Below are positions 1 through 64,000 of a DNA stretch of 64,000 nucleotides, piece after piece. Position 1 is the stretch's first letter, and every line of letters starts with the position of its first letter. The stretch comes from Candidatus Sungiibacteriota bacterium (GTDB lineage Bacteria; Patescibacteriota; Minisyncoccia; Sungbacterales; SURF-37). A program made the translations under genes and the position numbers. The stretch is taken from positions 19,302 to 83,301 of the forward strand of contig JACPMF010000007.1 in the NCBI GenBank assembly GCA_016186145.1, given 5' to 3'. The notes beneath the pieces were generated by a model, which was not told the DNA's origin, ran no database searches, and saw only the letters and a program-made list of their open reading frames with translations.

Positions 1-340
1 CCATCGCCGGCATGCGGCGTCATCGGAAATTGGCGGCAAACTCTTCACGGCCACCCAATGATGGCGAGAAACGACTCCCGAATCCGGATTCGTTGAAACA
101 TTGTGAACTTCCACGACCTCGTCGGTCGGATGGTGAATCAGATGCCCAACTTCCTCAAACACTTCAGCGGCTGCCGAAATGGCAATCGTGCGATCCTTGG
201 AAGCACCGCCGCCAACGAGCTTTCGCCCGCGATCTTTTTCCTTATCGATAACAACAACAAATCGGTCTTCTGCCAAGCTTGCCGGCAGAAGAACAAAAAC
301 CGAAGTAGGAAGGTCTGGAAGGCCCAATAACTCATCCATG
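1..340 (-). CDS. hypothetical protein, 5' part only (gene continues past window start)
   Basis: I translated the reverse complement by hand. ATG at 340..338 opens a frame that stays open to position 1 (MDELLGLPDLPTSVFVLLPASLAEDRFVVVIDKEKDRGRK...). It is absent from the ORF track because it has no stop inside the window. I recognise no family. Confidence 0.35.
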
Positions 341-738
341 GCTCTGTTCCCCCTTTCTTGGGAAGGTACTGCGATGCCTACAGACTATCACAAATTGACT
401 TTTTCGTCAAGGACAACTAAAATTTATAAAGACCCCCATAGTCCCGATTCGTCCTGCGCTTTGCGTAGATGACGAATCGAGGATCCTCGATTTTCTTGCT
501 GCGGCTTCGCCGCAGAGAAAATCGGGACTCAATGGGCGAAAAGCGTTTAAATAGTCCCGCAACTTCCGCGACCAAAGGGAACGAGAAGTTGGCGAGAATC
601 CCGCACCTCCCAAACTGCTGACCTGTTAAAATATAGAGTCAGTATCGCGGAAGTACGGGATCGCGCACTCTAACCTCATCCCGCTTTCAGCGGGATTCGG
701 GATGGTGCGGTGACTTTTCACGGGATTATGGCTTTTTT
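341..738. other. ~400-nt noncoding structured region with repeated CGGGAT/ATCCCG motifs; contains one copy of the 'AATCGAGGATCCTCGATT' palindrome element (441..530)
   Basis: No convincing ORF. It contains a perfect 18-bp palindrome at 473..490 flanked by the inverted pair GTCCCGATTCG / CGAATCGGGAC, a GC hairpin GCTGCGGCTTCGCCGCAG, and a further hairpin ATCCCGCTTTCAGCGGGAT near 690..712. Confidence 0.3.
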
Positions 739-811
739 GCACCCATAGCTCAGCTGGCAGAGCAGTTGCCTCTTAAGCAAACGGTCGCAGGTTCGAATCC
801 TGCTGGGTGCA
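739..811 (+). tRNA. tRNA-Lys (anticodon CTT)
   Basis: Cloverleaf folded by hand: acceptor GCACCCA/TGGGTGC, D-arm GCTC..GAGC, anticodon stem GTTGC/GCAAC with loop CTCTTAA (anticodon CTT), T-arm GCAGG-TTCGAATC-CTGC, discriminator A. 73 nt, no encoded CCA. Confidence 0.9.
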
Positions 812-825
812 AAAAATTCATCTAA

Positions 826-885
826 TCCCCGAAAAAGCTGCAGACTCTTAATCTGTAGATGTAGGTTCGATTCCTACTGGGGGAA
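826..885 (+). other. tRNA-like fragment / pseudo-tRNA (anticodon arm with CTT loop, T-arm GTAGG-TTCGATT-CCTAC, 3' acceptor half), lacking a D-arm
   Basis: Anticodon stem GCAGA/TCTGT with loop CTCTTAA and a perfect T-arm at 861..877, followed by TGGGGGA, which pairs 6/7 with TCCCCGA at 826..832. Only 5 nt separate the acceptor and anticodon stems, so there is no D-arm. Looks like a tRNA 3'-half remnant, such as an old att site. Confidence 0.4.
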
Positions 886-917
886 TTAAATCTGGAATTA
901 TAGATATTCAACTACTA

Positions 918-1853
918 TTACAGGGATTCGATCCCTGTAGAGAAAAGGGCCAACGCATTTTTTGTCGTCATTTCTGACACTTCTTCTACCGATAAATTTT
1001 TAAGCTCAGCAAGCTTTTTGGCAACCTCAATAACATATAGCGGTTCGTTGCGTTTGCCTCTGTAGGGAATGGGCGCCACGTAAGGAGCGTCTGTTTCTAG
1101 AAGTATGCGCTCCATCGGAATGTATTTTACAACTTCGTCGTAGTCGCGCGAAAAAGTTATGACGCCGCCGAAAGAAAACGAAAACCCCAAATCAAGAAGT
1201 TCTTTTGCGTCCTCTTTGACACCGGAAAAAAAATGAATAATGCCGGGAGGAGAACTTAGAACTTGGAGCTTGGAACTTAGAATTTGAATCAGGTCGGGAA
1301 ACGCTTGACGGCAATGAATCATCAGGGGCTTTTTAACCTCGGCGGCTAACTTGATTTGTTGAAGAAAAACTCGATGCTGTTTTGCTTTTCTCTCTTCTAT
1401 AGGCAATCCGCCTTCGCCACAGGTTTCGGCGGATGCTCGTTTTTGTTGTCGCTCGCGTTGCTCGCGAACAAAAACGGCATAATCTAATCCGCATTCGCCA
1501 ATCGCAACAACTTTCGGGTTCTCTGCTAATTTTTTGTAATACTCATAATCAAAAACCTCTCCCCTACTTTCAAATCCTCCTAATTCCTTATTCGTAATTC
1601 CTAATTCCTGTTCATCGTGATATGACTTTTCCGTGTGAATCGGATGAAGCCCCACAGCCGCATACACACCCTCCGTGTATTTTTCGGTAAACCCTACCGC
1701 CCGAGCCGCCGTGTCTTTTTGCGTGCCAACATTAACCATCCACACCCCGGAATCTCTTGCGCGCTTGATTACCAAATCAGCGTCGTCCCGAAACGCCGCG
1801 AATTGAACATGGGTGTGGATATCAAAAAGTTTTGGGATTGACAGAAATTTCAT
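918..1853 (-). CDS. tatD: TatD-family metal-dependent hydrolase/DNase
   Basis: N-terminal DIHTHV motif, GLHP, ECGLD, C-terminal ETDAPY. Contains an in-frame insertion (...ILSSKLQVLSSPP...) encoded by a tandem array of AACTTRG octamers at 1250..1290. Confidence 0.85.
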   Translation of the reverse strand: MKFLSIPKLFDIHTHVQFAAFRDDADLVIKRARDSGVWMVNVGTQKDTAARAVGFTEKYTEGVYAAVGLHPIHTEKSYHDEQELGITNKELGGFESRGEVFDYEYYKKLAENPKVVAIGECGLDYAVFVREQRERQQKRASAETCGEGGLPIEERKAKQHRVFLQQIKLAAEVKKPLMIHCRQAFPDLIQILSSKLQVLSSPPGIIHFFSGVKEDAKELLDLGFSFSFGGVITFSRDYDEVVKYIPMERILLETDAPYVAPIPYRGKRNEPLYVIEVAKKLAELKNLSVEEVSEMTTKNALALFSTGIESL

Positions 1854-1924
1854 AAAAAGAGTACATTAAAAACACTCATCAACTATAGTACATTTATAAA
1901 AGGAAAAACCAAAAGGAGGTTGTA

Positions 1925-2314
1925 ATGAAGGGGATTTTCACGCTTCTGGCGATTCTGACAGTCCTAATGACTCCTATTGCCGCATTTGCCCTTGAACTCC
2001 CTGCCAACTATCAGACAAAGAGCGAGCTCGACGGCCCTTACGCATGCGACAAGGGAAAGACGACTGTTAAACAGTACATCAACGATGACGAGGAGTGGGG
2101 CGTCTTGGAGGTTTACACGGAATCAGGAGATACTTTCATCAACTTCGGAACAGCAAAGGGCCAAACCTTTGCCATTAAGAACGCATCGGAAACGAAAGAC
2201 GTATCTCACAAAGAGTGGGATGAAGCGCTGCTCAAGAGCGCACCCGTGGTCTTCCACACCCTTCATGGCACCGGCCGACCCGACTGCGTGCCGGCTCCGG
2301 CAAAAACAAATTAA
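1925..2314 (+). CDS. secreted hypothetical protein (signal peptide)
   Basis: Strong RBS AAGGAGGT 5 nt upstream of the ATG. Hydrophobic N-terminal signal peptide ending AFA. Followed by a rho-independent terminator. Confidence 0.55.
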   Translation: MKGIFTLLAILTVLMTPIAAFALELPANYQTKSELDGPYACDKGKTTVKQYINDDEEWGVLEVYTESGDTFINFGTAKGQTFAIKNASETKDVSHKEWDEALLKSAPVVFHTLHGTGRPDCVPAPAKTN

Positions 2315-2320
2315 TCCAGG

Positions 2321-2347
2321 CGGGGGAACAATACCCCCGTTTTTTCA
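2321..2347 (+). terminator. rho-independent terminator
   Basis: Hairpin CGGGGGAACAATACCCCCG followed by a T7 run. Confidence 0.6.
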
Positions 2348-2541
2348 TTGTTTGCCTGCGAGCGTAAACCGATAGCCACAACGCGAGCAGATGCAAACAA
2401 TAGAACCCCGCACTAATTTTGCAACGGCAGTAGTAAAATTAATTGCTATGCTTAATATGTTTTGCAGACGCGAGTTGCGTGCGCCGAATAGGCGCACCCG
2501 TAAATAGGCGAAGCAGCTCGCCCCGATTTTACCCGCAAAAT

Positions 2542-4062
2542 TTAATGCGGGGTCTCACCTAATCTAGGAAAAAGAGCTTTCTCTTTTCTAACAACTAATA
2601 CCGAATCTTCAATATGAATCTGCTCCTTTATTTTTTCGGCTGTTTCCGGTAAAAACGGCTCCAGTAAATTGGCGATGGTGGAAATAACATAACCGGCATT
2701 TATAACAACGGCTTTCAAATCATCTCCGGCAAGCATCCAGGGCTTCTTCTCATTGATATATCTGTCGCTAAGCGAAACAAGCTTCCAAACGCTAATCAGC
2801 GCCTCGTTCAGCCGGAACCCCTCAAGCTGGCGCTCGTACTCCAGAAAAACATTCTTACAGCCGACGCGTATTCTTTCTTCAATTTCTTTTTCTCCGCCAG
2901 AGGCGGAGAAATCAAAACGAATCGGCCCGAGCTTCGCGCCAACCGCAGCAATCCGGGCCACCAGATTACCGAGTCCGTTAGCCAAGTCTCCGTTATAACG
3001 CTCTTCAAATTTTTTATAGCTAAAGTCGCCGTCTTCATACGAAGGAAATTCGCGCAAAAAATAATATCTAACTGGATCAGCTCCATATTTATCGACAACC
3101 TCATCCGGCGATATCACATTACCTACCGTTTTAGAAATCTTTTGGCCTTCGACGTTTACAAAGCCATGAACAAAAATTGTTTTGGGCAATTCAAGCCCTG
3201 CTGACAAAAGCATCCCCGGCCAGATTGCGGCGTGAAAACGCAAATTGTCCTTACCGACAACCTGAACGTCAGCCGGCCACCACTTAGAGAATGCTGAATG
3301 CTGAATGCTGAATGCTGAATCATCGTGGCCGTAGCCGATGGCAGAAATGTAGTTTACCAGCGCGTCGCACCATACATACATGGTTTGCGTCGGATCGTCC
3401 GGCACCGGCACGCCCCATGGCAAATCTTTGCTGGGTCGGGAAAAACTCACGTCCTCAAGGCCGCTTTTTATTAACGAGAGAATCTCATTTCTTCTCGAAT
3501 CCGGCAAAACGTTCATGCGTCCGGAAACGATCGCCTGCTCTATTTGTCGGGAAAATTTTGACAACCGAAAAAACCAATTTTCTTCCTCAACGACCTCCGG
3601 CTCTTTTTGGTGATCCTGGCATTTCCCGCCGATCAAATCTTTTTCGGTTATAAACGCTTCGTGCCCCACGCAATAAAGGCCGCGGTATTTTTTCCAATAT
3701 ATATCCCCTGAATCTTTCAGCGCCCGCCACATTTTTTGAGCGCCGGGCCAGTGCCGTTTCTGGTCGGATGTTCGTATGAAATCGTCGTAAGAGATATTCA
3801 GAAGTTTTTGCATATCACGGAACTTCTCTGAATTTTCATCAACCAGCTCTTTCGGCGTTTTTCTTTCTTCTTCCGCTTTTCGAACTATCTTTGCGCCATG
3901 CTCGTCGGTGCCAACCAAAAAACGGACATCGTCGCCCTTAATCCTTCGGTAGCGCGCAAGAACATCGGCAATAAGCGGATCCAAAATATGGCCGACATGG
4001 GGCGCGGCGTTAGCATACGGGATGCTGGTTGTAATATAAAATTTATTTTTTTGATTTGACAT
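2542..4062 (-). CDS. metG: methionyl-tRNA synthetase
   Basis: Class I aaRS HIGH-type motif (PHVGH) near the N-terminus and KMSKS-type motif KISKT. The track ORF extends to a TTG at 4239. The ATG at 4062 (MSNQKNKFYITTSIPY...) is the more plausible start. A divergent gene starts at 4135. Confidence 0.9.
   Translation of the reverse strand: MSNQKNKFYITTSIPYANAAPHVGHILDPLIADVLARYRRIKGDDVRFLVGTDEHGAKIVRKAEEERKTPKELVDENSEKFRDMQKLLNISYDDFIRTSDQKRHWPGAQKMWRALKDSGDIYWKKYRGLYCVGHEAFITEKDLIGGKCQDHQKEPEVVEEENWFFRLSKFSRQIEQAIVSGRMNVLPDSRRNEILSLIKSGLEDVSFSRPSKDLPWGVPVPDDPTQTMYVWCDALVNYISAIGYGHDDSAFSIQHSAFSKWWPADVQVVGKDNLRFHAAIWPGMLLSAGLELPKTIFVHGFVNVEGQKISKTVGNVISPDEVVDKYGADPVRYYFLREFPSYEDGDFSYKKFEERYNGDLANGLGNLVARIAAVGAKLGPIRFDFSASGGEKEIEERIRVGCKNVFLEYERQLEGFRLNEALISVWKLVSLSDRYINEKKPWMLAGDDLKAVVINAGYVISTIANLLEPFLPETAEKIKEQIHIEDSVLVVRKEKALFPRLGETPH
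3291..3318. repeat. heptanucleotide tandem repeat (GAATGCT/ATGCTGA)x4 inside metG, encoding a repeated SAFSIQH-type peptide
   Basis: Four perfect 7-nt units counted directly in the sequence. A 7-nt unit is not a multiple of 3, so any single-unit slippage would frameshift metG. Confidence 0.8.
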
Positions 4063-4134
4063 GGTGTTCGCCCCCATGGTACAGATATTACTACGTTCTT
4101 TCAACAAATCAATTTCGCAATACGGAGGAAAAAA

Positions 4135-4836
4135 ATGGCCAGGAAAAGATTTCTTTACACGATTCTTGCCATTGCTGCCATTATCGCTCTTTTTACGACT
4201 ATTACTGTTTACAAACAAGAAAAAATTCAAAAGATTCAAGAAATAAAAGGGGGTTCAATTTCTACAAATACCGAAGATGCCGCAAAAGACTTACCGGAAT
4301 CCTCCACAATTAGGCAGGCGGCCCTGCTGGCAAAAAATGCGGCTGATAAACAGCGGGCTGAAGAAAAAAAGAGGTTAGACGAAGAAAAAAATATAAAAGC
4401 TGCCGAGGTAATCAGTAACGGATTAATGCTATACTATTTCAACGGTGGAAATAGCCCAACAAACCACATACCCTCCTCTGGCGTGATTAGATTAAAAACT
4501 GACAAATACGACAATTACAATCACAACAAGTTTGCCCCGGAGGTTTTCGCTCTATACCCTAAGTGTATGAATGATGAAGATAGAATGTACGTGGAACAAA
4601 CTTGTATATACACTGCATTCATTCTCGACAGAGTACCGCGCAACAAAGAACTCTTCGGGGCACTAGCGCTTGCGCGAGATGCCGGCATACAAATCGTATT
4701 AACTTATGCTGATAACAATGAACCTGGTAGCTTGTACAAAAGTACTAATACGCGGGGAACACCCCAGATATGGATTAATATTCTCACCACTGACCAAGCC
4801 ATTATAGATTATCTCACCAAAGACGCCAGTAAATAG
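4135..4836 (+). CDS. hypothetical membrane-anchored protein (N-terminal TM helix)
   Basis: A 233-aa ORF with a hydrophobic segment LYTILAIAAIIALFTTITV after a basic N-terminus. No family recognised. Confidence 0.5.
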   Translation: MARKRFLYTILAIAAIIALFTTITVYKQEKIQKIQEIKGGSISTNTEDAAKDLPESSTIRQAALLAKNAADKQRAEEKKRLDEEKNIKAAEVISNGLMLYYFNGGNSPTNHIPSSGVIRLKTDKYDNYNHNKFAPEVFALYPKCMNDEDRMYVEQTCIYTAFILDRVPRNKELFGALALARDAGIQIVLTYADNNEPGSLYKSTNTRGTPQIWINILTTDQAIIDYLTKDASK

Positions 4837-4844
4837 CCGAAAAA

Positions 4845-4868
4845 AGAGCGCTCGAAAGCGCTCTTTAA
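4845..4868. terminator. bidirectional hairpin terminator between convergent genes
   Basis: GAGCGCTCGAAAGCGCTC perfect hairpin flanked by an A-run upstream and a T-run downstream. Confidence 0.5.
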
Positions 4869-5924
4869 TTATCCGTTGCCGCCATACTGAAATACCCCCC
4901 TCTTTTTACGGTCGGTATCCGACAAAAACTCTACAAGCACGCTTGCAACCGGAACCGCCAAAAGAAGGCCGAGAACTCCGCCGAGTTTTCCCCCGATCAA
5001 AAGCGCTATGATGACCACCAGGGGATTCAATCCGATTGTTCTTCGCATAACCGTAGGGACGATCAAATGGCTTTCAATCTGCTGGATGACGAAGTAAACG
5101 GCGATAATGATAAGCCCGAGAACGGGACTTTGCACGAAAGCAACCGCCACGGCGGGTGCTGCGGCAAAAATCGGCCCGATAACCGGAATAACTTCGAAGA
5201 TAGCGGCGAGCACCGCAAAAACCAGACTGTACCGGACATCCAAAAGAGTAAGCGCGATGTAAACCATAATGCCGACAATAACCCCGAGAAGCGCCTGGGC
5301 GCGCAGCCACTGACCAAGCTTCTGCTGCGCCCTCAACCACAAGTCAACCGCATATTCCTCGTACTCAAGCGGAACAATCAGGCGGAGAAAATTCTCAATC
5401 CCTTTTTCCTGGGTCGCGAGGTAAAACGAGACGACAATGGTAATCACCGCAACGGTTACGCCGCCGAAAAAATCCACCGTCAGCGCAAGAGTATTCTCGG
5501 CAAGCTGTTGAAGCTGGCCGGGCGCTGCGGCAAAAAGTTCCTGCCGGTTCTCAACGAATAAACCCGAAAGAGGAACACCGGTAAACGATTGGATTTCCCG
5601 CAGAAGTTCGCGCTGATAAATAGGATACGAAGAAATAAAATTCTGAAGCTCGCCTACAACTGCCGGCAGGGCAAGATATATAACGCCGATAAGGAAAACG
5701 GCAGCAAGAGCGTAGATCACAATAACAGAGATAATCCGTGACACACGGTACTTTCTTCCGAACTGGACGATGGGTTCGATTGCCGATGCGAGAACCACGG
5801 CAAAAAGAAGGGCGGCCAGTATTTGCCACAGGTAGTATGCGGCAGCAACCAAAAACACGAGCCCCAAAAGACGGAGAAAGGTTCCCCAAGTAATGTCTAT
5901 TTTTTCTAGTTGTTTGGTAGGCAT
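4869..5924 (-). CDS. AI-2E family transporter (PerM/UPF0118-like permease)
   Basis: About 350 aa, multiple TM helices, with a conserved C-terminal block (...LNPLVVIIALLIGGKLGGVLGLLLAVPVASVL...) typical of AI-2E/UPF0118. Confidence 0.7.
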   Translation of the reverse strand: MPTKQLEKIDITWGTFLRLLGLVFLVAAAYYLWQILAALLFAVVLASAIEPIVQFGRKYRVSRIISVIVIYALAAVFLIGVIYLALPAVVGELQNFISSYPIYQRELLREIQSFTGVPLSGLFVENRQELFAAAPGQLQQLAENTLALTVDFFGGVTVAVITIVVSFYLATQEKGIENFLRLIVPLEYEEYAVDLWLRAQQKLGQWLRAQALLGVIVGIMVYIALTLLDVRYSLVFAVLAAIFEVIPVIGPIFAAAPAVAVAFVQSPVLGLIIIAVYFVIQQIESHLIVPTVMRRTIGLNPLVVIIALLIGGKLGGVLGLLLAVPVASVLVEFLSDTDRKKRGVFQYGGNG

Positions 5925-6125
5925 GCCAAATTTATTTAAATTTTGGAGCGAAGCGATAAAATTTAACTATAAATTTGAGCACCCCGTTAGATGCGGAAAT
6001 ATAGTAGTTTTCTACGCCTGGTAAAGTTATACGTGTTATACTTTTTGTAAATTTTTTTATGGTTTGTTCCGCTATCTAACGGGGTAAAGGTTTGGCGGCT
6101 GCGATTTTTGCGCCTGCCGCTTAAA
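5925..6125 (-). promoter_or_regulatory. conserved structured upstream element, copy U1 (family also at 18405, 34662, 56461)
   Basis: Sits directly upstream of the start codon. Shares the flanks ...TTTATAGTTA...AGCACC[hairpin]GGTAAAGGTTT with the other copies. Long-range stem CACCCCGTTAGAT / ATCTAACGGGG. Confidence 0.5.
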
Positions 6126-6142
6126 ATCGCAGGCCAAGCCCT

Positions 6143-7411
6143 TTATATTTTTAACAACTTCTCCAGCTTCTCCCTCTCATACGCCGGCCCCAGAAGCGCT
6201 AGGTTCATTGTCTCCTCCTTTATTATATCACGAGCAACGCTCTGAATGTCTTCAACACTCACCGCATCGAGCTTTTTAAAAACCTCATCAATGGTCAGCG
6301 GCTTGCCGGTAAGAATCTCTTCGCCGCCGATAAAAGTGGCGAGGTTGGAAGAAGACTCCATGCCAATCAAGCTCGTTCCTTTTACGTAATCCCTCGCTTT
6401 CTTAAGCTCCTCTTCGGGAACCTTCAAATCGCGTATTTTCCTATACTCGCCGAGAATTGTTTCGATCGCTTTATCAAGCTTTTCTACGGGAACCCCGGCA
6501 TATGTCGCGAGGTAACCATAACGGCTATAATCGTCGAAACTCGTTGAAATATGATACGCGAGGCCAAGCTCTTCCCGTACTTCCAAAAACATGCGGGAGC
6601 TCATACCGCCGCCAAGAATCGTTGCAAGAAGGGACGCGGGCCATACACGCGGATCGTCCTTGCCGAAACCGCGAAAACCAAGAATAACGTGCATCTGATC
6701 CGTTTTCTTTTCCTCGTGAAAAAACGCGGGGGAAGATTGTCCTTCTTTGACTTTTGGCTGCGTCCTTGGCTCTCCGTCACGAAGGTCCCGGAAAGTCTCT
6801 TTTATTTTCTCAACCACCGCAGCCTCATTTTTAATGTTTCCGGCAACAATCACCGCAGTGTTTTTGGCAACGTACTGGCTATGAAAATAATCGACAAAAT
6901 CATCCCGCTTGAGAGATTTGATAACGGGTTCTTCGCCAAGCGTCTCCCACCCTGCCGGCTGATCTCCATATAACAACCTCTCCCAAAGGTAACCGGCCCG
7001 CTGGGGCGGATCGTCATGCCGCATGTGCATTTCTTCAATTATTACTCCCCGCTCGCGCTCTATCTCTTCTGCGGGGAGCGTTGAATTCAAAAATATGTCC
7101 GTCACTACATCAAAGGCCTGATCAAAATACTGGTAGCCGACTTTGGCAAAGTACCCCGTATATTCATTCGAGGTGAATGCGTTATACACCGCACCAAGGC
7201 CGTCGAGCTCAACCGCGATCTGAATTTTTGAAGGCCGTTTTACGGTGCCCTTGAAAAACATGTGCTCAAGAAAATGCGAGATGCCGTTGTTCTGCCGTGT
7301 CTCATGATTTGATCCGGTTCCCACAAAAATCAAAACCGTCACGGTGTTTGTCCCGCTCATTGAGGCCGTCAATATTCTCATCCCATTTGGAAGAACTTCT
7401 TTTTTGAACAT
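6143..7411 (-). CDS. M16-family zinc peptidase (insulinase/pitrilysin-like)
   Basis: HxxEH inverted zincin motif (HFLEHMFFKGT), about 420 aa, peptidase M16 architecture. Confidence 0.85.
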   Translation of the reverse strand: MFKKEVLPNGMRILTASMSGTNTVTVLIFVGTGSNHETRQNNGISHFLEHMFFKGTVKRPSKIQIAVELDGLGAVYNAFTSNEYTGYFAKVGYQYFDQAFDVVTDIFLNSTLPAEEIERERGVIIEEMHMRHDDPPQRAGYLWERLLYGDQPAGWETLGEEPVIKSLKRDDFVDYFHSQYVAKNTAVIVAGNIKNEAAVVEKIKETFRDLRDGEPRTQPKVKEGQSSPAFFHEEKKTDQMHVILGFRGFGKDDPRVWPASLLATILGGGMSSRMFLEVREELGLAYHISTSFDDYSRYGYLATYAGVPVEKLDKAIETILGEYRKIRDLKVPEEELKKARDYVKGTSLIGMESSSNLATFIGGEEILTGKPLTIDEVFKKLDAVSVEDIQSVARDIIKEETMNLALLGPAYEREKLEKLLKI

Positions 7412-7420
7412 GCGAATTTT

Positions 7421-7645
7421 CTAAAGTTTTAAAAACTCTTTAAGAGAAAGACCGGCTTGTTTGAGGATCTTTAACAACAGGCCGCGACCGATATCTTTAC
7501 CGCCGTGCATTGGAACAGATGTCAGATGTTTCGTTACAGGATGCTGAAAGAAATAATGGCTGCCCTTTGCGTATATAAAACGAAAACCGGCGCGAACCAA
7601 TTTTCTTATAACCGTCCGGGCACCTATAATTGGTAATACGCTCAT
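7421..7645 (-). CDS. hicA: type II toxin HicA (YcfA-like mRNA interferase)
   Basis: 74 aa. ...KGSHYFFQHP...VPMHGGKDIGRGLLLKILKQAGL... matches the HicA/YcfA family. Overlaps the upstream hicB-like ORF by 4 nt. Confidence 0.8.
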   Translation of the reverse strand: MSVLPIIGARTVIRKLVRAGFRFIYAKGSHYFFQHPVTKHLTSVPMHGGKDIGRGLLLKILKQAGLSLKEFLKL

Positions 7646-7911
7646 GCAACTGGTGCAAAAGAAGAGCGCCCATGGTTCTTTATTATTTGAATTACACCCT
7701 TCCTTTCCGCGTTAACTATAGCGCTAGCTTCAATGGCGCCTTCCACAGCTTCGGCAATCATTCGCCTTGCTTCAGCAATGGTCCTTCCCCAAGAAACCGC
7801 GCCCGGGACAGTACGAGCTTCCGCGGTAAAGCCGCCCATATCTTTCTCCGGCTCAAAAACGCACTCAAAAACTCCGTACTTTGTTTTTATAGATAAAATT
7901 TTCTTTACCAT
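7642..7911 (-). CDS. hicB: HicB-family antitoxin (UPF0150 / RNase H-like fold N-domain)
   Basis: 89 aa. YGVFECVFEPEKDMGGFTAEARTVPGAVSWGRTIAEARRMIAEAVEGAIE has the HicB N-domain pattern. 4-nt overlap with hicA. Confidence 0.7.
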   Translation of the reverse strand: MVKKILSIKTKYGVFECVFEPEKDMGGFTAEARTVPGAVSWGRTIAEARRMIAEAVEGAIEASAIVNAERKGVIQIIKNHGRSSFAPVA

Positions 7912-7938
7912 AAACGTACTTTAACACGTAAGCAGTCC

Positions 7939-9324
7939 CTATTGCAACCGTTCCGCGAAATAACTTTCCAAATCTTTCGCCGCAACTCTTTCTTGTTTCA
8001 TGCTGTCCCGATCCCGCACCGTAACTGTTTCGTCTTCCAGCGTCTGAAAATCAACAGTCACACACCACGGCGTCCCTATCTCATCCTGGCTGTAGTAGCG
8101 TTTACCGATATTCCCGCGGTCGTCCCACATCACCTGAACTTGGAATTTACCTGCCCGCCGGCCAGGCAGGGAACTTGGAGCTTTGAAAAGCTGATATATC
8201 TGGCGCGCTTTCTCAACCAACTGCGGCTTATTGGCAAGCAATGGAAACACGGCAACTTTGTACGGCGCGAGCCGCGGATGTAATTTTAGAACCACCCTGC
8301 CTTCTTCTTCATGATATGCATCAAGCAGAAAATACAACAACGGACGCTCGACGCCGCAGGAGGTTTCAATCACCCACGGAATGAAACGATCTTTTACCTC
8401 CGGATCAAAATACGAAAGATCCTCGCCGCTGAATTTTGCATGTTGTGACAAGTCCCAATTACCCCGATTATGAATTCCCTCAGCCTCTTTCCACCCAAAC
8501 GGCGTTTCGTATTCGATGTCCCAGGCCGAACGCGCATAGTGCGCCCGTTCATCCGGCGCGTGCTCCCGAAAACGAAGTCTATCCTTATTCAAGCCGAGCC
8601 CAATATACCATTTCATTCTTTCCTCTTTCCAAAATTCAAAAACTTCCGCCGCCGCTTTCTCTTCCGGACGCACGTAATACTGCAATTCCATTTGCTCAAA
8701 TTCGCGGAGCCGATAGGTAAAGTTCCCTGGCGTAATTTCGTTCCTGAAGGCTTTTCCAATCTGGGCAACGCCGAATGGAATTTTCGGATGCATGGAGTCG
8801 AGGATATTCTTAAAATTCACATGAACGCCTTGCGTTATCTCCCCGCGGAGATACACGGTTGATTTAGATTCTTCAACCGCGCCAAGCCTTGCTTCAACAA
8901 GAAGATTGAACTTCCGCGGCTCAGTCCAATCAACTTTCTCTTTCTTTGCTTTATGCCCCTCCCCGTGCGCCCTTATCTCTTCGTCAAAGTCGGCGCGGAT
9001 TCTTTCGTGGCATGTTTTGCATTCAACCAAAGGGTCGGTGAAAGAAGCGGTGTGTCCCGAAGCCTCCCATACTTTGGGGCTCATCAGGATCGAGGCGTTT
9101 ATCCCGAAAACATTTTCGCGGCGCAACACCATGTACTCCCACCACTGCTGTTTGAAATTAAATTTCAACTCCGCACCCAACGGGCCATAATCCCATGTTC
9201 CGGAAAGCCCGCCGTAAATCTCGGATCCGGGATAAATAAATCCGCGCCGCTTTGCAAGGGAGACAATTTTATCCATCAGCGATTGAGTTTCCTCTTTCAT
9301 CTTTTTCTTTTTAGTCTGAACCAA
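7939..9324 (-). CDS. glyQS: glycyl-tRNA synthetase (dimeric GlyQS type)
   Basis: N-terminus ...MDKIVSLAKRRGFIYPGSEIYGGLSGTWDYGPLG... with class II motifs. The track start is a TTG. ATG at 9300 (MKEETQSL...) is more likely. Contains an in-frame palindromic insertion (APSSLPGRRAGKFQ). Confidence 0.9.
   Translation of the reverse strand: MVQTKKKKMKEETQSLMDKIVSLAKRRGFIYPGSEIYGGLSGTWDYGPLGAELKFNFKQQWWEYMVLRRENVFGINASILMSPKVWEASGHTASFTDPLVECKTCHERIRADFDEEIRAHGEGHKAKKEKVDWTEPRKFNLLVEARLGAVEESKSTVYLRGEITQGVHVNFKNILDSMHPKIPFGVAQIGKAFRNEITPGNFTYRLREFEQMELQYYVRPEEKAAAEVFEFWKEERMKWYIGLGLNKDRLRFREHAPDERAHYARSAWDIEYETPFGWKEAEGIHNRGNWDLSQHAKFSGEDLSYFDPEVKDRFIPWVIETSCGVERPLLYFLLDAYHEEEGRVVLKLHPRLAPYKVAVFPLLANKPQLVEKARQIYQLFKAPSSLPGRRAGKFQVQVMWDDRGNIGKRYYSQDEIGTPWCVTVDFQTLEDETVTVRDRDSMKQERVAAKDLESYFAERLQ
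8136..8178. repeat. in-frame GC-rich palindromic insertion element inside glyS (family also in the femAB-family, Mur ligase and tatD genes)
   Basis: GAACTTGG-AATTTAC-CTGCCCGCCGGCCAGGCAGG-GAACTTGG: hairpin CCTGCCCG/CAGGCAGG flanked by a direct GAACTTGG repeat. Near-identical core to 28583..28610. Confidence 0.5.
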
Positions 9325-9573
9325 ACGCGCGGTCGAGGCAATTTCTTACCAACGATTTTTAATTCCGCCAATCCCGCCGTACGGCAACTCTGTAGCCCCG
9401 ACAGGCTTGGTCTTTCGCGAAGCGAAAGCTGTCGGGGCGAAAGCGTAGCGAGGGCGAGCCGCTGGAGTCCAGACGCGAGAGCCCTCCGCGAAACTCGCCG
9501 CAGGCGAGTGAGTCGGAGGCTCCCGTCTCCGAGCCGGAGCGGTGCCGTTAGGCGGGATGGGCGGAATAATGCG
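9325..9573 (-). other. GC-rich (~65%) highly structured intergenic region immediately upstream of glyQS; candidate leader/ncRNA
   Basis: Nested hairpins: GCCCCGACAG...CTGTCGGGGC enclosing CTTTCGCGAAGCGAAAG, plus GAGGGC...GCCCTC and CTGGAGTCCAG. No credible ORF. The track's 272-aa + strand ORF spanning it overlaps glyS antisense and is rejected. Confidence 0.3.
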
Positions 9574-11469
9574 CTACGGTACTACCCTCCACTGGGTGCT
9601 GTCCCGAACCGTATCTTGCTGAAGTTCAATGGTAACATTTCCAACAGTAACCTTGAGCGGCTCTTTCGTAAAGTCGTCAACCCCTTCCGCGCGCACTCCG
9701 GAGACAAGAACCGGGGAAAGGCCGATTTGATCTTCGCCCGGGATAAGAGAAACGCGAAACGCAAGAGTTAATTGCGGCCGTAAAATTCCGGCGCCTGCGG
9801 CAAGACGCGGAACATTCCAGACAACCTCATTGGACGCGGCATTAAAAACTGCGGAACCCGCCACTTCGCCTACGGTTCCGAGCCAACGGACGTTTGCCGG
9901 AAGCCCCCCTCTAACTTCAAGGTTCACCGCATCGTTGGTTTGATTCGCAAGCTGCCAGAAAACCGTATAGGTCGTCTCTTCCCGCACTTTCGGCGGCAAC
10001 GGACCGGAGTTCTGGACCGAAGAGTCAAAATATGCCGCGTGCCCCTTCAGAGTAAGCATGGTGCCGATTTTAAAATCAAGCTTATCCTCATATCGAAGCT
10101 TTATGCCGCGAAACTCTTCCGGTACAACAGAAAGATCAATGATGCCGAGGGAACTTAATGTAAAATTTCTGTCCGAAGAGCTCCTCAAAGGCGGCGAGGG
10201 CCGGAGTATTACCGAAAAATTCAAAACACCTTCCTGCCCCGGGTTGACCCTTTTCAATTCGGGACGGGTTGCCCCGGCCCAACGAATTTCGTGATTCAAG
10301 GGATCGTAAACGCCATTATCAATTCGCAATGTCGTTAAATTAACGAGCCCTTCGGAAAGACGCACGGCAACAGTCATACCGTCGATCGGTTTAGAAAGAT
10401 TATTTTTATAGGACAAGGCGAAATTAAGAAGTTCTCCGCCGACAAAGGTCCCGCTCCTTCGGCTATTTACGGTCTGCCGCAAAAAAAGAAACGGGGAAGC
10501 AATTTTGGGTCCGCGCGACTCTTCAAGAAGAGTAAACCATTCGCGCGTCTCGGAACGATATTGCCCCAATGACGCATTGAATGATTTTGTTTCTTCCGGC
10601 TCGCCGCGAAGCATGCCCTTAACAATTATTTTTTTTGAAGTACCGCGCCCAAAATCTCCAAGAGCCCAAATGTTATTCTCAAAGTCCGGCTTCGGATCTG
10701 CAGAAGTAAATTCAAATCCTTCCGGATAGTCGACACGGAGCGCAAGTCCGCTGACGACAGATACCGCCTCGCTATCAACCAAAAACTCCATAGAAACGTC
10801 CTGCGCGGAGGATATTTCTTCAGGACCCGATACGGTAACAGCGAACGGAACACGCGAAATCCGAAACATCCGAGAGGCCCTCTTGGTAAAACGGCTTTCA
10901 AGATTTCCCGGCTGGTATATTGCAAGAACAACCAATTCGGCTTCATTGCCGATCTTGCCCAAACTTTTGAACGCAATGTCATGTTTCACCTCTTCATTCG
11001 GGGCTATCTTTTCAAAAGTAACCTGCTCGCGGCTTCCCGGTTTCGCCTCGCCAGTCGGAGGAAACAACACGACCGTGTGATCCGGATAATTGATCGTGAG
11101 CTCTACATTTTTAAGTTCGGATCTACCGGTGTTCTTCACAAAAATAGAAAAATCAGCCCGCTCGCCCGCCACAACGCCATCAGGCCCGGCGATAACAATT
11201 GCAACTTCTTCCCTGACAAAAAAGACCTGATACCCCACATACAAAACAACGCCCGCAAGAACCACAAATGAAAAAATAAAAACATTCAAAAACCACCGGC
11301 CCCGCTTCGGCGCCGAGGGAGCCTTCTCTCCACGCAGAGACCTGTCTGTCCAAAATGTCTTGGCTCCATCTCCCCTCTTTTGCGAACGGAAACGCTCTCT
11401 TTCAATCAACCTTTTCTCCGGCTCTTCCCGGCCGTATAGCTTTTGGCGAAGTTCTTCAAGTGATGGCAT
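9574..11469 (-). CDS. large membrane-anchored hypothetical protein, N-terminal TM plus ~550-aa extracytoplasmic region
   Basis: 631 aa. Cytoplasmic K/R/E-rich N-terminus, one TM (WFLNVFIFSFVVLAGVVLYVGY), then beta-rich repeats resembling DUF11/CARDB-like surface domains. Confidence 0.6.
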   Translation of the reverse strand: MPSLEELRQKLYGREEPEKRLIERERFRSQKRGDGAKTFWTDRSLRGEKAPSAPKRGRWFLNVFIFSFVVLAGVVLYVGYQVFFVREEVAIVIAGPDGVVAGERADFSIFVKNTGRSELKNVELTINYPDHTVVLFPPTGEAKPGSREQVTFEKIAPNEEVKHDIAFKSLGKIGNEAELVVLAIYQPGNLESRFTKRASRMFRISRVPFAVTVSGPEEISSAQDVSMEFLVDSEAVSVVSGLALRVDYPEGFEFTSADPKPDFENNIWALGDFGRGTSKKIIVKGMLRGEPEETKSFNASLGQYRSETREWFTLLEESRGPKIASPFLFLRQTVNSRRSGTFVGGELLNFALSYKNNLSKPIDGMTVAVRLSEGLVNLTTLRIDNGVYDPLNHEIRWAGATRPELKRVNPGQEGVLNFSVILRPSPPLRSSSDRNFTLSSLGIIDLSVVPEEFRGIKLRYEDKLDFKIGTMLTLKGHAAYFDSSVQNSGPLPPKVREETTYTVFWQLANQTNDAVNLEVRGGLPANVRWLGTVGEVAGSAVFNAASNEVVWNVPRLAAGAGILRPQLTLAFRVSLIPGEDQIGLSPVLVSGVRAEGVDDFTKEPLKVTVGNVTIELQQDTVRDSTQWRVVP

Positions 11470-11520
11470 AAATAAAACTGGTTGCTGATTACTAGAGGCT
11501 ATCTCAAAAACACTTTTTCT

Positions 11521-11618
11521 GCGTCTTTCCGCGCAGCATTCTGCATTTATCCGCGGAGCCTCCGCGGAATAACACGGATTGCAACGCGGATTTATGCGGA
11601 AATTGAATTTTGAAATGA
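11521..11618. repeat. intergenic repeat family R2, copy A (palindromic TCCGCGGA units; copy B at 37811..37910)
   Basis: ...ATCCGCGGAGCCTCCGCGGAATAACACGGATTGCAACGCGGATTTATGCGGAAATTGAATTTTGAAAT... aligns at about 80% identity with 37841..37910 in the same orientation. Confidence 0.5.
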
Positions 11619-11857
11619 GTTCCAGTTACTATTATAACACGGCCCATGGCAATGAATAACCGCACCGCACTTCGAGTGGTGACCTCAGTGGAACCAAGCG
11701 GTGCGGTATCTATGCAACGCTTGGCCTACTCCGCCGTAGTAGCTACGGCTACGAAGGCTGGACGGTACTGGCGGTTATTGTTTCGTCGCCGCAATTCACC
11801 CCACACATAACAAGTTATGTGTGGGGTATTCTTGCGGACGAAACAATAAACCTTGTG

Positions 11858-11885
11858 TTGCGGTTGCCAAAAAGTAGTGTATAAT
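11858..11885 (+). promoter_or_regulatory. sigma70-like promoter (-35 TTGCGG, 16-nt spacer, -10 TATAAT) for the 11929 gene
   Basis: Perfect TATAAT at 11880..11885, 43 nt upstream of the ATG. -35-like TTGCGG with a 16-nt spacer. Confidence 0.4.
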
Positions 11886-11928
11886 GAAGAACAACCAAGA
11901 TTACAAAGCATAAAAACCATAAAAAATT

Positions 11929-13968
11929 ATGGAACGAGCGCCAAGGCCACAATTCGAAAAAGACGACAACAAAGAAGTCTCTCAAGCATGGGAGGCAGGA
12001 CTTAAACGAAGGGGTATTGAGCCGCCCGCCGAGCGTGAGCTGGCAAAACAAGAAGAGAAAGGAGACCTCAAGAGCCGCTACGATATTGCAACAGAACGGG
12101 TTGCAAGAATTCCAGAAAGACCCATAGAAACTGACGAACACGGACAGATGCTGGAGCAGGATGCTGAAATAGAAGTGCCATCGGCAGAGCCGGGGTTGCT
12201 TATCGAAAAACCCTCAACACGGATAGAGCAAGGGCGATTTTCAATCAAAGACCGCCTTGACGTTCTTCGGGGAAAAGGAATGGGACGGCTTGCGCAAGTT
12301 GCGGCACTCAGCGCGCTTGCACTTCTTAGCTCAGGAGTCAAACCGCCTGAAACCCGCGGAGCTCCAGCCGGCGGACAAGGAATAAGTGCGCCAAAAGATG
12401 CAATACCCATGAGAGAGTCCGGAAAGGAAACTGAATCGCGCGCTACCAAGTGGCCGGGGTGGGTTGGCAGAATGTTTGAGGTAGACAAAAAAGGAGAGAT
12501 ACATTTCAACCCCTGGGTTATCCTTGCTCCGGTACAATTTGTGTGGAAAGGGGAAATGAAACATGCAAACGAAAAAACTTTTGCGCCTCCTTACGAATAT
12601 GCCAGGCAATTTGAGGCAGATGCGGCCGCCAAACGCCCGCTACGACCGGAAGATCACAAGAAAATTACCAATTATGTGGGTCAACAGCTAAATCGGAGAT
12701 TTGTCGACACCATAGGCACCCTGGGTGAAGGCGTTGACCGCTTTAACTACGGAGCGCCAAAAGAAAACCAGGGAGAAATCACCTCAATTCAAATAACGGG
12801 GTTTGCCTCTCCCGAAGGCCCAAGAAGCAAAGGGCCAAGCACGCTTGCGCCCGGTAAAGTTGACCAAGAAAACTTGCGCCTTGCAAAAGCAAGAGCCGAG
12901 GCGGCCTTGGGCTACACCAAGGCCGACCTTGCGAAGGTTTCAGAAGCGACCGGAATAAATATAGCTGTCCTTGAAAAAACACTACAGAACGTTAAAGCGG
13001 AGGAGGTTCAATTTTCGGATGCCGAGCTTAAAGAACTTGCGAAACTTGCCGCAGGCCACAAGGGCGCAGACGATCTTGAAAAAATCTTCAACCTTGTTGC
13101 TGACTACAATGACGATTCTGAACAAAAAGACCCAAGTAAAAAGAAAATAAAAGACGCCAAAACAGTTAGCCGCCTGCATGATATTGTCGGTTCAAAAAGA
13201 AAAGCGGAAATCCAAGTAACGTACGACGGAAAAAATGTCGAGCGCCATTCTATCCCCATTCCCTGGCTTCCGCTTTTGCTGCTCGTACCGCTTATGCGTC
13301 GCCGACGCGGAGAACCAACGCCCGAACCGCCCGTTACTCCTGAAAGCGGCGAGCCAGATTTGCACGACCGTTACCCGTTTTTAGGGAAACGCCCCGTAGA
13401 AAAGGAGTCGGAAGAAACAAAAATCGCGCCCGAAGAGGAAAAAACTCTCCCGCCAAGCGCCCAAAATATAGAACGCGCCCGCCTTCTGGAACAAATTCAC
13501 AAAGACGTAACAAGCACCCGCCTTCCGGAGAGGGGCACAAAGGAATTCGAAGAAATGGAAGAAGCAACTTATACTGACGACCTCTACCAGTTCTTCGACG
13601 ACCCCGAAAGCATCCGGCTTGGTATTGACTACCGCGCAATGGCGGATGATCTCGACCAAAAATGGGATATTTTCAAAACATCGGACGAACGAGAAAACTA
13701 TCTCGCAAACGAAATTCTTAACGCATGGAAAAAGAAAGACCGCCTCTGCCGAGTTGAAGCCGGAGTTTCGGAAGACAGTCTTGATAACGGGCTTGATTAC
13801 GAGAATCAGCCGCGCCAAATCCAATGGGCCAAAATGCATGCGCGATCTCTTCTCCGAGTGATTGACAAAAGAAAAGAATTTAGCGAAAGCGAACGAAAAC
13901 GAATTGATTACCTCGACCTCCTCTCCCCTCAAGTGAAAAAGATGATCCAACGGAGAGGCCGCCGATAA
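11929..13968 (+). CDS. large hypothetical protein, acidic/low-complexity, with an internal hydrophobic segment followed by RRRR
   Basis: 679 aa. PIPWLPLLLLVPLMRRRRGE around residue 440 resembles a PEP-CTERM-like sorting anchor but is internal. ...IQITGFASPEGPRSKG...ENLRLAKARAEAAL... is weakly OmpA-C-like. Confidence 0.55.
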   Translation: MERAPRPQFEKDDNKEVSQAWEAGLKRRGIEPPAERELAKQEEKGDLKSRYDIATERVARIPERPIETDEHGQMLEQDAEIEVPSAEPGLLIEKPSTRIEQGRFSIKDRLDVLRGKGMGRLAQVAALSALALLSSGVKPPETRGAPAGGQGISAPKDAIPMRESGKETESRATKWPGWVGRMFEVDKKGEIHFNPWVILAPVQFVWKGEMKHANEKTFAPPYEYARQFEADAAAKRPLRPEDHKKITNYVGQQLNRRFVDTIGTLGEGVDRFNYGAPKENQGEITSIQITGFASPEGPRSKGPSTLAPGKVDQENLRLAKARAEAALGYTKADLAKVSEATGINIAVLEKTLQNVKAEEVQFSDAELKELAKLAAGHKGADDLEKIFNLVADYNDDSEQKDPSKKKIKDAKTVSRLHDIVGSKRKAEIQVTYDGKNVERHSIPIPWLPLLLLVPLMRRRRGEPTPEPPVTPESGEPDLHDRYPFLGKRPVEKESEETKIAPEEEKTLPPSAQNIERARLLEQIHKDVTSTRLPERGTKEFEEMEEATYTDDLYQFFDDPESIRLGIDYRAMADDLDQKWDIFKTSDERENYLANEILNAWKKKDRLCRVEAGVSEDSLDNGLDYENQPRQIQWAKMHARSLLRVIDKRKEFSESERKRIDYLDLLSPQVKKMIQRRGRR

Positions 13969-13972
13969 CTTT

Positions 13973-14006
13973 AAAACCATCCCGCAGGAAGCGGGATGGT
14001 TTTTTA
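13973..14006. terminator. bidirectional rho-independent terminator
   Basis: AAACCATCCCGCAGGAAGCGGGATGGTTTTTT: 9-bp GC stem with A/T runs on both sides, between convergent genes. Confidence 0.7.
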
Positions 14007-15224
14007 TTAAACCCGCAACAACGGCTGAGCCACCCTAAGCGGAACGAGCGCGGTAACCAATGTCAAGAAAAGAAGGAACCCTCCGAGCACCGAAAACGCG
14101 GCTCCGAATCCGAAATAATACGCAACAACTCCGCCAATAAGCGGCCCCACGAAATAGCCAAGACTCTCCCCGAACATTTTAATTCCGGATACGTATTCTT
14201 TTTTGTGGTGCGAAGAAAGCCGGTCAAACATAGTAAAAATTGCGGGGAGAATAAGGGCGTCCCCCACGCCGGAAACCAAACCGAGGACCAGCAGTAAAGC
14301 CGGACTTGCCGTAAGCGAAAAACCGAACGCAGAAAGCGCATGCAAAAGTAGTCCGGCAACAGTAATCCCTTTTGCGCTTTTCCTGTCGAGATACCTACCG
14401 ACAATTAAACTCATAAAGAATATTGGTAAGGTAAAGCCCGCGTATATCAGGCCGATTTGAAATTCCTCAAGCCCCAAACCCTTCGTGTACAACGGCTCGG
14501 CAATGGCGATAAACCCCCAATGAAGCGCGAAAACAAAAAAGATAAAGGCAACAAACACTCCTTCAAACCCAAGACGGGCAAACTCGGAAAACCCAGTCTT
14601 AAAAAACTTATCCCGCGTTACGAGATCAAGAAGGGACCGACGAAAACCCTCGTGATTTTTTTCCATCGGCAAAGACACATATGACAAGACCATCATACAA
14701 AGAGAAACGGCAAATGTTATCAAAAATGCGTACTCGAGTTGTACGCCAATAACGACGCCGGCGGCTATCGGCCCAATAGAAAAACCAAGGTTGTGAAACC
14801 CTTCGAGAAACGAGTTGAAGCGGCCGGTGCTTCCGGCAGGAGTCAGGGCCGTTTCTTCAGCATCCCCGGGAATAATAAATGACTGGGTTGCGATTTCATA
14901 AAAAACAAGGGCTGCAACAAAAAAGAACGGGTTTCTCAAGGCGATGAAGGCAAGAGACGAAATCGCAAGCATGGCTCCCGAATAAAAAATAGTTTTGCGG
15001 CGGCCGAACCGTTTTGCAAACTCCCCGACCGGAACATCAATAACGGTTCCAAGAATCTCAGGAAGTGCAAAAACCACCCCAAGCACGGCGAGATTAACAA
15101 AAATGCTTTCCGCAAGTATCGGCAGTGTCAGGGAAAATGTTCCATAGACAATGCCAAAAAGAAACTCAAGCGCCACAAGCGCCCACAATCGCCTTTTTAT
15201 CGGCCGTCCGTGTAAATGCCGCAT
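14007..15224 (-). CDS. MFS transporter
   Basis: 405 aa, about 12 predicted TM segments, MFS-like two-fold repeat architecture. Confidence 0.75.
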   Translation of the reverse strand: MRHLHGRPIKRRLWALVALEFLFGIVYGTFSLTLPILAESIFVNLAVLGVVFALPEILGTVIDVPVGEFAKRFGRRKTIFYSGAMLAISSLAFIALRNPFFFVAALVFYEIATQSFIIPGDAEETALTPAGSTGRFNSFLEGFHNLGFSIGPIAAGVVIGVQLEYAFLITFAVSLCMMVLSYVSLPMEKNHEGFRRSLLDLVTRDKFFKTGFSEFARLGFEGVFVAFIFFVFALHWGFIAIAEPLYTKGLGLEEFQIGLIYAGFTLPIFFMSLIVGRYLDRKSAKGITVAGLLLHALSAFGFSLTASPALLLVLGLVSGVGDALILPAIFTMFDRLSSHHKKEYVSGIKMFGESLGYFVGPLIGGVVAYYFGFGAAFSVLGGFLLFLTLVTALVPLRVAQPLLRV

Positions 15225-15264
15225 AACAAAAGATCACCTTGAGATACTTCAACCCCAGCGAATT

Positions 15265-15660
15265 ATTCAACAATTTTCATACCCTCCATAGCGAGCTATC
15301 CCTAAAATTTTCTATTATGATTATGGAAGCGTGACTACATAGTATAACAACCGCTCGAGCATTCCAAACCTTTTCATCTTAATCCGAGCGAGCCATATGC
15401 CATAATTTTTCATTACGGAGATGCAACTACAAATCGACGAGGAGGGTTGAAATAAAATAACAAAAATTTGTTTTAATCACCCCAGCCAAAGCGAGGTATT
15501 GAGAAAATTTTTCATTGCGAAGGCATGAGTACAAATTAACGAGCGGGCAAAACAAAATAACGAAAATTTGCTTACTTCAAATTTTCGTTACTCATTTTGT
15601 GCAGTCCGCGAGACAAATTTGTTCATGCCGCAGCCTGAAAAATTTTCTCAATACCGAGCA
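15265..15660. repeat. degenerate direct repeats (about five copies of TTTTCATn(14-25)CGAGC units) in a 435-bp intergenic region
   Basis: Units start at about 15274, 15376, 15405, 15505 and 15580. Inverted copies GAGGTATTGAGAAAATTTTT (15494..15513) and AAAAATTTTCTCAATACCGAGC (15639..15660) are also present. On the minus strand each unit begins ATGAAAA, giving tiny ORFs of 12-30 codons. Confidence 0.45.
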
Positions 15661-16155
15661 TCAAGTATGCTTATCCGCCACCACCGACGCCCCAAACGCA
15701 TTCGGCTTTATCACGGGCTGAAACCCGAAACCCCTGACCATCCCCACCACGCGATCAATCAAATCTTTCGTCGGTCCATTCTCCCCGACATCAATATGGA
15801 TTGTAATCTTTTCGTCCCAAAGCGCATCATCGCCGAGCCGCTCCCGAAGCCTGCCGCGAAGCTCCTGCGCAAGGGTAACTGATCGTATCGTCTCCTCATA
15901 AATACGGTCCTGCAAAGTATGAAAAATCTTTTTCTCGCCGTTAAACCAAAAGTGGATCCCGCCGTTGCCAATGCGCCAAACGGTTACTGCGCTCACGACA
16001 CTCACAGGATTTGTGGAAGAAGAATCGGAACCAATAATAATTTGATACGCCCTGTCTTTCTTTGCGTTTATGTATAAGCCGATTTCGTCTATCATCCCGT
16101 CAAGCGTAAGGTCTCCTTTTGTCCAACTGTGGAATATGGCTTCTTTATTATCCAT
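15661..16155 (-). CDS. YkuK/DUF458-family RNase H-like protein
   Basis: 164 aa. ...YQIIIGSDSSS... resembles the DUF458 (YkuK) signature. Downstream member of a likely three-gene operon. Confidence 0.5.
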   Translation of the reverse strand: MDNKEAIFHSWTKGDLTLDGMIDEIGLYINAKKDRAYQIIIGSDSSSTNPVSVVSAVTVWRIGNGGIHFWFNGEKKIFHTLQDRIYEETIRSVTLAQELRGRLRERLGDDALWDEKITIHIDVGENGPTKDLIDRVVGMVRGFGFQPVIKPNAFGASVVADKHT

Positions 16156-16189
16156 ACTTGTGACTAAACCCTAATGGCTAGTGGCTATT

Positions 16190-17023
16190 TTAGAACAACG
16201 TTTGCACCGACCCCGCCGGCTCATCAAGCAACCGCGCCGCAAGGATTCTTCCGATTCTGAAATTACGAACATCCTTCCGCAGGTGGCAATACGCTTCAAT
16301 CGTATCACCGGCGACTTTCCGAACCTCTATTTTTCTCTTTTTACGATGCCCGTCTCCGGCATCTTCACGCGAAATATACTCAATCTCAAGCGCCCTATTC
16401 TTTGCTGCCGCCTCTTCGGCGCACCTCCTAACTTCTTCTTCAGAAGAAAAACTCCATTTTACCGGAACCGCGACCCGCTTGCCGTCGATGATCGAATCAA
16501 ACAACAAGTGCCCGTTCTGTTTCCCAAACTCGTAAAGATCCCTCGTCAAACGTACGTCCTGAAGACAGTACCGCTCAAGCTGTTCCCAATCCCCGGCGCG
16601 ATACCACTTCAAAGAATCAAGCCCGTGACCGAGCTTTGCAGCACCCAATGTCGCCTTAGCCAAACTATCAAGACCTATCCGATGCCCCAGCCGTGCAGTA
16701 ACATCTTCAAAAATATCCAGCGCGGGAATTTTAGAAAGATCAACCGAAACATGCGGCTGAAGTACGGGCAAATCAAATAAACGAATATTAAAACCGATGA
16801 TACAGTCCGCCTTATCAAAAATGCCGTTTAACTCGCCGAGTTCGTTCTCCCGAAAACCAAAAAACTTATCGTCGCGATACGAATAAAGGCCAATATATGA
16901 AACCCCAAGAGCGGTTAGGTTGTTCCTGCCGCCGACCTCATCAAACGAATACCTGGTTTCAAGATCAATTACATAGTCGTTACGCATGTTGTTATTTGTA
17001 TCAGAAAAACCCCAGGAAATCAA
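16190..17023 (-). CDS. DEDDy-type 3'-5' exonuclease fused to a C-terminal WYL-like domain
   Basis: Exo I YVIDLETR, Exo II IGFNIRLFD, Exo III YCLQD. The C-terminal 60 aa (...RKIEVRKVAGDTIEAYCHLRKDVRNFRIGRILAARLLDE) fit the WYL domain pattern. Confidence 0.65.
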   Translation of the reverse strand: MISWGFSDTNNNMRNDYVIDLETRYSFDEVGGRNNLTALGVSYIGLYSYRDDKFFGFRENELGELNGIFDKADCIIGFNIRLFDLPVLQPHVSVDLSKIPALDIFEDVTARLGHRIGLDSLAKATLGAAKLGHGLDSLKWYRAGDWEQLERYCLQDVRLTRDLYEFGKQNGHLLFDSIIDGKRVAVPVKWSFSSEEEVRRCAEEAAAKNRALEIEYISREDAGDGHRKKRKIEVRKVAGDTIEAYCHLRKDVRNFRIGRILAARLLDEPAGSVQTLF

Positions 17024-17052
17024 TTATATAAAAATTGCCTCCGGAGGAGGCG

Positions 17053-17433
17053 CTAGTAATGTTCATAGTCCGGGGTAAATGGTTTCCCCTCTTCGTAATT
17101 CGGACAAAACTGTTTATGTTGAAGTGTATGTTCATGGCCAGAACCCCAGCAAAGTGGACAATAATGCATACCAGAAGAACCCAGCGGTTGGTATAGGGTT
17201 CCCGGCTTTTGAAACTCAAACGTCATTCCCGAGCTTTCTGCAAGAAACTTAACTCCTTGAAGAAAACCGCTCAGCGTCTTCAACGAACTGAAGGTTACTA
17301 CGCTTTTCGTGGAAGACACCAACCCTATTTTTGTGACTGTCAGCTGAAGGTCACGCTTTTTGTCTATTTTCTCTTCACCGATAAGGGTTATTTTCGCCAC
17401 AATCTTTGCCATCACCGGCTCCTTTTTTGACAA
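17053..17433 (-). CDS. hypothetical protein with C-terminal Cys/His zinc-ribbon-like motif
   Basis: 126 aa. ...HYCPLCWGSGHEHTLQHKQFCPNYEEG... Lies 29 nt upstream of the exonuclease-WYL gene on the same strand. Confidence 0.45.
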   Translation of the reverse strand: MSKKEPVMAKIVAKITLIGEEKIDKKRDLQLTVTKIGLVSSTKSVVTFSSLKTLSGFLQGVKFLAESSGMTFEFQKPGTLYQPLGSSGMHYCPLCWGSGHEHTLQHKQFCPNYEEGKPFTPDYEHY

Positions 17434-17471
17434 ATTACCAAACTAATTGGTTGCATACCCGCAAATGAAAG

Positions 17472-17981
17472 TCAATCGTATTTTTTAATCTCAGCGGTCA
17501 TACTATCGTTAACCTCAATATGAAAGCGATCGGCAATGCCCGCATTAACTTCCAACACCATATCTGCCTCAACGGGCGGCGAATATACCTTTAACTTCGA
17601 ATCCGGAACCCCCGTCCCGGGCGGTGAAACATTCTTTGCAATATAAACGATCTTTTTATCGCGCAGCCAAATAATATCTATCGGAAAGCGCATATCTTTC
17701 ATCCAAAAAGAATAAAAACCAGGTTTATCAAAAGTAAAAAGCATGCCGGCGTCCCTCGCAAGAGAATCTCGGCCGGACAGGCCCCGGGCGCGCAGAATCG
17801 GCGTGCTTGCTACCCCAACCCTTAACAGCGCTTCGCGGATTGAAATCTCAATAATGCCGGTCTCTTGCAAATTGCTTCCCGGCAGAAATTCTAAAACGAA
17901 AAAATAAAAAAAAAGCGCCAACGGAAAAACCATCAGCAATGCCGCGACACGCCAAAAATTTCTGCGAAGCATTGAGACCAT
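17472..17981 (-). CDS. DUF192 domain protein with N-terminal TM
   Basis: The ...FPIDIIWLRDKKIVY...VLEVNAG... pattern is characteristic of DUF192. Confidence 0.65.
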   Translation of the reverse strand: MVSMLRRNFWRVAALLMVFPLALFFYFFVLEFLPGSNLQETGIIEISIREALLRVGVASTPILRARGLSGRDSLARDAGMLFTFDKPGFYSFWMKDMRFPIDIIWLRDKKIVYIAKNVSPPGTGVPDSKLKVYSPPVEADMVLEVNAGIADRFHIEVNDSMTAEIKKYD

Positions 17982-17990
17982 ACAGAGCGT

Positions 17991-18404
17991 CTAGAGGAAA
18001 AAATAAGTATCGATCCCCCACGCACCCGCACCCAAAAAAATGAGCGCTGCGGCCATCGCAAAATACGCAAGATCCAATTCCCAACCGCCTTGTACCGTAA
18101 AACCGACCTTCCCCCACTTTGCCTTCCACATGGCAACCAACATGCTTATTGCGATAAAAACCGCCGCAATTTGAGTGTAGAAACCAAGAAGAACCGCGAT
18201 GCCGCCGAAAAATTCCGCAACACCCGATACAATAATCCAAAACTTTCCCGGCCTGATGCCGATGGAGTCAAACCACCCGGCAGTTCCGGTTCGCGCTTCG
18301 CGGTTAAAAAGCTTCGGGTAGCCGTGAACGATAAAGGCCAGCCCGAGGACAAGCCGAAGAATGAGCGCGGCGAAATCGCCGTATACGAGAAGTGAATAAA
18401 ACAT
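17991..18404 (-). CDS. DoxX-family membrane protein
   Basis: 137 aa, 4 TM helices, LRLVLGLAFIVHGYPKL... matches the DoxX pattern. Confidence 0.75.
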   Translation of the reverse strand: MFYSLLVYGDFAALILRLVLGLAFIVHGYPKLFNREARTGTAGWFDSIGIRPGKFWIIVSGVAEFFGGIAVLLGFYTQIAAVFIAISMLVAMWKAKWGKVGFTVQGGWELDLAYFAMAAALIFLGAGAWGIDTYFFL

Positions 18405-18546
18405 GCCAATTTTATTTATGAGCGTTAGCGAATAACTATAAAATTGAGCACCCTGTTAAATAATTTCGCCTCTGGCGAAAATCCCTTGTCAATTAAAATC
18501 GTAGATTTTATTTGACAAGGGATTTAACAGGGTAAAGTTTTGTTCC
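18405..18546 (-). promoter_or_regulatory. conserved structured upstream element, copy U2
   Basis: Abuts the doxX start codon. Three stems: CCCTGTTAAAT/ATTTAACAGGG, ATTTCGCC/GGCGAAAAT and CCTTGTCAATTAAAA/TTTATTTGACAAGG. The last stem carries compensatory G:C to T:A changes relative to copy U3. Confidence 0.55.
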
Positions 18547-18593
18547 TGAAATCTGTTCGACCTGTCTCCAAATCTCAGACAAAAGCTCTACCT

Positions 18594-19238
18594 TTAATTT
18601 GCCGTCAGCCACTCTGCAACCTCGTCCATAAAAGCAGGTTCCTTTTCAAATATCGTTGTGCCATGCCCCGCGTTTTCAAACACTTTTACCACCTTCTCAA
18701 CGTAGACAGGCGCCATTTCTGAAAGAGTCTTAACTGTGTCTGCTGAATACGGGTCATCGAGAGACGCGACAAAATAAATGCTTTGACCATCCCGAAGCCG
18801 GCTTATCACGGGTTCCGTTTTAACGCCACGATAGTCGAGGCCCGGTGAAAGAAGCATGACTTTAGAAATCTCCAGATGTCCTGCCGCATATTCGAGCGCG
18901 AGGTTCGCCCCGATTGACGCCCCGGCGAGCGAAATCGACGAAGCTTTTTTTGATTTCAGAAATTCAACCCCTGCCCCGATATCTTTAATCGACGCCCGGT
19001 GATCTTTATCAGAAAATTTCTTATATCCGTCTGGTCCGCCTTCGGATTCGCCGTGCCCGCGTAAATCAATGGCGAGCGCCTGAAAACCGCGCTCAACAAG
19101 TTTTTCTGAAAAATCATACCAGCTTTCTTTGGTTGCCGGCATCATATGCACGAGTAAAACCCCCCGCCTGCCGGACTCCCCCGCATAGTTACCCGCAATT
19201 TTAACATTATCGCCCGTAGTTATTGTTACTCGTTCCAT
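18594..19238 (-). CDS. alpha/beta-fold hydrolase (dienelactone hydrolase-like)
   Basis: GASIGA nucleophile elbow (GxSxG) with an HG...E pattern. 214 aa. Confidence 0.8.
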   Translation of the reverse strand: MERVTITTGDNVKIAGNYAGESGRRGVLLVHMMPATKESWYDFSEKLVERGFQALAIDLRGHGESEGGPDGYKKFSDKDHRASIKDIGAGVEFLKSKKASSISLAGASIGANLALEYAAGHLEISKVMLLSPGLDYRGVKTEPVISRLRDGQSIYFVASLDDPYSADTVKTLSEMAPVYVEKVVKVFENAGHGTTIFEKEPAFMDEVAEWLTAN

Positions 19239-19340
19239 AGTGCCGGGCGGCGTCGGAATACTGACTCGTTTATATGGAGAAAAAACAAAAACGCCCCTCC
19301 TCCTTATACTATCACGCCGGCAACCGCAGCGATAATAGGT

Positions 19341-19895
19341 TTAATCACGGAAGCGATGGATCTGATAAGCGGCAATACCAAAAGCCACAGCAACATTCAA
19401 CGATTCTTTTTTTCCAGACATTGGAATTTCTACCGCCTTATCGGCCGCCTTAACAAGAGAACGCGGCAATCCTTTTACCTCATTGCCGACAACCAGCGCC
19501 ATCGGAAAGTGCGGTTTTAATTTATTAAGCGCGACGCTTTGGGGTGATTGCTCAAGCGCCACTATTTGCACCCGTTTCTTTTTTAGCTCCTTCAAAAGCT
19601 GGGAAACAGACGTTCGCTTTTCCCATGCCACCCAACGCTCCGCGCCAAGCGCGGTTTTTGAAATTTTTTCATGGGGCGGCGCAGGCGTATAACCGGTAAG
19701 GTAAATTTTCGAAACCCCGAACGCGTCACTCGTTCTAAAAACGGAGCCGACATTCTCACGGCTCCGAATGTTGTGACAAACGATATAAAAATCTTTCCGG
19801 CTGTTATTGTTTTGACGGGACACGAGTTTTCTCGATAATAGGCGGATATAGCTCCGGATCAATAACTCGGGTAAAACATGTCCGCCCGATACCAT
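19341..19895 (-). CDS. SpoU/TrmH-family RNA 2'-O-methyltransferase
   Basis: SPOUT motifs ...LEQSPQS...LVVGNEVKGLP...VEIPMSGKKESLNVAVAFGIAAY. The track ORF runs to 20093. The ATG at 19895 (MVSGGHV) leaves a 92-nt overlap with the upstream gene. The start is uncertain. Confidence 0.7.
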   Translation of the reverse strand: MVSGGHVLPELLIRSYIRLLSRKLVSRQNNNSRKDFYIVCHNIRSRENVGSVFRTSDAFGVSKIYLTGYTPAPPHEKISKTALGAERWVAWEKRTSVSQLLKELKKKRVQIVALEQSPQSVALNKLKPHFPMALVVGNEVKGLPRSLVKAADKAVEIPMSGKKESLNVAVAFGIAAYQIHRFRD

Positions 19896-20763
19896 GCGTC
19901 CAGTTTTCAGAAAGGCCTTGATACGCAGGCGTCCGAATACCAAATGGGGATTCCGCAGTTTCGGCGCCGCTGGTTTTAAAATCAGCGCAAAGTTCAAACC
20001 GCAGCCCTCCAAGAACCCTGTACTCGTAAGGCCCGCCGCTTTCCGGGTCTTGAGGTACGGCGTATCCGGAAATATCGTCGCGTAATTCTTCAAGTATTAC
20101 AGGCAATTTTTCTTTTCTCTGCCAGTAATTTACGATCTGCCACTGAACACTCTGCAAATCCTGAGCCCTTCGTTCATCAAACTTTCGCAAACGCTCGCGG
20201 AATGGGGAACCGGCAACAAAAAACCCGGCAACGGCCGAAACAACAACGATACCAACGACGACGAAAATAAACACGCGCATCCGTGGGTCTTGGGAAGCCA
20301 TTTCCTCGTGGCGAATATTCCAAAGGTAGTAACAAAAGACGGCTGTTGCAATGAATAATATCGTAATAATTTTGAGCAAAAAGCGAATAGAAAGATCTCC
20401 GCCAAGAAAATTATAAATAAGGGCAACGATATCGCCGATAATAAGCCCTGAAGCGGCAAAAAGCGTAAAATAGTAAAGCCACTTCCGGCTCTTCAGTTCC
20501 CGTTTTTCAGGATTGAAAGAAACGTCTCTGGCAAGCACCCAACTCGTCCAGACATAAACCGGAAAGACGACAACAAGCGCGGCAAGCGCCCAACGAACCG
20601 CGTCACGCGAGCCCTGCGGAAAATACGAAAGCTGGTCGGGAAAAAGAAGATCAATAAATTGAAAAACCAGTACGCCAAAACTCACGGCGGAAATGTAAAG
20701 CGCAATGATCGCAAGAAGATGCATAAAGACATCTTTTGGGGATATTTTGACGTTATGTTCCAT
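19804..20763 (-). CDS. hypothetical integral membrane protein (5-6 TM) with C-terminal soluble domain
   Basis: 319 aa. Several hydrophobic helices in the N-terminal 200 aa. No family recognised. Confidence 0.55.
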   Translation of the reverse strand: MEHNVKISPKDVFMHLLAIIALYISAVSFGVLVFQFIDLLFPDQLSYFPQGSRDAVRWALAALVVVFPVYVWTSWVLARDVSFNPEKRELKSRKWLYYFTLFAASGLIIGDIVALIYNFLGGDLSIRFLLKIITILFIATAVFCYYLWNIRHEEMASQDPRMRVFIFVVVGIVVVSAVAGFFVAGSPFRERLRKFDERRAQDLQSVQWQIVNYWQRKEKLPVILEELRDDISGYAVPQDPESGGPYEYRVLGGLRFELCADFKTSGAETAESPFGIRTPAYQGLSENWTHGIGRTCFTRVIDPELYPPIIEKTRVPSKQ

Positions 20764-20954
20764 AAATTTCCGGCTTCTTAATTTCTCTGCGCCCCGAGCA
20801 TGCCTTTACTATATTCCCTTGCAATTTTTACAACAAGCTCTTGGATTTTTGATTCGGCCTCCTTGGAATTCAAAATTTCGCGCCTGATTTGCGCTTTTTC
20901 TTTTCTCAAAAATTTACGTATTGATTTCGGCAATTTTGAAACGCGCATAGATCG

Positions 20955-21167
20955 TCAAATCCGACCCCATTCGTCAAAACCAATACCCGCCTGACGCAAA
21001 ATCTCCGCAATGAGATGTTTTGAAATATCGCCTCGGTGAGGGTTTGGGATACGAATTTTAACTTCTCCTTTTGCCATAAATAAGTGACGACCGCCTGAAT
21101 AGGGGCCGTCAAATCCGTGTTTTCTTAATTTCCGGACTAAATTTCGCCAGGAAAGATTTTTAATCAT
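20955..21167 (-). CDS. hicA: type II toxin HicA (second copy)
   Basis: 70 aa. ...GGRHLFMAKGEVKIRIPNPHRGDISKHLIAEILRQAGIGFDEW... matches the HicA/YcfA pattern. Confidence 0.8.
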   Translation of the reverse strand: MIKNLSWRNLVRKLRKHGFDGPYSGGRHLFMAKGEVKIRIPNPHRGDISKHLIAEILRQAGIGFDEWGRI

Positions 21168-21177
21168 AATGCATCCG

Positions 21178-21423
21178 CTATCGTACCCTTACCAACATAC
21201 GGCGATCAATCTTAATTTCAAAACCCGGAACTCTTTCATGATCCCTCACCTTCAATAACAACCAATCTTCAAGAACCTCGCGCAACTCCTTTCTACAACT
21301 TTCTAAATTATCTGCATCCGCCCACACCCCTCGCAAACCAACGATCTCACCGAAGTAAGTTCCGTCTTTCAGGATTTTGTATCGAGCTTTTTTCAATTGC
21401 CGGTCTATAAATTCACTAAACAT
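21178..21423 (-). CDS. hicB: HicB-like antitoxin (short form)
   Basis: 81 aa. YKILKDGTYFGEIVGLRGVWADADNLESCRKELREVLEDWL has the HicB N-domain pattern. 10-nt gap to hicA. Confidence 0.65.
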   Translation of the reverse strand: MFSEFIDRQLKKARYKILKDGTYFGEIVGLRGVWADADNLESCRKELREVLEDWLLLKVRDHERVPGFEIKIDRRMLVRVR

Positions 21424-21491
21424 ACTTTGATATTATCATACTTCATACTATACATGCAACACTACGGCTATTTTTAAATTTTTATACCCCC

Positions 21492-21531
21492 AATAACATT
21501 CTCATATTCTTAAGAATATGAGAATGTTATT
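21492..21531. promoter_or_regulatory. perfect 40-bp palindrome upstream of hicB; candidate operator
   Basis: AATAACATTCTCATATTCTT|AAGAATATGAGAATGTTATT, a perfect inverted repeat about 70 nt upstream of the hicB start. Confidence 0.6.
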
Positions 21532-21749
21532 CCCTGCAGCCTTTTTAAATTTTCCAAACAACACCCTAACATTCTCCCCAGTAGTAGAACGCTGCGCGTT
21601 AACTACGGGGCAGGCAAGTTTGTTGGTATGTTATTTTCCATTGCCCATGGCACTTCTGTTACTTCAATGGTGCCCCGTGAAGTACTTGCCTTCCTAATGC
21701 CTTTTTGCTACCTTGATTATGAAACATTTTTTACAAAGGAGGTGTCGTC

Positions 21750-21953
21750 ATGTTCTTTGTTATCTTCTTTGTTATCGGTATCGCTTTACCTGTTGCGACC
21801 ACTTTTATCATTTACGGGATAAGGTTAGTCAATCAGGGGAACTTTCTTCTTGGCAGCTTGTCATTCTTTGTTGTCCTATTTCCAATTGCAGCAATAGTGG
21901 GGAAAATCTTTGAGAACTACTCCAAGCCTTCTTCAAATGAACCCTGTCAGTAG
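21750..21953 (+). CDS. small hydrophobic membrane protein (2 TM)
   Basis: Strong RBS AAGGAGGT 5 nt upstream. 67 aa, two hydrophobic helices. Followed by a terminator. Confidence 0.5.
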   Translation: MFFVIFFVIGIALPVATTFIIYGIRLVNQGNFLLGSLSFFVVLFPIAAIVGKIFENYSKPSSNEPCQ

Positions 21954-21976
21954 CGACCATGCCGGTCGCTTTTTTC
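21953..21976 (+). terminator. rho-independent terminator
   Basis: GCGACCATGCCGGTCGC hairpin followed by TTTTTT. Confidence 0.6.
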
Positions 21977-22011
21977 TTGTCCCCACTATCCTCTGCGAAC
22001 CGTGGCAGCGT

Positions 22012-22911
22012 TTATATTTCTTTCCGTATCCCCGCCACAAACTCCTTTAACTTAGAGACAACATCCGAAACGTCAAAACCGTAAGCTGGAAAAGAAGCAA
22101 GCTCTGATCCGCCTTCAATTCGGCCGCCCCCCCCTTCATCCGTATGAAAATCAGAGCCGGCGGTTCTTAAAATGCCGTACTTGTCGGCAAGCCGGTATAA
22201 GAATTTTACCTGTTCCTCGGTCTGGGCCGGATTAAACGCTTCAAGCCCGTCGAGCCCCCATCCGATAAATTTTTTAAGCCGTTCCTCAAGTTGAACAAAA
22301 TCAAGCTTGTGGATTGCCGGATGCGACCACACCGCAACTCCGCCCGCGCGATGCAACAGGCCTATTCCGGACTCCATAGAAATACTCTCACGCTCAACAT
22401 AGGTCGGTTTCCCTAAAACAAGATATCCCTCAATTACGCTTTTAACGCTTGCCTCCTCGCCGAGGATTTTTTTATTTTCAGGATTCGCAAGCAACGCCTG
22501 CGCAATGTGCGGCCGGCCGACCGAAGAACCGGTTGCCTGCCGCAAAACATCTTCATAGGTTATCCGGAACCCTGCCGCCTGAAGCCGTCTTACAATTTCC
22601 TGCGCTCTGGTAACCCGTTCTTCCCTGATTGCAACCAGCGTAGAAGCGAGTTCTGCGTTTTTATCATCAATCCCAAAACCAAGAAGATGAAAAGACGCCT
22701 TGCCGTCATTCACGGAAAGTTCGATGCCGGAAATGATTTCCACGCCATACTCTTTCCCGGCAGAAAGCGCTTCGGCAACCCCGGAAACCGTATCGTGGTC
22801 TGTGATTGCGATTGTTTCCAGTTTCAATCCGGCAGCGCGCCTTACTAACTCTCGCGGCGCATATTTCCCGTCAGACATCGACGATTGAATTTGAAGGTCG
22901 AAAGAATTCAT
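22012..22911 (-). CDS. PHP-domain phosphoesterase
   Basis: N-terminal ...ETIAITDHDTVSG... plus further His/Asp metal ligands typical of the PHP (polymerase/histidinol phosphatase) family. Confidence 0.8.
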   Translation of the reverse strand: MNSFDLQIQSSMSDGKYAPRELVRRAAGLKLETIAITDHDTVSGVAEALSAGKEYGVEIISGIELSVNDGKASFHLLGFGIDDKNAELASTLVAIREERVTRAQEIVRRLQAAGFRITYEDVLRQATGSSVGRPHIAQALLANPENKKILGEEASVKSVIEGYLVLGKPTYVERESISMESGIGLLHRAGGVAVWSHPAIHKLDFVQLEERLKKFIGWGLDGLEAFNPAQTEEQVKFLYRLADKYGILRTAGSDFHTDEGGGGRIEGGSELASFPAYGFDVSDVVSKLKEFVAGIRKEI

Positions 22912-22974
22912 AACTTGAAAGTTCGCATCATCAGCTTAACAAAAAAGCCGCCTTTTGATAAGACGGCGCATTTT

Positions 22975-23916
22975 CTAACTTTCTCTTGAATTTTCTTCCA
23001 ACCGTAAAAGATAACTCCACCTCCTGTCCACTCGTTCCTGAAATTCGCGAAGCAACTCGGGAGAATTCATAATGGAAGCAAAACGCCGCTGATGTTTGAG
23101 AAATTCTTCAACCGGTTTTCCTCTTTTTGGTCGGGTGAGGTGCAAACAGTCATCAGCAACTTCTACCAGTGGAAAAACCCGCGTATCAACCGCAAGCGCG
23201 GCGAGCTCCGGAGCGCTCGAAGTGTCGCACTTCCAGCCCGGAGGACATACCGACAAAACATGCAAGCACCGAAATCCTTTTTGATCCGCAGCTTTCGCGA
23301 CTTTTGCATAAAAATCGTTGAGCGTTGGAACAGAAAGCGCCAATGAGGCGAAATAGGGAATTTTGTGCGAAAGCATTATCCCAAGGATATCCTTCTGGGC
23401 AACTTCCTTGCCATCAGGGCTTGTCTGAGTCCTCGCACCCTCCGGCGTTGCGCCCGATTCCTGCGCACCGGTATTACCATATGTCTGGTTGTCATTGATG
23501 ACATAAAGAACATTTGCATTCCGAATGGCCGCGCCAGAAAGCAATCCAAGCCCGATATCAAACGAGGAGCCATCACCCGCCCACACAATCGTGAGTTCGT
23601 CGTCAGCCAGCCATTTTCGCTCCGACATAATACTGATACCCTCACCTACAGTAGCGCCCGCGATAAAAGGCGTATTCACAAGATTTGTCCCGAGAAAAGA
23701 AACCCCGTTCCAGCCGCTGCCGATTGACCAGCACGAAGCCGGAACCACCACAGCACGAATCTTTTTCGTCCGCCCGGAAGGAAGCGGCTGGGAAACAATG
23801 CTCAAGATGTGCGCCATGGCAATTGCAGAGCCGCATCCGGGGCAAAGCCCGTGCCGCGAGTCAAGAAACGATGCAACCGAGATGTCCCTTGGTTTCATCC
23901 GCGCCCCCCCAGCCAA
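22975..23916 (-). CDS. porB: pyruvate (2-oxoacid):ferredoxin oxidoreductase beta subunit (TPP-binding)
   Basis: CPGCG near the N-terminus. TPP motif GDG...DIG... N(x)YGNTGAQES. 313 aa. Confidence 0.85.
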   Translation of the reverse strand: MAGGARMKPRDISVASFLDSRHGLCPGCGSAIAMAHILSIVSQPLPSGRTKKIRAVVVPASCWSIGSGWNGVSFLGTNLVNTPFIAGATVGEGISIMSERKWLADDELTIVWAGDGSSFDIGLGLLSGAAIRNANVLYVINDNQTYGNTGAQESGATPEGARTQTSPDGKEVAQKDILGIMLSHKIPYFASLALSVPTLNDFYAKVAKAADQKGFRCLHVLSVCPPGWKCDTSSAPELAALAVDTRVFPLVEVADDCLHLTRPKRGKPVEEFLKHQRRFASIMNSPELLREFQERVDRRWSYLLRLEENSRES

Positions 23917-25121
23917 TACGTCTTTTTGAGAGGTCCGATTTCTTTCCGAACGGCATCAAGCATATCAATAAAACCTCTTTCTGAAAGATCCTGCCCACCG
24001 AAACCGCCGACGAAACTATGAATATCCGCGCCGTTGTACCTGCATGCGCCGCCTGATAGGCGAAGTTCGTCGGCAATTACTCCGTTCCCGTTCGGCAAAA
24101 TGCTTCTGTCAATCACAACAACCTTGGATACGTTTCCAATGGCAGCCCGCAACTCTTCTGCGGGAAACGGCCTGAAGAAACGGAGGCCGATTACCTTTAC
24201 ATCCTCGCGGGATCCGAATGCCTCTTCAACCGTTCCCGTAACCGCGCCTGCAGAAATAACTGCAACGTCCGCGTTCACGCCTCCATTGACCCGGAAAAAC
24301 CCATTCCCATAACACCGCCCGGAAACACGCTGCCAGTCATTAGCGATTTTAGGAATAAGACTCTGTGCCGAACGCATCGCGCCGACAAGCGAACGCTTTC
24401 TTGCAGAATGTTCTTCCCAGTCGTATGGGCACTGTAAATTCATTGCCGCCGATCCATCCTCCCCGGGAAGAACGGAATCTTTTCTGCCGTGTCTCGGCGG
24501 AAGAAATTCACGCACCTGCTCTGATGTCGGAACACCAACCGCTTCGGCGGTATGGGATAACATGAACCCGTCCAAATTCACCAGAACCGGCAACGAGACG
24601 GATTGATCCTCAGACAAACGGTATGCCCACAGGATCATATCCAGCGCCTCCTGAACGCTTGCGCAGTAAATCTGCGGCATGAAAAAATCGCGAAGCAAAA
24701 GCGAATCCGTCTGATCCGGATGAATAGACCACGGAGCGCCGAGCGAACGGTTCGTGTTTGCAATAACAAGCGGCAGGCGCGCAGTCGTTGCCCAATGCAA
24801 AAGCTCGAACATAAGTGCGAGCCCCTGGGAAGAAGTTGCGGTCCCGTATCGCCCGCCAGCCGTTGCAACGCCAATACCAAGCGCCATGGAAGCGAGTTCG
24901 GAATCCATATTCCGGTATGTTGTGGAAATCACGCCCCTGCTTGCAAACGCCGCCATCTCCTCTGTTATCTCGGTTGACGGCGTGATCGGATAGCCGCCGA
25001 AAACATCAAGCTCCGCAAGCGCGAAACCATGCGCTGCGGCCCTGTTTCCGGTAAGCACCATCCGCCCGCTTCTCAACTTACCGTCCATGATCGCCGCCTC
25101 CTTGCATGACCGCGCTATCAA
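23895..25121 (-). CDS. porA: pyruvate:ferredoxin oxidoreductase alpha subunit
   Basis: ...MVLTGNRAAAHGFALAELDVFGGYPITPSTEI... is the typical PorA N-terminus. About 400 aa. Overlaps the porB start by about 20 nt (operon). Confidence 0.85.
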   Translation of the reverse strand: MIARSCKEAAIMDGKLRSGRMVLTGNRAAAHGFALAELDVFGGYPITPSTEITEEMAAFASRGVISTTYRNMDSELASMALGIGVATAGGRYGTATSSQGLALMFELLHWATTARLPLVIANTNRSLGAPWSIHPDQTDSLLLRDFFMPQIYCASVQEALDMILWAYRLSEDQSVSLPVLVNLDGFMLSHTAEAVGVPTSEQVREFLPPRHGRKDSVLPGEDGSAAMNLQCPYDWEEHSARKRSLVGAMRSAQSLIPKIANDWQRVSGRCYGNGFFRVNGGVNADVAVISAGAVTGTVEEAFGSREDVKVIGLRFFRPFPAEELRAAIGNVSKVVVIDRSILPNGNGVIADELRLSGGACRYNGADIHSFVGGFGGQDLSERGFIDMLDAVRKEIGPLKKTYWLGGRG

Positions 25122-25944
25122 GCTTTGAACTTTCTTCGAGCCGCATGATTATGGCATCCAGCGGACAAATTGCAACACAAATGGCGCAGTAATTACATTT
25201 CTCTTCATGGATGACATAACGGCCGCCTGCCGTAACCTCGATGGCTCGCTTTGGACAAAAAAGATAGCAGAGATTGCATGCCGTGCACCGTTCGTCGGGT
25301 TGGACAAGATACGGAAAGTTTCGACTCTTAATCAACAGCTGCCACACCGGCATTCCGTCGGCCATAAGCCGGACAACAGTCCTTTTGCCCTCCAAAAAAG
25401 CTTTTTGATTTTCAGAAACTTTCTGAGGCAACGCCTCACCCAAAACAGCATCCGCAAGATCGTCCGGGAACTGGGCCCCGAAGACCGATTCCAAAATACG
25501 CGCCACTCCGCCGGCCATCGCTGAATTGACCACTGTGAACGGATCTGACGGCTCGCCGATACCGCAACCAAGCGAAATGCTTCGGCAGTTCAGTGTATAA
25601 ACCAACCAATCGTGAGTCAGCCCCATAAACTGGTTCGGTGCCGAAGTGTTGATAACAACAATCCCGCCGGGCTTCAGCCCTTCGAGGGCTTTGGCCAGCT
25701 GAACTCGCTCGTGGTCGAAGACAACAACCATATCGGGCTCGCTGATGAACGAATGCGTTGAAATTTTTTTGCGGCCGCAACGAAGATACCCCGCAACCGC
25801 CGCCCCTCGCCGCTCTCCGCCAAAAAATGGAAATGCCTGCACTTGAAAACCGGAACGCAAAAGAATCGGAGCAAGCATCTCCTGGATCATGCTTTTTAAA
25901 CCCTGCCCGCCCAAACCGTGAAAGCGGATTGAAAACCTGTCCAT
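25078..25944 (-). CDS. porGD: pyruvate:ferredoxin oxidoreductase gamma subunit fused to delta (2x[4Fe-4S] ferredoxin) subunit
   Basis: N-terminal gamma-subunit motif FHGLGGQG. C-terminal CTACNLCYLFCP and CNYCAICVAICP ferredoxin motifs. Confidence 0.8.
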   Translation of the reverse strand: MDRFSIRFHGLGGQGLKSMIQEMLAPILLRSGFQVQAFPFFGGERRGAAVAGYLRCGRKKISTHSFISEPDMVVVFDHERVQLAKALEGLKPGGIVVINTSAPNQFMGLTHDWLVYTLNCRSISLGCGIGEPSDPFTVVNSAMAGGVARILESVFGAQFPDDLADAVLGEALPQKVSENQKAFLEGKRTVVRLMADGMPVWQLLIKSRNFPYLVQPDERCTACNLCYLFCPKRAIEVTAGGRYVIHEEKCNYCAICVAICPLDAIIMRLEESSKLDSAVMQGGGDHGR

Positions 25945-26098
25945 AATCTCTTCTCCTTTTTATAAAGGTATTTCGTTGTCAAAGTTCACACCTCTAGTGG
26001 TAATCCAAAAGATGACACCGGTCAAGCATTTAAATTTGACAGGCTTAGTATATGTGTTATGGTGTCGCCACGTGGACAACCCCTTTTAGGAGGTAAAA

Positions 26099-26476
26099 AT
26101 GAAACAGGGCTTAGCGTTTGCGCTCGGGATTTTTGTTGGAAACTGGCTTGCGGTCCCATTGCTCTTTGGTAAGCCAACACATGGAGACGGTTTCTTCACT
26201 GGATTGATTGCAGCGATCTTTGTGCTTTGTATAACTGCGCTTATCATACACCTGCGGAATTGCGCCGTATGCAACCGTGAAGGAGGTGAAACTATCGGTA
26301 AAAATAAACATGACCCTTACGATTCGCCACCGCCGGATCTCCTTGAAGACGACGACTGCTGTAGTTGCCCGTGCTCACCGTGTCGAACAAATCCGCCACG
26401 GCAAGATGGGATAGCTGAATCACAATGTTGTTCATGCCACGACCTCGGTGAATTTGACGAAGGCGGCAGTGGCTAA
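26099..26476 (+). CDS. small Cys-rich membrane protein
   Basis: RBS TAGGAGGT upstream. Two TM helices followed by a C-terminal Cys cluster (CAVCNREGG...CCSCPCSPC...CCSCH). Confidence 0.5.
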   Translation: MKQGLAFALGIFVGNWLAVPLLFGKPTHGDGFFTGLIAAIFVLCITALIIHLRNCAVCNREGGETIGKNKHDPYDSPPPDLLEDDDCCSCPCSPCRTNPPRQDGIAESQCCSCHDLGEFDEGGSG

Positions 26477-26501
26477 TTCGCCGCCGTCTCACAAGCCCCA
26501 G

Positions 26502-26528
26502 GGGCGAGCACTGCTCGCCCTGTTTTTA
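26502..26528. terminator. bidirectional hairpin terminator
   Basis: GGGCGAGCACTGCTCGCCC followed by TGTTTTTAT. Preceded by a second hairpin GGCGGCAGTGGCTAATTCGCCGCC. Confidence 0.6.
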
Positions 26529-27860
26529 TTTCGGCCCCATTAATTCTTCCTTGGCAGCCTGCCTGTCGTCCCACGGTATTTTTACTCCGGCAGGACCCAT
26601 GATAAACCGTTCCGCCCCCTTGCCGGTGATAACCACCGTATCGCCGGGCATTGCGAGACGCAGAGCTTCACGAATTGCTTCACGACGATCGATATAGCTT
26701 TTAGCTTTTAGCTTATAGCTTATAGGTACGCCCACCGCAACATCATCTATAATTTTTTGTGGATTTTCATCGTATGGGTCTTCGTTGGTCAAAATAACTT
26801 CGCTGCAAAACTCCGAGGCGATTTTTCCCAACTCCGGGCGTTTCCATTTATCGCGCCCGCCTCCGGCAGCACCCAAGACGCAAAGGAGCTTAAATCTTGG
26901 AGCTTGTCCGCCGAAGGCGGATCCACCTCTGGCGGAGAGCTTGGAGCGCTTACGAAGCGTTTCATAAACTTTCCGCAATGCATTTGGAGTGTGGGCGTAA
27001 TCGACAACCACGCGAAACGGTTCGTTTTGAAGAACTTCAAGCCGACCGGGAATACTCTTTATATGTTTAAGAGCGCCGGCTATATTTTCAAAAGAAACCC
27101 CAAAAGAACGCGCCGTAGCGACAGCCGCAAGGATGTTAGAGACATTAAATTGCCCGAAGAGCGCTGAATAAAAATCTATTCCGCTCACCCGAAAATATAT
27201 TTCGTTTTCGCAAGAAACATTGCTCACCGAAAACTCAACGCCGCCAACAACCAAAGACGCCGTGCTGTAAAAATTTATTTTCGCGCGTGCTCGCTTTGCA
27301 AAAAATTCCCATGCCGGATCGTCGCGATTCAAAACTGCAATTCCGTCGGAACCAAGCGCCTCAAAAAGCTTTGCTTTTGCCGCACGGTATTTCTCAAAAT
27401 CGCCGTGCGACTCAATATGCTCCGGCGTCAAATTCGTAAAGACGGCACAATCAAATGTTATAAACCGGTGCCGAAATTGCTTGATGCCCTCGGAGGTGAC
27501 CTCGATGACGGCAAACCTCGCTCCGGCTCTTCGCGCATCGGCAAGAAACCGCTGGACGGCAAACCTTCCCGGCATGGTCATTTTGAGAACATTCGGCCGC
27601 TCGCTTTCATTAATCTTGAAACGAAGAGAGGAACAGGAGGCAACCGAATAACCGCTTTTCAAAAAAATCTCGTGCAGCAAAGAAACAACGCTCGACTTTC
27701 CATCCGTTCCGGTCACCCCAATGACAACGAGACGGCGCGAAGGGAAAAGATAAAAAAACGCCGCAAAAAAAGCCAGTAAAAAATGGTAAAACGGCTGAAG
27801 CATTTTGAAAATCGGCCGCGGAATAATTTTTTTTAGCAGGGCTAAAACGGAATTTGACAT
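26526..27860 (-). CDS. Mur ligase family protein (MurE/MurF-like UDP-N-acetylmuramoyl-peptide ligase)
   Basis: P-loop VIGVTGTDGKSS. Central and C-terminal Mur ligase domains. Short TM-containing N-terminus. Contains an in-frame palindromic insertion (...LSARGGSAFGGQAPRFK...). Confidence 0.7.
   Translation of the reverse strand: MSNSVLALLKKIIPRPIFKMLQPFYHFLLAFFAAFFYLFPSRRLVVIGVTGTDGKSSVVSLLHEIFLKSGYSVASCSSLRFKINESERPNVLKMTMPGRFAVQRFLADARRAGARFAVIEVTSEGIKQFRHRFITFDCAVFTNLTPEHIESHGDFEKYRAAKAKLFEALGSDGIAVLNRDDPAWEFFAKRARAKINFYSTASLVVGGVEFSVSNVSCENEIYFRVSGIDFYSALFGQFNVSNILAAVATARSFGVSFENIAGALKHIKSIPGRLEVLQNEPFRVVVDYAHTPNALRKVYETLRKRSKLSARGGSAFGGQAPRFKLLCVLGAAGGGRDKWKRPELGKIASEFCSEVILTNEDPYDENPQKIIDDVAVGVPISYKLKAKSYIDRREAIREALRLAMPGDTVVITGKGAERFIMGPAGVKIPWDDRQAAKEELMGPK
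26884..26958. repeat. in-frame palindromic insertion element inside the Mur ligase gene
   Basis: GAGCTTAAATCTTGGAGCTTG-TCCGCCGAAGGCGGATCCACCTCTGGCGGA-GAGCTTGGAGCGCTT. Shares CTTGTCCGCCGAAGGCG(G/A)ATCC with 28556..28580 and is flanked by direct GAGCTTGG repeats. Confidence 0.45.
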
Positions 27861-27930
27861 GACAACCTATTTATAAAGCTGCGTTCTACGCGTCTCGCGC
27901 AATCCTTCAATGCTTTGACGCATTAAAGTG

Positions 27931-28914
27931 TCACCGCTTGCGTCTCAAAACGCGGAGGACGCTATAAAGAAAATACAGGCCGGGCCGATACACAACGTCC
28001 ACGGCCGAGGGGTATTCGATAACCTGCCCGCCGAAACCAATCTTGAACCGCGTCACTCCCGGCCACCGTCTTTCATCGACCCCCCAAAAATCGTAAAAGC
28101 CAAACCCGCGGTTTTTCGCTTCACGTATAATTTCCCAATGCAGAAGATGGGGGGCCATCATCTCTTTATACGCCCGGGACGAAGCTCCGTGTAGGTAAGT
28201 CGCCGTATGTGACGGCCCATAAAAATTGATAAGCGCGGCCGCCAAAATTTTATCTTCATAACGAGCAAAATAGAGTTCATTCCAAAAATTATCTGAACGG
28301 GTTTCAAAAAGAAACCGGTAGTGACGCTCGTCGTGAAGAGAAAAGCCATCCCGCTGCGACGTCTCGCAGAGAAGAGAAAAAAAGTTCCGGAATTGATCGC
28401 GTTCAACTCTTTGGACAACAACACCGTGCCGTGCCGCAAGACGAATATTGTAACGCGTCTTGGGGTGCATCTCCAAAAGCAACGCATCCTCGGTCTTTGA
28501 TAAATCGAGAATCAGCGTCTTTTGCGGCTGCAATGAATACGATTCGCGAACTTGAAACTTGTCCGCCGAAGGCGAATCCCCACCTGCCTGCCGGCCAGGC
28601 AGGGAACTTGCTTGCCCGCCGAAGCTCCAGCGTAGGCGGGGGGTTTGGAACTTTTCGATTGGTTCTACTCTTAGAAAAATACTTTTCTCCTCTTTTGCAA
28701 CTTTTTCCGCGCTTTCCAAAAATTTTTTGAGATCGCTTTTATTTTCAAAATGCGGCCGCGGAGCATACGCATAACCAAACCCGAAAGGAAGGGCGTGCTG
28801 AATCATAAGCGCGCCTTCCGCCCGCCATATTTTTCTTCCAATTCTTTGCTGAAACTGCTCCCATTCCGATGACTGTAAAAAAGAAATTTCCCGTTCTACT
28901 GAATATGCCATCAT
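27931..28914 (-). CDS. FemAB-family aminoacyl-tRNA-dependent peptidoglycan peptidyltransferase (FemX-like)
   Basis: About 327 aa, FemAB/GNAT-like fold signature (...YLHGASS...). Next to the Mur ligase gene. Carries the longest in-frame palindromic insertion (RWSFGGQASSLPGRQAGGDSPSADKFQV). Confidence 0.75.
   Translation of the reverse strand: MMAYSVEREISFLQSSEWEQFQQRIGRKIWRAEGALMIQHALPFGFGYAYAPRPHFENKSDLKKFLESAEKVAKEEKSIFLRVEPIEKFQTPRLRWSFGGQASSLPGRQAGGDSPSADKFQVRESYSLQPQKTLILDLSKTEDALLLEMHPKTRYNIRLAARHGVVVQRVERDQFRNFFSLLCETSQRDGFSLHDERHYRFLFETRSDNFWNELYFARYEDKILAAALINFYGPSHTATYLHGASSRAYKEMMAPHLLHWEIIREAKNRGFGFYDFWGVDERRWPGVTRFKIGFGGQVIEYPSAVDVVYRPGLYFLYSVLRVLRRKR
28535..28660. repeat. in-frame palindromic insertion element inside the FemAB-family gene (longest copy)
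   Basis: GAACTTGAAACTTG-TCCGCCGAAGGCGAATCCCCACC-TGCCTGCCGGCCAGGCAGG-GAACTTG-CTTGCCCGCCGAAGC-TCCAGCGTAGGCGGGGGGTTTG-GAACTT: central hairpin CCTGCCTG/CAGGCAGG, repeated CCGCCGAAG modules and GAACTTG direct repeats. Confidence 0.5.
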
Positions 28915-29552
28915 TTTGCGGCTCCGCCGAGGTTTCTCAGCGCCTCCTTGATTCTTTTTTCCGGGCTGATTACTTCATTCGGCACCCGCCGAAGCGCTTC
29001 ACGAGCCTCGCTTTGTGAGTAGCCGAGCGAAACAAGCGCTTCGAGCGCATCTGCTTCTTCTTTTAACTCCGGTGCTTCTACTAAAACCCCCTTTCCGGCC
29101 ATTTTTTCTCTAAGCTCTAAAACAATTTTTTCCGCGGTTTTTCTGCCGATACCGGAAACTCGAGTAAGATATGAAGTATCGCCCGCGGCAATCGCCCTTT
29201 TAAGCGTGTCGAGCGGCGCGATATTCATAATGCCAAGTCCGCTTTTCGGCCCGATGCCGGAAATATTAATAAGCATCTCAAAAAACTCAAGCTCCGGATG
29301 GTGTAAAAATCCATAAAGCTCAAGCGCGTCTTCCCGCACATACAGGTGCACCCATAACTTTACCCTGAGCGAAGTCGAAGGGTTGGAACTCTCGTCTTTT
29401 TCTGGTATTTTTTTGAGCGTTTCGGGCGCAACGAATACGCGGTAACCAATGCCGCCGGCATTAATGACAACGTAGCGCTGGCCCTTAAAAACTGCTGCAC
29501 CGTCAAGATATGCAATCATCTCATTTTCAGCATAACACGATTCCGCAAACAA
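28911..29552 (-). CDS. ruvA: Holliday junction DNA helicase RuvA
   Basis: MIAYLDG...VINAGGIGYRVF... has the RuvA OB-fold N-terminus, then HhH motifs (GIGPKSG...GIGRKTA) and a C-terminal domain. The likely start is the ATG at 29519. Confidence 0.9.
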   Translation of the reverse strand: MFAESCYAENEMIAYLDGAAVFKGQRYVVINAGGIGYRVFVAPETLKKIPEKDESSNPSTSLRVKLWVHLYVREDALELYGFLHHPELEFFEMLINISGIGPKSGLGIMNIAPLDTLKRAIAAGDTSYLTRVSGIGRKTAEKIVLELREKMAGKGVLVEAPELKEEADALEALVSLGYSQSEAREALRRVPNEVISPEKRIKEALRNLGGAAK

Positions 29553-29599
29553 AAAAGCGGATTATTCCAACCCGCCCATCTAAAGGACATCGATCACAA

Positions 29600-29887
29600 C
29601 TACCGCTTCTTTAGCGTAATCGCTTTCAGTTGACACTTGGGATTACTACACTCCTGGCGCCGTTCCCCGCTTTCGCCTACTATATCTTCCGAAAGTTCTT
29701 CGCTACACCATGGACATGGAGACCGAAACACAGGATTCCACCCGCGGATCCAATAATACAGAAGAAGAAAGACAGCAACCAACACGCCCCCCGCAATTGC
29801 AAGTACGCCAACACCCCAAAGCTGATGCCACATGCTCCCAGCGTCCATTTCGGCTAACCCCTTTTTAATCTCAAAATTAAGGTGCAC
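29600..29887 (-). CDS. hypothetical small membrane protein with C-terminal Cys motif
   Basis: 95 aa, one TM (VLAIAGGVLVAVFLLLYYWI), then CPWC...C..C. Confidence 0.45.
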   Translation of the reverse strand: MHLNFEIKKGLAEMDAGSMWHQLWGVGVLAIAGGVLVAVFLLLYYWIRGWNPVFRSPCPWCSEELSEDIVGESGERRQECSNPKCQLKAITLKKR

Positions 29888-29914
29888 TATGGTAATAACA
29901 AATAGCGCTCTATA

Positions 29915-31957
29915 ATGTCAAACTTCAAACTTTTTTCAAATTTCAAACCAACCGGAGATCAACCGGGCGCCATTAGCCGACTAACGGCAAATCTGCACGC
30001 CGGCATTAAACATCAAACCCTCTTAGGGGTAACCGGTTCCGGGAAAACATTCACGATGGCAAACGTTATTGAGCGCGTGCAGAAACCAACGCTTGTAATC
30101 TCGCACAACAAAACGCTCGCCGGACAGCTTTACCAGGAATTCAAAGAGTTTTTTCCGAAGAATTCGGTCCATTATTTCGTGTCGTACTACGACTACTACC
30201 AACCGGAAGCATACATTCCCCGAACGGATACCTATATAGAAAAGGATGCAAAAATCAACGATATAATAGACGCCCTCCGGCACGCCGCAACCGCATCCCT
30301 CCTGACGCGCAACGACGTCATTATCGTCGCATCCGTATCGTGCATCTACGGCATCGGCGACCCGGAGGAATACGAAAAAATCACTCTTGATTTAGAAATC
30401 GGCAAAAAAATCGCGCGTCGCGATCTTTTACACTACCTTGTTCTTTTGCAATACGCCAAAAATGAATTTGATCCGCGCCAAGGACATTTCCGCGCGCGAG
30501 GAGACATGATAGAGATTTACCTTCCGTCCGGAGAAGAAATAATCGACGTGGAACTTGAAAACAATATAGTCGTATCGCTGAAGAAACGCCGGCAGCAAAA
30601 CCAAATTCACGATTCTGAATTCCAAACGCTTAATTCCGCGAAAATCTTTCCGGCGAAACACTTTGTCACGCCGCGCCAGAAACTTGAACTGGCCATAAAA
30701 AATATCCGCCAGGAACTGAAAGAACGCCTCTCGGCGCTCAAGAAAAACGGACGGCCGCTCGAAGCCGAGCGGCTGGAGCAACGAACCCATTTTGACCTGG
30801 AAATGTTGAAAGAAACCGGATATACGAACGGGATTGAGAATTATTCCCGCCACCTATCATTTCGCGAACCCGGTTCTCCGCCATCCACCCTTATCGACTA
30901 CTACCGCCACCGTTTTGGCAATCAGTTTCTTGTATTTATCGACGAATCGCATGTGTCTATTCCACAACTTCGCGGCATGTATCACGGCGACTATGCGCGA
31001 AAGCAAACCCTTGTTGATTACGGCTTCCGCTTGCCGTCTGCCATAGACAACAGACCGCTGAAGTTCACGGAGTTTGATAAAAAAATTAACCAACGAATTT
31101 ATGTTTCAGCAACACCGTCTGAGTATGAACTTAATCTGAGCCGCAGTTCGCATTCAGGCGTTCTAAGTTCTCCGCCAGAGGCGGATAAGCTCAAAGTCCC
31201 AAATTCATACGTCGTAGAGCAGTTCATCCGTCCGACCGGAGTTCTTGACCCGGAAACCGAAATCCGACCGACAAAGGGTCAAATCAAAAATGTCATCGCT
31301 GAAATTAAAAAACGCGTAGCCAAAAAAGAACGCTCTCTCGTCCTCGCTCTGACAAAACGCCTCGCAGAAGATATCGCCGAATACCTGCAGGAAGCGGGCA
31401 TCAAAGCCGAATACCTCCACTCCGAAGTAAAAACACTGGAACGCTCTGATATCCTCAAAAATTTGAGAACGGGAAAACATGACGTAATCGTCGGCATCAA
31501 TCTTTTGCGGGAAGGCCTTGATCTGCCGGAGGTTTCTCTTATCGCCATCCTGGACGCCGACAAGGAAGGATTTTTGAGAAACGAAACAACTCTCCTTCAA
31601 ATCATGGGGCGCGCCGCGCGGCATGTTGACGGCAAGGTGGTTCTCTACGCGGACACCATAACCGATTCGATGCGGCGGGCAATCGGCGAAACGAAGCGCC
31701 GGAGAAAAATTCAAGCGGAATACAACAAAAACAACGGCATTACCCCAAAAAAAATTGAAAAGGCAATACGAAAATCTCTCCTTGAAGAAATCGCTCCCGC
31801 CAAAAAGGAAGAAGAAATTTTTACGCCTTTAAACGCGCCCTCTCGAGAGGCTGTATCCGCCTTAGAGCGCGAGATGCGTAAAGCGGCAAAGGAGATGAAC
31901 TTCGAATTGGCCGCGAGAATTAGAGATCGTATTAAAATGTATAAACAGCAAAAATGA
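29915..31957 (+). CDS. uvrB: excinuclease ABC subunit B
   Basis: GVTGSGKTF Walker A, helicase motifs, UvrB interaction domain and C-terminal UvrB/UvrC domain (...EMNFELAARIRDRI...). 680 aa. Confidence 0.95.
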   Translation: MSNFKLFSNFKPTGDQPGAISRLTANLHAGIKHQTLLGVTGSGKTFTMANVIERVQKPTLVISHNKTLAGQLYQEFKEFFPKNSVHYFVSYYDYYQPEAYIPRTDTYIEKDAKINDIIDALRHAATASLLTRNDVIIVASVSCIYGIGDPEEYEKITLDLEIGKKIARRDLLHYLVLLQYAKNEFDPRQGHFRARGDMIEIYLPSGEEIIDVELENNIVVSLKKRRQQNQIHDSEFQTLNSAKIFPAKHFVTPRQKLELAIKNIRQELKERLSALKKNGRPLEAERLEQRTHFDLEMLKETGYTNGIENYSRHLSFREPGSPPSTLIDYYRHRFGNQFLVFIDESHVSIPQLRGMYHGDYARKQTLVDYGFRLPSAIDNRPLKFTEFDKKINQRIYVSATPSEYELNLSRSSHSGVLSSPPEADKLKVPNSYVVEQFIRPTGVLDPETEIRPTKGQIKNVIAEIKKRVAKKERSLVLALTKRLAEDIAEYLQEAGIKAEYLHSEVKTLERSDILKNLRTGKHDVIVGINLLREGLDLPEVSLIAILDADKEGFLRNETTLLQIMGRAARHVDGKVVLYADTITDSMRRAIGETKRRRKIQAEYNKNNGITPKKIEKAIRKSLLEEIAPAKKEEEIFTPLNAPSREAVSALEREMRKAAKEMNFELAARIRDRIKMYKQQK

Positions 31958-32360
31958 AAAAGTCCCGATTTTGTCAAAATTTTAATCGCTCATGTTCTAC
32001 ACATATATACTAAAATCGACCAGAACTGGTGAATACTACATTGGCTATACTGGCGATCTCTACCAACGCTTGTACGAACACAATAAAAACCGAGTTAAAG
32101 CTACACGCGGAAAGGGTCCTTGGAAAGTATTCAATCGGGAAAAATTTCTCACCGAGTATGAGGCTATTAGAAGAGAACGGCAAATAAAAAGCTGGAAAAG
32201 CCGGCGGATGATTGAACGATTAAAATTTTGATACAAAATCGAGGATCCTCGATTCGCCAGCCGCACTTGGCGCGGGGCGAATCGGGACAGCAAAGGAAAT
32301 GAATTTTGAACTCGCCGCAAAAATCCGCGACCGAATAAAGACCTATCGGAAAAATGGTTG
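31958..32360 (+). mobile_element. putative GIY-YIG insertion cassette at the uvrB 3' end, bounded downstream by a diverged ghost duplicate of the uvrB terminus
   Basis: 32291..32360 (CAAAGGAAATGAATTTTGAACTCGCCGCAAAAATCCGCGACCGAATAAAGACCTATCGGAAAAATGGTTGA) re-encodes AKEMNFELAAKIRDRIKTYRKNG* and aligns at about 75% nt identity with the current uvrB 3' end (31887..31957). It also contains the 18-bp palindrome AATCGAGGATCCTCGATT (32237..32254). Confidence 0.45.
31992..32231 (+). CDS. GIY-YIG nuclease family protein (single-domain, UPF0213/YhbQ-like)
   Basis: 79 aa. YTYILKS...YYIGYTGDLYQRLYEHN has the GIY-YIG motif with conserved Arg and Glu. Confidence 0.85.
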   Translation: MFYTYILKSTRTGEYYIGYTGDLYQRLYEHNKNRVKATRGKGPWKVFNREKFLTEYEAIRRERQIKSWKSRRMIERLKF

Positions 32361-32433
32361 ACGGGCGCAGACTTTCTAAGTATCATTTCAGAGCACTTTC
32401 ACAACAAACAGGAAGGTCGATTGGAGGCCCAAC

Positions 32434-32868
32434 ATGATAAATCTCGGATCGTCGTGCCGAACAAACCCGATACGAGCCATAGACGCACGGGAAGAAACTT
32501 TCGATATTCTCAGAATTGCGGAGTATCTTGGATGGGAAAAACTGGAAGCAGAAAGTGACGACATCGTATCAGGCAAACGCTGCCCCCGCTTTAAATTGAT
32601 GGTAATGCAAAAGGGAATACACGGCCAAAAAAACGTAATCGCAATAACGGAAGAAAGATCCGAGGCCTCTTACGGACCAACAATCGTTCTTAAAAAACCG
32701 GAAATGACAAGATTTTTATATTTTTTTGTCGACACTGAAGACGGCGGGGAGCAAGAAGTAAAAATGGTCACCATAACAAACTCTTCCGGCTCGCAGATAA
32801 TAATTCGAAAAGAATTCGGGCTCCAAAAACAAAACGAGCCAACCTATAACTTCCTCGCGATAATCTAG
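32434..32868 (+). CDS. hypothetical protein
   Basis: 144 aa. GGAGG 6 nt upstream of the ATG. Followed by a terminator. No family recognised. Confidence 0.45.
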   Translation: MINLGSSCRTNPIRAIDAREETFDILRIAEYLGWEKLEAESDDIVSGKRCPRFKLMVMQKGIHGQKNVIAITEERSEASYGPTIVLKKPEMTRFLYFFVDTEDGGEQEVKMVTITNSSGSQIIIRKEFGLQKQNEPTYNFLAII

Positions 32869-32890
32869 AACAACACCGCTTAAGCCACAT

Positions 32891-32918
32891 ACGTTACGTG
32901 GCTTTTTTCTTAACCAGC
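32891..32918 (+). terminator. rho-independent terminator
   Basis: AAGCCACATACGTTACGTGGCTT hairpin followed by TTTTTT. Confidence 0.55.
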
Positions 32919-32973
32919 ACAACGCACAACGTTAATGTTGACAAAAAACTCTCCTTTGATAAACTAATATCAT

Positions 32974-33180
32974 ATGGCAAATACTGTCCAGATACCAAAA
33001 CCCGTCCTTAGTGAATTTCTCGAGGCTGGAAGAAGATTTAACGCAGCCGAAGACGCGCTAGAAAATTTTTTGCTGGCCGCCGATAAGGACTTTATAAAAA
33101 AAATGCGTGATTTAAGAAACTTGCACAAGGCCGGAAAGCTTTCCGATTGGTCAAAACTCAAAACGAAATATGGCTTATGA
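32974..33180 (+). CDS. putative antitoxin of the RelE/ParE module
   Basis: 68 aa. Overlaps the downstream RelE/ParE toxin gene by 11 nt (typical TA arrangement). Helical and charged. The assignment rests on genomic context. Confidence 0.55.
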   Translation: MANTVQIPKPVLSEFLEAGRRFNAAEDALENFLLAADKDFIKKMRDLRNLHKAGKLSDWSKLKTKYGL

Positions 33181-33451
33181 TATCCGGCCGCACAATTCTT
33201 TCGAGCGGCCGTTTTCTAAACTCACAACAGGCGATAAAAAACGAGTTATTGAAAAGCTAGAACTTATAGCGCAGCACCCGGAAAAGACCGGAGCACCCAT
33301 GGGCAACCTGCCAGCAGATCTGCGAGGACTTCATAAAATAAGAGTCGGCGATCGGCGTTTGTTCTTTTGGGTAGACAATGAAAAGAAAGAAATTGTTCCG
33401 TATACTATAGATAAACACGATAAAGCGTACAAAAATTTGTACAAAAGCTAA
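33170..33451 (+). CDS. RelE/ParE-family type II toxin
   Basis: 93 aa. ...LRGLHKIRVGDRRLFFWVDNEKKEIVPYTIDKHDKAY is the classic RelE/ParE C-terminal pattern. Confidence 0.8.
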   Translation: MAYDIRPHNSFERPFSKLTTGDKKRVIEKLELIAQHPEKTGAPMGNLPADLRGLHKIRVGDRRLFFWVDNEKKEIVPYTIDKHDKAYKNLYKS

Positions 33452-33457
33452 ATAAGT

Positions 33458-33724
33458 ATGCCGATAACTAAATCAGCAAAAAAAGCACTGCGCCAATCGA
33501 TAAAAAGGCGCGCCAGAAACCTCAAACGAAAAGAGGAATTCAAACAAGCCGTAAAAGAGGTAAAAAAGCTTGTTGCCGCCGGGAAAACTAAGGAGGCCCA
33601 ATTACTGATACCGAAAGTTTATAAGGCCCTTGATAAAGCGGCGAAAACCGGCGCAATTAAAAAAAACGCGGCCGCAAGAAGAAAATCGCGCATCGCGAAG
33701 TTGATAGCAAAAAATAAGCAGTGA
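33458..33724 (+). CDS. rpsT: 30S ribosomal protein S20
   Basis: 88 aa, very basic. MPITKSAKKALRQSIKRRARN...LDKAAKTGAIKKNAAARRKSR matches S20. Confidence 0.9.
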   Translation: MPITKSAKKALRQSIKRRARNLKRKEEFKQAVKEVKKLVAAGKTKEAQLLIPKVYKALDKAAKTGAIKKNAAARRKSRIAKLIAKNKQ

Positions 33725-33734
33725 GCCGGCCAAA

Positions 33735-34661
33735 CTATCCTGTCTGCCGCCCCCCCACAAACAACTCCAGAAACGCAACCGGACCCGAAAGGCGTCCGGT
33801 TTTTATGTTTTCGTCCACGCGGAGAAGCCGCCGATAGTCGAAAATGATTTTTTTCAAAGACAGCCCGGCCGCGGTCTGATAAGTTTTTTTCGCAACAAAC
33901 TCATGAAGACCGAGCGCCCGGCCAACTGCCGACGGTGCTGTGTTTTTCTCGATGGCCGCGCGAAAAGAAATCAACGAACGAAGCGTTTTCGCGAGCGCGC
34001 CAAGAAGGTACAATTCATGCTCGCCGGCAAAAAGAAGCCGCAGAGCCGCCCCCAAAGAACGCCCTCTTTTACCGACAAATGAATCCGTAAAATCCCAAAT
34101 TTTTGCTTCCCGGAGACCCTCGCCATTTTCAAAAAGAAACCCTGCCTCAACTTTTGAAAGTTCACTGGTTAGTTTCCAAAGATCGCCGCCGGAAGAATCA
34201 AGAAGCAGTCGTTTGGCTTCTGACCGGAGAGTCGCCCCCCTACGGAGAAGTTCTTTCTCAAACCAGGAAGCGAGTTTTACTCCCGACAACAACCGGAATT
34301 CTTGAGTCTTTACGGCACTCTCTCGAACAGTAGAAAGTATCTCGCTTTCCTCAACCATAACCGGATCCCAAAAAACGAACGTACAATCTTTTGATGCGGC
34401 CCACTCCTTAAGAAGCGGCCTCACCAAAGAAAACTGTTTTTCTCCCGCCCCAGAAATTCTTTCGATAATAAAAAGCCGCCTTGGCGCCAAAAAAGACGGC
34501 GTGCGGCTCTCGTACCCAACCACTTCGATATTTTCCTCCTCGGCGTCAACGCGCTTTACAAAAGCAGCAGCCCCGCCGGCCTTCTTTCTAAATTCTCCGA
34601 CTATGCCGCGGAGAGTCATGCGGCTGCGGTAGGTATCGGGACCGGAAAGAAGATAGATCAT
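33735..34661 (-). CDS. holA: DNA polymerase III delta subunit
   Basis: 308 aa. N-terminus MIYLLSGPDTYRS..., AAA+-like clamp-loader delta architecture. Confidence 0.7.
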   Translation of the reverse strand: MIYLLSGPDTYRSRMTLRGIVGEFRKKAGGAAAFVKRVDAEEENIEVVGYESRTPSFLAPRRLFIIERISGAGEKQFSLVRPLLKEWAASKDCTFVFWDPVMVEESEILSTVRESAVKTQEFRLLSGVKLASWFEKELLRRGATLRSEAKRLLLDSSGGDLWKLTSELSKVEAGFLFENGEGLREAKIWDFTDSFVGKRGRSLGAALRLLFAGEHELYLLGALAKTLRSLISFRAAIEKNTAPSAVGRALGLHEFVAKKTYQTAAGLSLKKIIFDYRRLLRVDENIKTGRLSGPVAFLELFVGGRQTG

Positions 34662-34803
34662 GCGAATTTTATTTACGAGCGTTAGCGAGTAACTATAAAA
34701 TTCAGCACCCTGTTAAATAATTTCGCCTCTAGCGAAATTCCCTTGGCAAATAAAATCGAGGGTTTATTTGCCAAGAGATTTAACAGGGTAAAGGTTTTGT
34801 AGC
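34662..34803 (-). promoter_or_regulatory. conserved structured upstream element, copy U3
   Basis: Directly abuts the holA ATG. Stems CCCTGTTAAAT/ATTTAACAGGG, ATTTCGCC/GGCGAAAT (loop TCTA) and CTTGGCAAATAAA/TTTATTTGCCAAG. About 90% identical to U2 outside the covarying positions. Confidence 0.55.
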
Positions 34804-34846
34804 TATTTTTGCTTCGCCTCCGGCTCATAAAAATAGACAAAGCCCT

Positions 34847-35251
34847 TTATAGGTACTCGCTCCGTATAATCGTCTGAACTTTTTCGATAATTTCGCCCGG
34901 CGTAAAATAGGCCTTAACCAAGTAATCTTTCACTCCGAAACTTTTCGCGCGCCTTACATCTTCTTCCTGGCCGAGGTTCGAGAGAACCACAACGGGAATT
35001 TTTTTCAAATCCGGATCGTCCTGCATTGTCCGTAACACCTCAAACCCGTCAAGGATCGGGGGCAGAAGATCGAGAAGGATGATGTGCGGCCGCGGCTCAC
35101 CTTTCATTTTTACCAGCGCTTCTTGACCATTCTCCGCGCTTATTACTAATAAGCCCTCGCGCTTCAACTTTTCTGCAAGAAGCGTCAGCAAAAATTTATC
35201 GTCCTCAACGACCAAAATGACAAATTTGTTAAGCGCAATTCCGTTAGGCAT
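34847..35251 (-). CDS. single-domain response regulator (CheY-like receiver)
   Basis: VLVVEDD...D(54-equivalent)LLPPILDGFEV...K. 134 aa. Lies downstream of the histidine kinase gene. Confidence 0.85.
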   Translation of the reverse strand: MPNGIALNKFVILVVEDDKFLLTLLAEKLKREGLLVISAENGQEALVKMKGEPRPHIILLDLLPPILDGFEVLRTMQDDPDLKKIPVVVLSNLGQEEDVRRAKSFGVKDYLVKAYFTPGEIIEKVQTIIRSEYL

Positions 35252-35321
35252 GTTTTAACAAGTTTATTGCTCTCATGTTCCAACTATACCACAATGCTAA
35301 ACCGAATCCAGAACCCAAGGC

Positions 35322-37145
35322 TTATAACCCTTCTACTTTCCCTCGCGGCATATCGCGGGGGTCTAACGGAAAATTGAGTGAAAATGAGCTTCCTTTATTC
35401 TCCGCGCTTTCAACGGTTACGATTCCCTTGTGCCTCTCCATAACTTCATTCGCAATCCAGAGGCCCAATCCCGATCCTTCCGTTTGCACACGGATCGCGT
35501 TTCTCGCCCGAAAGAATTTTTGAAAAATGAATTTCTGCTGGTCGCGCGGTATCCCAATGCCCGTGTCTTTAACAATGCAACTGAGGGTTTTTCCAGAAAC
35601 CCGAAAAGAGATTTGAACGGACCCTTTAGGGGTGTACTTTACGGCATTATCCAAAATGTTAAAAATAGCGATCCGCAGTTTGCTTGCATCTGCGGAAATC
35701 GGCGGTAGCGCCCTATCCGGCTTCTCTAAAACGAAAGACAGCTGCCGCCGACGCCCACCGGCAGGATGCGAAATCTCTTCAAAAACTTCCCGTACCGCAT
35801 CATAAAGCTGGACGCGTTTAAAAACATACCCGAATCTTCCCTCCTCAATGCGCGAAACGTCAAGAAGATCGCTCACCAAACGAATAAGATAGTCGTTCGT
35901 AGTATGGGTTTTCCCAAGAATATTTTTCTGCTCCTCATTCAATGGACCGACATCTTGGTTTAAAACCGTTGCGAGAGCCCACTTGATCTCCGAGAGCGGC
36001 GTTCTCAACTGGTGGGACGCGACCGAAACAAAGTTTAACTTCATCTCTTCAGACTCTTTCTCCCGGGTTATATCATGAAGCACCGCGACATGGCCAAGAT
36101 TTTCATTTCCGACCCCTCGCACCGGAAGCTTGGCGACTTGAAAAGAAATTTTTTGGGGAGCGGCGATGGAAAACTCCTTCGTTTCAAAATCGTTAACCGG
36201 CAGTGTTGAAATACTTATGATGTTTTCCAAAAAAGCAGTTTCTTTCGGACGGCGCTTCTGCTGGAGGCGGATATCCGCGAGGTTCCGCCCCTCAACAAGC
36301 TTCCGCGGAACCCAAAGCAATTCCTCGGCTCTTGGATTGAAAAAAGTTACTCTTCCTTCCGGATCATACATGATAATCCCGTCAGCCAAGCTATTCACGA
36401 TAGCGATAGTTTTATTGCGCTCGGCAGCAAGGTCGGAAAAAATTTGCGCGTTGGTGATCGCCGTTGCTGCCTGATTCGCCGCAACCGTCGCAAGACGCAT
36501 CTCAAAATCGGTGAACGGGTGAACTCCCGGGAAATAGAGACACATTCCGCCAACAACTCCCCGTTTGCTTACGGTAGGAAGACAAAGAAGCGCGCGGTAA
36601 TCCTGTCTTCGTATAGCAGTTCTCCATTTCGGCCCCAAATCTTTTATGAGATTCGGGTCCGTTAAGATATCGCTCGTACCCCACGCTTTTCCGCTTTTTA
36701 CCGTCCTCCCAATCCACGCAGTTCCGAGGCGAATGGGGTATTTACGCGAATGTTCCATATACGCATTGGTCATCCCGTAATGGGCAGAAATAAAAACAGC
36801 CTTTTTGTCGGGGGTAAGTTCCCAAAAATTAACCCATTTCGCGCCAACCGCCTTGGCAATGATTTTTGCCATGTCTTCCAGAATTTTGTGCAAATCAACC
36901 TCTACCGTTAAGGTTTTTGAAACCTGCTCAAGGGCAACGAGAAGCTTCTGCTGCTTGCGGTGTTCTTTTTCAGAATGAATCGCGCTTATTCCTTTCGGCT
37001 TCGCGGCTATCGCGATGGTACGCCCTATTTTGCGATTGTTTGTCTTCGAATTTTTTTTGAAATTTCTCTCTCCCATTGAGTTCTGTGGATATCTTTTGAG
37101 CGGTCTCTTAAAAAATGATATACTAGGCGCGTAAAAGGTCAACAA
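35322..37145 (-). CDS. sensor histidine kinase with GAF/PAS sensory domains
   Basis: HisKA H-box SHQLRTPL. HATPase_c N/G1/G2 boxes (...DNAVKYT...DTGIGIP...GSGLGLWIA...). About 600 aa with N-terminal sensory domains. The true start is possibly internal. Confidence 0.85.
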   Translation of the reverse strand: MLTFYAPSISFFKRPLKRYPQNSMGERNFKKNSKTNNRKIGRTIAIAAKPKGISAIHSEKEHRKQQKLLVALEQVSKTLTVEVDLHKILEDMAKIIAKAVGAKWVNFWELTPDKKAVFISAHYGMTNAYMEHSRKYPIRLGTAWIGRTVKSGKAWGTSDILTDPNLIKDLGPKWRTAIRRQDYRALLCLPTVSKRGVVGGMCLYFPGVHPFTDFEMRLATVAANQAATAITNAQIFSDLAAERNKTIAIVNSLADGIIMYDPEGRVTFFNPRAEELLWVPRKLVEGRNLADIRLQQKRRPKETAFLENIISISTLPVNDFETKEFSIAAPQKISFQVAKLPVRGVGNENLGHVAVLHDITREKESEEMKLNFVSVASHQLRTPLSEIKWALATVLNQDVGPLNEEQKNILGKTHTTNDYLIRLVSDLLDVSRIEEGRFGYVFKRVQLYDAVREVFEEISHPAGGRRRQLSFVLEKPDRALPPISADASKLRIAIFNILDNAVKYTPKGSVQISFRVSGKTLSCIVKDTGIGIPRDQQKFIFQKFFRARNAIRVQTEGSGLGLWIANEVMERHKGIVTVESAENKGSSFSLNFPLDPRDMPRGKVEGL

Positions 37146-37168
37146 CTAAACTAGCAACAATCAACATA

Positions 37169-37717
37169 ATGACTCTATCAAAATTCTTGCCAGTCGCGGC
37201 AATAGTCGGCATTCTTGCCGCATTATGGATCATCGTCGGCGTAAAGTTCGGGCTTGTCCTCTGGGTTCCCTTTTTAAGCTGGGCGCTCTTCTTTGGGGCG
37301 GGAGCCGGCAAATTCAGCCGCGTCCCTAAAGAAGTCATCGGACTTCTCGGAGGAACCATTGCGGCAATATTAGTAGTTTGGCTTCTCCCTGTCTTTACCC
37401 AATACCTGGGAAGTTTCTGGGCGCTCCCAGCACTTGTCTTTCTTGCGGGCTTTACTATCGTGATGCTTGAACTTACCAACTGGTTTGAACTCGCCCCTGC
37501 CTATTTCTACAGTTTTGCAGGATTTTTTGCGTACCTCTTCGGTGGATTTGCGAGCACAACAACGGTGAACTCGCAAATGGTCACCATGTTCGTATTACTC
37601 CTTCTTGCCGGTACGGCGCTGGGAGTAATAAGCGGGTTTCTCCGCAAAACAGTTCTTAATGCGCTGGGTGTTCCTCCGGAACAGCAAAAAACAATTTTTG
37701 ATAAAGAAACGATTTAA
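37169..37717 (+). CDS. DUF1097-like inner membrane protein
   Basis: 182 aa, 5-6 TM helices, Gly/Phe-rich (FGGFAST), reminiscent of YcdZ/DUF1097. Confidence 0.55.
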   Translation: MTLSKFLPVAAIVGILAALWIIVGVKFGLVLWVPFLSWALFFGAGAGKFSRVPKEVIGLLGGTIAAILVVWLLPVFTQYLGSFWALPALVFLAGFTIVMLELTNWFELAPAYFYSFAGFFAYLFGGFASTTTVNSQMVTMFVLLLLAGTALGVISGFLRKTVLNALGVPPEQQKTIFDKETI

Positions 37718-37753
37718 GAACAAAACACCTCTTTTACAATACCAGTATACTCC

Positions 37754-37790
37754 GCGCTACAACTTCGTTGTAGCGCGTTTATTTTATTTT
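37754..37790 (+). terminator. rho-independent terminator
   Basis: GCGCTACAACTTCGTTGTAGCGC hairpin followed by GTTTATTTTATTTT. Confidence 0.55.
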
Positions 37791-37810
37791 AAAAGTCATC
37801 TCAAAACTTA

Positions 37811-37910
37811 CATCCGCGCTTTCCGCGTAACAATCCGCATCGATCCGCGGGGACTCCGCGGAAATATGCGGATAGCGACGCAGATTTATACGGAAGTCGA
37901 TTTTGAAATT
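37811..37910. repeat. intergenic repeat family R2, copy B
   Basis: CATCCGCGCTTTCCGCG...ATCCGCGGGGACTCCGCGGAAATATGCGGATAGCGACGCAGATTTATACGGAAGTCGATTTTGAAATTGAT is homologous to 11521..11618. Confidence 0.5.
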
Positions 37911-37914
37911 GATC

Positions 37915-40548
37915 CTAACTTAACTCGCCCCAATTTTTCCCTTTCTTGACGTCAACGCCGAGACGCACTCTTCCGCGCCAAACTCCCTCCATTGCGGATT
38001 TAATTTCCAAAAGAACCTCGTCGGCGCTATCCTCTTTTAGCTCGCAGAGCAGCTCGTCATGGATCTGCAAAAGCATGCTGGCTTTCCCCAAAAAACGTTC
38101 CCGGATCAAACCATGAACCTTTATCATGGCTTTTTTCACAACATCCGCGGCCGTACCCTGAATCGGCGTATTGACCGCCATGCGCTCTGCCTCGGATCGA
38201 ATCATCGGATGCGGTGAAACGATTCCCGGCAGCGTGCGCTTCCTGCCGAAGGCTGTTTTGACGAATCCGTGTTCGCGCGCGAACTCTCGGGTGTCCTCGA
38301 TAAATTCAGCAATACCCCGAAAGTCGTTGAAGTATTCCGCAATAAACGTTTCAGCCTCCTCAACAGTAATGCCAGCGGCCTCGGCAAATCCTCTGGCACC
38401 CATGCCATAGAGCACTCCAAAATTCAGCGCCTTGGCTTTCCGGCGCAATTCCGGCGTTACCTTTTCAAGCGGCACATTGTTAACTTCGGCGGCAGTCAAA
38501 GAGTGAATGTCAAAGCCGTTTTCGAACGCCTCGATCATCTTCCTATCATTGGCAAGGTCGGCGGCAATGCGAAGTTCTATCTGCGAATAGTCAAAAGAAA
38601 CAAGCGTCCAGCCCGATTCCGCCGTAAACGCTTTGCGGATTTCCCGGCCAAATTCCGTTTTCACAGGGATATTTTGTAAGTTAGGGTTCTCCGAAGCAAG
38701 GCGTCCGGTTTCGGTTCGTGTTTGGTTAAACGTAGTATGCAAACGACCGTCTTTGCCGACAAACTCGGGCAAAGGGTCAATGTAAGTGGTCTTCAACTTT
38801 GAAAGCTCGCGGTGTCGGATAATCTTTTCAACAATCGGGTGGCGCCCAACGAGTTTCGACAGCTCAGAAAACTTTGTCGAAATCTTACCGCCGCCGGTTT
38901 TCCGGATACCCTTCGTGGTTATGCCCATTTTTTCAAACAGGACTTCCGAAACTTGCTGAGGCGAACTGAGATTAAACTCTACTCCCGCCTCTTTATAAAC
39001 CGCTCCGGTGAGAGATTTGAGTTCTTTGCCAACCTTCATGCCAAGCCCTTTAAGCGGCTCAATGCGGAATCGAATTCCGCGCATTTCCATCTCGGCCAAA
39101 ATAGGAGCAAGCGGAATTTCAATGGCTTCAAAAACATCCCAGAGCCCTTCTTCTTTAAGGCGAACCTCAACTTTCGGCCCGAGTTTCAACAAAGTTTGCA
39201 GTGTTGCCGATACGTCGCCGGAGGGCGGCACACTCCCAAGCTCAGCGCCAGCCAAGCCCTCAAAAGAGTACTCACTTTTCCCGGGATCAAGAAGATGCGC
39301 GGCAAGCACAAAATCAAAAAGTTCTCTTCCTTGAATTCCCTCTGGGAGTAACACTTTGTAAACCGGCTTTGCGCCAAATACATATTTCCGCGTATCGGAT
39401 TCAAAAAATTCTTTTAGCGTTTCGTCAGAAAAATCCCTCCATGAAAACGAAAAAATTTTTCCGTTGGGAAGCATCATGACTATTTTTGACTCTTTTTCCG
39501 CAAACGAGATCGCCGCCGAGGAAACTTTTTTCTGCAACGCCCTTCGAAACGCCGAAACCCCGGGGAACCCCATCGAACTGAAAAGCGCGCCCTGATTTCC
39601 GGCCGGGACTTCATTTTTCTTCGAAACAGGTGCTGCCGCAACTTCTTTCAAGCGTTTCACCAGACTGAAAAACCCGAGATCGCGAAAAAGTTTTTCAACC
39701 GCATCGTCGCGGCGTTCTGCTACTCGAGAAATTTTTTCGAGTCCAAAATCAACCGGTGCGTCTTTTTTGATAGTTGCAAGCTCCCGCGAGAAAAAAGCGT
39801 CTTTTTTGCCCTGAACCAGTTTTTCTTTTACCGCTTCTCTGGCAACCAGCTTTCCGCTCTCAAGCGCCTGATAAAGCTTCTCGAGAGTTTCATAAGGAGC
39901 CAGAAGATCCGATGCGGTTTTCTCGCCAATACCCTTGACGCCGGGAATATTATCGGACGGATCGCCGCGAAGACCTTTATAATCAGGAAGGAATTTCGGC
40001 CCAATGCCGAACCTTGATCGCACCGCTTTCTCATCGTAAAGAACGGTATCGGAAACGCCTTTTCTCATGGTCCACACTTTTGTCTTCGGACCAACCAGCT
40101 GTAAAGTATCCATGTCGCCGGTAACAATAATAATTTCAACCTCCGGGTGTTTTTTTTGAGTCCTCTCGACGGCAGTTCCGATAACGTCATCGGCCTCAAA
40201 CCCTTCATTCTCGAAAACCGAAACGCCAAAAGCGGCGAGAACCTCTTTCACCCTTGGAATTTGCGCGTAAAGCTCGTCAGGGGCTTTTACCCGTGTCGCT
40301 TTATACTCTTTATATGCCTCGTGCCTGAAAGTCGGCTTGGGAGTATCAAACGCCGCAACAACATAGTCCGGCCTCTCCTCGCGAAGAATCCGGAGAAGGA
40401 TGGTTGTAAACCCATACACGGCATTCGTCGGCTCGCCCAAAGGCGATGTCAACGGCGGCAAAGCATGAAAAGCGCGATGGATGATAGCGTTGGCGTCAAT
40501 AAGAACTAATTTCTTTTTCGTCTTTTTGATTTTAAATTGTTTTGCCAT
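37915..40548 (-). CDS. polA: DNA polymerase I
   Basis: 877 aa. N-terminal 5'-3' exonuclease (LVLIDANAIIHRAFHA...) and C-terminal family A polymerase motifs (...RRKAKALNFGVLYGMG..., QIHDELL). Confidence 0.95.
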   Translation of the reverse strand: MAKQFKIKKTKKKLVLIDANAIIHRAFHALPPLTSPLGEPTNAVYGFTTILLRILREERPDYVVAAFDTPKPTFRHEAYKEYKATRVKAPDELYAQIPRVKEVLAAFGVSVFENEGFEADDVIGTAVERTQKKHPEVEIIIVTGDMDTLQLVGPKTKVWTMRKGVSDTVLYDEKAVRSRFGIGPKFLPDYKGLRGDPSDNIPGVKGIGEKTASDLLAPYETLEKLYQALESGKLVAREAVKEKLVQGKKDAFFSRELATIKKDAPVDFGLEKISRVAERRDDAVEKLFRDLGFFSLVKRLKEVAAAPVSKKNEVPAGNQGALFSSMGFPGVSAFRRALQKKVSSAAISFAEKESKIVMMLPNGKIFSFSWRDFSDETLKEFFESDTRKYVFGAKPVYKVLLPEGIQGRELFDFVLAAHLLDPGKSEYSFEGLAGAELGSVPPSGDVSATLQTLLKLGPKVEVRLKEEGLWDVFEAIEIPLAPILAEMEMRGIRFRIEPLKGLGMKVGKELKSLTGAVYKEAGVEFNLSSPQQVSEVLFEKMGITTKGIRKTGGGKISTKFSELSKLVGRHPIVEKIIRHRELSKLKTTYIDPLPEFVGKDGRLHTTFNQTRTETGRLASENPNLQNIPVKTEFGREIRKAFTAESGWTLVSFDYSQIELRIAADLANDRKMIEAFENGFDIHSLTAAEVNNVPLEKVTPELRRKAKALNFGVLYGMGARGFAEAAGITVEEAETFIAEYFNDFRGIAEFIEDTREFAREHGFVKTAFGRKRTLPGIVSPHPMIRSEAERMAVNTPIQGTAADVVKKAMIKVHGLIRERFLGKASMLLQIHDELLCELKEDSADEVLLEIKSAMEGVWRGRVRLGVDVKKGKNWGELS

Positions 40549-40602
40549 GCCAAACTAAAAAGTAAAAATGAAAAAGGAAAAATCAAAATGTAAAACTAAA
40601 AA

Positions 40603-40974
40603 CTACCGTCGGCCCTTGATAGTGAGAATGCTGGCACCAAGAATGTTGGCTATCTCAATAAGCTCGTTGAGCAGGAATTCTATTTCTTGTCTGTTGCCGC
40701 GGCCAGTATCACGGAGAACAGCCAACCAAAATCTGGATTCATTGGCCGACTTTAGCGCATGATGCAAGAAATTTGCGAAATCTTTTTTAGAGCTTGCTGC
40801 TTGGGCTTCTATATAGTTTGCTCCCACACTCCCGCCGCTACGAAATAATTGATCAACAATTCTCTGTGTAATAGTGTCTTTAGGAGCTGAATCAAGAAAT
40901 TTGATTAGACGTAGTACCCAAATATAAATGCGGCGCTTAAATTCAGTTTTGAATTTTTCCTTGTCGTTTTTCAT
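40603..40974 (-). CDS. four-helix-bundle protein (TIGR02436-like; 23S rRNA intervening-sequence protein family)
   Basis: 123 aa. ...RSGGSVGANYIEAQAASSKKDFANFLHHALKSANESRFWLAV... matches the characteristic motif. Confidence 0.75.
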   Translation of the reverse strand: MKNDKEKFKTEFKRRIYIWVLRLIKFLDSAPKDTITQRIVDQLFRSGGSVGANYIEAQAASSKKDFANFLHHALKSANESRFWLAVLRDTGRGNRQEIEFLLNELIEIANILGASILTIKGRR

Positions 40975-40991
40975 TTTTAATTTTTACCTTT

Positions 40992-41471
40992 TCATTTAAT
41001 AATGATGTGCCTATGTCCTCTTCCCTTATGCTTCAACTCTACCCACAGCGCATCTTTTGGAATATGCTTTTTTATCTTCTCCGGCCACTCAACCGCAACA
41101 AAGTTTTGCGCATCGTCGAAAACCCCATTAAACCAGGATGCCGCCGGCTCTTTTTTGCCGCCAAGACGGTACGCGTCAATATGAACCAGAACGCGCCAGG
41201 GCATACCGCGTTTTTTCACCTTGTATTTTTTCGCGATAACGAAAGTCGGACTCTGAACTTTTTCTGAAACGCCGAGCGCCTTCCCGAGACCCTGAACAAG
41301 CGTGGTCTTTCCTGTTCCAAGCTCGCCGGAAAGAGCAACGACTGCTGCCGTTCCGATTTTTGAAAAATCTTTTTTAAGTTTTTTAATGACAAAACGAGCG
41401 ACCCTTTTGGTTTCAACGGGATTTTTGGTGCGATACCTCATCGGCTTAAGCGTAACAAAAATTGAGGGCAA
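40992..41471 (-). CDS. tsaE: tRNA threonylcarbamoyladenosine biosynthesis ATPase TsaE
   Basis: P-loop ALSGELGTGKTTLVQGL. About 159 aa, YjeE family. Confidence 0.85.
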   Translation of the reverse strand: MPSIFVTLKPMRYRTKNPVETKRVARFVIKKLKKDFSKIGTAAVVALSGELGTGKTTLVQGLGKALGVSEKVQSPTFVIAKKYKVKKRGMPWRVLVHIDAYRLGGKKEPAASWFNGVFDDAQNFVAVEWPEKIKKHIPKDALWVELKHKGRGHRHIIIK

Positions 41472-41536
41472 ACCCCAACGCCAATAAAAAATCCCGACCG
41501 CGCGCGGCCGGGAACGAAAACCAAAACGTTGCCTCG

Positions 41537-42472
41537 TTACTCTCCCTTTTTCAACTCCTCGTCAGTAAGGTCATGGAACGAATCGGGGTGTTCAAGGTCG
41601 AATTTTGTCACATGCTGAAGATGATGCGGATCGAATCCCGCTTGACGGATTTCTTGGATCAGCGCGCGAAACTCCGCCCTGTCCTTAACTGCCGTTGCCC
41701 CGGCCCGGCGCGGAAGCTGGCGATCAAATACGATTTTTGATCCCCTCTTGACCTCTGCCCCGTTTCCCCGCCCATCGCTGTAAAACTGCGAGAGAACAAG
41801 GATGCGAGTGCCAACGTACACGGCCTCTTCAAGGTCGTGCGTGACAAAAAAAATCGTCATCTCGAACCGTTCCCAGAGTTCCAGCAAAAACACCTGAAGG
41901 TGTTCCCGCACTCCGGGGTCCAGCGCGCCAAACGGCTCGTCCATCAAAAGGATCTTCGGCTTCATGATCAGGGCTTGCGCCAGCGCTACCCGCTGCTGCA
42001 TGCCGCCGGAAAGCTCGTGAGGAAACTTATCTTTGTGTTCCGCAAGTTTGACTGCCTCGATGTAGAACATCGCTTCATCGTGAAATTCTCTACTCTTCCC
42101 AAGCGACCCCAGAATCCCATGCCCTAACCGCCTTCCAAAAACTACATTGTCAAACACCGTCAGAAACGGATAGAGCGAGTATTGCTGGTACACGATACCC
42201 CGGTCAACACTTGGGAAACCAACCGGCTTTCCACCGACCGAGACCTCGCCCGAAGTCGGGCGCTCTTCACCGAGAACCAATCGGAAAAGCGTTGACTTTC
42301 CGCACCCCGAGGGGCCGACCAAAGAACAAAGTTCTCCGCCGCGGACGGCGAGATCAACATTGTCAAGAACAACTTTCGGGCCATACGCCTTGTATACATC
42401 CTTGAGAAAAAGCACGCTCGCCCTTCGAAGCTCGTCGGCCGTTTTGATCATCCTCATCCCCCTATGACTCAC
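41537..42472 (-). CDS. ABC transporter ATP-binding protein (NitT/TauT family)
   Basis: Walker [10 protein letters not shown], signature LSGGMQQR, Walker [13 protein letters not shown]-loop, plus a roughly 60-aa C-terminal extension. Confidence 0.9.
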
Positions 42473-43334
42473 GAACCACGAAATACCAGGGATACTTCCA
42501 ACGCATATAAGTCCTTAACAGCCAATCTGCTGCAAAACCGAGAAATGTGATAAGCAAGACATACGGGATGATCACATCCATTGCCTGATAGCGGCGTACG
42601 AGATAAATGCGGTATCCCAGCCCCTCGCTTGCCGCAAACGCTTCGGCGGCAAGGAGAAAAAGCCATGCCGGCCCTAAAGAGAGCCGGACAGATTCGATCA
42701 GCCGAGGCATTACTTGCGGAAAAACAACCCTATACACAACACCAAGCGGCGATGCCCCAAGAGTTAACGCCTTCGTAATGTGTTCTTTCGGAAGTTTGCA
42801 TGCGGCAAGATGCACATCAAGCGACATCACCCACGCCGTGCCGATGAAAATCAAAACAACTTTCACCGTCTCGTGAACGCCGAATGCAACCAAAAGAATC
42901 GGGAGAATGGCAAGCGGCGGAACGATTGACAAAAATTTCGTAAACGGCAGAAGAAGCGCGCGAAACCCGGGGAAACATCCCTGATTCAACCCCAGGAAAA
43001 GAGCGCTAAGCGCGGCAAGCGCCATGCCCATGCCGAGGCGCCTCAAGCTTGAAAGAGTATCCTGAAGAAGAATGTAGTGCCCAGTGCGTAAATCTTCGGT
43101 TGCTACTAACTCCTTAACCGCTTCTGCCATTTTCATAACAGAGGGAAGATATTTATAGTCAGGATTCTCCTTAAGACGAATGTCAGATGCGATAAGATAA
43201 ACGCTTACCAAAACAGCAAACGGTACCAAAGCGAGAAACCAGTTCAAATACCTCCCTGGTCCGGCATGAAGCCCCCAAAAGCACGGGTTTCTCCTGCGGC
43301 GTTCCCAGAAATTCATTAGCTTTTCTCGCATCAA
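42462..43334 (-). CDS. ABC transporter permease (NitT/TauT family)
   Basis: 6-TM permease with the EAA-like loop (...ALTLGASPLGVVYRVVFPQVMP...). Confidence 0.85.
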   Translation of the reverse strand: MMREKLMNFWERRRRNPCFWGLHAGPGRYLNWFLALVPFAVLVSVYLIASDIRLKENPDYKYLPSVMKMAEAVKELVATEDLRTGHYILLQDTLSSLRRLGMGMALAALSALFLGLNQGCFPGFRALLLPFTKFLSIVPPLAILPILLVAFGVHETVKVVLIFIGTAWVMSLDVHLAACKLPKEHITKALTLGASPLGVVYRVVFPQVMPRLIESVRLSLGPAWLFLLAAEAFAASEGLGYRIYLVRRYQAMDVIIPYVLLITFLGFAADWLLRTYMRWKYPWYFVVRES

Positions 43335-43501
43335 TGCCTCCTGTTTTTCTTGTAAAGGTGCTTTTTCACTTTCGCGAGCATAACATAGAATTTAACAAGC
43401 GTCAAATTGACTTTAATAAACAGCTGTGGTACATATTACATATAGTTCCCTTTGTGTCGTGTCGGCGAAGGCGCAGACCCTAAAAACCCTGGAGGGTAGA
43501 C

Positions 43502-43759
43502 GTGAAAAGAGTTAACGTTACCGAAACCTTTGTTATCTTAATCGCCCTTGCGCTTGCTGGCTGCCACGGAGAAGAAGACTGGACAGGAGAAGTGCGGCTC
43601 ACCAACGGCACGACCCTTTCCTGTCCTGCAAGTGTTGACTTCAGCGGGGACCCAATTTCTTGTTATCAAAGCTCAACCACTGAAAATCATACGCCGATTA
43701 CCGTCCCTCGCAACCAGGTTTCTGAAATCCTTGTACGAAATAAAAAGACCTTGAAATAG
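43502..43759 (+). CDS. small lipoprotein (hypothetical)
   Basis: GTG start with GGAGGG RBS. Signal peptide with lipobox LAGC. 85 aa. Confidence 0.5.
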   Translation: MKRVNVTETFVILIALALAGCHGEEDWTGEVRLTNGTTLSCPASVDFSGDPISCYQSSTTENHTPITVPRNQVSEILVRNKKTLK

Positions 43760-43768
43760 ATCAGCCGC

Positions 43769-43795
43769 GGTCCTCCAAAAAAGGACCGTTTTTTT
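43769..43795 (+). terminator. rho-independent terminator
   Basis: GGTCCTCCAAAAAAGGACC hairpin followed by GTTTTTTTAT. Confidence 0.6.
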
Positions 43796-43847
43796 ATAAA
43801 AAAGCCCCGCTATCAAAGCGGAGCGTAATCGTATCTAAAGAACTTCT

Positions 43848-44915
43848 TTACAGCTTCCCTTCAGCGGCAAGCTGTACGTATGTTGAATTGAACCGAAGCT
43901 TCACATTCTTGGAGTTGCCCATGACCGAGCCGTCAGGGAACTGAATCCCGACATGATCAGGCGACTTCCCCTTGTAAAGCCCCTTCTTGTGGGAGAACGT
44001 GCGCACGAGATCCATCGTGCGCTTCAGTTCCGGGCTCTTGGTGAAAGCCGCGGCATCAGCCGCCCGATAAAACATGGCAGTAGTCGCAAGCTGCGCTTCG
44101 AACTCTGCCGGCGTCGCACCGGCCTGCTTGGCCATGAATTCCCGAGCCTTCTTCGCCTCGGGACCCCGACCGGACATCACCGCCATGGTTTCGTACCATG
44201 CCCCAACGAGCGCTCGCTTCACATTGTCAGGAGTATCAGTACGGACCACGAGCATGTCGATGATCTCGCCGGGAATCTTCGAAGAATCGAACACCATCTT
44301 CACCTTCGAATCGTTCCGCACCAGCATGAGGTGCGGGTTCCAGGTGACAATCGCCGCGTTCGGAGCGGAATCGTTTCGAAACGCAGCAACGATATCGGCC
44401 TCATCCGTATTCAGGAGAGTAACATCGCGCGGAGAAACACCGCCGCCGACAATCTCGAGCCCCCGGTAAAGGAGATACGTCGAGACAGAATCGTCGACGA
44501 TGTATGCCCGACGACCCTTCAGGTCGGCAAGCGTAGCGCCGTTACGAAGCACCACGCCGTCATTGCCATTTGAGAAGTCACCAACGATGAGAGCCGTCGA
44601 GTCGACGCCTCCAAGCGCAGGACCGATCAAAACGTCCATGTTTGTGATAGCGATGCCGCAGGCGTTCCCCGAAGCGTAACTGTCAATCGTTGCGCCATAG
44701 CTCGCGAAATGAAGTTCGACATTCGCCTTGTGCTTTTGGGCATGCTTCTTCAGTATGCCCGAAGCCTCCATATAGCCCCAAGGTTCCCAACCGGTATACC
44801 GTGACCATTCAACGCGGCACGGCTTCCCTTGAGCAGATACCCCCGAATTCATGAAAACCGCCGCAAGGAAAATCACGAGAATCACTCCGAGAGAAATCGC
44901 CGTCGTCTTCTTCAT
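43848..44915 (-). CDS. ABC transporter substrate-binding protein (NMT1/SsuA/TauA-like)
   Basis: Signal peptide MKKTTAISLGVILVIFLAAVFM. About 330-aa periplasmic-binding fold. Same cluster as the permease and ATPase. Confidence 0.7.
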   Translation of the reverse strand: MKKTTAISLGVILVIFLAAVFMNSGVSAQGKPCRVEWSRYTGWEPWGYMEASGILKKHAQKHKANVELHFASYGATIDSYASGNACGIAITNMDVLIGPALGGVDSTALIVGDFSNGNDGVVLRNGATLADLKGRRAYIVDDSVSTYLLYRGLEIVGGGVSPRDVTLLNTDEADIVAAFRNDSAPNAAIVTWNPHLMLVRNDSKVKMVFDSSKIPGEIIDMLVVRTDTPDNVKRALVGAWYETMAVMSGRGPEAKKAREFMAKQAGATPAEFEAQLATTAMFYRAADAAAFTKSPELKRTMDLVRTFSHKKGLYKGKSPDHVGIQFPDGSVMGNSKNVKLRFNSTYVQLAAEGKL

Positions 44916-44969
44916 CCCTGTTCCCTCCTTTTTGGGTTTGGGTGGTTTTTATATGTAAGCAATCAAAGA

Positions 44970-46211
44970 CTACTCAAGATCGATGTTAATCCGCGGCCGT
45001 GCAGCTTTCCCCTTCTCCATGTCTTGGATCGCGTGTTCTGCATCGGTAGTAAGCTGGTCAAGATCCTTAATGCTCTGCGCCATCTTCGGCAGAGACTCGA
45101 CGCGGAATCGCTGGATATCTTCAAGCGCTCCACGGATATCGGCAAACGCCGTCTTCATGACTTCAACCGGAATCATCTCGCCGGATGCAACCTTCTGAAT
45201 TTCAACGCCCTGCTTCCGAAGCCGTGCCGCAGTCCTCTTGATGAGTTCCGCGGTCGATTGGTTCACCGCAAGTAGCTTGTCGAGCTGCACCTGCTGATGG
45301 GCAAGGGCGATAGTCAGCGTCGTTGCCACCGTCAAACCGCTAATGGTCGAGGTGAGCGCAAGATCAATGCCGCGAATGAGTTCATGGTTCGTATCGACAA
45401 TCGTCTCATAAGCGATCACGCCCATCTGGTTGATACCGAGCTGCGTCTGAAGCGCCATCACTCGCTGACGAAGCGGGAACAAAAGCTCTTTCTGAATGAA
45501 AACGCGCTGCGAGTCGCTCTCGCCAAGCGTCCCGATCTTTGCTTCAAAATGCTTATCCATGAGCATGCCGACCTTGACGAGCTTTTGCAGCTTCAGAGTA
45601 AGCTCGCGCATTTCAATCTGATCCGCGCGAAGAATTTCGCAATCGCGCGCAAGCTGGCCTTTGCCGGTCCGGAGAGAACGCGCGATATCGTCGATGACCG
45701 TACGCGCCTCTTCAAACTGGATGAAATACGCCTTCACCCTGTCGCCAAGAACAGGAGTTCGGCCAAGCATCCGGCTAAACCATCCGCCCTCAAAATCCCA
45801 TTGGTTCGGATCGTGCTCTTCAACCTGGATCTTCAGGTCCGTCAGGACCTTAGCAACGTCGACAACGGCGTCTCCATCCTTCACGGTACGATCCAGCCTC
45901 GCCAAACGCTTGATCGGCTCGCGCAGCATCTCGGACTTGCGAGCAGAAGCGTTGACCACCTCAAGACCCATATTGTCTACCGCTTCCCGATTCGCGGCTT
46001 GCGCCTTGAAATCTTCCGCCTTGATACTCATCAGTTCAGTGGCATATTTCTCCGCAAGAGCAACGAGTTTCGGGTCTTCCTCGAGCCCGACATGAAGCTC
46101 CTTCGGGTCAACGAGACCGAGATCCTTCTTTAGCTGACTCTGATCCACGGCCTTTAGGGACTGAACGGACGGGTCTTCCGTAACAACGGTTTGCTGAACC
46201 TGTGCTGGCAC
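44970..46211 (-). CDS. TelA-like toxic anion resistance family protein
   Basis: 413 aa, highly helical/coiled-coil. Composition and length fit TelA/KlaB (pfam05816). I recognised it by pattern, without a profile search. Confidence 0.55.
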   Translation of the reverse strand: MPAQVQQTVVTEDPSVQSLKAVDQSQLKKDLGLVDPKELHVGLEEDPKLVALAEKYATELMSIKAEDFKAQAANREAVDNMGLEVVNASARKSEMLREPIKRLARLDRTVKDGDAVVDVAKVLTDLKIQVEEHDPNQWDFEGGWFSRMLGRTPVLGDRVKAYFIQFEEARTVIDDIARSLRTGKGQLARDCEILRADQIEMRELTLKLQKLVKVGMLMDKHFEAKIGTLGESDSQRVFIQKELLFPLRQRVMALQTQLGINQMGVIAYETIVDTNHELIRGIDLALTSTISGLTVATTLTIALAHQQVQLDKLLAVNQSTAELIKRTAARLRKQGVEIQKVASGEMIPVEVMKTAFADIRGALEDIQRFRVESLPKMAQSIKDLDQLTTDAEHAIQDMEKGKAARPRINIDLE

Positions 46212-46236
46212 GGCCTCCTCCTTCTTTTTCCTTTTT

Positions 46237-47157
46237 CTACTTTTTCACGCCGCTCTTTTCGTCATCAGCGTCTGCACGAATAAAAGAATCTCCGGTACTG
46301 CCTCGTGCGCGGCGGATAAGCGACTCCAGCTCTTCGCGCGCGGTCTCAACATCAAGGGTTGCCTCTCCACCCGTTCTCATCTGGGCAACCGCAAAGCGCG
46401 TTCGGTCAAGCTGTGTGAGCGCTTCTTCATTCCTCGTAAGGAGGACATTAATCTTCTCAAGCTGTTCCTCATGCACAAGCTTGCTTACCTTCAATGTTTC
46501 AACTTCTTCCTGATCGGCCTTTTGCAAAACCTTCATCCGCTCGAGTTTCTTCAAACGGTCGGTGATATACCTCATGTCGGTCGCATCAATGCTTTTCAGG
46601 AGATTCGCGATTTCGCGAAGATTGTCAAGAATCGCAAGATACAGCTGCTCGGCTGTTCCTAAGAAACGGCCGAACATCAGCTCTCCCTGGCTCAACTTAT
46701 CCGAAAGAATTTCGTGAAGGGCGTTAAACCCTCGCTCTGCAAGAGCAAACTGCTGAACACCTTGTTCCGCGTATTCGCTCCCAGCCCCTTCCGACTTGCT
46801 GAATGCGGCCAGTTCTCTCGTGAGCCGCTCCAGAACACCTTTCCGCTCGGCAATCATCTGCTCGCGGAGCTTCCGGATGTAATGGTTCGCAATCGAATCT
46901 TTCCTGAAGTAGTTAAACACCCAGCTGGAAAGACCGAGGCCGGTGCCACCCGCAGCGATGACGACAAACAAAAGCGACGGCTCAAGCACTGCCAAAGCCA
47001 ACGCGCCTATCAAACCGAGCGGAATCGTCACCATGGCAAAACCGTTCTCAAAAATCTTCTTCCGAACTGCCTTTGCTACCGACCCGCTTGAAAAATCGAC
47101 GGGTCCCGCCCGGGGCGCATCAACAGCTGGTATGTTTTTCTTCGCCACGCATATCAC
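46237..47157 (-). CDS. hypothetical membrane protein (2 TM plus coiled-coil; XpaC-like)
   Basis: 306 aa. Two N-terminal TM helices then a long coiled coil. The position directly upstream of telA resembles the xpaC-telA pairing in Firmicutes. Confidence 0.45.
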   Translation of the reverse strand: MICVAKKNIPAVDAPRAGPVDFSSGSVAKAVRKKIFENGFAMVTIPLGLIGALALAVLEPSLLFVVIAAGGTGLGLSSWVFNYFRKDSIANHYIRKLREQMIAERKGVLERLTRELAAFSKSEGAGSEYAEQGVQQFALAERGFNALHEILSDKLSQGELMFGRFLGTAEQLYLAILDNLREIANLLKSIDATDMRYITDRLKKLERMKVLQKADQEEVETLKVSKLVHEEQLEKINVLLTRNEEALTQLDRTRFAVAQMRTGGEATLDVETAREELESLIRRARGSTGDSFIRADADDEKSGVKK

Positions 47158-47166
47158 CCCCTTCTT

Positions 47167-48525
47167 TTAGTACGTCTCGGACATCAACAGCAGTTCCACG
47201 CGCGGGAGCCGATAACTGTACGCCCGGTCATTCGGTGACTCACCGGGCAGCAACGGCAGAGGCTCGTCAGAGCCCATACCAACCGCCTTAATCCGGTTCG
47301 TATCAATGGAGTAAGTTACCATAAGATACCGAGCAACGCTTTCTGCCCGTTCATGCGAGAGCTTCTTGTTCTCTGCCGGGTCTCCGGCAAGAGCAGTATG
47401 CCCTTTCACCAAGACGCGGAACTTCGGATAGTGACGAAGCTTTTCCACCGAGGCGTCAATCTTCTCTTTTTCCTGAAGATGAAGTTCGCCGCGGCCTGTT
47501 TGGAATACAACCGGCTCGATCTTCAAAGCGCCAACCGGCTTCAACGAAGCCCAGCCGGCATCGTTAAGCGGAGAAAACGCGGCTTTCAGAGAATCTTCGG
47601 AGGGAACGGGCGATTTCGCGCCGACGTCCATGAATCCGGACGCGCTTGAAAGAAGAAGGTCCTCGATGGGCTTCTTGTAGGTAAGGCGATACGGATCTTT
47701 GTCGGGAATCGGATTCGACGAAAAATCTTTGCTTGCGACGAGAATCTTTACCGTAGCTTCAATCGCCGTAATCAGTCCCGCGTCCGCTCCCCCTCCGACG
47801 CCAAACCATTTCTGGCCGTTATCGGTGAGCGACGCCCACTGGACGCCCTTCAGCATTGCTTTCACGGCGTCCGAAGAGAGTTTAGTCTCTTTCGCGACTT
47901 CCTGCTCAAGAAGAGCGGGGTTATCGCGATAATTCTTCAGCACCCGGAAATACGTCCCCAGTAAAAGGTTTATCGCCTCAGGATTGTTCGCCGCGAATTT
48001 CCGGCCAACCAAAAGAATGTCAACAATCAATCGCTCGGTATTCTCCGTGCCAAGAAGTTTAACCACGCCCTTTTGAGAAAGCGCCTTGGAAACGTCCGGC
48101 TCCCAGAGCACTGCGACTTCGACCTTGCGGCCGGAGAGCTTTTGCAACGCATCGGAAGATCCGTCGGTCTCAACCCGCCGCGCGCCGGTCACCAGAAGCT
48201 GCGGCACGTCAAAATGTTCTGCCGTTGCTTTTATCAAATGGTGGCTCGGAGAGTTCGGGGTAAATCCGACCTTGAAATCATTCCGCTTCTTGAGGGCCTC
48301 AAGATTCGACGCAACATCCTGCCACGCAAGAATGGCGTCACCGCCCTTTGATTCGTCGACAACGGCGATTATCGCGCCGGGAAACTTCCGGGGCGCGGCA
48401 TTCAGGATGTATGAATCGACCGTCGCCACCGCAAAATCAATCTCGCCCTTATCAAGACGTTCAACCCGCTTTGCATAGTCGGCCTTATCATCTTCGCACT
48501 GGAGCAACCATCCTGCGGAACGCAC
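47167..48525 (-). CDS. periplasmic binding (NMT1-like) domain fused to C-terminal OmpA-like domain; the N-terminal signal-peptide segment appears to sit in a different frame
   Basis: C-terminal ...RVLVKGHTALAGDPAENKKLSHERAESVARYL...GMGSDEPL is OmpA_C-like. The N-terminal part is similar to the SBP at 43848..44915. GTG start with a stop 6 codons upstream. Confidence 0.6.
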   Translation of the reverse strand: MRSAGWLLQCEDDKADYAKRVERLDKGEIDFAVATVDSYILNAAPRKFPGAIIAVVDESKGGDAILAWQDVASNLEALKKRNDFKVGFTPNSPSHHLIKATAEHFDVPQLLVTGARRVETDGSSDALQKLSGRKVEVAVLWEPDVSKALSQKGVVKLLGTENTERLIVDILLVGRKFAANNPEAINLLLGTYFRVLKNYRDNPALLEQEVAKETKLSSDAVKAMLKGVQWASLTDNGQKWFGVGGGADAGLITAIEATVKILVASKDFSSNPIPDKDPYRLTYKKPIEDLLLSSASGFMDVGAKSPVPSEDSLKAAFSPLNDAGWASLKPVGALKIEPVVFQTGRGELHLQEKEKIDASVEKLRHYPKFRVLVKGHTALAGDPAENKKLSHERAESVARYLMVTYSIDTNRIKAVGMGSDEPLPLLPGESPNDRAYSYRLPRVELLLMSETY

Positions 48526-48647
48526 TTCGTAGCACTTGCGTCACTCGTCGCCAGATGCTGGCGTTCCTGCCAGATCGGCTTTCCGAAACGAACCCCGACA
48601 ACGATCAAAACACCCAACACGAAAATCAGTATCGCAACCTTCCGCAT
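48402..48647 (-). pseudogene. signal-peptide ORF fragment (MRKVAILIFVLGVLIVVGV...) out of frame with the SBP-OmpA gene; likely frameshift or sequencing error
   Basis: 81-aa ORF with a canonical signal peptide, overlapping the 5' end of the 47167..48525 frame. The two frames are both open over about 48400..48540. Confidence 0.35.
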
Positions 48648-48755
48648 GTGCGAACCCCCTCATTCCTTATTTCCCTTATTAAATTGACAAAATTACTGCA
48701 TTAATCTGTAGCATAAACTCTACATTCTGTCAAGAAAAAAGAGGGCTTTGCCCTC

Positions 48756-49646
48756 TTACCTTTTTTCGCTTTTCAGCGCCTGCTTTGCAGCAAGCATATC
48801 GCGCATTTGCCCCTCGTCTAAAATCGGATAGTGCGGACTCAATTGCTTCAGACGAGCCGCAACAATTTCGGCAACCGTTGTGCGCGCGGACCACTTTTTG
48901 TCAGCCGGGATGACATACCACGGCGCGCGGGCTGTTGCCGTATTATTGATCGCGTCCTCGTATGCGCGCATGTATTCTTCCCAGTGTGCGCGCTCGCGGA
49001 TATCTCCCAAAGAAAATTTCCAATGCTTCTCCGGCCTTCTGATGCGCCGCAAGAAACGCTGTTTCTGTTCGGCTCGCGATATGTGCAGAAAGAACTTCAG
49101 AACCACAATACCGTTCCGAGTCAGATACTGTTCCCAGTTTCTGATGTCTTCGAAGCGCTGCTTCCAGATGTCCTCGCCGGAACATTCGCGAGGGAGGCGC
49201 TGCCTCAAGAGAAGTTCGGGGTGAACCCGTACCACAAGAACTTCTTCATAGTGCGAACGGTTGAAGACCCCGATTCGTCCCCGTTCAGGAAGGGCCCGCG
49301 CCGCGCGCCACAAAAAATCGTGATCAAGCTCCTCGTCGGAGGGCGCACGGAAGTTGGTCGTCTGAAAAGCGGTCGGTTTGATTCCGGAAAGCACATGTTT
49401 GATGACGCCGTCCTTCCCGGCCGTATCCATGCCCTGCAACACAAGCAAGACTCCATAGCTATTCTGCGCCCAAAGAATTTCCTGAAGCTTCCTTAACTGT
49501 TCAACTGCCTTTTCCAAACGTCCGAGCGCTTGCGGTTTATTTTGCAAAGAACCGGTCGAGGCCGAATTATAATCCTGAAGGCGAATCGGTCGTTCTCCCG
49601 TCACGATAAAATCTTCAAATTCCATTACAACGCCTCCGGTGTTCAA
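48756..49646 (-). CDS. ppk2: polyphosphate kinase 2 (PPK2)
   Basis: Walker A GMDTAGKDG, Walker B and lid motifs. About 296 aa, one-domain PPK2. Confidence 0.9.
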   Translation of the reverse strand: MNTGGVVMEFEDFIVTGERPIRLQDYNSASTGSLQNKPQALGRLEKAVEQLRKLQEILWAQNSYGVLLVLQGMDTAGKDGVIKHVLSGIKPTAFQTTNFRAPSDEELDHDFLWRAARALPERGRIGVFNRSHYEEVLVVRVHPELLLRQRLPRECSGEDIWKQRFEDIRNWEQYLTRNGIVVLKFFLHISRAEQKQRFLRRIRRPEKHWKFSLGDIRERAHWEEYMRAYEDAINNTATARAPWYVIPADKKWSARTTVAEIVAARLKQLSPHYPILDEGQMRDMLAAKQALKSEKR

Positions 49647-49745
49647 TTAAGTCGTGACGTTTCGCTTTATCGTAGATTACCTAAAAAACAAAATTTGTCA
49701 AGAAAAAAGAGGAGCGATGCTCCTCTTGGTGTTGTTATTTCTCGA

Positions 49746-50555
49746 CTACTGCTGCACAAACGCTTTCACGTCGAATACGGGTGATTCGGCAAGCACTGCT
49801 GCGAGCAGCGCCTCGCGAAGCGACTCCGGACTGCTTGCTTCCCGATAGTTGGTGCGCCCGACCTGGTTTAACGAATGCTTTAACCCAATACAGAATCCCG
49901 CGACGTCGACAACCACTGGCGATGTTGCAATAATTTCGTTAACGGCATCGGTAGGGTCGTAACCAAAATTTGCTTCTCCATCAGTCACGACAACAAGATG
50001 ATATTCGCCATAACCACGCTGGCGCCGCGCCTGAATCATAAGCTTTTCATACCCCGCCTTGATTGCGGTCGAAAGCGGCGTACCGCCATCGGCACGCAGA
50101 GCCCCAACCGCACCCTTGAACGCACGCCGGTGTTCCTGCCCGACGCCAAGCGGCACAAGCTCCTTAACGCCATGGTCGCTATTAAACACAAGTAGTCCGA
50201 GGTTCGCCCCGACGGGAACCTCTGCGGCAACCTCGCTCAAAACTCGCTTAGCGACATCTGCCTTTGGCTCTCTACTGTTGCATGCATTCTCTCTCATGCT
50301 CCCGGAGAAATCAGCAATGAAGTAATAATTATTGGCCAAAAGGTTTTCAACCAACAGAACCTCCTCACCCTTTGCGGGCGAAGGCGGCCAATTGGCTCGA
50401 ACGGCAAATCCGGGAATACTTTGCGCCGTGCCGTTGCTTTGAGAACCAGCGGCGTTCGTCGATCCCGACGATAAAGGAGCGCTGCCGTCACACGCACTAA
50501 GCGCGACGACGGAAAGAAGGGAAAGGCCGACCACGAAAATCGTTGGTCGCTTCAT
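49746..50555 (-). CDS. VWA-domain lipoprotein
   Basis: Lipobox LSAC. MIDAS DxSxS (ADFSGSM) and TDGEAN motifs of the von Willebrand A domain. Confidence 0.8.
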   Translation of the reverse strand: MKRPTIFVVGLSLLSVVALSACDGSAPLSSGSTNAAGSQSNGTAQSIPGFAVRANWPPSPAKGEEVLLVENLLANNYYFIADFSGSMRENACNSREPKADVAKRVLSEVAAEVPVGANLGLLVFNSDHGVKELVPLGVGQEHRRAFKGAVGALRADGGTPLSTAIKAGYEKLMIQARRQRGYGEYHLVVVTDGEANFGYDPTDAVNEIIATSPVVVDVAGFCIGLKHSLNQVGRTNYREASSPESLREALLAAVLAESPVFDVKAFVQQ

Positions 50556-50567
50556 AGCTTCCCCTCC

Positions 50568-52346
50568 TTACTGAAGCGGCTTGAAGACCGAGGCCTCGGC
50601 CTCGACCTGAATGATACGGAACTCAACCCGCATATTGTTTCTCCACTCCTGCTCGGTCTTCGGAGCGCACGGGTCAACCCCGCACATACCGGTCTTCGCC
50701 TTGACGATCCCGTGTCCGACCGTTGCAAACTGGCTCGGATCGAGACGCACGCTCTTGCCCTTCGCGTATGCAATGATGCTATCGCGAACGGCGTTCGCGC
50801 GCGTAAGACTCAAGTTTTTTGCCGCCTGCTCTACCTGCCGAAGGGCCGCTTCCGGAATACCCTGCTTCTTCTGCCGGAGGTACCCAAGCGGATCGCTATG
50901 GCCCTCGACGGTAATCACCGCTCCGCCGTAGGTAGAAACGAGTTCAACGACTTTCGCGAATGAGTCCCGATACAAGTCAGCAGGAAAAGCATTCTGATTC
51001 GGCTCGAAGTAGACTTCGAGAGAGAAAAGCTCGCCTTCGGCAAGCGTGCCCTGTTGCTGCTTCCTCGTAACAACCTTGGCAACCTCGCCAGTGTCGAACT
51101 TCGGCGCTTCAACTCCCTGAACATCGCGAAGACCCTGCGCAAGAACTTTGTAGTCCCAGCGAGCGTGATCAAGCGCGACGCGACCGGACAAAAGCCCGAG
51201 CGGAATAAAGGATGTCTGGATCTCGCCCGTCAGCTTATCGAGGTTCCTTGGATACGCCGGGTCCCCGAAAAACTTCACATTACCGCGGTACCCGACGAAC
51301 TCCGCATCTCCGTACATCCCCTCGGTATCGGCAACAGCGCTCGGACTGTCCATCAGAATGGTGGCGGCAGCTGAAATCATCTGCCGGTACTCGGCCTGAC
51401 GAGCAGTCTTGTTCTTCACCAGGTCACGAAGCATCTCTTCAGCGCGCATGAGAGCGCGGGTGAACTTCTGAACTTCGGCGCGATGCGCCTGCAGATAGTC
51501 AACACGCACCGCATAGACGTCCGCGATGACGCGGTTTGCCGTCTTTGTGGAAAGCATGATGCGCGCGCCCTTTACCGAATCCTCTGCGCCGCTCCCGGTG
51601 TTTCCGCCGGAAGTAAGCGCCAGGGCGTCAGGAATAATAACGAGCGCGGCATGCACCGACGGATCAGTGCGAAGAGCCGCGGCCGGCGTATTGTCATTGC
51701 CGGTAAGATCCTTCGTCCATTTAATGTTCACATCCTTAATGGAAAGCCCTGCGTCAGCAAGGATCTTCGCCAGATAATCAACATGCGGCCCGTATGCCTG
51801 AACGGCGATGGTCTTCCCGCGAAGTTCCTTCGGCGTCTTGATTCCGGACTTTACTACGAGAGCATCTCCGCCGTTCGACCACGTAAGTTGATAAACGACA
51901 ACCGGCTTGGTTTTCGGATCGCGAGAAGCGGCCCCGATGCACATATTGATCATTCCCAGCGTTCCGCGAAGGTATGGCGTCTCGCCGCGAATATACATTT
52001 CACACTGCTTCCTGAAATCATCTTCACGGAAAAGAACAAAATTCAAGCCCTCCTGGTCGAAAAAGCTTCCTCGCTGCGTACTCTTCTGATTGCCGTTTGC
52101 ATAAACCGTTGCGATATCGCCCCCCCACGTGATCAGAGGAACCTTAACCGAACCTGAACCGACATCGCCCGCCTTTGCAGTCACGACCTGGCTCAAGGGC
52201 GGCGATTGAATGTACTGCGGGACCGCTTCGCTAACCCCAGAAGAGACGACAACAAGTAGAACAGCAACGAACAGCGTGCTCATTCTTCGCATCTCGTGGT
52301 CCTCCTTTTCTCCGTTTTTGTTTTTCTTGTGTTTCTTGGAATCCAT
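50568..52346 (-). CDS. periplasmic binding (NMT1-like) domain fused to C-terminal OmpA-like domain (paralogue of 47167..48525)
   Basis: Signal peptide MRRMSTLFVAVLLVVVSSGVSEA. C-terminal ...ITVEGHSDPLGYL...LSLTRANAVRDSI... is OmpA_C-like. 592 aa. Confidence 0.7.
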   Translation of the reverse strand: MDSKKHKKNKNGEKEDHEMRRMSTLFVAVLLVVVSSGVSEAVPQYIQSPPLSQVVTAKAGDVGSGSVKVPLITWGGDIATVYANGNQKSTQRGSFFDQEGLNFVLFREDDFRKQCEMYIRGETPYLRGTLGMINMCIGAASRDPKTKPVVVYQLTWSNGGDALVVKSGIKTPKELRGKTIAVQAYGPHVDYLAKILADAGLSIKDVNIKWTKDLTGNDNTPAAALRTDPSVHAALVIIPDALALTSGGNTGSGAEDSVKGARIMLSTKTANRVIADVYAVRVDYLQAHRAEVQKFTRALMRAEEMLRDLVKNKTARQAEYRQMISAAATILMDSPSAVADTEGMYGDAEFVGYRGNVKFFGDPAYPRNLDKLTGEIQTSFIPLGLLSGRVALDHARWDYKVLAQGLRDVQGVEAPKFDTGEVAKVVTRKQQQGTLAEGELFSLEVYFEPNQNAFPADLYRDSFAKVVELVSTYGGAVITVEGHSDPLGYLRQKKQGIPEAALRQVEQAAKNLSLTRANAVRDSIIAYAKGKSVRLDPSQFATVGHGIVKAKTGMCGVDPCAPKTEQEWRNNMRVEFRIIQVEAEASVFKPLQ

Positions 52347-52520
52347 TATCGGCCAAAAGTTCTCTATCCACCTCCTTTTTGGCTTCCTCTAAAAAAGAAA
52401 AATGTTAATGTACACAATATACACTAGTACACTATTTTTAACTATTTGTAAAGGGCTCGGTGGACAATAAAATATTTTAATGTTATAATTTTTAAGCTCG
52501 TTGCCAAACAGAAAACGCAC

Positions 52521-53585
52521 TTGGACCAGGAGGATTCCGTGTTTGATGAAAACACCGTCGCCAGGCAGATTGCCAGCGGGCATAAGACCGGCCGCAAAAC
52601 ATTCGCATTTGACGAAAACCACGATCCGACAGAACCGATTACGATGTGGTTCCAGGATACAGGAGAAGGGTTGGGCTTGTTCGTAATTTTCTATACGCAA
52701 GCGTGCCGCTGGTCTCGATGCCTCGGCTGCAACCTTCCATCACTCTGCTCCCAATTCCCGGTCGGTTTCAAAAATGTCTTGACGCAGGTCGACCGCGTTT
52801 TTGCAAACCCCGCGGTCCAAAAGAGGCGCAGTGAAATCCGCCGGCTTATCGTGAGCAATAATGGTTCGGTGCTCGACCAAATCACATTCCCTTCAACCGC
52901 CTTAATGCATCTGGTGCTCCAAGCGCAACTGAATTTCTCCAATCTTTCCGTCCTGTGCCTTGAAACGCGCGCCGAGTATGTCGAACCGGCGGAACTGGAG
53001 TTTCTTGCGCGCGCAATCAAAGAGGGCGAGACCCCGACGGAACTTGAGCTCGCGATCGGTTTTGAGGCATTTGACGACAAGATCCGAAATAATCTGATGA
53101 AAAAAGGGCTGACGAAGAAAGTTTTCGAAGAGCTCATCGGCGATATGGCCGAACACCGCTTTCGCCTCAAGTGCTATCTGATGCAAAAGCCGATGCCAGG
53201 CATGACGGACGAAGAAGGAATCCGCGATATTCAGAATGCCATCGCCTACTTCGGAACCCTCTCCGCAGCACACGGCGGCAAAGACGCAGGACCCCGCGTG
53301 CAAATCAACGTACACTTGAACCCGACGTATGTCGCTAAGGGGACGATCTTGGAAAAAGCATTTTTGGAGGGCGGCTATACACCGCCGAACCTGCGCGATG
53401 TCGCCCGCGCGGCGCTCTTTGCAGAAAATCTTCCGCTGACCGTTTTCATTGGATTAAACGACGAGGGGCTGGCTGTCCCTGGCGGGTCGTTCATTCGTGA
53501 AGGCGATGACCCGCTTGTTGAGCGGCTTGAAAAATTCAACCAGCGGCAGGACTACAACATTCTTCATTCATTTGTCTCGTTATAA
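52521..53585 (+). CDS. radical SAM-like Fe-S enzyme with atypical CX4CX2C motif
   Basis: CRWSRCLGC cluster at about residue 63. Later ...IGFEAFDDKIRNNLMKKGLT... resembles the radical SAM TIM-barrel core. 354 aa. Confidence 0.45.
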   Translation: MDQEDSVFDENTVARQIASGHKTGRKTFAFDENHDPTEPITMWFQDTGEGLGLFVIFYTQACRWSRCLGCNLPSLCSQFPVGFKNVLTQVDRVFANPAVQKRRSEIRRLIVSNNGSVLDQITFPSTALMHLVLQAQLNFSNLSVLCLETRAEYVEPAELEFLARAIKEGETPTELELAIGFEAFDDKIRNNLMKKGLTKKVFEELIGDMAEHRFRLKCYLMQKPMPGMTDEEGIRDIQNAIAYFGTLSAAHGGKDAGPRVQINVHLNPTYVAKGTILEKAFLEGGYTPPNLRDVARAALFAENLPLTVFIGLNDEGLAVPGGSFIREGDDPLVERLEKFNQRQDYNILHSFVSL

Positions 53586-53711
53586 AGACAGGCAGCTTCC
53601 CCGGAAAGGAAGCTTTTTACTTATTATTGGGAAACAAGCAATTGACATTTTATAGAAAACATAGTAAAGTCATTTAAATGTTTCGGTACCTTAAAAACCC
53701 GAGGTGAAGCC

Positions 53712-55298
53712 ATGGCCGATGACATAGAAGGCCGCTGGGGGTCTGATAACTTCCTTGACGCGCTTGGGTTGTCGCACCTCAAATCAGTTCTCGGGCGCAG
53801 GCGAGGGCAAGCTTCCGAAATGAATCCTGCAACATCGAGGGGCTACGAAGAAGCGCTCGAAGCGGCAAGAAAAAAAATCCGCGAGCAGGGAATAGAGCTG
53901 CAACGGCTCTCTTCGCACCCATTCGACTACGCAACAGTTATCACCGTAAACCCGGGAGAACTGTCGGCAGTTATTATCCATGAAGGACGCGTACGCGAAG
54001 TAGCTTTACCAACCGGCAAAAACATTTTGCCCGGTGACACGGTTAAAATTTCAAGCGCCACAATGCAAATCATCGCCCAGGCCGCGCAGATTCCCGCCGG
54101 TAATGTGGGAATTTTACGGCGCGTGGGAACCGAGGCAAGTGAAATCGATTATCAGGGTGTCACCAAAGTTGTTCTCAATGGAAAATGCGCCGGCTCTCTT
54201 GAGACCGGCGACCGAGTACGACTCGACCAGCACGGATTCGTCATCACCGCAAAACTCGAAAGAGAAGAAGAGCGCTACCGCTTTTCCGAGGAAACCCACG
54301 TGCAGTGGAGCGACATCGGCGGATGCGACGACGCAAAAGAACTGCTTATCGAGGCAATCGAGCTTCCTCACGAGTTCCCGGAGCTTTTCAGCGCATACAA
54401 CAAGAAGCCCCCGAAAGGAATTCTTCTCTACGGGCCTCCGGGTTGCGGAAAAACAATGCTTGCCAAAGCGGCCGCAACGGCGCTTGCCGAAACCCACCGG
54501 AAGAAAGACGGCCCGGCCGGGAATATTCCTTCCGGATTCTTCTTTATCAAGGGGCCTGAACTTCTTGATAAATACGTGGGTGCCACCGAAGCAAAAATAA
54601 GAGAGGTGTTCGACCTCGCGCGCCGGCATGAAGCAAAGTACGGCTACCAGCCGGTTATCTTTTTTGACGAAGCCGACGCGCTTCTTTCAAAGCGCGGCTC
54701 CGGCATAAGCTCGGATATGGAACGAACCATCGTACCGATGTTCCTTTCCGAAATGGACGGCTTGCAAAAAGCCGGCGCCATCGTGCTTCTTGCGACGAAC
54801 CGGCCTGACGTTCTGGATCCCGCGGTCATCCGGGAGGGACGGATCGACCGAAAAGTGAAAATCCCGAGGCCAACCAAAGAAGTCTCGGTTGTCATCTTCG
54901 AACTGCATCTGAAAGGCGTGCCGTTTGCGAACAAAGACATCACGCACGAACTCGTCTCGCAATTCGCCGCAGACGCGCTCTTCTCCGACGAACGAGTGCT
55001 CTACGACCTTCTGCTCAATCCGGCGGACCAAGAGAAAAAAGCCGTTTTCGCGCTTCGCGAGCTGGTAAACGGCGCAATGATTAAAGGAGCCGTCGACAAG
55101 GCAACTTCTATTGCGCTCAACCGCGACAGAAAAGCCGGCAACAAGACGGCAACGGGCATTACGAAAGAAGATATTACAGCCGCTATTGATTCCGCATTCC
55201 GTGAAAACTTCGACATGAACCACGACGACGAACTTGAAGAATTCCGGCGCGAGCATGGCGGAGGAATCCCGCTGAAACGCGTGCAAGCGCGCGTGTAA
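53712..55298 (+). CDS. ARC/Mpa-like AAA+ ATPase (coiled-coil, tandem OB-fold interdomain, AAA module)
   Basis: Walker A GPPGCGKT. ...FFFIKGPELLDKYVGATEAKIREVF...IFFDEADALLSKRGSGISSDMERTIVPMFLSEMDG... closely matches the proteasome-associated ATPase (ARC/Mpa) family. No C-terminal GQYL. Confidence 0.7.
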   Translation: MADDIEGRWGSDNFLDALGLSHLKSVLGRRRGQASEMNPATSRGYEEALEAARKKIREQGIELQRLSSHPFDYATVITVNPGELSAVIIHEGRVREVALPTGKNILPGDTVKISSATMQIIAQAAQIPAGNVGILRRVGTEASEIDYQGVTKVVLNGKCAGSLETGDRVRLDQHGFVITAKLEREEERYRFSEETHVQWSDIGGCDDAKELLIEAIELPHEFPELFSAYNKKPPKGILLYGPPGCGKTMLAKAAATALAETHRKKDGPAGNIPSGFFFIKGPELLDKYVGATEAKIREVFDLARRHEAKYGYQPVIFFDEADALLSKRGSGISSDMERTIVPMFLSEMDGLQKAGAIVLLATNRPDVLDPAVIREGRIDRKVKIPRPTKEVSVVIFELHLKGVPFANKDITHELVSQFAADALFSDERVLYDLLLNPADQEKKAVFALRELVNGAMIKGAVDKATSIALNRDRKAGNKTATGITKEDITAAIDSAFRENFDMNHDDELEEFRREHGGGIPLKRVQARV

Positions 55299-55348
55299 AC
55301 CAAAAAATCAAAAACCTCATCGTACTGATGAGGTGTTTTCTTTTTGTG

Positions 55349-56329
55349 CTACTCCTTTACGTCGATGTCGAACCCGAAAATACTTCGCTTGCCGTATGTC
55401 GGAGGCGTTTTTGGGTCATCTTGAACCGACGTCACGTCATGCCAAAGAGGAGAATTGCGATCTTGCTGGAAAAGCCCTTGCCCGGGCTGTAAACATGCCC
55501 GCAGGTATTCTGTTTTTTTATCAGGCCCGTACACAATGCTCTCACCGCCAATAACTCCGTCGCGTTCAACGACCAAGGCGGAAATGATATAGTCCGCACC
55601 GTCCTGGTGAATGCCTTCAGGCGCATTCGTACCTTCGCCATCGGCGTCTGCAAAAATGCTTACCTGGTGAACTGCGGCCGAAAGCGTCTTAACTGCAGGT
55701 CGCACTTCCCGAATCATTTCCGCAACGCATCCGAGAAGGTGCTGGAAGTCAGGGTGGCCCGTAACCATTTCCGAAATCTCCTTAAAAGCGCGGGTGAAAG
55801 ACCGCGCGTCGCCGCTCTCCACATTTTGAGAAAAACTGTCTGCCGGACGCCGCGTAATTCTCCAACCCGCCGGCATAGACGGCTCGCGGTCGAAAAGAAG
55901 CCTGGCGATAGCGCGCTTTCTCCGCGGACGAATGCGCTCCAAAACCCACCGCTCTCCTTGTGAAAGCCGAACAATGAGATCGCCGACGTCCTCTAGCCCT
56001 TTTCTACCGGCATAATATTCGGGAAGAAGCGCATCGAGTCGGGACTTCTCATGGAAGAAGCGCTGTGTGAGATACGCCACCTGATCTCTTTTTACATCAT
56101 ACTCATCCCATGACAACAAGCTGAATGTTGGAGCGAGTTCACTGATGAACCGCTCCCGGTTAACCCCCAGACCTCCCAGATCAAACATGCGCACGGGATG
56201 TCCAATGGGGCTGCCCAATTTCGCCGAAAGAGCCGCCTCGTCAGCAAGATAACCGAAAAAGGGCTTTGTCATTGCTGTCCTCCGCTTTGAAAGAACACCA
56301 CAAACGATTTGCCCATTACTATACAACAA
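55349..56329 (-). CDS. hypothetical protein, possible 2OG-Fe dioxygenase-like (PF10014-like)
   Basis: ...APEGIHQDGADYIISALVVERDGVIGGESIVYGP... resembles the 2OG-Fe_Oxy_2 core. 326 aa. Confidence 0.4.
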   Translation of the reverse strand: MLYSNGQIVCGVLSKRRTAMTKPFFGYLADEAALSAKLGSPIGHPVRMFDLGGLGVNRERFISELAPTFSLLSWDEYDVKRDQVAYLTQRFFHEKSRLDALLPEYYAGRKGLEDVGDLIVRLSQGERWVLERIRPRRKRAIARLLFDREPSMPAGWRITRRPADSFSQNVESGDARSFTRAFKEISEMVTGHPDFQHLLGCVAEMIREVRPAVKTLSAAVHQVSIFADADGEGTNAPEGIHQDGADYIISALVVERDGVIGGESIVYGPDKKTEYLRACLQPGQGLFQQDRNSPLWHDVTSVQDDPKTPPTYGKRSIFGFDIDVKE

Positions 56330-56460
56330 AAAATAAAAATTGCAATATGGCGTGGCGGTTTACCAAACTGGAGCCGCATAAAAGTTTGGACAAATAAACA
56401 AAAGTGCGCTACCAATTAAAGGGCTTTATCCAAAATTTAGAGCCGGTGGCGAACAAATTT

Positions 56461-56637
56461 TGGTTACAAAACATTACCCTGTTAAATAATTTTGCCGCAG
56501 GCAAAATTCCCCTGTTAAATCTTTTGCCTTCGGCAAAAGAAAACCAAGGGTTTTATTTAACAGGGGATTTAACAGGGTGCTGAATTTTACAGTCGCTCGC
56601 GCTGCGCAAAATACTTACGCTCGCGAGTAAAATTTGC
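56461..56637 (+). promoter_or_regulatory. conserved structured upstream element, copy U4 (inverted in window coordinates but same orientation relative to its gene)
   Basis: TTACCCTGTTAAAT ... ATTTAACAGGGTGCTGAATTTTACAGT... ends at the ATG of 56638. Internal stems TTTTGCC(GCAG)GGCAAAA, CCCCTGTTAAAT...ATTTAACAGGGG and TTTTGCC(TTCG)GGCAAAA. Confidence 0.55.
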
Positions 56638-57762
56638 ATGTCCCCAAATGATCAAGCGCTTGCGCTTATAAAAAAGAGTAATGCGGTTGCCGTAGCGCTT
56701 CCGGAAAAAGCCGGAGTGGATGAAATTTGTTCCGCTGCGGCCGCGCTAAAAATTCTCACAAAACTCGGGAAAAACACCGGCATTTTTTTCTCGGGAACCG
56801 TCCCTGTAGTTTTTGAAAAACTCTTTCCCGCCAACACCCTCCTGCAAAACGGAGCAGACGTCCTTTCGGATTTCGTTATTGAAATAAACAAAACCTCGTC
56901 GCCGATCGGAGAACTCCGTTATCAAAAGACAGAATCAACGCTTTCGATAATTATCTCGCCAAAAGACCGGCCAATAAAAAAGGAGGACATCGTTTTGAAG
57001 TCGGGAAAAAAGAAATGCGATCTTCTCATCGCCTTCGGAGTGAACGAGCTTTCTGAAATCGGGCCGGCTTTTGAAAACTCGCCGGAACTTTTCTATGAAA
57101 AGCCGCTCATCGCATTCAGTTTATCTCCCGAGACAGAAACAGTGAGTGAAGTCAGCCTTGCCGATCCTGCCCGCAGTTCAATCTCGGAAATTTCAGGCGA
57201 ATTCTTTTTTGAGGCCTTCCCGGAACAAATCGACAAAGACGCCGCAACCCTTTTTCTTCTTGGAATCGTCTATAAAACAAAAAACTTCAGGAGCGGGCGC
57301 GTACGACCGAAAACCTTTGCCGCCGCCGCGCGGCTCATTGAGCGCGGCGCTCTGCTCGACGAAATTGTCAGAATCCTTTGGAAAACAAAGCCGCTGCCGC
57401 TCCTTCAACTTTGGGGCAGAGCCGCAGTCCGTTCGCGATACGACGAAGGAAAAAAATCCCTTATCGCCGTCCTCACCAAAGACGATTTTCTAAAAACGAA
57501 CACGACGCCGGAGAACGGCCTGCCGTTTGTCCTTGAACACCTTGAGGAACACTTTCTCCTTCCGAAAAACTTCGCGCTTCTTTGGCAAAACCCGCGCGAT
57601 GAAACAGTTAACTGCTTAATTAAAAATCCCCTCCACGACCACGAGAAAAAAGGGCTTACCCGATCACCGGCAAAAGAAGGATACCTTGAATTCTTAAAAA
57701 CTTTTGCCTCGTTCCAAGAAGCCGAAAAAACTGTTACGGCGCTCTTTGCTTACAACGTCTAA
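56638..57762 (+). CDS. DHH-family-like protein (NrnA-like architecture, catalytic DHH motif not evident)
   Basis: 374 aa. N-terminal ...AVAVALPEKAGVDEICSAAAALKIL... parallels the NrnA DHH region but lacks DHH. Confidence 0.45.
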   Translation: MSPNDQALALIKKSNAVAVALPEKAGVDEICSAAAALKILTKLGKNTGIFFSGTVPVVFEKLFPANTLLQNGADVLSDFVIEINKTSSPIGELRYQKTESTLSIIISPKDRPIKKEDIVLKSGKKKCDLLIAFGVNELSEIGPAFENSPELFYEKPLIAFSLSPETETVSEVSLADPARSSISEISGEFFFEAFPEQIDKDAATLFLLGIVYKTKNFRSGRVRPKTFAAAARLIERGALLDEIVRILWKTKPLPLLQLWGRAAVRSRYDEGKKSLIAVLTKDDFLKTNTTPENGLPFVLEHLEEHFLLPKNFALLWQNPRDETVNCLIKNPLHDHEKKGLTRSPAKEGYLEFLKTFASFQEAEKTVTALFAYNV

Positions 57763-57792
57763 TGTTTTACCGCGCCATCTGCTTTGGTTGGC

Positions 57793-58050
57793 TCAGCGAT
57801 AAATTGAGTGGTCGCCTACTGAATGAAACCAAACTATGCTTTTCCTTTCAAACTCAAAAACAATCCTGTGTTTAGCATCAATAGAAAAAGCCCAATACTC
57901 TTTGAGTCGGCCTTGTAATTTGTGAGTATTGAGCATCGGATGAAAAGGGTTCTTTCTGAACGCCTTTTCTTTTTCTTCGGCCAGCATCTTAATTCCCTTT
58001 GAAAGCCTCCTATATTCGCGTTCAAACTTTGAGGAATAGTAAATCTGCAT
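57793..58050 (-). CDS. RelE/ParE-family type II toxin
   Basis: 85 aa. ...LQGRLKEYWAFSIDAKHRIVFEFERKSIVWFHSVGDHSIY has the RelE/ParE fold pattern. Confidence 0.8.
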   Translation of the reverse strand: MQIYYSSKFEREYRRLSKGIKMLAEEKEKAFRKNPFHPMLNTHKLQGRLKEYWAFSIDAKHRIVFEFERKSIVWFHSVGDHSIYR

Positions 58051-58058
58051 CTAACAAG

Positions 58059-58274
58059 TCATCTTAGGTTTCTAAGCGACTTCAATAGTTTCCCATCGCC
58101 CCTTCTTAGTTCTTTACGGCTTTCTTCAAGCTCTTCGGCAAGCTTACCCTCCATCCAGAGGCGGATGAGCATGCGAAAGAACTCACTTTTACTGGAAAAA
58201 TTGCCGCTTTTAACGTTTTCTTCTACCGCCTTCACCATTTTTTCAGGCAAAGAAAGATTTATGATATTTCTCAT
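58059..58274 (-). CDS. ribbon-helix-helix antitoxin (ParD/CopG-like)
   Basis: 71 aa. LSLPEKMVKAVEENVKSGNFSSKSEFFRMLIRLW has the RHH pattern. 8 nt upstream of the toxin gene. Confidence 0.65.
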   Translation of the reverse strand: MRNIINLSLPEKMVKAVEENVKSGNFSSKSEFFRMLIRLWMEGKLAEELEESRKELRRGDGKLLKSLRNLR

Positions 58275-58403
58275 ATTTTTAGTTTATTAACTGTAATAAT
58301 TTATATTACAATTATAAGCGCTACGCAACCTGTGTCAAATCAACAACCGTACTAATATAAATGCGGCACGGGCAGTGTCGCACTGAGAACCAAATCGCTT
58401 CTT

Positions 58404-58745
58404 CTATGCGTCTCCTACAGAAAAAGCCAGCTTTGTCTCGGAGAAATGTATTCCGCAATCATGCATAACGCGCGCCAACCCGCGAAGTGCTTCAGCAATT
58501 TTTCTCTTTTCGCCAGTAGTCGGCTCTTTGTTTCCATAAAAACTTACCTCAACCACGGGGAAGATAAAACTTCCTGTGTTGAATTCATACTTCTTTAGGG
58601 CTGCGGCAATTCCCTGCTTTCTTTCGGATGGCACATCTTTACTAAGCCACGCCGTAACCTCGCCAGGAAGGCCGAAACCAAAAGTTACTATCTCCGAGAA
58701 GCCCTCGCGGACTTTGAAAACACCCGCTGTGTCTATGTGGGACAT
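58404..58745 (-). CDS. hypothetical protein
   Basis: 113-aa ORF. No family recognised. Confidence 0.4.
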   Translation of the reverse strand: MSHIDTAGVFKVREGFSEIVTFGFGLPGEVTAWLSKDVPSERKQGIAAALKKYEFNTGSFIFPVVEVSFYGNKEPTTGEKRKIAEALRGLARVMHDCGIHFSETKLAFSVGDA

Positions 58746-58865
58746 AAAGCCCTCCTGTATTCAGTTTATTTTCAAACAACGGTAAGTATAAACAAAAATA
58801 CTATACAAATAGTTTAGAAACAACCGCCCGTTCATATTTTTGCCGCAAGGCCGTATAATAAGCCT

Positions 58866-60533
58866 ATGCCTATTTTTGAAGAGGAAAAACAAAAAAAGAA
58901 AATTGCGGGCCTCTGGCGCCAAGAGGAAGAGGAAACAACAAAACTGCTTTCTGAAAAATATAAAGTCTCCTATTTGAACCTCGCAATAACGCCCATAAAC
59001 ACCGAAGCATTGAAAATCGTGCCTGAAGAAGAGTCGCGCCGGGCAGGACTTGCGGTCTTCCAAAAAATCGGGAAACGGCTTGAGATTGCCGTCGGCGGAC
59101 CAGACAGATCGGAAACTGTCGCCGCCCTCAAAAAACTCGCCAACGACGGATATGCCTATACCCTCCATCTTGTCTCAAAAACCAGTCTTGAGCACGCGTG
59201 GGGTTTTTTTAAACAGATCGCGGAACGCGGGGATGCCATTACCGGCCACATCCAAATCTCTGACGCTCGCCTCGAAGAATTTCAAAAAAGCCTTGCAACG
59301 CTCAAAGACCTTCAGGGGCTCCTCCACGAAATTGGGACAAAACGCACCACCGACACCCTGGAATTGATCATCGCGGGCGCCCTGAAAACAGACGCCTCGG
59401 ACATACACATAGAGCCGCAAGAAGAAATTGCCAGGATTCGATACCGCCTGGACGGAGTGTTGCATGACGCGGCAGACATCCCTACCGCCGTTTACAAACC
59501 GCTTCGCTCCCGAATCAAACTCATCTCCGAACTAAAACTCAACATAACCGCCAAAGGACAAGACGGGAGATTTACCATAAAAAGCGCCGGAACAGAAACA
59601 GAAGTCAGAACCTCCACCCTCCCGGGTCCCTACGGAGAAAACATTGTAATGCGAATCCTCTCCCCAAAAGCGATCGCGATGAAATTTGAAGATCTCGGCA
59701 TGCAATCGTGGGCAAGAGAACAAATGGAGCGCGAGCTGAAAAAACCAAACGGTATGATCCTTGCAACGGGGCCGACCGGATCGGGGAAAACAACAACACT
59801 CTACGGCTTTCTGAAAAAAATCCACTCACCGGACATCAAAATCGTCACGATTGAAGACCCTATCGAATACCATTTAACCGGCATTGAACAAACACAGGTA
59901 GAACCGGAACACGGATACGATTTTGCTTCAGGGCTTCGCTCCATCATCCGCCAGGATCCCGATGTCATCCTTGTCGGCGAGATTCGCGACCTGGAAACAG
60001 CAGAAACGGCAATGCACGCCTCCCTCACCGGCCATCTTGTCTTCTCCACCCTGCATACCAACAGTGCCGCAGGGACAATCCCGCGCCTTTTAGACATCGG
60101 CGTCAAACCGACCATCATTGCCCCGGCCGTAAATATCGCCATGGCGCAACGGCTTCTCCGCCGGCTCTGCACGGCATGCAGCGTAAAAGGGCCGGCAACC
60201 GCAGAAGAACGCAAAACAATAGCAGCGGAATTTGCTCTGTTTCCTCCTAAAATTAAAAAACCGGACATCCGCGAACTGGAACTTTCCCGAGCCACAGGGT
60301 GCCAGGCATGCAATCTCACCGGTTACAAAGGCAGAACCGGCGTTTACGAAATAATCCTCATCGACGATGCCATGGAAGCCCTCATCTTCAAGGACCCGTC
60401 TGAAGCAACAATAAAAAAAGCCGCCTTTGAACAGGGGCAGATCACTATGCGCCAAGACGGAATACTAAAAATCGTAGCCGGCGTCACAGACCTCGCTGAG
60501 CTAGAACGAGTAGTCGGCGGTGCAACAATGTAA
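58866..60533 (+). CDS. pilB: type II/IV secretion system ATPase (PilB/GspE family)
   Basis: N-terminal GspII-like domain, Walker A ATGPTGSGKTTTL, Asp and His boxes, and a C-terminal tetracysteine (CTAC...CQAC). Confidence 0.9.
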   Translation: MPIFEEEKQKKKIAGLWRQEEEETTKLLSEKYKVSYLNLAITPINTEALKIVPEEESRRAGLAVFQKIGKRLEIAVGGPDRSETVAALKKLANDGYAYTLHLVSKTSLEHAWGFFKQIAERGDAITGHIQISDARLEEFQKSLATLKDLQGLLHEIGTKRTTDTLELIIAGALKTDASDIHIEPQEEIARIRYRLDGVLHDAADIPTAVYKPLRSRIKLISELKLNITAKGQDGRFTIKSAGTETEVRTSTLPGPYGENIVMRILSPKAIAMKFEDLGMQSWAREQMERELKKPNGMILATGPTGSGKTTTLYGFLKKIHSPDIKIVTIEDPIEYHLTGIEQTQVEPEHGYDFASGLRSIIRQDPDVILVGEIRDLETAETAMHASLTGHLVFSTLHTNSAAGTIPRLLDIGVKPTIIAPAVNIAMAQRLLRRLCTACSVKGPATAEERKTIAAEFALFPPKIKKPDIRELELSRATGCQACNLTGYKGRTGVYEIILIDDAMEALIFKDPSEATIKKAAFEQGQITMRQDGILKIVAGVTDLAELERVVGGATM

Positions 60534-60715
60534 CTCACAACCGACAACTTACAACCAACGACACGATGTGCATTGTTATAAGTTGTATGTTGTTCGTTGT
60601 CAGCCAACGAGATAGCGAGTCCTGTTAGAAAATTTACATTCGCCGAATTACAACAACCATTGCCATTGCAACTACTATTGGTTTACTTTTCACCGCACTA
60701 TATAAATTTTCTAAC

Positions 60716-60890
60716 GGGGCGGGCGCCACTCACCTCTGGGCAATACTCCGGTTTGGGAACACGGAGGCCAGGATTTCCTCGTGGTATACCTCAGTACGCC
60801 ACAAGGACAACCAAAGTACCCTGACGGTAAAAAATCCCCATTAAGGCCCTTCGAGAACCTTAATTGCCCAGAGATGGCTGGCGCCCTACC
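60716..60890 (+). ncRNA. candidate structured ncRNA (6S-like closing-stem architecture) with -10-like TATATAAAT immediately upstream
   Basis: 5' arm GGGCGCCACTCACCTCTGGGCAAT (60721..60744) pairs with 3' arm ATTGCCCAGAGATGGCTGGCGCCC (60863..60886). About 175 nt. No ORF. -10-like box at 60701..60709. Confidence 0.35.
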
Positions 60891-60972
60891 GCGCAAGAAC
60901 TAAAAAGTATACATTATCAAAAGGAGGAACGCCCTCCTTTCATTGGTCTTATTATAGCAGATGATGTAAAAA

Positions 60973-61980
60973 ATGTCAACTGACCCCCAAAAGATAAAAA
61001 AAGAAGACGGATCTCTCGACGCCTCATTACGGCCCCAGCGCTGGGATGAATACATCGGCCAGGAACGAACCAAAGAAAATTTGAAAATACTGCTCGGAGC
61101 CGCCAAAAAACGCGGGGATCCCGTGGAGCACGTTCTTCTCTACGGTCCCGCCGGGCTCGGCAAAACCAGTTTATCTCACCTTATCGCACGGGAAATGAAC
61201 ACGAATATCCGCGTTACATCGGGTCCGGCAATTGAGCGAGTCGGCGACCTTGCGTCAATTCTTACAAACCTCCTCCCGCACGACATCCTTTTTATCGACG
61301 AAGCCCATCGGTTGAATAAGCTCATTGAGGAAGTCCTTTACCCGGCGATGGAAACAAGAACCATAGACATCATCATCGGCAAGGGCCCTTCTGCAAGAAC
61401 GATCCAAATAGAGCTCCCCCCGTTCACCCTTATTGCCGCAACAACCAGAATCGGCCTTCTTTCTTCGCCCCTCCGCTCGCGCTTCGGCGTCACTTTCCGA
61501 CTGGATTTTTATAGTAAAGAAGAAATAAATAAAATTCTCCGCCGATCGGCAAACCTTTTAAAAACAGAGATCAACGAGCCGGCCCTCCAAATAATCGCCG
61601 CTGCCTCCCGCTCAACACCAAGAGTTGCAAACCGGCTCTTAAAACGAGTCCGCGACTATGCGGAAGTGCACGCAAACGGCATTATCACAGAAAAAGAGGC
61701 CGCAGCCGCCCTAAAACTCCTGCAAATAGACGAGCTCGGCCTCGAACCGGCAGACCGGCGGATCCTCGAAACCATCATCAACAAATTTAGCGGCGGGCCC
61801 GTCGGGATCCAAACACTCGCCGCCGCAACGTTTGAAGAAGAAGAAACAATCGAGGAAGTATACGAACCATACCTCATGCAGCTTGGTTTCATTGAACGGA
61901 CTCCGCGCGGCAGAGTTGCAGCCGCTCGCGCTTATGAACATCTGGGAGTTAGTTTACCAAGGCAAAACAACCTAATCTAA
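60973..61980 (+). CDS. ruvB: Holliday junction DNA helicase RuvB
   Basis: Walker [10 protein letters not shown], Walker B DEAHRL, sensor motifs, C-terminal winged helix. 335 aa. Confidence 0.95.
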
Positions 61981-62088
61981 GGCAGTAATCAACGAAATAC
62001 AAATCTGTTGCGAATATACGAATCGCGCGCGATAAATTATTCGTAAATTCGTAATAAATTCGTTATTCGCTGATAGAGCGGAGCGAAC

Positions 62089-62289
62089 ATGATTTTAATT
62101 CTCGCCTCAATTTTTTCTCTCTTCGCGCTTGTTTACGCACTCATTGCCGGCGCAGTCCTTTATCATCTATGGCACTACACCCTCCCTGGCTGGACCGCGG
62201 CAAGATTTGTTGTTCCGACATTCCTGGTTATTTCGACATTTTTCTTTATCCTCGCCGCATATTTCCTTTTCAGTACGTCAGCGGGATAG
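62089..62289 (+). CDS. small membrane protein (2 TM)
   Basis: 66 aa, two hydrophobic helices. Immediately upstream of the bPH_2 protein gene. Confidence 0.45.
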   Translation: MILILASIFSLFALVYALIAGAVLYHLWHYTLPGWTAARFVVPTFLVISTFFFILAAYFLFSTSAG

Positions 62290-62316
62290 AATCAGCATCT
62301 ATCCGCTTCTAGATTT

Positions 62317-62850
62317 ATGCTAACTCTAGAACCAAACGAACAAATTCTCATGGTTATCCGCAGGCATTGGTACGCGCTTTTTCGGCACGCCGCGGTAATC
62401 ACTACCCTGGCCGTACTGCCGGCAATATTCTATATTCTGAACGGAGAAGCTGATACGCTTTCCAGAATCTCCGACCGTGATTTGGGACCGGCCATAAATT
62501 TCTTTTTCAGTCTGTACGCGCTCGGCCTGACCCTTTACGCATTTACGGTGTGGGCAGACTATTACCTCGATGTCTGGATCATAACCAACAGGCGGCTTAT
62601 CGATGTTGAACAGCACGGCCTTTTTTCAAGAACCATATCGGAACTGCCGATGGAAAAAATACAAAATGTGACGCTGGAAATTCACGGCCTTATGGCAACA
62701 ATCCTTCATTTCGGTAACTTGAAGGTTGAAACCGCATCGCGATCAACATTCGTCATCCGTGACGCCCCGCATATGTATAAAGCAAAAGGGCTGATTCTGA
62801 AATATGCGCATCAAAGCAGTGAACAAGCGGAACTAAGAACCAGGAGCTAA
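62317..62850 (+). CDS. bacterial PH-domain membrane protein (DUF304/bPH_2, YdbS/YdbT-like)
   Basis: 2 N-terminal TM helices then ...ITNRRLIDVEQHGLFSRTISELPMEKIQNVTLE..., typical of membrane-flanked bPH_2. Confidence 0.65.
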   Translation: MLTLEPNEQILMVIRRHWYALFRHAAVITTLAVLPAIFYILNGEADTLSRISDRDLGPAINFFFSLYALGLTLYAFTVWADYYLDVWIITNRRLIDVEQHGLFSRTISELPMEKIQNVTLEIHGLMATILHFGNLKVETASRSTFVIRDAPHMYKAKGLILKYAHQSSEQAELRTRS

Positions 62851-62933
62851 AAACGAGGACAGGCTATGGCACTAAAAAAGCCGGTATCTACCGGCCTTAT
62901 TTTTAGAACTATTCGTATATTCGCGATTACTGC

Positions 62934-63974
62934 TTAAAAAGGATTTCTAGCCCCTCTTACTTCAAAGTGCACATGGCACCCGGTCGAATTTCCGGTAGAA
63001 CCTATAGTGCCAATCTGCAAACCCTGGCTAACCGCCTGACCAACACTCACCGAAACGTCTTTAAGGTGAGAATAGAGCGTCTGTGTTCCGTTTGGATGGC
63101 TAATCACGATATACCTCCCATACCCCCCATTCCACCCATCGGACCGCGCAAGAATTACCGTACCGCCGGCCGATGCGAAAACCGGAAGACCGCATGAATT
63201 TGCCAAGTCAACGCCATTCAATCCGTGTATCCCGCGGCTCTTTCTTCCTCCGGAGATTGGACGAATATAATAACTGTCATACGAGGGATACCGGCTGATT
63301 TCCGAAGTAAAACGCGATGGCCCGCTTGTCTCAACCGGCCGCCAATCAAATTCGCCATCAGGAATAACGAGAGTCGATCCGATCTCCAACAGCCCGTCAA
63401 AAGAAAGACCATTATAACTAAGAATATCCCCGATGTTTCCTCTGTATTTTTTCGCTATTGAGTCAATTGTGTCTCCCTTTTTCACTTCGATTTGGACGCC
63501 GGAAATCGGCAAAATGACCAACTGATCGCCGGGCTGTATGGCGCGCGGGTTAGTAAGATTATTCGCCCAGAGAAGAGTATTTAAACTGATACCAAAAGAC
63601 TTTGCGATGACCGACGGATTGTCCCCGCGCTTAACCGTGTAGATAAAAATCTGCCCCGCGGAATTCTCCCACGAAACAGTACCAAGAGGATTCAACGGAG
63701 CCACCACGGCACTATCCTGCACAAAGGTAAGACCGGAATCATCCGCCGCCTTCAGCTGCCTGCCGGACAAACCGGCAAGAGTCGACTCAAGAGCCGGAAC
63801 CGCAGCAGAGCCGATGGATGCCTGAGTCTCTCTTATAAAGAAACCGGAAGACTGCTCCTCGACAACCTGCTGCCGAGACGAGTACCCAAAGAACCCAAGG
63901 AAGTCAGAAAAAAAACCGGCGTTTGCCTTAACCGGGTAGCTGAAAAACATAACAAAACCAACAAGAACCGCCAC
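62934..63974 (-). CDS. M23 peptidase with two LysM domains
   Basis: LysM repeats (...YTVKRGDNPSVIAKSFGISLNTLLWANNL... and ...VKKGDTIDSIAKKY...). M23 motifs H..D and HxH (GCHVHFEV) in the C-terminal part. Confidence 0.85.
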   Translation of the reverse strand: MAVLVGFVMFFSYPVKANAGFFSDFLGFFGYSSRQQVVEEQSSGFFIRETQASIGSAAVPALESTLAGLSGRQLKAADDSGLTFVQDSAVVAPLNPLGTVSWENSAGQIFIYTVKRGDNPSVIAKSFGISLNTLLWANNLTNPRAIQPGDQLVILPISGVQIEVKKGDTIDSIAKKYRGNIGDILSYNGLSFDGLLEIGSTLVIPDGEFDWRPVETSGPSRFTSEISRYPSYDSYYIRPISGGRKSRGIHGLNGVDLANSCGLPVFASAGGTVILARSDGWNGGYGRYIVISHPNGTQTLYSHLKDVSVSVGQAVSQGLQIGTIGSTGNSTGCHVHFEVRGARNPF

Positions 63975-64000
63975 CGCCGCGGCCTTATAATCCCATCGTT

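Follow-up and report, generated by a model that had tools for sequence, protein, structure and literature searches.

The nearest known relatives of the exonuclease that we describe here are the proofreading domains of family-B DNA polymerases (archaeal PolB, Pol epsilon and E. coli Pol II), along with stand-alone proteins of the PF10108 and PF13482 families. Unlike a family-B polymerase, our protein has no polymerase domain; instead, an exonuclease domain of about 180 amino acids, whose activity is predicted, is followed directly by a WYL domain. It differs also from the DnaQ/epsilon subunit of Pol III, which is a DEDDh enzyme where ours is DEDDy (Y140), and which carries an alpha-binding C-terminal segment where ours carries the WYL domain. 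WYL domains are mostly discussed as sensors of defence or DNA-damage signals within transcription factors. Such wHTH-WYL-WCX factors (PafBC, DriD, CapW, BrxR) have the WYL fold and a single-stranded (ss) DNA-binding arginine pair in common with our protein, but the latter is a nuclease fusion without HTH or WCX, and not a regulator. The WYL-bearing PIF1 helicases of Thermotoga elfii and Thermus oshimai likewise join an enzyme to a C-terminal WYL domain, which serves there as an accessory ssDNA-binding module (bioRxiv 10.1101/163188, PMC8053095); in PIF1, however, the catalytic domain is a helicase rather than an exonuclease and there is no YkuK partner. MrfB (YprB), an exonuclease of mitomycin repair, is a DEDDh enzyme with a helicase partner and no WYL domain, and was not detected by a sequence profile search with our exonuclease family.

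For the gene that follows the exonuclease gene the closest described relative is YkuK of Bacillus subtilis/velezensis (DUF458, COG1978; 26% identity, E 6e-18), in which D, E and D of the putative active site are conserved but Asn occupies the fourth carboxylate position. Its context in Bacillus is ykuJ-ykuK-abbA-cbpB, with no exonuclease. The YkuK/DUF458 family has been assigned to the RNase H1 clade; no member has been characterised and no function is known (PMC3985635).

The locus lies in a metagenome-assembled Candidatus Sungbacteria genome, within a stretch of 64,000 nucleotides that was analysed as a whole (the window). Three minus-strand ORFs are found, at 17053-17433, 16190-17023 and 15661-16155, exactly where the first-pass annotation of this DNA had set them, and its gaps of 29 and 34 nt are borne out for these maximal ORFs. 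In 100%-identical contigs the genes are called from ATG codons, giving products of 119, 265 and 164 amino acids (aa); the exonuclease gene then lies 65 nt from the Cys/His ORF and 34 nt from DUF458. The features, with coordinates in the window, are:

17053..17412, minus strand: Cys/His-rich ORF, 119 aa (MBI2639642.1, hypothetical protein HYW90_02000)
17037..17051, minus strand: terminator-like hairpin and T-run separating the Cys/His ORF from the exonuclease gene
16190..16987, minus strand: exonuclease-WYL gene, 265 aa (MBI2639641.1, annotated as 'ribonuclease H-like domain-containing protein')
16454..16987, minus strand: predicted 3'-5' exonuclease domain of DEDDy type (residues ~1-178), like the proofreading domains of family-B polymerases
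16196..16381, minus strand: WYL domain, residues 203-264 (PF13280)
16193..16204, minus strand: QTLF tail at the extreme C-terminus, a short motif resembling beta-clamp-binding motifs by sequence comparison
15661..16155, minus strand: gene for the YkuK/DUF458 RNase H-like putative nuclease, 164 aa (HYW90_01990, a 100% identical protein)
15495..15655, minus strand: long hairpin of ~160 nt directly 3' of the DUF458 stop codon (-73.3 kcal/mol, z -8.6)

The DEDDy triad which had been read from the middle protein is well founded: the Exo I (DxE), Exo II (Nx3FD) and Exo III (Yx3D) motifs are all present, residues D8, E10, D72, Y140 and D144 show no variation among 28 aligned homologues, and the Pfam model RNase_H_2 (PF13482) scores 24.6 bits (cutoff 22), with a further sub-threshold match to the PolB-exonuclease-like PF10108. 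Because the tyrosine of Exo III (Y140) is itself invariant in that alignment, we class the enzyme as DEDDy. The AlphaFold2 model of the whole protein (pLDDT 93.7, pTM 0.90) predicts an RNase H-like exonuclease fold for the N-terminal domain; Foldseek matched this domain to the T7 and RB69 polymerases, and the fold is nearest to the proofreading domains of PolB, Pol II and T7. A standard DnaQ/epsilon subunit was considered and rejected: Exo III has Tyr and not His, and the only NCBIfam epsilon-subunit match (10.5 bits; cutoff 550) covers residues 175-233, outside the exonuclease core.

The C-terminal WYL assignment likewise passes the Pfam check, PF13280 matching residues 203-264 at 24.6 bits where the gathering cutoff is 21.8. 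In the model this domain is a predicted Sm-like beta-barrel which can be superposed on solved WYL domains, with PafBC, CapW, BrxR and DriD all returned by Foldseek at probability 1.0. A family profile matched the WYL domain of PafC at E 2.8e-7, with Y233, the aromatic residue of the ligand groove, lined up with the tryptophan of the WYL motif and R244 and R247 (conserved in at least 90%) aligning to PafC R201 and R204, two arginines that are essential for ssDNA binding in PafBC (PMC11804915). Neither an HTH nor a WCX domain was found in our protein, which has the exonuclease at its N-terminus and ends a few residues past WYL. The family comprises 887 database matches of ~270 aa, and the best 120 of these 887 are essentially all from Patescibacteria.

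The downstream gene, proposed at the outset to encode a YkuK/DUF458 protein, does so: PF04308 matches at 135.3 bits (cutoff 25) over residues 21-164, covering 143 of 145 profile positions, and D44, E88, D122 and D161 are invariant, forming a D-E-D-D set. The protein has an RNase H-like fold with catalytic carboxylates. A sequence search of PDB entries found no solved YkuK structure.

What recurs in other genomes is the pair formed by these two genes. Out of 80 related loci, 55 have DUF458 immediately 3' of the exonuclease gene and in the same orientation, and protein identity in these 55 ranges from 38 to 74%; of the remainder, 23 have enough flanking sequence but no adjacent DUF458, and two are cut at a contig end. 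The gap between the two genes has a median of 19 nt and is 100 nt or less in 43 of 53 cases, with several 4-nt overlaps, and the identities of the two proteins to their copies in the window co-vary (r = 0.76). In two loci (L077 and L078) an exonuclease of 194-206 aa which has no WYL domain still precedes DUF458; since these WYL-less forms keep the pairing, we take exonuclease plus DUF458 to be the core. The pair is a real, conserved co-directional gene pair. Beyond it, 13 loci labelled Omnitrophota or Planctomycetales have a gene of the metallo-beta-lactamase fold in place of DUF458, followed in 11 of the 13 by HtpX.

It might be argued that the two proteins have unrelated functions, and that their adjacency is simply kept by vertical inheritance in compact genomes. 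The unrelated upstream genes DoxX and DUF192 are likewise conserved neighbours in many loci, 23 loci lack an adjacent DUF458 although their flanks are long enough, and Bacillus ykuK has no exonuclease beside it. However, the next most constant neighbour of the exonuclease gene is found in at most 26 loci, against 55 for DUF458; the two genes never differ in orientation, are separated by very few nucleotides or overlap, and are both predicted to code for nucleases. We consider mere synteny quite unlikely.

The zinc-ribbon gene upstream had been counted as the third member of a three-gene operon, and it is here that the original reading fails. Its CxxC..H..H..C cluster is indeed present, and is kept in both of its homologues, but no Pfam or NCBIfam model matched the ORF. 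When 1.84 billion representative proteins were searched exhaustively with HMMER, three matched at E ≤ 0.001: two true homologues along their full length (80% and 41% identity), both of which adjoin unrelated genes, and a 412-aa protein over a stretch of 23 residues (E 5.7e-4). By tblastn the ORF was found in none of the 80 related loci. In the closest relatives (88% and 72-74% exonuclease identity) it is absent, and the exonuclease gene comes directly after DUF192. When the upstream ORFs were surveyed, small ones with CxxC turned up in loci L017 and L077 alone, and these are not related to the one in the window. DNA similarity to loci L088 and L089 is limited to 17475-17054, that is, to the Cys/His ORF with its own upstream region, and the context there is different. 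We reject the gene as a third partner and regard it as a small, lineage-specific insertion outside the pair, a cassette with its own terminator-like hairpin (17051-17037, GCCTCC-TCC-GGAGGC followed by AATTTTTATA, within the 65-nt gap), after which comes a TATAAT-like sequence. Neighbourhood conservation, which the first-pass annotation had put forward as a check, thus upholds the exonuclease-DUF458 pair, while the three-gene order was seen in none of the 80 related loci.

WYL domains are often associated with defence, and their ligands can be RNA or nucleotides. A WYL domain and two putative nucleases beside a repeat-rich spacer do resemble a defence locus, and the locus had at first been read as a nucleic-acid surveillance or defence module; the comparative context says otherwise, and we mention this as a caution. 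Under such a reading both nucleases would be released to degrade invader or host nucleic acid once WYL had sensed a nucleotide signal or ssDNA from a phage. This would be in keeping with the frequency of WYL in regulators of CBASS, BREX and CRISPR systems, with the combination of two nucleases in one module, and with the use of the adjoining spacer as an insertion site in a relative (L081), where it carries an inserted DUF7387-HicA pair. However, of the three proteins PADLOC matched the exonuclease alone, to generic WYL models only (2e-8 and 4e-6), and it left ten neighbouring proteins unmatched; no system-specific model in PADLOC-DB was matched and no partners lie nearby. On these results, and on the phage, plasmid and IMG/VR searches given below, we reject a defence system as the leading reading. 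The HTH and WCX domains of WYL regulators are lacking, as noted above, and the WYL-less forms remain paired with DUF458. Nor were defence genes found among the ten neighbours or among the recurrent neighbours in the 80 loci.

The chromosomal setting of the pair is in line with this. Its neighbours in the window are genes for MFS, DUF192, DoxX, alpha/beta-hydrolase, SpoU-type methylase, DUF5671 and PHP proteins, with MetRS, TatD, RuvA, RuvB, UvrB, HolA, PolA, a Mur ligase and PFOR farther off, and of the flanking housekeeping genes DoxX, DUF192, PHP, TrmH, Mur ligase and RuvA are conserved in relatives. The position of the pair on the chromosome is stable among relatives down to ~40% identity. 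Neither protein matched the INPHARED phage records; the PLSDB plasmid records gave no match except a chromosomal-type Bacillus ykuK; and the viral contigs of IMG/VR hold only distant (23-31% identity), unpaired relatives. With a generic WYL match, housekeeping flanks and no phage or plasmid copies, we regard a role in surveillance of phages or mobile elements as very unlikely.

A further feature of the exonuclease family is its C-terminal tail. Of 118 database homologues, 115 have the pattern Q-x(1-2)-[LMI]-[FLI] within their last 10 residues, and so have 67 of 81 loci, compared with ~0.9% of the other ORFs in those loci; nearly all members from Patescibacteria have Q-x(1-2)-L-F at the C-terminus itself or 2-3 residues before it. 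The tail is kept in WYL-less exonucleases (e.g. LQLSLF in L077) and in Patescibacteria loci where DUF458 is not adjacent, and was absent from the Omnitrophota homologues examined. In the window protein it reads QTLF; the linker that precedes the tail is variable within the family, and the last residues of the model have a pLDDT of ~53, both as expected of a short linear motif.

The consensus for binding the beta sliding clamp is Qx2[L/M]x0/1F, and in the epsilon proofreader a clamp-binding motif follows directly after the exonuclease domain (PMC3642679). This strict consensus is found in 49 of the 118 homologues, compared with 115 for the loose form. One subfamily of the exonucleases fits it exactly (QATLF, QSSLF), whereas in the subfamily of the window protein (QTLF, QSLF) the tail is one residue shorter, and its fit to the consensus is therefore imperfect. 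A dnaN gene was not found among the window ORFs scanned. Judged by its sequence, the flexible Q-x-x-L-F-type tail plausibly docks the exonuclease on the beta clamp.

We propose, tentatively and with a little less than even confidence, that the two genes encode a nuclease pair linked to replication or repair, which would be part of the ordinary DNA replication or repair equipment of the cell and not an anti-phage system. The conserved unit would be a two-gene operon, vertically inherited in Patescibacteria of the Parcubacteria type. Its first gene would encode a stand-alone, proofreading-type DEDDy 3'-5' exonuclease in which WYL, by analogy with PIF1, would most likely be a single-stranded nucleic-acid handle for substrate capture or gating rather than a sensor of defence signals, and which may be held at the sliding clamp by its tail. 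The second would encode an RNase H1-like, metal-dependent endonuclease of the YkuK/DUF458 family. We infer their substrates and their cooperation: both proteins may process nucleic-acid ends at sites of replication or repair, the RNase H-like enzyme nicking or removing RNA or hybrid segments and the exonuclease trimming the resulting, or mismatched, 3' ends.

Alternatively, the pair could act in RNA processing or turnover, the DEDDy enzyme trimming the 3' ends of tRNA, rRNA or small RNAs, WYL binding ssRNA, and DUF458 being an endoribonuclease. RNase D and NrnC trim ends of this kind, and the WYL fold is Sm/Hfq-like, but we think this alternative unlikely when set beside the replication- or repair-linked pair that we prefer.

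For that preferred reading, the Pol I encoded in the window is of some interest. Its 5'-3' exonuclease and polymerase domains are present, and a 3'-5' exonuclease domain was not detectable. Pol I enzymes without this domain are common in bacteria, and the gap is for this reason only suggestive of a need for an exonuclease activity of this kind. A stronger version of our proposal, which we put forward as doubtful, is that a clamp-tethered, WYL-guided exonuclease of the PolB type forms, together with YkuK/DUF458, a core module for trans-acting 3'-end editing and removal of RNA/DNA hybrids in Parcubacteria-type Patescibacteria, compensating for a Pol I without a recognisable 3'-5' exonuclease domain. 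If true, this would give DUF458 its first functional context and WYL a non-regulatory role at the replisome.

YkuK/DUF458 is a widespread family, and the conserved operon gives both DUF458 and WYL a concrete, testable functional context; the pair may also be an example of how Patescibacteria, with their reduced genomes, provide for DNA end-processing. Neither family is new, and the genes carry generic annotations. We came across no account of the operonic pairing, the WYL-less variants or the clamp-like tail; a literature search on a partnership of exonuclease-WYL proteins or of YkuK, and on the loss of replication genes in Patescibacteria, gave nothing relevant.

Two features on the 3' side of DUF458 belong to the surroundings of the pair. 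The hairpin of ~160 nt contains a 20-nt perfect inverted repeat and has a terminator-like apical stem at 15555-15593. It is also present in L001 and L081, with the sequence of the apical stem altered, and was not seen in loci more distant than these; it is specific to this lineage, and we reject the idea that it is a conserved element of the module. In the spacer at 15225-15660 (436 bp), Rfam matches were at chance level only and a known RNA was rejected. The region had been described from the outset as rich in repeats, and rightly so: besides the hairpin it contains about four degenerate units of ~100 nt with a mean column identity of 62%.

Variants of the exonuclease-WYL and DUF458 gene pair were found among the compared loci. 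In the 13 loci labelled Omnitrophota or Planctomycetales (within L056-L076), the exonuclease-WYL homologues are 40-45% identical and end in ..PTSIAE, without the Q-x-x-L-F tail, and a Lactamase_B_2 metallo-hydrolase takes the place of DUF458 after the exonuclease-WYL gene; an M48 (HtpX) peptidase follows the hydrolase in 11 of the 13. Other loci carry short exonucleases of 194-206 aa, which have no WYL domain and retain a C-terminal QxSLF tail:

L077, 5965-6585: short exonuclease
L078, 6001-6585: short exonuclease
L080: short exonuclease

DUF458 lies directly downstream of the WYL-less exonuclease in both L077 and L078. Just upstream of the exonuclease gene, two loci carry small ORFs of 106-118 aa, each with two CxxC motifs:

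L017, 5590-5910: small CxxC ORF
L077, 5569-5925: small CxxC ORF

These share weak similarity with one another (E 2e-5) and are unrelated to the 119-aa zinc-ribbon-like Cys/His ORF upstream of the window exonuclease gene.

On the other side of the pair, the DUF458 stop codon directly precedes a long hairpin, and tandem units fill the spacer that separates DUF458 from the MFS transporter gene:

15495-15655, minus strand: near-perfect hairpin of ~160 nt (-73 kcal/mol, z -8.6)
15226-15660: tandem array of about four degenerate units, each ~100-110 nt long

Counterparts of the hairpin are present in two relatives (L001, ~5882-6050; L081, ~2330-2505), in which the apical-stem sequence is changed with pairing preserved, while the loop is similar in all three (AAGUAAG or AAAUAAG); it is absent from loci more distant than these. 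Candidate readings of the hairpin are a structured 3' UTR or terminator and, alternatively, a palindrome in the DNA or a miniature inverted-repeat element.

The tandem units (62% mean column identity), each of which contains a ATGAAAAATT-like core, are confined to close relatives. One such relative, the 88%-identical L081, carries a further gene pair downstream of DUF458, inside the corresponding spacer:

L081, 2699-3134: DUF7387-HicA toxin-antitoxin-like pair

The window spacer sequence is split around this pair in L081, making the spacer an apparent hot spot for insertions.

Elsewhere in the window, a normal tRNA-Lys(CUU) occupies 738-812, and a tRNA-like sequence follows it downstream at a distance of 14 nt:

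826-885, plus strand: tRNA-like sequence of 60 nt, matching the Rfam tRNA model

It scores 35.5 bits against a threshold of 29 and has intact acceptor and T arms and a CUU anticodon, with the D-arm replaced by four nucleotides; ARAGORN makes no call here. Possible identities are a D-armless tRNA, a pseudo-tRNA and the remnant of an integration site.

Two further window genes were noted:

37915-40548, minus strand: DNA polymerase I, 877 aa, with 5'-3' exonuclease and polymerase domains
11929-13968, plus strand: Lys/Glu-rich ORF, 679 aa

The polymerase gave no Pfam match for a 3'-5' exonuclease domain, and on inspection by eye the DxE and Yx3D motifs are missing from residues ~300-490. The Lys/Glu-rich ORF and the MFS transporter gene are in convergent orientation; the ORF gave no family match in either Pfam or PADLOC.

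Follow-up and report, generated by a model that had tools for sequence, protein, structure and literature searches.

A probable small repeat of hairpins and heptamers carried in frame by housekeeping genes of a Candidatus Sungbacteria genome

Small palindromic repeats and the element in the window

RPE-1 is specific to Rickettsia and forms one long imperfect palindrome of about 100–150 bp. The SDRs of Nostocaceae (Elhai et al., 2008) are reportedly hairpin-forming dispersed repeats of 21–27 nt, the smallest mobile elements proposed, and are said often to lie within tandem arrays of heptamers and inside one another. SDR5 insertion into HIP1 is described as precise in passages of PMC4390886 and PMC5861425, and the passages on SDRs in the latter report them in Nostocaceae only. 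RPEs are selfish palindromic repeats carried in frame, and compatibly with translation, by unrelated genes of housekeeping function, uvrB and those of tRNA-related enzymes among them; they occupy permissive sites and are missing from orthologues (PMC3733652). REPs have stems of 5–13 bp with an unpaired tag at one end, lie mostly between genes, and are seen as single copies, dimers or clusters (PMC3733652, PMC3116915). Di Nocera et al. (2013) described intragenic GTAG and CGTC REPs in uvrA/uvrB, recBCD, polymerase and tRNA-synthetase genes of Opitutus, Thauera, Xanthomonas and others (PMC3733652), which makes outdated the original prediction's remark that such insertions are rarely reported outside Rickettsiales.

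We analyzed a 64-kb stretch of DNA (the window) from Candidatus Sungbacteria, a CPR bacterium. Its repeat unit is a GC-rich stem-loop of 15–26 nt with a conserved unpaired heptamer, YAAGYTC, on the 3′ side (on the other strand, GARCTTG 5′ of the stem; on the sense strand, CAAGYTC 3′ of it). Units are joined in series with further YAAGYTC heptamers on either side, giving composites of 36–107 nt. Stems of the copies in the window are 6–8 bp and loops 3–5 nt, apart from one hairpin with a 14-nt loop. The 22-nt unit consists of a 15-nt hairpin (6-bp stem, 3-nt loop) plus the heptamer, the alternative being a 21-nt hairpin. Folded as a whole, the femAB copy did no better than shuffled sequences (z = −0.3 to −1.1), and the element is a mosaic of small hairpins split by heptamers, not a single long palindrome like RPE-1. 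We counted 5–7 copies in the window (Table 1), all of which are intragenic, keep the reading frame without a stop codon and have YAAGYTC on the coding strand; net insertion lengths were 36, 27 and 87 nt, all multiples of three. The copies probably belong to a repeated element of the REP/RPE/SDR kind, very small and non-autonomous, that spreads at the DNA level. The modules listed in the original prediction were all present where it had placed them, its peptides were correct on translation, its host genes were confirmed by Pfam, and in-frame placement in a single orientation held for every copy. The direct repeat it had read as an octamer has a period of 7; the sense strand shows this heptamer as YAAGYTC.

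Table 1. Copies and candidate copies of the element in the window, with their modules
Feature	Host gene (position, strand)	Position	Strand	Modules	Peptide	Basis
Element in glyS	glyS (7939–9324, −)	8136–8184	−	+ strand: GAACTTG, GAATTTA, hairpin CCTGCCCGCCGGCCAGGCAGG (8150–8170), GAACTTG, GAGCTTT	PSSLPGRRAGKF	Sequence, translation, orthologue comparison, model
Composite element	femAB-family (27931–28914, −)	28548–28654	−	+ strand: GAACTTG, AAACTTG, hairpin TCCGCCGAAGGCGAA (28562–28576), spacer, hairpin CCTGCCTGCCGGCCAGGCAGG (28583–28603), GAACTTG, CTTG, hairpin CCCGCC..GGCGGG (28615–28640), GGGTTTG, GAACTTT	KFQTPRLRWSFGGQASSLPGRQAGGDSPSADKFQV	Sequence, translation, orthologue comparison, model
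Element in ligase gene	MurE-like ligase, mur (26526–27860, −)	26886–26952	−	GAGCTTA, AATCTTG, GAGCTTG, hairpins TCCGCCGAAGGCGGA (26907–26921) and TCCACCTCTGGCGGA (26922–26936), GAGCTTG	KLSARGGSAFGGQAPRFK	Sequence, translation, mismatch search, orthologues
Fifth copy, absent from the original prediction	uvrB (29915–31957, +)	31157–31206	+	Core of 36 nt (31157–31192): GGCGTTC, TAAGTTC, hairpin TCCGCCAGAGGCGGA (31171–31185), TAAGCTC; then degenerate heptamers AAAGTCC, CAAATTC (to 31206)	GVLSSPPEADKLKVPN	Mismatch search, orthologues
Heptamer-only array	tatD (918–1853, −)	1251–1286	−	Sense strand: TAAGTTC, CAAGCTC, CAAGTTC, TAAGTTC	LSSKLQVLSS	Sequence, orthologue alignment
Second in-frame palindromic insertion	tatD	1383–1478	−	Stem GTTTTTGTTCGC..GCGACAACAAAAAC, then TCCGCC..GGCGGA stem	FVREQRERQQKRASAETCGEGGLP	Orthologue alignment, solved YcfH comparison
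Possible degenerate copy	metG (2542–4239, −)	2892–2908	−	Perfect hairpin CTCCGCCTCTGGCGGAG	SASGG	Perfect hairpin

In-frame palindromic repeats in uvrB and tRNA-synthetase genes are thus already published, and the element is a variant of the REP/RPE/SDR-like repeats. It resembles RPEs in being a stop-free, in-frame insertion absent from orthologues, which we found for glyS, femAB, uvrB and mur but not for the tatD array. It differs in its build (hairpins of 15–26 nt with direct heptamers), in its host, which does not belong to the Rickettsiales, and in a core 22-mer that occurs in many phyla; the distinction from the RPE consensus was drawn by description. The proposed RPE-like nature therefore stood as regards in-frame insertion into unrelated genes and absence from close orthologues, and fell as regards a single long palindrome and tatD. 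With REPs the element shares a short GC-rich stem-loop, a stem within 5–13 bp and a conserved unpaired tag, but the flanks, GARCTTG/YAAGYTC, are neither GTAG nor CGTC. A Pfam scan of the 47 ORFs of the window, which is part of the genome, found no transposase of any kind, neither Y1_Tnp nor RAYT; CGTC REPs have no RAYT (PMC3733652). MITEs are also small, non-autonomous and able to sit within ORFs (PMC10969869). Typical MITEs exceed 100 bp; their terminal inverted repeats match a parent IS, and their target-site duplications vary in sequence. This element has no terminal inverted repeats, and its flanking direct repeats are conserved (YAAGYTC) at all sites.

The architecture of SDRs, by analogy, appears to be the closest match. 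Both are hairpin-forming dispersed units of 21–27 nt (here 22 nt, or the 21-nt hairpin), and the hairpins sit in a heptamer array, as is said of SDRs; the mur orthologues have the bare array. The sequence families of SDRs (SDR1–8) are presumably unlike the present unit, the host is not a cyanobacterium, and here the flanking heptamer is itself conserved as YAAGYTC. To our knowledge, SDRs have no known in-frame insertion into essential genes.

The femAB and tatD proteins were reproduced exactly in independent Logan assemblies of two sequencing runs, so the repeats are not an assembly artefact. None of the copies matched an Rfam family, nor did 18 motif-bearing loci or the stretch 9250–9650. The concatenated insert peptides gave 52 candidates in a protein database, none of them scoring, and a literature search for the exact sequence returned nothing relevant.

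Copies in glyS, femAB, mur and uvrB

The femAB segment has no counterpart in the closest orthologue (P0002/L121, 70–75% identical), which is 29 aa shorter there. The insertion in glyS (net 36 nt, +12 aa) is missing from all 24 of the nearest GlyRS cluster representatives and from the solved GlyRS 8u2q, which bears out the statement in the original prediction that GlyRS homologues have no insertion at this position. AlphaFold models of both proteins are otherwise confident (pLDDT of 88.5 for FemAB and 85.1 for GlyRS). Residues 93–116 of the FemAB model have pLDDT <50 and form coil between strands 78–84 and 121–125; residues 384–393 of GlyRS, also <50, lie in a loop between helix 367–381 and strand 398–400. 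As modeled, these two inserts are low-confidence coil loops between regular secondary-structure elements, in line with the surface loops that had been proposed.

The mur orthologues of two relatives (L121 and L122) carry five CAAGTTC-type heptamers at the site and lack the hairpins. By comparison, the window gene has two hairpins (30 nt) within the array and a net excess of 27 nt, and the region is about 10 aa longer than in a solved MurE. The uvrB segment is missing from the 88%-identical L121 orthologue, which is 14 aa shorter there and has no heptamer at the empty site, and from the solved UvrB 2fdc; in L122 uvrB this site holds a longer, unrelated insert. Orthologue comparison thus upheld the predicted insertions in glyS, femAB and, for the hairpins, mur, with uvrB as a further case, and went against that of the tatD array.

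Near-identical DNA is shared between these unrelated genes. The sequence CCTGCCYGCCGGCCAGGCAGG occurs in both glyS and femAB (8150–8170 and 28583–28603) and CTTGTCCGCCGAAGGCGRATCC in both mur and femAB (26903–26924 and 28558–28579); neither was matched in any of 100 dinucleotide shuffles. The glyS and femAB copies agree at 27 of 28 nt, as had been claimed for their 28-nt core, and mur and femAB at 21 of 22 nt. A mismatch search, used for the 22-nt motif in place of a covariance model, gave four matches in the window with up to three mismatches, against 0.07 expected; these fall in mur, in femAB and, on both strands, in the uvrB hairpin, three loci in all. The hairpin DNA is read in two frames, as SAFGGQ in mur and the third femAB hairpin and as SPPEAD/SPSADK in uvrB and femAB. 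Because identical hairpin DNA is read in different frames, the DNA, not the peptide, is the repeated unit.

The intact reading frames suggest that the inserts are translated. A parallel for non-translation is offered by the byp inserts of Magnusiomyces mitochondria, which are GC-rich and are bypassed or removed. Direct repeats around a stable hairpin have the geometry of take-off and landing sites, and ribosomes might bypass the segment between matching flanking codons, or it might be removed from the mRNA. We regard this as very improbable: every copy is a multiple of three and stop-free in the host frame, which would be needless if it were skipped, and no ribozyme or intron family was matched in Rfam.

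Distribution across phyla

The 22-mer TCCGCC-NNN-GGCGGA-YAAGYTC had at least 134 exact matches in at least 119 loci of other genomes, compared with a calculated expectation of about 17 for random sequence. Among the matches listed, there was a skew to PVC, FCB, Acidobacteriota, Omnitrophota, Nitrospirae and CPR, several genomes were multi-copy (Niastella soli with at least 4 loci), and most copies were intergenic. The listed matches also had preferences outside the search pattern (A at −1 in 63%; A as the third loop base in 63%), and the first heptamer base was C over T in 83% of them. Judged by these sequences, the 22-nt core is not lineage-specific. A second CPR case was found in another Patescibacteria MAG, where the unit lies in frame in glyA. 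Viral contigs gave no match to the 22-mer, and so no sign of a phage vector. When JGI metagenomes were searched for the 21-nt hairpin plus heptamer, the one match was a lone hairpin within an unrelated secreted protein.

A fusion with tRNA-Met in Ancylomarina raised the idea that the 22-mer derives from a tRNA, which the other matches do not support. Nor is the tag attached to hairpins in general, as other stems were not enriched beside the heptamer relative to permuted control heptamers. In some Acidobacteriota and Planctomycetota matches the 22-mer is nested in a larger stem ending in CTAC, the complement of GTAG; such stems hint at a link to GTAG REPs.

Heptamer arrays, selection and mode of spread

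The tatD array is related in sequence to the heptamers that flank hairpins elsewhere, but it appears to be ancestral, with no recent insertion. It aligns without gaps to 22 orthologues, many with NSKLQILNS-type peptides, and is only 2 aa longer than the solved YcfH. Related peptides at the same position thus contradict both the insertion predicted at 1250–1290 and the accompanying statement that TatD homologues have none. The other palindromic insertion in tatD is carried by some orthologues only and is likely related to the element but older, a candidate member. The metG hairpin is read in the frame that gives SAFGG in mur and has no clear flanking heptamers; this region exceeds that of the solved MetRS 2csx by about 6 aa, in an alignment that is ambiguous there. 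The GC-rich region at 9325–9573, where nested copies had been suspected, contains no heptamer or 22-mer and is a separate, strongly structured intergenic element.

Heptamer arrays bear on a local origin, in which arrays and hairpins were made in place by slippage, tandem duplication and template switching, their likeness reflecting a shared mutational bias. Arrays with a period of 7, about 4.6 copies long and built of unrelated units, are present in tatD (1578–1609), metG (3289–3320, perfect) and mur (26693–26725), and others in L121 and L122. Period 7 is the dominant tandem class at motif-bearing loci (55 arrays in 774 kb), compared with no period-7 array in 50 kb of E. coli. The ancestral YAAGYTC array of tatD and the heptamers already present in the mur orthologues fit the same explanation. 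Slippage cannot, however, yield the identities of 27/28 and 21/22 nt between non-repetitive hairpins in unrelated genes, nor an identical 22-mer in many phyla, and the empty uvrB site of the orthologue has no heptamer from which to start. Heptamer arrays are also rarely found beside GC hairpins (3 of 74, versus 11% at random positions), a figure that likewise led us to reject the arrays as footprints of hairpins. Local origin is therefore an unlikely account of the whole. Since arrays of unrelated units are intragenic and the YAAGYTC array of tatD is ancestral, local duplication, and not mobility, may nevertheless underlie part of the pattern.

Selection for a function, either of the peptide (as a flexible linker or interaction loop) or of an mRNA hairpin (in pausing or stability), would account for segments being kept in essential genes and for their hydrophilic sense-strand peptides. 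All six in-frame copies share one orientation, with YAAGYTC on the coding strand, though open frames exist both ways; stop codons do not explain this bias, as sense reading left 10 of 15 frames open and antisense reading 9 of 15. Insertion sites also recur, in that the uvrB and femAB sites hold other inserts in relatives, but purifying selection alone predicts recurrent sites. The same DNA gives different peptides in different frames, close orthologues of the same enzymes do without the segments, the segments are predicted to be disordered, and among the matches listed the unit is mostly intergenic in other phyla. We think it quite improbable that a benefit to the host explains the repeats.

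Spread as DNA, the reading we prefer, is supported by near-identical DNA in unrelated genes together with presence and absence between orthologues. The most likely candidates for the mover would be a single-stranded DNA transposase of the HUH/tyrosine type, specific for hairpin plus tag and acting in trans, as RAYTs presumably do on REPs, or replication that switches template from one copy to another. The RAYT link is an analogy only, because the tag is neither GTAG nor CGTC. To persist in an essential gene, a copy would need a length that is a multiple of three, no stop codons and a permissive loop; the structure models are what place the inserts in loops. Such copies would be translated into disordered loops rich in Ser, Pro, Gly, Lys and Gln, with no function of their own. 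That all copies in the window are genic is consistent with scarce intergenic DNA.

More tentatively, the 22-nt A-TCCGCC-NNA-GGCGGA-CAAGYTC could be the substrate of an unrecognised, phylum-spanning mobilisation system, distinct from GTAG/RAYT and CGTC REPs and akin to SDRs. It would rank among the smallest mobile DNAs, be tied to the excess of 7-bp arrays in the same genomes, and remodel loops of essential enzymes in gene-dense CPR. The sharing of the 22-mer by PVC, FCB, Acidobacteriota, Omnitrophota, Nitrospirae and CPR, together with the abundant heptamer arrays, points to a common mechanism. On the preferred reading, selfish hairpin repeats reach the glycyl-tRNA synthetase, MurE-like ligase, FemAB-family transferase and UvrB of an ultra-small CPR genome. 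They would account for some of the odd low-complexity insertions common in CPR proteins, and annotators and structure predictors should expect hairpin-derived inserts there. Cultured carriers of the 22-mer include Niastella soli, Niastella yeongjuensis, Ancylomarina euxinus and Sediminibacterium goheungense, species that would open the mechanism to experiment.

Repeat anatomy and reading frame

Pfam confirmed the four host genes named in the original prediction (glyS, a MurE-like ligase gene termed mur, a femAB-family gene and tatD) and identified UvrB and MetRS as well; each sequence module quoted in that prediction was located in its proper place. Within the window, the 21-nt hairpin CCTGCCYGCCGGCCAGGCAGG is confined to glyS and femAB and the 22-nt CTTGTCCGCCGAAGGCGRATCC to mur and femAB, and neither appeared in any of 100 dinucleotide-preserving shuffles. 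The glyS and femAB copies agree at 27/28 nt, those of mur and femAB at 21/22 nt. A fifth copy, in uvrB (coding strand GGCGTTC TAAGTTC [TCCGCCAGAGGCGGA] TAAGCTC), was recovered by k-mer and heptamer-cluster scanning and mismatch search. In a check for assembly artefacts, the femAB and TatD proteins were identical in independent Logan assemblies of two runs, one of which also has the mur copy.

On the coding strand, hairpin-bearing copies are mosaics of direct YAAGYTC heptamers and short GC hairpins. The direct repeat has a period of 7, rather than the octamer first described. The hairpins are of a 15-nt type (TCCGCC-NNN-GGCGGA), a 21-nt type (CCTGCCTGGCCGGCAGGCAGG) and, in femAB, a 26-nt type (CCCGCC..GGCGGG). 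Individual hairpins fold locally; the whole composite folds no better than shuffled sequence, and the element is therefore not one long palindrome. In metG, a perfect hairpin (2892-2908, CTCCGCCTCTGGCGGAG) without flanking heptamers may be a degenerate copy; it encodes SASGG within the anticodon-binding domain.

Coordinates and organization of host genes (Pfam), repeat copies and period-7 arrays; window positions unless a locus is named
Feature	Position	Strand	Organization (coding strand) or remark
TatD	918-1853	-	heptamers, no hairpin in array
TatD, heptamer array	1250-1290
TatD, palindromic insertion	~1383-1478		AT-rich stem of 12-13 bp plus TCCGCC..GGCGGA stem
TatD, period-7 array	1578-1609		unit unrelated to YAAGYTC
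MetRS (metG)	2542-4239	-
MetRS, period-7 array	3289-3320		perfect, TCAGCAT x4
Class II GlyRS (glyS)	7939-9324	-	two heptamers, 21-nt hairpin, two heptamers
Mur ligase (mur)	26526-27860	-	heptamers, two 15-nt hairpins, three heptamers
Mur ligase, period-7 array	26693-26725		unit unrelated to YAAGYTC
FemAB family	27931-28914	-	three hairpins, heptamers between and around; 107 nt
UvrB	29915-31957	+	two heptamers, 15-nt hairpin, heptamers
UvrB, repeat copy	31157-31206
L121 (relative), period-7 arrays	6426-6456, 7595-7620
L122 (relative), period-7 arrays	10262-10294, 10942-10973, 12376-12409
L091 (Patescibacteria MAG), glyA 22-mer	1652, reverse-complemented locus	- (match)

What the copies have in common is DNA, not peptide. 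The 15-nt hairpin is translated S-A-F-G-G in mur, and the related third hairpin of femAB keeps that frame (SFGGQ); one base off this register, the 15-nt hairpin gives S-P-P-E-A-D in uvrB and S-P-S-A-D-K in femAB. Because the same hairpin DNA is read in two frames, codon bias acting on similar peptides is excluded as the source of the nucleotide similarity. Every copy has a length that is a multiple of three and no stop in the host frame, so that plain translation into disordered loops is the economical reading. In AlphaFold models with overall pLDDT of 88.5 (femAB) and 85.1 (GlyRS), the inserts have pLDDT below 50 and are predicted as coil, lying between two strands in femAB (residues 93-116) and at a helix-to-strand transition of the anticodon-binding domain in GlyRS (residues 384-393). 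YAAGYTC is on the coding strand in all six in-frame copies, and open frames exist in both orientations; the bias may stem from selection for the peptides of the sense strand, which are hydrophilic, or from a mechanism that is strand-specific.

Insertion status and period-7 arrays

The original prediction treated glyS, femAB, mur and tatD alike as carrying insertions. This holds for glyS and femAB and, in mur, for hairpins inside an older array, but not for tatD. The 12-residue glyS insert PSSLPGRRAGKF is absent from all 24 nearest 50%-cluster representatives and from solved GlyRS structures. The syntenic uvrB orthologue of a relative (L121), 88% identical, is 14 residues shorter exactly at the insert and has no heptamer at the empty site; in a second relative (L122, 4898-6964) the orthologue has a longer insert of unrelated sequence there (e.g., SIKHCERRDSNTRIHSNDSNNLSDIRKLES), and solved UvrB lacks the segment. 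The closest FemAB homologue is 29 residues shorter, and other Parcubacteria homologues (alignment A1) have different inserts or CAATTYC heptamer arrays at the same and other sites. The UvrB and FemAB loop sites, which hold unrelated inserts in different Parcubacteria (in femAB, for instance, NFQF..NFQF arrays), look like hot spots of repeated insertion, or simply permissive positions.

In both mur orthologues the array is bare and consists of five CAAGTTC-type heptamers (SSKFQVLSSKL); within it the window gene has two hairpins (30 nt; net gain 27 nt); hairpin content thus varies inside an older array. The tatD array aligns without gaps to 22 orthologues, many with NSKLQILNS-type peptides at that position, and is just 2 residues longer than solved YcfH. 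It is ancestral, the outcome that the original prediction itself had named as refuting an insertion. A different in-frame palindromic insertion in tatD, encoding FVREQRERQQKRASAETCGEGGLP, is patchily distributed: only about one in three TatD orthologues from Sungbacteria has it, and its peptide is conserved (RASAEA.SEGGLP).

Among tandem repeats in the window, those of period 7 dominate (Tandem Repeats Finder). Four such arrays, of 32-33 nt and 4.6-4.7 copies, are intragenic; in three, which lie in the essential genes tatD, metG and mur, the unit bears no relation to YAAGYTC. Compared with solved MetRS, the metG array is an insertion. The two relatives show the same pattern. Motif-bearing loci of other phyla (774 kb) held 55 period-7 arrays (≥3.5 copies) versus 15 for the next commonest period; essentially none occurred in shuffles or in 50 kb of E. 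coli. The arrays showed no association with adjoining GC hairpins. A copy number of ~4.6 would fit in-frame steps of three units (21 nt). A-rich period-7/14 repeats (40552-40605 and 40942-40997) also flank a gene for a 23S rRNA-intervening-sequence protein (PF05635, 40603-40974).

Distribution, known relatives and spread

One genome per GTDB species was scanned for TCCGCCNNNGGCGGAYAAGYTC, the 22-mer of 15-nt hairpin plus heptamer, giving at least 134 matches at 119 or more loci against ~17 expected for random sequence by our own estimate. The matches listed come mainly from Planctomycetota, Verrucomicrobiota, Omnitrophota, Bacteroidota/Ignavibacteriota, Acidobacteriota, Nitrospirae, Chloroflexi and about ten Patescibacteria, with few from Proteobacteria and Actinobacteria and none from Firmicutes; about 70% of those listed fall outside long ORFs. 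Among them, positions not fixed by the search pattern are used non-randomly: the base before the stem is A in 63%, the third loop base is A in 63%, and the first heptamer base is C over T in 83%. In several genomes the unit recurs at more than one locus or forms tandem hairpin-heptamer units of 20-22 nt. In L091 the 22-mer is read in frame within glyA/SHMT (SYPSPF-SAKGGQALA-DVVMTTTHKTLRGPR), only residues away from the PLP-binding lysine motif that follows it, and a Nitrospirales MAG has a 21-nt-type hairpin, a 15-nt hairpin and CAAGCTC in the order seen in femAB. No match was found in viral contigs. The association is specific to the TCCGCC-NNN-GGCGGA stem; no enrichment beside the heptamer was seen for other hairpins. 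In Ancylomarina euxinus (L055, 6433-7876), at least six 128-bp tandem units come after three tRNA-Met genes, each unit with the 22-mer joined at CAAG|TTCGAAT to the tRNA-Met 3' part (T-loop onward).

The finding of in-frame repeats is real, and the more fitting description of the element is that of an intragenic REP/SDR-like hairpin and heptamer repeat with a cross-phylum core. The proposed analogy to Rickettsia palindromic elements holds for behavior (in-frame, stop-free, no counterpart in orthologues) but not for a single long palindrome. Cyanobacterial SDRs (Elhai, 2008) are reportedly 21-27-nt hairpin repeats embedded in heptamer arrays. Citing papers give SDR5 as inserting precisely (PMC4390886, PMC5861425) and SDRs as restricted to Nostocaceae (PMC5861425). 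REPs with GTAG or CGTC tags were described from eight phyla by Di Nocera et al. (2013; PMC3733652), some of them in frame within uvrA/uvrB, recBCD, polymerase and tRNA synthetase genes; the same authors regard Rickettsia RPE-4 and RPE-6 as equivalent to CGTC REPs. The window elements behave like both REP/RPE and SDR repeats but differ by tag, host range and conserved flanking heptamer; no published description of hairpin plus YAAGYTC elements was found in the literature.

None of the 47 window ORFs scanned encodes a transposase. HUH/Y1 single-strand transposases (REP/RAYT, IS200/IS605) classically act on a stem-loop that has a conserved unpaired tag. By analogy, spread would most likely proceed through such an enzyme acting on stem-loop and tag, or through template switching between copies.

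Other structured features of the window

The suggestion that region 9325-9573 may contain nested copies is refuted: the region is not built of heptamer or hairpin modules and instead holds a distinct intergenic element (9362-9567; GC up to 74%) between the stop of a DUF11 gene (9574) and the glyS start (9324). Two hairpins lie within its long-range inverted repeat of 30 nt (9362-9391 with 9538-9567). Folded as - strand RNA, the element has a minimum free energy of -132.9 kcal/mol (z = -6.2; 0/200 shuffles as stable) and no Rfam match. It could be a structured RNA preceding glyS, or else a palindromic repeat of larger size. Two similar intergenic hairpins (11550-11568 and 37844-37862; TCCGCGG(A/G)G(C/A)CTCCGCGGA), the first beside a 22-nt tandem duplication (11517-11559), could be terminators or belong to a further family of small repeats. 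Among the few + strand genes is a 679-aa ORF (11929-13968) with no Pfam match, situated in a stretch of strong AT skew (0.29). Directly after tRNA-Lys (738-812) lies a weak second Rfam tRNA match (826-885, 35.5 bits; no ARAGORN call).

Follow-up and report, generated by a model that had tools for sequence, protein, structure and literature searches.

The window analyzed here is a stretch of 64,000 nt from a Candidatus Sungiibacteriota genome. It contains uvrB, followed by a small gene for a GIY-YIG nuclease, an 18-bp palindrome and a displaced second copy of the uvrB 3′ end, the ghost. The host is described as an ultra-small groundwater bacterium of the Patescibacteria with a tiny, streamlined genome. 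A previous sequence-only reading had pointed out these features at uvrB, and all of them were found to be present, with coordinates shifted by 1 to 2 nt. Coordinates are given in Table 1.

Table 1. Features at the uvrB 3′ end and of the related miniature element (positions within the window)
Feature	Position	Strand	Evidence or remark
ORF-less miniature element, 88 nt, spacer upstream of tRNA-Lys	441..528		inverted repeats
uvrB CDS, native body plus carried terminus	29915..31957	+	ORF list and Pfam
Carried (foreign-like) uvrB terminus AKEMNFELAARIRDRIKMYKQQK*, in frame with uvrB body	31886..31957	+	
Insertion relative to L216, 404 nt	31886..32289	+	both flanks align to L216, stretch absent there
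ORF-carrying hairpin element, 327 nt, bounded by GTCCCGATT / AATCGGGAC	31962..32288	+	perfect 9-nt inverted repeat
Hairpin 1, 5′ arm (leader of nuclease gene), pairs with 3′ end of ORF	31966..31992	+	24 nt, 88% complementary
GIY-YIG nuclease gene, 79 aa, catalytic domain only, Slx1-like / UPF0213 type	31992..32231	+	PF01541, E=1.3e-15 (Pfam)
Hairpin 1, 3′ arm, overlaps nuclease codons ...MIERLKF*	32213..32241	+	complementarity to 5′ arm
Central perfect palindrome AATCGAGGATCCTCGATT, 18 bp	32237..32254	+	2 copies in window vs 0.04 expected
Hairpin 3, stem CGATTCGCC / GGCGAATCG	32250..32284	+	inverted repeat; stem covariation
Ghost, displaced native uvrB terminus AKEMNFELAAKIRDRIKTYRKNG*	32290..32361, including stop	+	tblastn, colinearity with L216
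Native downstream DNA, spacer plus orf144	32362..32868	+	alignment with L216

The uvrB product contains the UvrB, ResIII, UvrB_inter, Helicase_C and UVR domains according to Pfam and shares 79% amino acid identity with L002. Its working end (…ARIRDRIKMYKQQK*), with the tail …RIKMYK…, resembles that of more distant relatives (L002/P0070). The ghost had been reported to match the UvrB C-terminus at about 75% identity; a tblastn search of the whole window with the UvrB tail gave 74% identity over 23 aa (E=3e-8), and as the next match reached only E=0.03, the similarity is significant against the background of the window. An ungapped comparison of the two copies over 57 nt of DNA gave 72% identity, and their starts lie 404 nt apart. 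The ghost has retained its frame and stop codon, and no upstream ORF is joined to it. It abuts the outer edge of the hairpin element described below and is still continuous with the native downstream DNA, where a promoter-like site (32358..32386) in the spacer overlaps the ghost stop codon; the same hexamers are visible in L216. The same arrangement at uvrB was present in an independent assembly (Logan contig L001). An origin by chance or as an assembly artefact was rejected, given the expected number of palindromes, the E value of the ghost, the independent assembly and the occurrence of the pattern in many loci.

According to the sequence-only reading, a mobile cassette had integrated into the 3′ end of uvrB and brought its own replacement terminus, and an empty site in a related genome should end at the ghost terminus. 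Both proposals were borne out by L216, the closest relative found, whose UvrB (P0069) shares 86% amino acid identity with that of the window and which has neither the GIY-YIG gene nor the hairpin element. Positions 29715..31942 of the window align with L216 2806..4983, and positions 32295..32877, comprising ghost, spacer and orf144, are colinear with L216 4932..5512, comprising the uvrB 3′ end, spacer and orf147 (75% nucleotide identity over 587 nt). The match of the uvrB end, spacer and following gene of L216 to ghost, spacer and orf144 identifies the ghost as the native terminus. The end of P0069 (...ELAAKIRDRIKTYRKSR*) agrees with the ghost at the diagnostic residues, and its tail, KIRDRIKTYRK, is that of the ghost; of 72 nt of the L216 uvrB end, 56 are identical in the ghost and 47 in the carried terminus. 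The 404 nt absent from L216 consist of the replacement terminus, a 4-nt spacer, the hairpin element with the GIY-YIG ORF and 1 nt. They are inserted between the uvrB codons ...REMRKA and AKEMNF..., and the empty site of the L216 type reads ...CGTAAAGCG / GCGCGGGAAATGAAC... across the insertion point (slash). UvrB is now completed by the carried terminus, and the gene stays intact. A nucleotide comparison of the uvrB ends with 80 related GTDB genomes was saturated (35 to 44 of 54 positions identical to either copy) and could not tell the native copy, which for this reason was settled only by the closer relative L216. None of these 80 genomes contained a GIY-YIG gene within 3 kb of uvrB or the element at uvrB, and an occupied uvrB 3′ site was seen once, in the genome of the window only.

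The ORF, the palindrome and the CGAATCGGGAC module turned out to be parts of one unit bounded by inverted repeats (GTCCCGATT, 31962..31970; AATCGGGAC, 32280..32288), which the earlier reading had missed. The element has the layout GTCCCGA…TCGAGGATCCTCGA…TCGGGAC, and the nuclease gene lies inside hairpin 1. The conserved bases are those of two adjacent bulged hairpins, namely the outer TCCCGA/TCGGGA and the central TCGAGGATCCTCGA. The complementarity of the hairpin 1 arms becomes visible only once a conserved 2-nt bulge is allowed for and is missed by an ungapped comparison. The layout of hairpin 1, a 6-bp lower stem, the 2-nt bulge and an upper stem of 15-19 bp, is kept in seven ORF-bearing elements, and the element architecture was also found in L202, L205, L206, L208, L214 and L215. 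Variants of the palindrome (GCGGATCCGC, GAGGATCCGC and GAGGATCTTC) occur at loci retrieved with homologues of the nuclease. Folding as single-stranded DNA is predicted with z = -4.1 for the whole ORF-carrying unit and z = -8.7 for the scaffold alone; near-homology of the outer and central stems allows the fold to change from two hairpins to a four-way junction and back. A known RNA family was rejected, as neither copy of the element had an Rfam match (window at gathering thresholds, the two regions at E<=10). The same holds for a group I intron, for which there was no Rfam match at E<=10; moreover, only ~87 nt of the unit are non-ORF, and the host gene is completed by the carried terminus and not by splicing.

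The palindrome plus the CGAATCGGGAC module had also been noticed at 441..530 next to tRNA-Lys, with the suggestion of a related insertion or target site. This locus indeed carries an ORF-less miniature of the element, composed of GTCCCGA, a bulged hairpin, TCGAGGATCCTCGA, a second bulged hairpin and TCGGGAC, with the second copy of the palindrome AATCGAGGATCCTCGATT at 475..492 and the CGAATCGGGAC module at 441..451 on the minus strand. It is predicted to fold as single-stranded DNA with z = -8.4 for the plus strand and z = -8.0 for the minus strand. A significantly duplicated tRNA fragment was not found: a ghost tRNA-Lys 5′ fragment around 441..528 scored 7.0, compared to a shuffle mean of 7.6. 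A relaxed search of the window revealed only these two copies of the element.

Using the palindrome core, we retrieved the element module on at least 120 metagenome contigs. The terminal inverted repeats are conserved in 97 distinct element copies, and the hairpin stems covary: positions 3-6 were paired in 91-96% of 194 hairpins, compared to 39-63% for shuffles, and each of the four Watson-Crick pair types was represented. Miniature hairpins share the 6-bp stem, the bulge and the upper stem with the ORF-bearing element, and an apex CAAATC…GATTTG resembling the stem of the ORF-bearing element is kept in 26 of 93 long hairpins; both observations agree with an origin of the miniatures by deletion. 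A literature search by core sequence and by GIY-YIG family yielded no account of the element.

In several loci (L202-204, L205, L208-210 and L215) a ghost of the uvrB 5′ end is followed by the element with its ORF, a leader of ~10 nt and the real uvrB. The ghost ATG in L202 lies 16 nt from the ruvA start, which is the position where uvrB normally begins, and L202, L205, L208 and L215 differ in their ghosts as well as in their neighbours. L214 contains the topA 3′ end, the element with its ORF and a ghost topA end, in this order. The displaced native segment abuts the element border in the uvrB 5′, topA 3′ and tRNA contexts; the exception is L206, a simple insertion 11-12 nt before the stop codon of a large ORF, with no duplicated segment. 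ORF-less copies were found beside duplicated termini of gatB, topA, tpiA, an oxidoreductase gene and tRNA genes, and such miniatures mark further sites of terminus replacement. Flanking direct repeats exceeded the 99th percentile of a cross-locus control in 15 of 102 elements. Between duplicated copies, 65 of 94 differences fall at third codon positions (P=1.6e-12), as do 53 of 75 in the six cases with an independently fixed frame, and we therefore conclude that the copies diverged as coding sequence in different lineages.

At four loci (L116, L196, L154 and L113) the element is inserted in a tRNA D-loop, and its borders TCCCGA…TCGGGA are precise when compared to an adjacent intact tRNA. No short direct repeat that could represent a target-site duplication was found at these four insertions or at L206. 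The tRNA sequences that house the element are displaced fragments and not functioning genes, and an interpretation as a tRNA intron was rejected because deletion of the element in silico (16 border variants) never yielded an ARAGORN tRNA across the junction. The RNase P-like appearance of the L099/L195 flanks was not confirmed, as an Rfam search of 20 element-bearing loci detected only tRNAs. None of the loci checked has the element inside an rRNA gene.

The nuclease matched PDB entries 1zg2 (phmmer, E=2.3e-8) and 1ywl. Residues Y5, Y16, R26, H30, N31 and E62 are invariant in 16 homologues, and G18 is also conserved. With its GIY and YIG motifs, central Arg, C-terminal Glu and no auxiliary domain, the protein is, as judged from its sequence, of the Slx1-like / UPF0213 type and belongs to the Slx1-like, not the UvrC branch. 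Close relatives with 57-69% identity sit at quite different sites, and of the nine contexts in which the closest homologues were found, five adjoin uvrB (four upstream, one downstream). The 64-kb window contains no further GIY-YIG gene. In element-bearing loci we counted 10 GIY-YIG genes in 764 kb vs none in 563 kb of uvrB loci; GIY-YIG genes are hence enriched near the hairpin element. The earlier suggestion that small GIY-YIG genes are mobile and behave in a homing-like manner is supported by the close homologues found in the same scaffold beside uvrB 5′ and topA 3′ ghosts.

These results are probably best explained by a selfish homing-type cassette, composed of the ~330-bp double-hairpin element with the nuclease gene and of the recoded last 23 uvrB codons. 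Nuclease activity and the insertion mechanism are inferred. Read-through from the host gene would allow expression of the nuclease, since the ORF is co-oriented with its target in all contexts seen and neither a promoter nor a terminator was found between uvrB and the nuclease ORF. A break would be made in, or arise at, a cassette-free allele, and its repair would copy the cassette from carrier DNA, which probably came from a related cell by uptake. Homology on one side could be supplied by the gene body, and the other side would rely on the ghost or on end-joining at the border of the element. The synonymous changes in the carried terminus would limit its recombination with the ghost and may also protect an already filled allele against renewed cutting. 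Once the cassette is fixed, deletion between the long stem arms might remove the ORF, giving rise to a miniature element. On the other side, a 79-aa domain without a DNA-binding module is unlikely to be a sequence-specific homing enzyme, and the homology arms provided by the ghosts are short, about 50-70 nt with ~70-78% identity. Classical homing does not call for invariant hairpin bases such as those seen here; their conservation points to an action of the enzyme, or of a host factor, on the element itself.

Recognition of the element, argued from the invariance of its outer and central stems, is at the heart of an explanation by hairpin-end transposition, which we consider unlikely. Here the nuclease would act on the extruded double hairpin, or on the four-way junction, and cut it where the element ends; the end or unit released in this way would join new sites. 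The duplicated termini would be secondary and stem from integration, in another species, of the element together with a neighbouring gene end by homology-facilitated illegitimate recombination, with homology in the gene body as the anchor on one side and an illegitimate join to the element border on the other. The sharp borders of the D-loop insertions and their lack of target-site duplications, the near-stop insertion of L206 without a flanking repeat, the displaced segments abutting the border, the switchable fold, the many ORF-less copies and the structure specificity of Slx1-family enzymes (PMC1564403) are all consistent with such a mechanism. However, the same uvrB joint, after GDQ, GDQPQ or GDQPK, occurs in four lineages with different ghosts and upstream neighbours, which disfavours random illegitimate joins, and excised or circular forms were not observed. 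There is also no precedent for this class of enzyme in such a role, as we know of no GIY-YIG enzyme that acts as a transposase. A possible but doubtful extension is the idea that the Slx1-like nuclease may act on the very double-hairpin scaffold that carries its gene and that the ~330-bp unit may be an autonomous element of a new mechanistic class. The GIY-YIG domain, specific for structure and cutting junctions, would then free or activate an element end that invades conserved genes, and the carried recoded terminus would keep the invaded host gene alive.

In a further explanation, the nuclease has no part in insertion. A small DNA composed of the element and a gene-end fragment would be integrated by homologous recombination of the host, through a single crossover of the Campbell type if this DNA is a circle, or through a double crossover for which gene body and ghost provide the arms. 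The nuclease would then be a passenger or serve the host in repair. The diverged direct repeats on either side of the element are exactly what a Campbell-type integration is expected to leave behind, the footprint of ORF-less elements is the same, and all duplications involve termini, which this explanation accounts for because only terminus-containing fragments leave the gene intact. We nevertheless regard it as very unlikely, since arms of 20-70 nt with ~70% identity are poor RecA substrates, the catalytic residues are kept across the nuclease family, the nuclease gene is built into the element at seven independent loci, and GIY-YIG genes are enriched at element-bearing loci. Even harder to credit, and in our opinion highly improbable, is a host function of the small GIY-YIG protein as an accessory nuclease of nucleotide excision repair, placed beside uvrB for co-expression, with the repeats as by-products of rearrangement. 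The frequent proximity of the closest homologues to uvrB would fit this proposal, as would the fact that UvrC works with UvrB through a GIY-YIG domain and a UVR motif (PMC1564403). Yet no such gene was present beside uvrB in the 80 relatives or in L216, a ghost terminus and the hairpin scaffold accompany the occurrences (L206 lacking a duplicated segment), the same cassette type is found at topA, a large ORF and tRNA genes, and the protein groups with the Slx1-like, not the UvrC branch.

To our knowledge, endonuclease genes with their own replacement gene end have so far been described in fungal mitochondria. Terminus replacement of this mitochondrial type in free-living bacteria affects essential genes, namely uvrB, topA, gatB, tpiA and tRNA genes. 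It offers a route for the horizontal movement of short stretches of housekeeping genes, leading to mosaic genes, and such hybrid genes can mislead phylogenies, and also annotation via ghost ORFs and partial tRNA calls. Minimal Slx1-like proteins, usually seen as vertically inherited repair factors, appear here as cargo of a mobile element, and the 79-aa enzyme and the invariant scaffold capable of forming a four-way junction represent a tractable pair for studying recognition by a domain-only GIY-YIG protein. The conserved 14-18-bp core can serve as a marker of past invasions in Patescibacteria genomes. If the unit were autonomous, no smaller autonomous mobile DNA would be known from bacteria, the Slx1-like branch would have its first selfish member, and the miniatures would constitute a Patescibacteria-wide repeat family.

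Among known systems, genomic islands had been invoked as an analogy for the cassette. In both cases the incoming DNA supplies a gene end and a partial copy is left on the far side, but mechanistically the analogy fails, since no integrase is present: the insert measures 0.4 kb instead of kilobases, there is no recombinase gene within the 404 nt, and the repeats are ~70% (72%) identical instead of being identical attachment-site cores. MITEs and REP-RAYT systems (REPtrons) are similar in having many short palindromic repeats, an enzyme gene bracketed by the arms and ORF-less derivatives. The element has terminal inverted repeats like those of MITEs and transposons, but its only ORF encodes a GIY-YIG protein and not a transposase (DDE, HUH, serine or tyrosine recombinase); it likewise has no HUH Y1 transposase flanked by REP hairpins, so that the likeness to REP/RAYT is one of layout only. 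The element family further differs from these systems by the absence of target-site duplications and by the association of its copies with duplicated gene termini.

Free-standing GIY-YIG genes of T4-like phages (Seg, Mob), known from intronless homing, adjoin conserved genes without an intron or intein and spread by break repair with co-conversion of flanking markers. The same position beside a conserved gene, with neither intron nor intein, is seen for the endonuclease gene of the window. The phage enzymes, however, are equipped with DNA-binding domains, and no duplicated gene terminus, palindromic scaffold or miniatures accompany their genes. Insertions in rRNA genes of CPR bacteria also encode GIY-YIG proteins and belong neither to the group I nor to the group II introns (Tsurumaki et al. 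2024, PMC11270868); many short (<200 bp) unexplained insertions were reported together with them. They share with our case the bacterial group and the presence of GIY-YIG ORFs in non-intron insertions, but they lie inside rRNA genes, and neither a scaffold nor a terminus duplication has been described for them.

The nuclease itself resembles BH0048 (PDB 1zg2) and EF2693 (PDB 1ywl) in sequence family, minimal size and the absence of an auxiliary domain, but the family members described here lie within a mobile element. In the literature, the Slx1-like / UPF0213 family is considered to be vertically inherited, probably with a function in repair, and the selfish GIY-YIG enzymes are traced to a UvrC-like lineage (PMC1564403).

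The closest counterpart of the cassette is found in the fungal mitochondrial mobile ORFs (mORFs) that carry a foreign gene C-terminus, as in atp6 of Allomyces macrogynus and in atp6, atp9, cox2 and nad3 of Glomus (PMC3630166, citing Paquin et al. 1994). Both show the gene core, an in-frame inserted C-terminus, an endonuclease ORF and the native C-terminus in this order; the native copy agrees with that of close relatives, and the inserted one has diverged, largely by synonymous differences between the two. In the fungal atp9 case, the enzyme is also of the GIY-YIG type. As in the mORFs, the ORF of the window lies between two terminal copies, of which the proximal one is in frame and the distal one native, and an empty site exists in relatives. 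The window differs in that its host is a Patescibacteria chromosome and not an organelle, and its nuclease is a 79-aa Slx1-like domain, compared to multi-domain LAGLIDADG or GIY-YIG homing enzymes in fungi. In addition, its ORF is built into a conserved double-hairpin scaffold of which ORF-less miniatures exist, and the element family replaces 5′ termini and 5′ parts of tRNAs besides 3′ termini. Relative to the fungal mORFs, the novelty lies in the occurrence in a bacterial host, the minimal nuclease of the Slx1-like type, the conserved scaffold of hairpins and the miniatures derived from the element.

Directly behind uvrB the window contains a small GIY-YIG nuclease ORF, an 18-bp palindrome and a second, displaced copy of the uvrB terminus (the ghost). 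All of these had been described in a sequence-only reading and were found again, with shifts of 1 to 2 nt in the coordinates; the same arrangement is present in L001, a contig of an independent Logan assembly. The described resemblance of the ghost to the UvrB C-terminus held in a tblastn search of the whole window with the UvrB tail, in which the ghost was matched with E=3e-8 and the runner-up with E=0.03. The terminus now completing uvrB (31886..31957, the working end) reads AKEMNFELAARIRDRIKMYKQQK followed by the stop codon, and ghost and working end are 72% identical over 57 ungapped nt. For the palindrome, 0.04 matches were expected in the window and two were seen.

Features of the uvrB region and of the hairpin element (L216, contig of a close relative)
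Feature	Position	Strand	Description
uvrB	29915..31957	+	UvrB, helicase, UVR domains (Pfam)
GIY-YIG ORF, 79 aa, 3' of uvrB	31992..32231	+	PF01541, E=1.3e-15 (Pfam)
18-bp perfect palindrome AATCGAGGATCCTCGATT	32237..32254 and 475..492		
Ghost, encodes AKEMNFELAAKIRDRIKTYRKNG and stop	32290..32361	+	tblastn with UvrB tail
uvrB body to near its end	29715..31942 = L216 2806..4983		80% identity (blastn)
Ghost, spacer and orf144 = L216 uvrB 3' end, spacer and orf147	32295..32877 = L216 4932..5512		75% over 587 nt (blastn)
Element	31962..32288		327 nt, with ORF
Element outer arms			GTCCCGA (5'), TCGGGAC (3')
Hairpin 1			stem 24 nt, 88% complementary; ORF leader pairs with final ORF codons (...MIERLKF, stop)
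Element centre			TCGAGGATCCTCGA
Hairpin 3			stem CGATTCGCC / GGCGAATCG
Miniature	441..528		without ORF

The host is a Patescibacteria MAG, and in 80 related genomes uvrB is found in the context ruvA (reverse), uvrB (forward), rpsT (forward), holA (reverse). All 80 lacked both the element core and any GIY-YIG gene within 3 kb of uvrB, and they were too distant in evolutionary terms for a nucleotide-level comparison with the working end and the ghost to be informative. A protein search identified a closer relative whose UvrB (P0069) shows 86% identity, and on its contig, L216, uvrB is free of the insert. The native uvrB end of L216 lines up with the ghost, to which it is identical at 56 of 72 nt, compared to 47 of 72 nt for the working end, and the spacers behind the two stop codons are ~80% identical. 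The C-terminus of P0069 (...ELAAKIRDRIKTYRKSR, stop) agrees with the ghost in having K, T and R at positions occupied by R, M and K in the working end; the working end is closer to more distant relatives such as L002 (...ARIRDRIKMYKNK, stop). Because the ghost is colinear with the L216 uvrB end and spacer and shares the residues of P0069, it is the native uvrB terminus, still attached to its native downstream DNA. The insertion comprises 404 nt (31886..32289), composed of a 72-nt replacement terminus, an AAAA spacer, the 327-nt element and one A. The earlier proposal of a cassette that entered the 3' end of uvrB with its own replacement terminus is thus supported by the empty site, the very comparison that had been suggested as its test.

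Further support came from eight protein-coding pairs of duplicated copies, in which 65 of 94 differences were at third codon positions (P=1.6e-12), some reading frames having been picked for maximal amino acid identity; in the six pairs whose frame was set independently by start or stop codons or Pfam-identified genes, the count was 53 of 75. As decay in place would spread changes evenly over the codon positions, the copies must have diverged as working coding sequences in separate lineages and have been joined later, which agrees with the L216 result.

A promoter-like site (TTGACG, 17 nt, TATCAT; 32358..32386) lies across the ghost stop codon, and L216 has TTGACG, 17 nt, TATTAT at the equivalent place after its native uvrB stop. 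This site may drive orf144 and may be one reason why the 3' end of the ghost was retained. The spacer between uvrB and rpsT is ~45 nt in close relatives (L002); in the window, 32434..33451 contains orf144 (shared with L216, no Pfam match) together with a weak ParE-like toxin-antitoxin pair, and L006 has the same pair between uvrB and rpsT. It seems that this spacer is an accessory-gene hotspot.

The sequence-only reading had also noted that the palindrome recurs with the module CGAATCGGGAC near tRNA-Lys. This recurrence stands and represents the ORF-less miniature; beyond what had been recognized, ORF, palindrome and module are parts of a single element, delimited by the perfect inverted repeat GTCCCGATT / AATCGGGAC, with the nuclease ORF in the loop of hairpin 1. 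The miniature is laid out in the same way, its two bulged hairpins being short, and no third copy was found in the window. As single-stranded DNA, both copies gave z-scores of -8 to -8.7 versus shuffled sequences (scaffold alone for the ORF-bearing copy), and the predicted minimum-energy fold consists of two adjacent bulged hairpins. Since the outer stem TCCCGA/TCGGGA almost equals the central stem TCCTCGA/TCGAGGA, the unit could also adopt a fully paired four-way junction. No Rfam family matched the element.

The interval between miniature and tRNA-Lys (551..735) is dense in nested inverted repeats with no Rfam match, among them a 16-bp stem (TCCCGcAACTTCCGCGA…TCGCGGAAGTaCGGGA) that ends like the element outer arm; the interval may represent either a diverged relative of the element or a small RNA of unknown kind. 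The intact tRNA-Lys (738..812) is followed after 14 nt by a partial tRNA-Lys(CTT) copy (826..891) that lacks the D arm and retains the anticodon arm, T arm and 3' acceptor (Rfam tRNA, 35.5 bits; local alignment to tRNA-Lys 19.5, reached by 0 of 1000 shuffles), and then by a third T-arm-like hairpin (919..939). The intact gene and these copies are not separated by an element or a nuclease gene. The partial copy may be a trace of an older terminus replacement or an integrase attachment site.

A metagenome scan for part of the scaffold (GAGGATCCTCGATT, a 10- to 40-nt gap, then AATCGGGAC) gave matches on at least 120 contigs, many of them on both strands owing to the two-fold symmetry of the unit. 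Among the matches listed, outer and central stems were invariant in 97 distinct copies, partly by design of the search pattern, and the stems of hairpins 1 and 3 varied in sequence with pairing kept. Stem positions 3 to 6 were paired in 91 to 96% of cases versus 39 to 63% in shuffles, with all four Watson-Crick pair types, which indicates that structure rather than sequence is conserved in these hairpins. Also among the matches listed, GIY-YIG genes were enriched, with 10 hits in 764 kb of element loci versus none in 563 kb around uvrB of the 80 relatives, 32 tRNA genes lay within 250 nt of element centres (120 loci), and 15 of 102 ORF-less copies were flanked by direct repeats exceeding the 99th percentile of a cross-locus control. 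Genes beside the latter were gatB (3' end), topA, tpiA and a pyridine-nucleotide oxidoreductase gene (5' ends) and tRNAs (5' parts). Long hairpins of ORF-less derivatives retain the stem-bulge-stem layout, and 26 of 93 among the matches listed have an apex resembling that of the ORF-bearing stem. Variants of the central palindrome (GCGGATCCGC, GAGGATCCGC, GAGGATCTTC) differ at one position per side, the sides not always in concert; the bulged double-hairpin fold accounts for this no worse than a perfect central stem would. In L120 (1080..1300), hairpin 1 holds a complete tRNA-Arg(TCG) gene instead of the nuclease ORF, and the element is directly followed by a partial 3' copy of that gene; it thus seems that hairpin 1 is a cargo site.

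The nearest homologues of the window ORF (57 to 69% identity) share a common architecture. In L202-204, L205, L208-210 and L215, a ghost uvrB 5' end is followed by the unit, a ~10-nt leader and the real uvrB (for example, MFKLTSQFEPAGDQPQ versus real MFKLISKFDPAGDQPQAI...). In L202 the ghost ATG occupies the native uvrB position, at a distance of 16 nt from the start of ruvA. The same uvrB 5' joint recurs in four lineages with differing ghosts and neighbours. In L214, the topA 3' end is followed by the unit and a ghost of the topA zinc-ribbon end. In the case of L206, a large ORF carries the unit as a simple insertion 11 to 12 nt ahead of the ORF stop codon, with no duplication. L116, L196 and L154 show a displaced tRNA 5' part, the element, the GIY-YIG ORF and an intact tRNA. 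Where present, displaced segments lie 0 to 3 nt from the element border.

In these three tRNA loci (L116 5917..6300, L196 60..480, L154 4300..4700), the old copy ends in the anticodon loop at about position 35/36, where enrichment of group I introns in Patescibacteria tRNA genes has been reported (PMC13011429), and in all three the D loop of the displaced part holds an ORF-less element. L154 shows the order displaced 5' part, element, GIY-YIG ORF and intact tRNA at tRNA-Cys and has, in addition (4230..5750), three tandem 155-bp units beside an intact tRNA-Ile, each a tRNA-Ile 5' part with an element in the D loop, and a 3'-half copy behind the intact gene; a single site seems to have been invaded repeatedly. 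Ghosts in L205 (1362..1790), L214 (1600..1760) and L211 (1130..1510) carry further complete or partial elements, that is, nested invasions.

The ORF belongs to the bacterial Slx1-like/UPF0213 branch (PDB 1zg2, E=2.3e-8; also 1ywl) and consists of the bare catalytic domain, with Y5, Y16, R26, H30, N31 and E62 unchanged in 16 homologues. In all contexts examined (window, L202-205, L208, L215, L214, L206, L116, L196, L154, L160, L142), ORF and target gene are co-oriented. As this holds for uvrB and the stretch between uvrB and the ORF has no promoter-like or terminator-like site, the ORF is likely expressed by read-through from uvrB. In seven loci hairpin 1 has a lower stem of 6 bp and an upper stem of 15 to 19 bp, separated by a 2-nt bulge. 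Its long stem encloses the start codon and could thereby limit translation, an effect known from some intron-encoded endonucleases. In several homologous ORFs (P0010, P0012, P0020, P0007, P0009 in A1, the homologue alignment), no stop codon precedes the central palindrome and the reading frame continues across it, with C-terminal tails such as ...IEDPRF, so that the scaffold is partly coding in some copies.

In the window we showed an insertion with a native ghost, a foreign-like working terminus and sharp element borders. We propose that the cassette spreads in the manner of a homing element. A break would arise in a cassette-free allele and repair would copy the cassette out of carrier DNA. 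One homology arm would be provided by the gene body, and the opposite side would rely on the ghost or on end-joining at the element border. The carried, recoded terminus would preserve the host gene, making the insertion nearly neutral, and later decay of the ORF would leave a miniature behind. The main weakness of this homing model is that sequence specificity is unlikely for a domain of 79 aa, and invariance of the scaffold points to the element itself as the substrate of the enzyme. For this reason the strongest rival is mobility by cutting of hairpin ends or junctions, with the other side integrated via homology; that a minimal GIY-YIG domain provides such a new, junction-cutting mode we consider rather unlikely. 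According to a phylogenomic survey of the superfamily, the Slx1-like branch is vertically inherited and repair-related, selfish GIY-YIG enzymes derive from the UvrC-like lineage, and eukaryotic Slx1 is a structure-specific nuclease (PMC1564403). A host repair role tied to uvrB is less likely than homing or junction cutting, as is recombination alone with the nuclease playing no part.

For group I introns, DDE or HUH transposons, REP/RAYT systems and integrase-driven islands, defining features of each were looked for and not found, so that the element is none of these. CPR rRNA genes have been described to contain non-intron insertions with GIY-YIG ORFs, which were not analysed further (PMC11270868) and may be related. 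Our literature searches found no published account of the element, which apparently represents an undescribed, widespread family of very small, nuclease-bearing, terminus-replacing elements in Patescibacteria. The closest analogue is a fungal mitochondrial mobile ORF that enters atp6, atp9, cox2 or nad3 with a foreign C-terminus; the native C-terminus remains downstream and matches close relatives, and the copies differ mostly synonymously (PMC3630166, which also cites the Allomyces atp6 case). The window cassette shows all structural hallmarks of this system that could be tested. It differs in residing on a bacterial chromosome, in having a minimal Slx1-like domain as its enzyme, in its conserved double-hairpin scaffold with miniature derivatives, and in targets that also include 5' termini and tRNAs.
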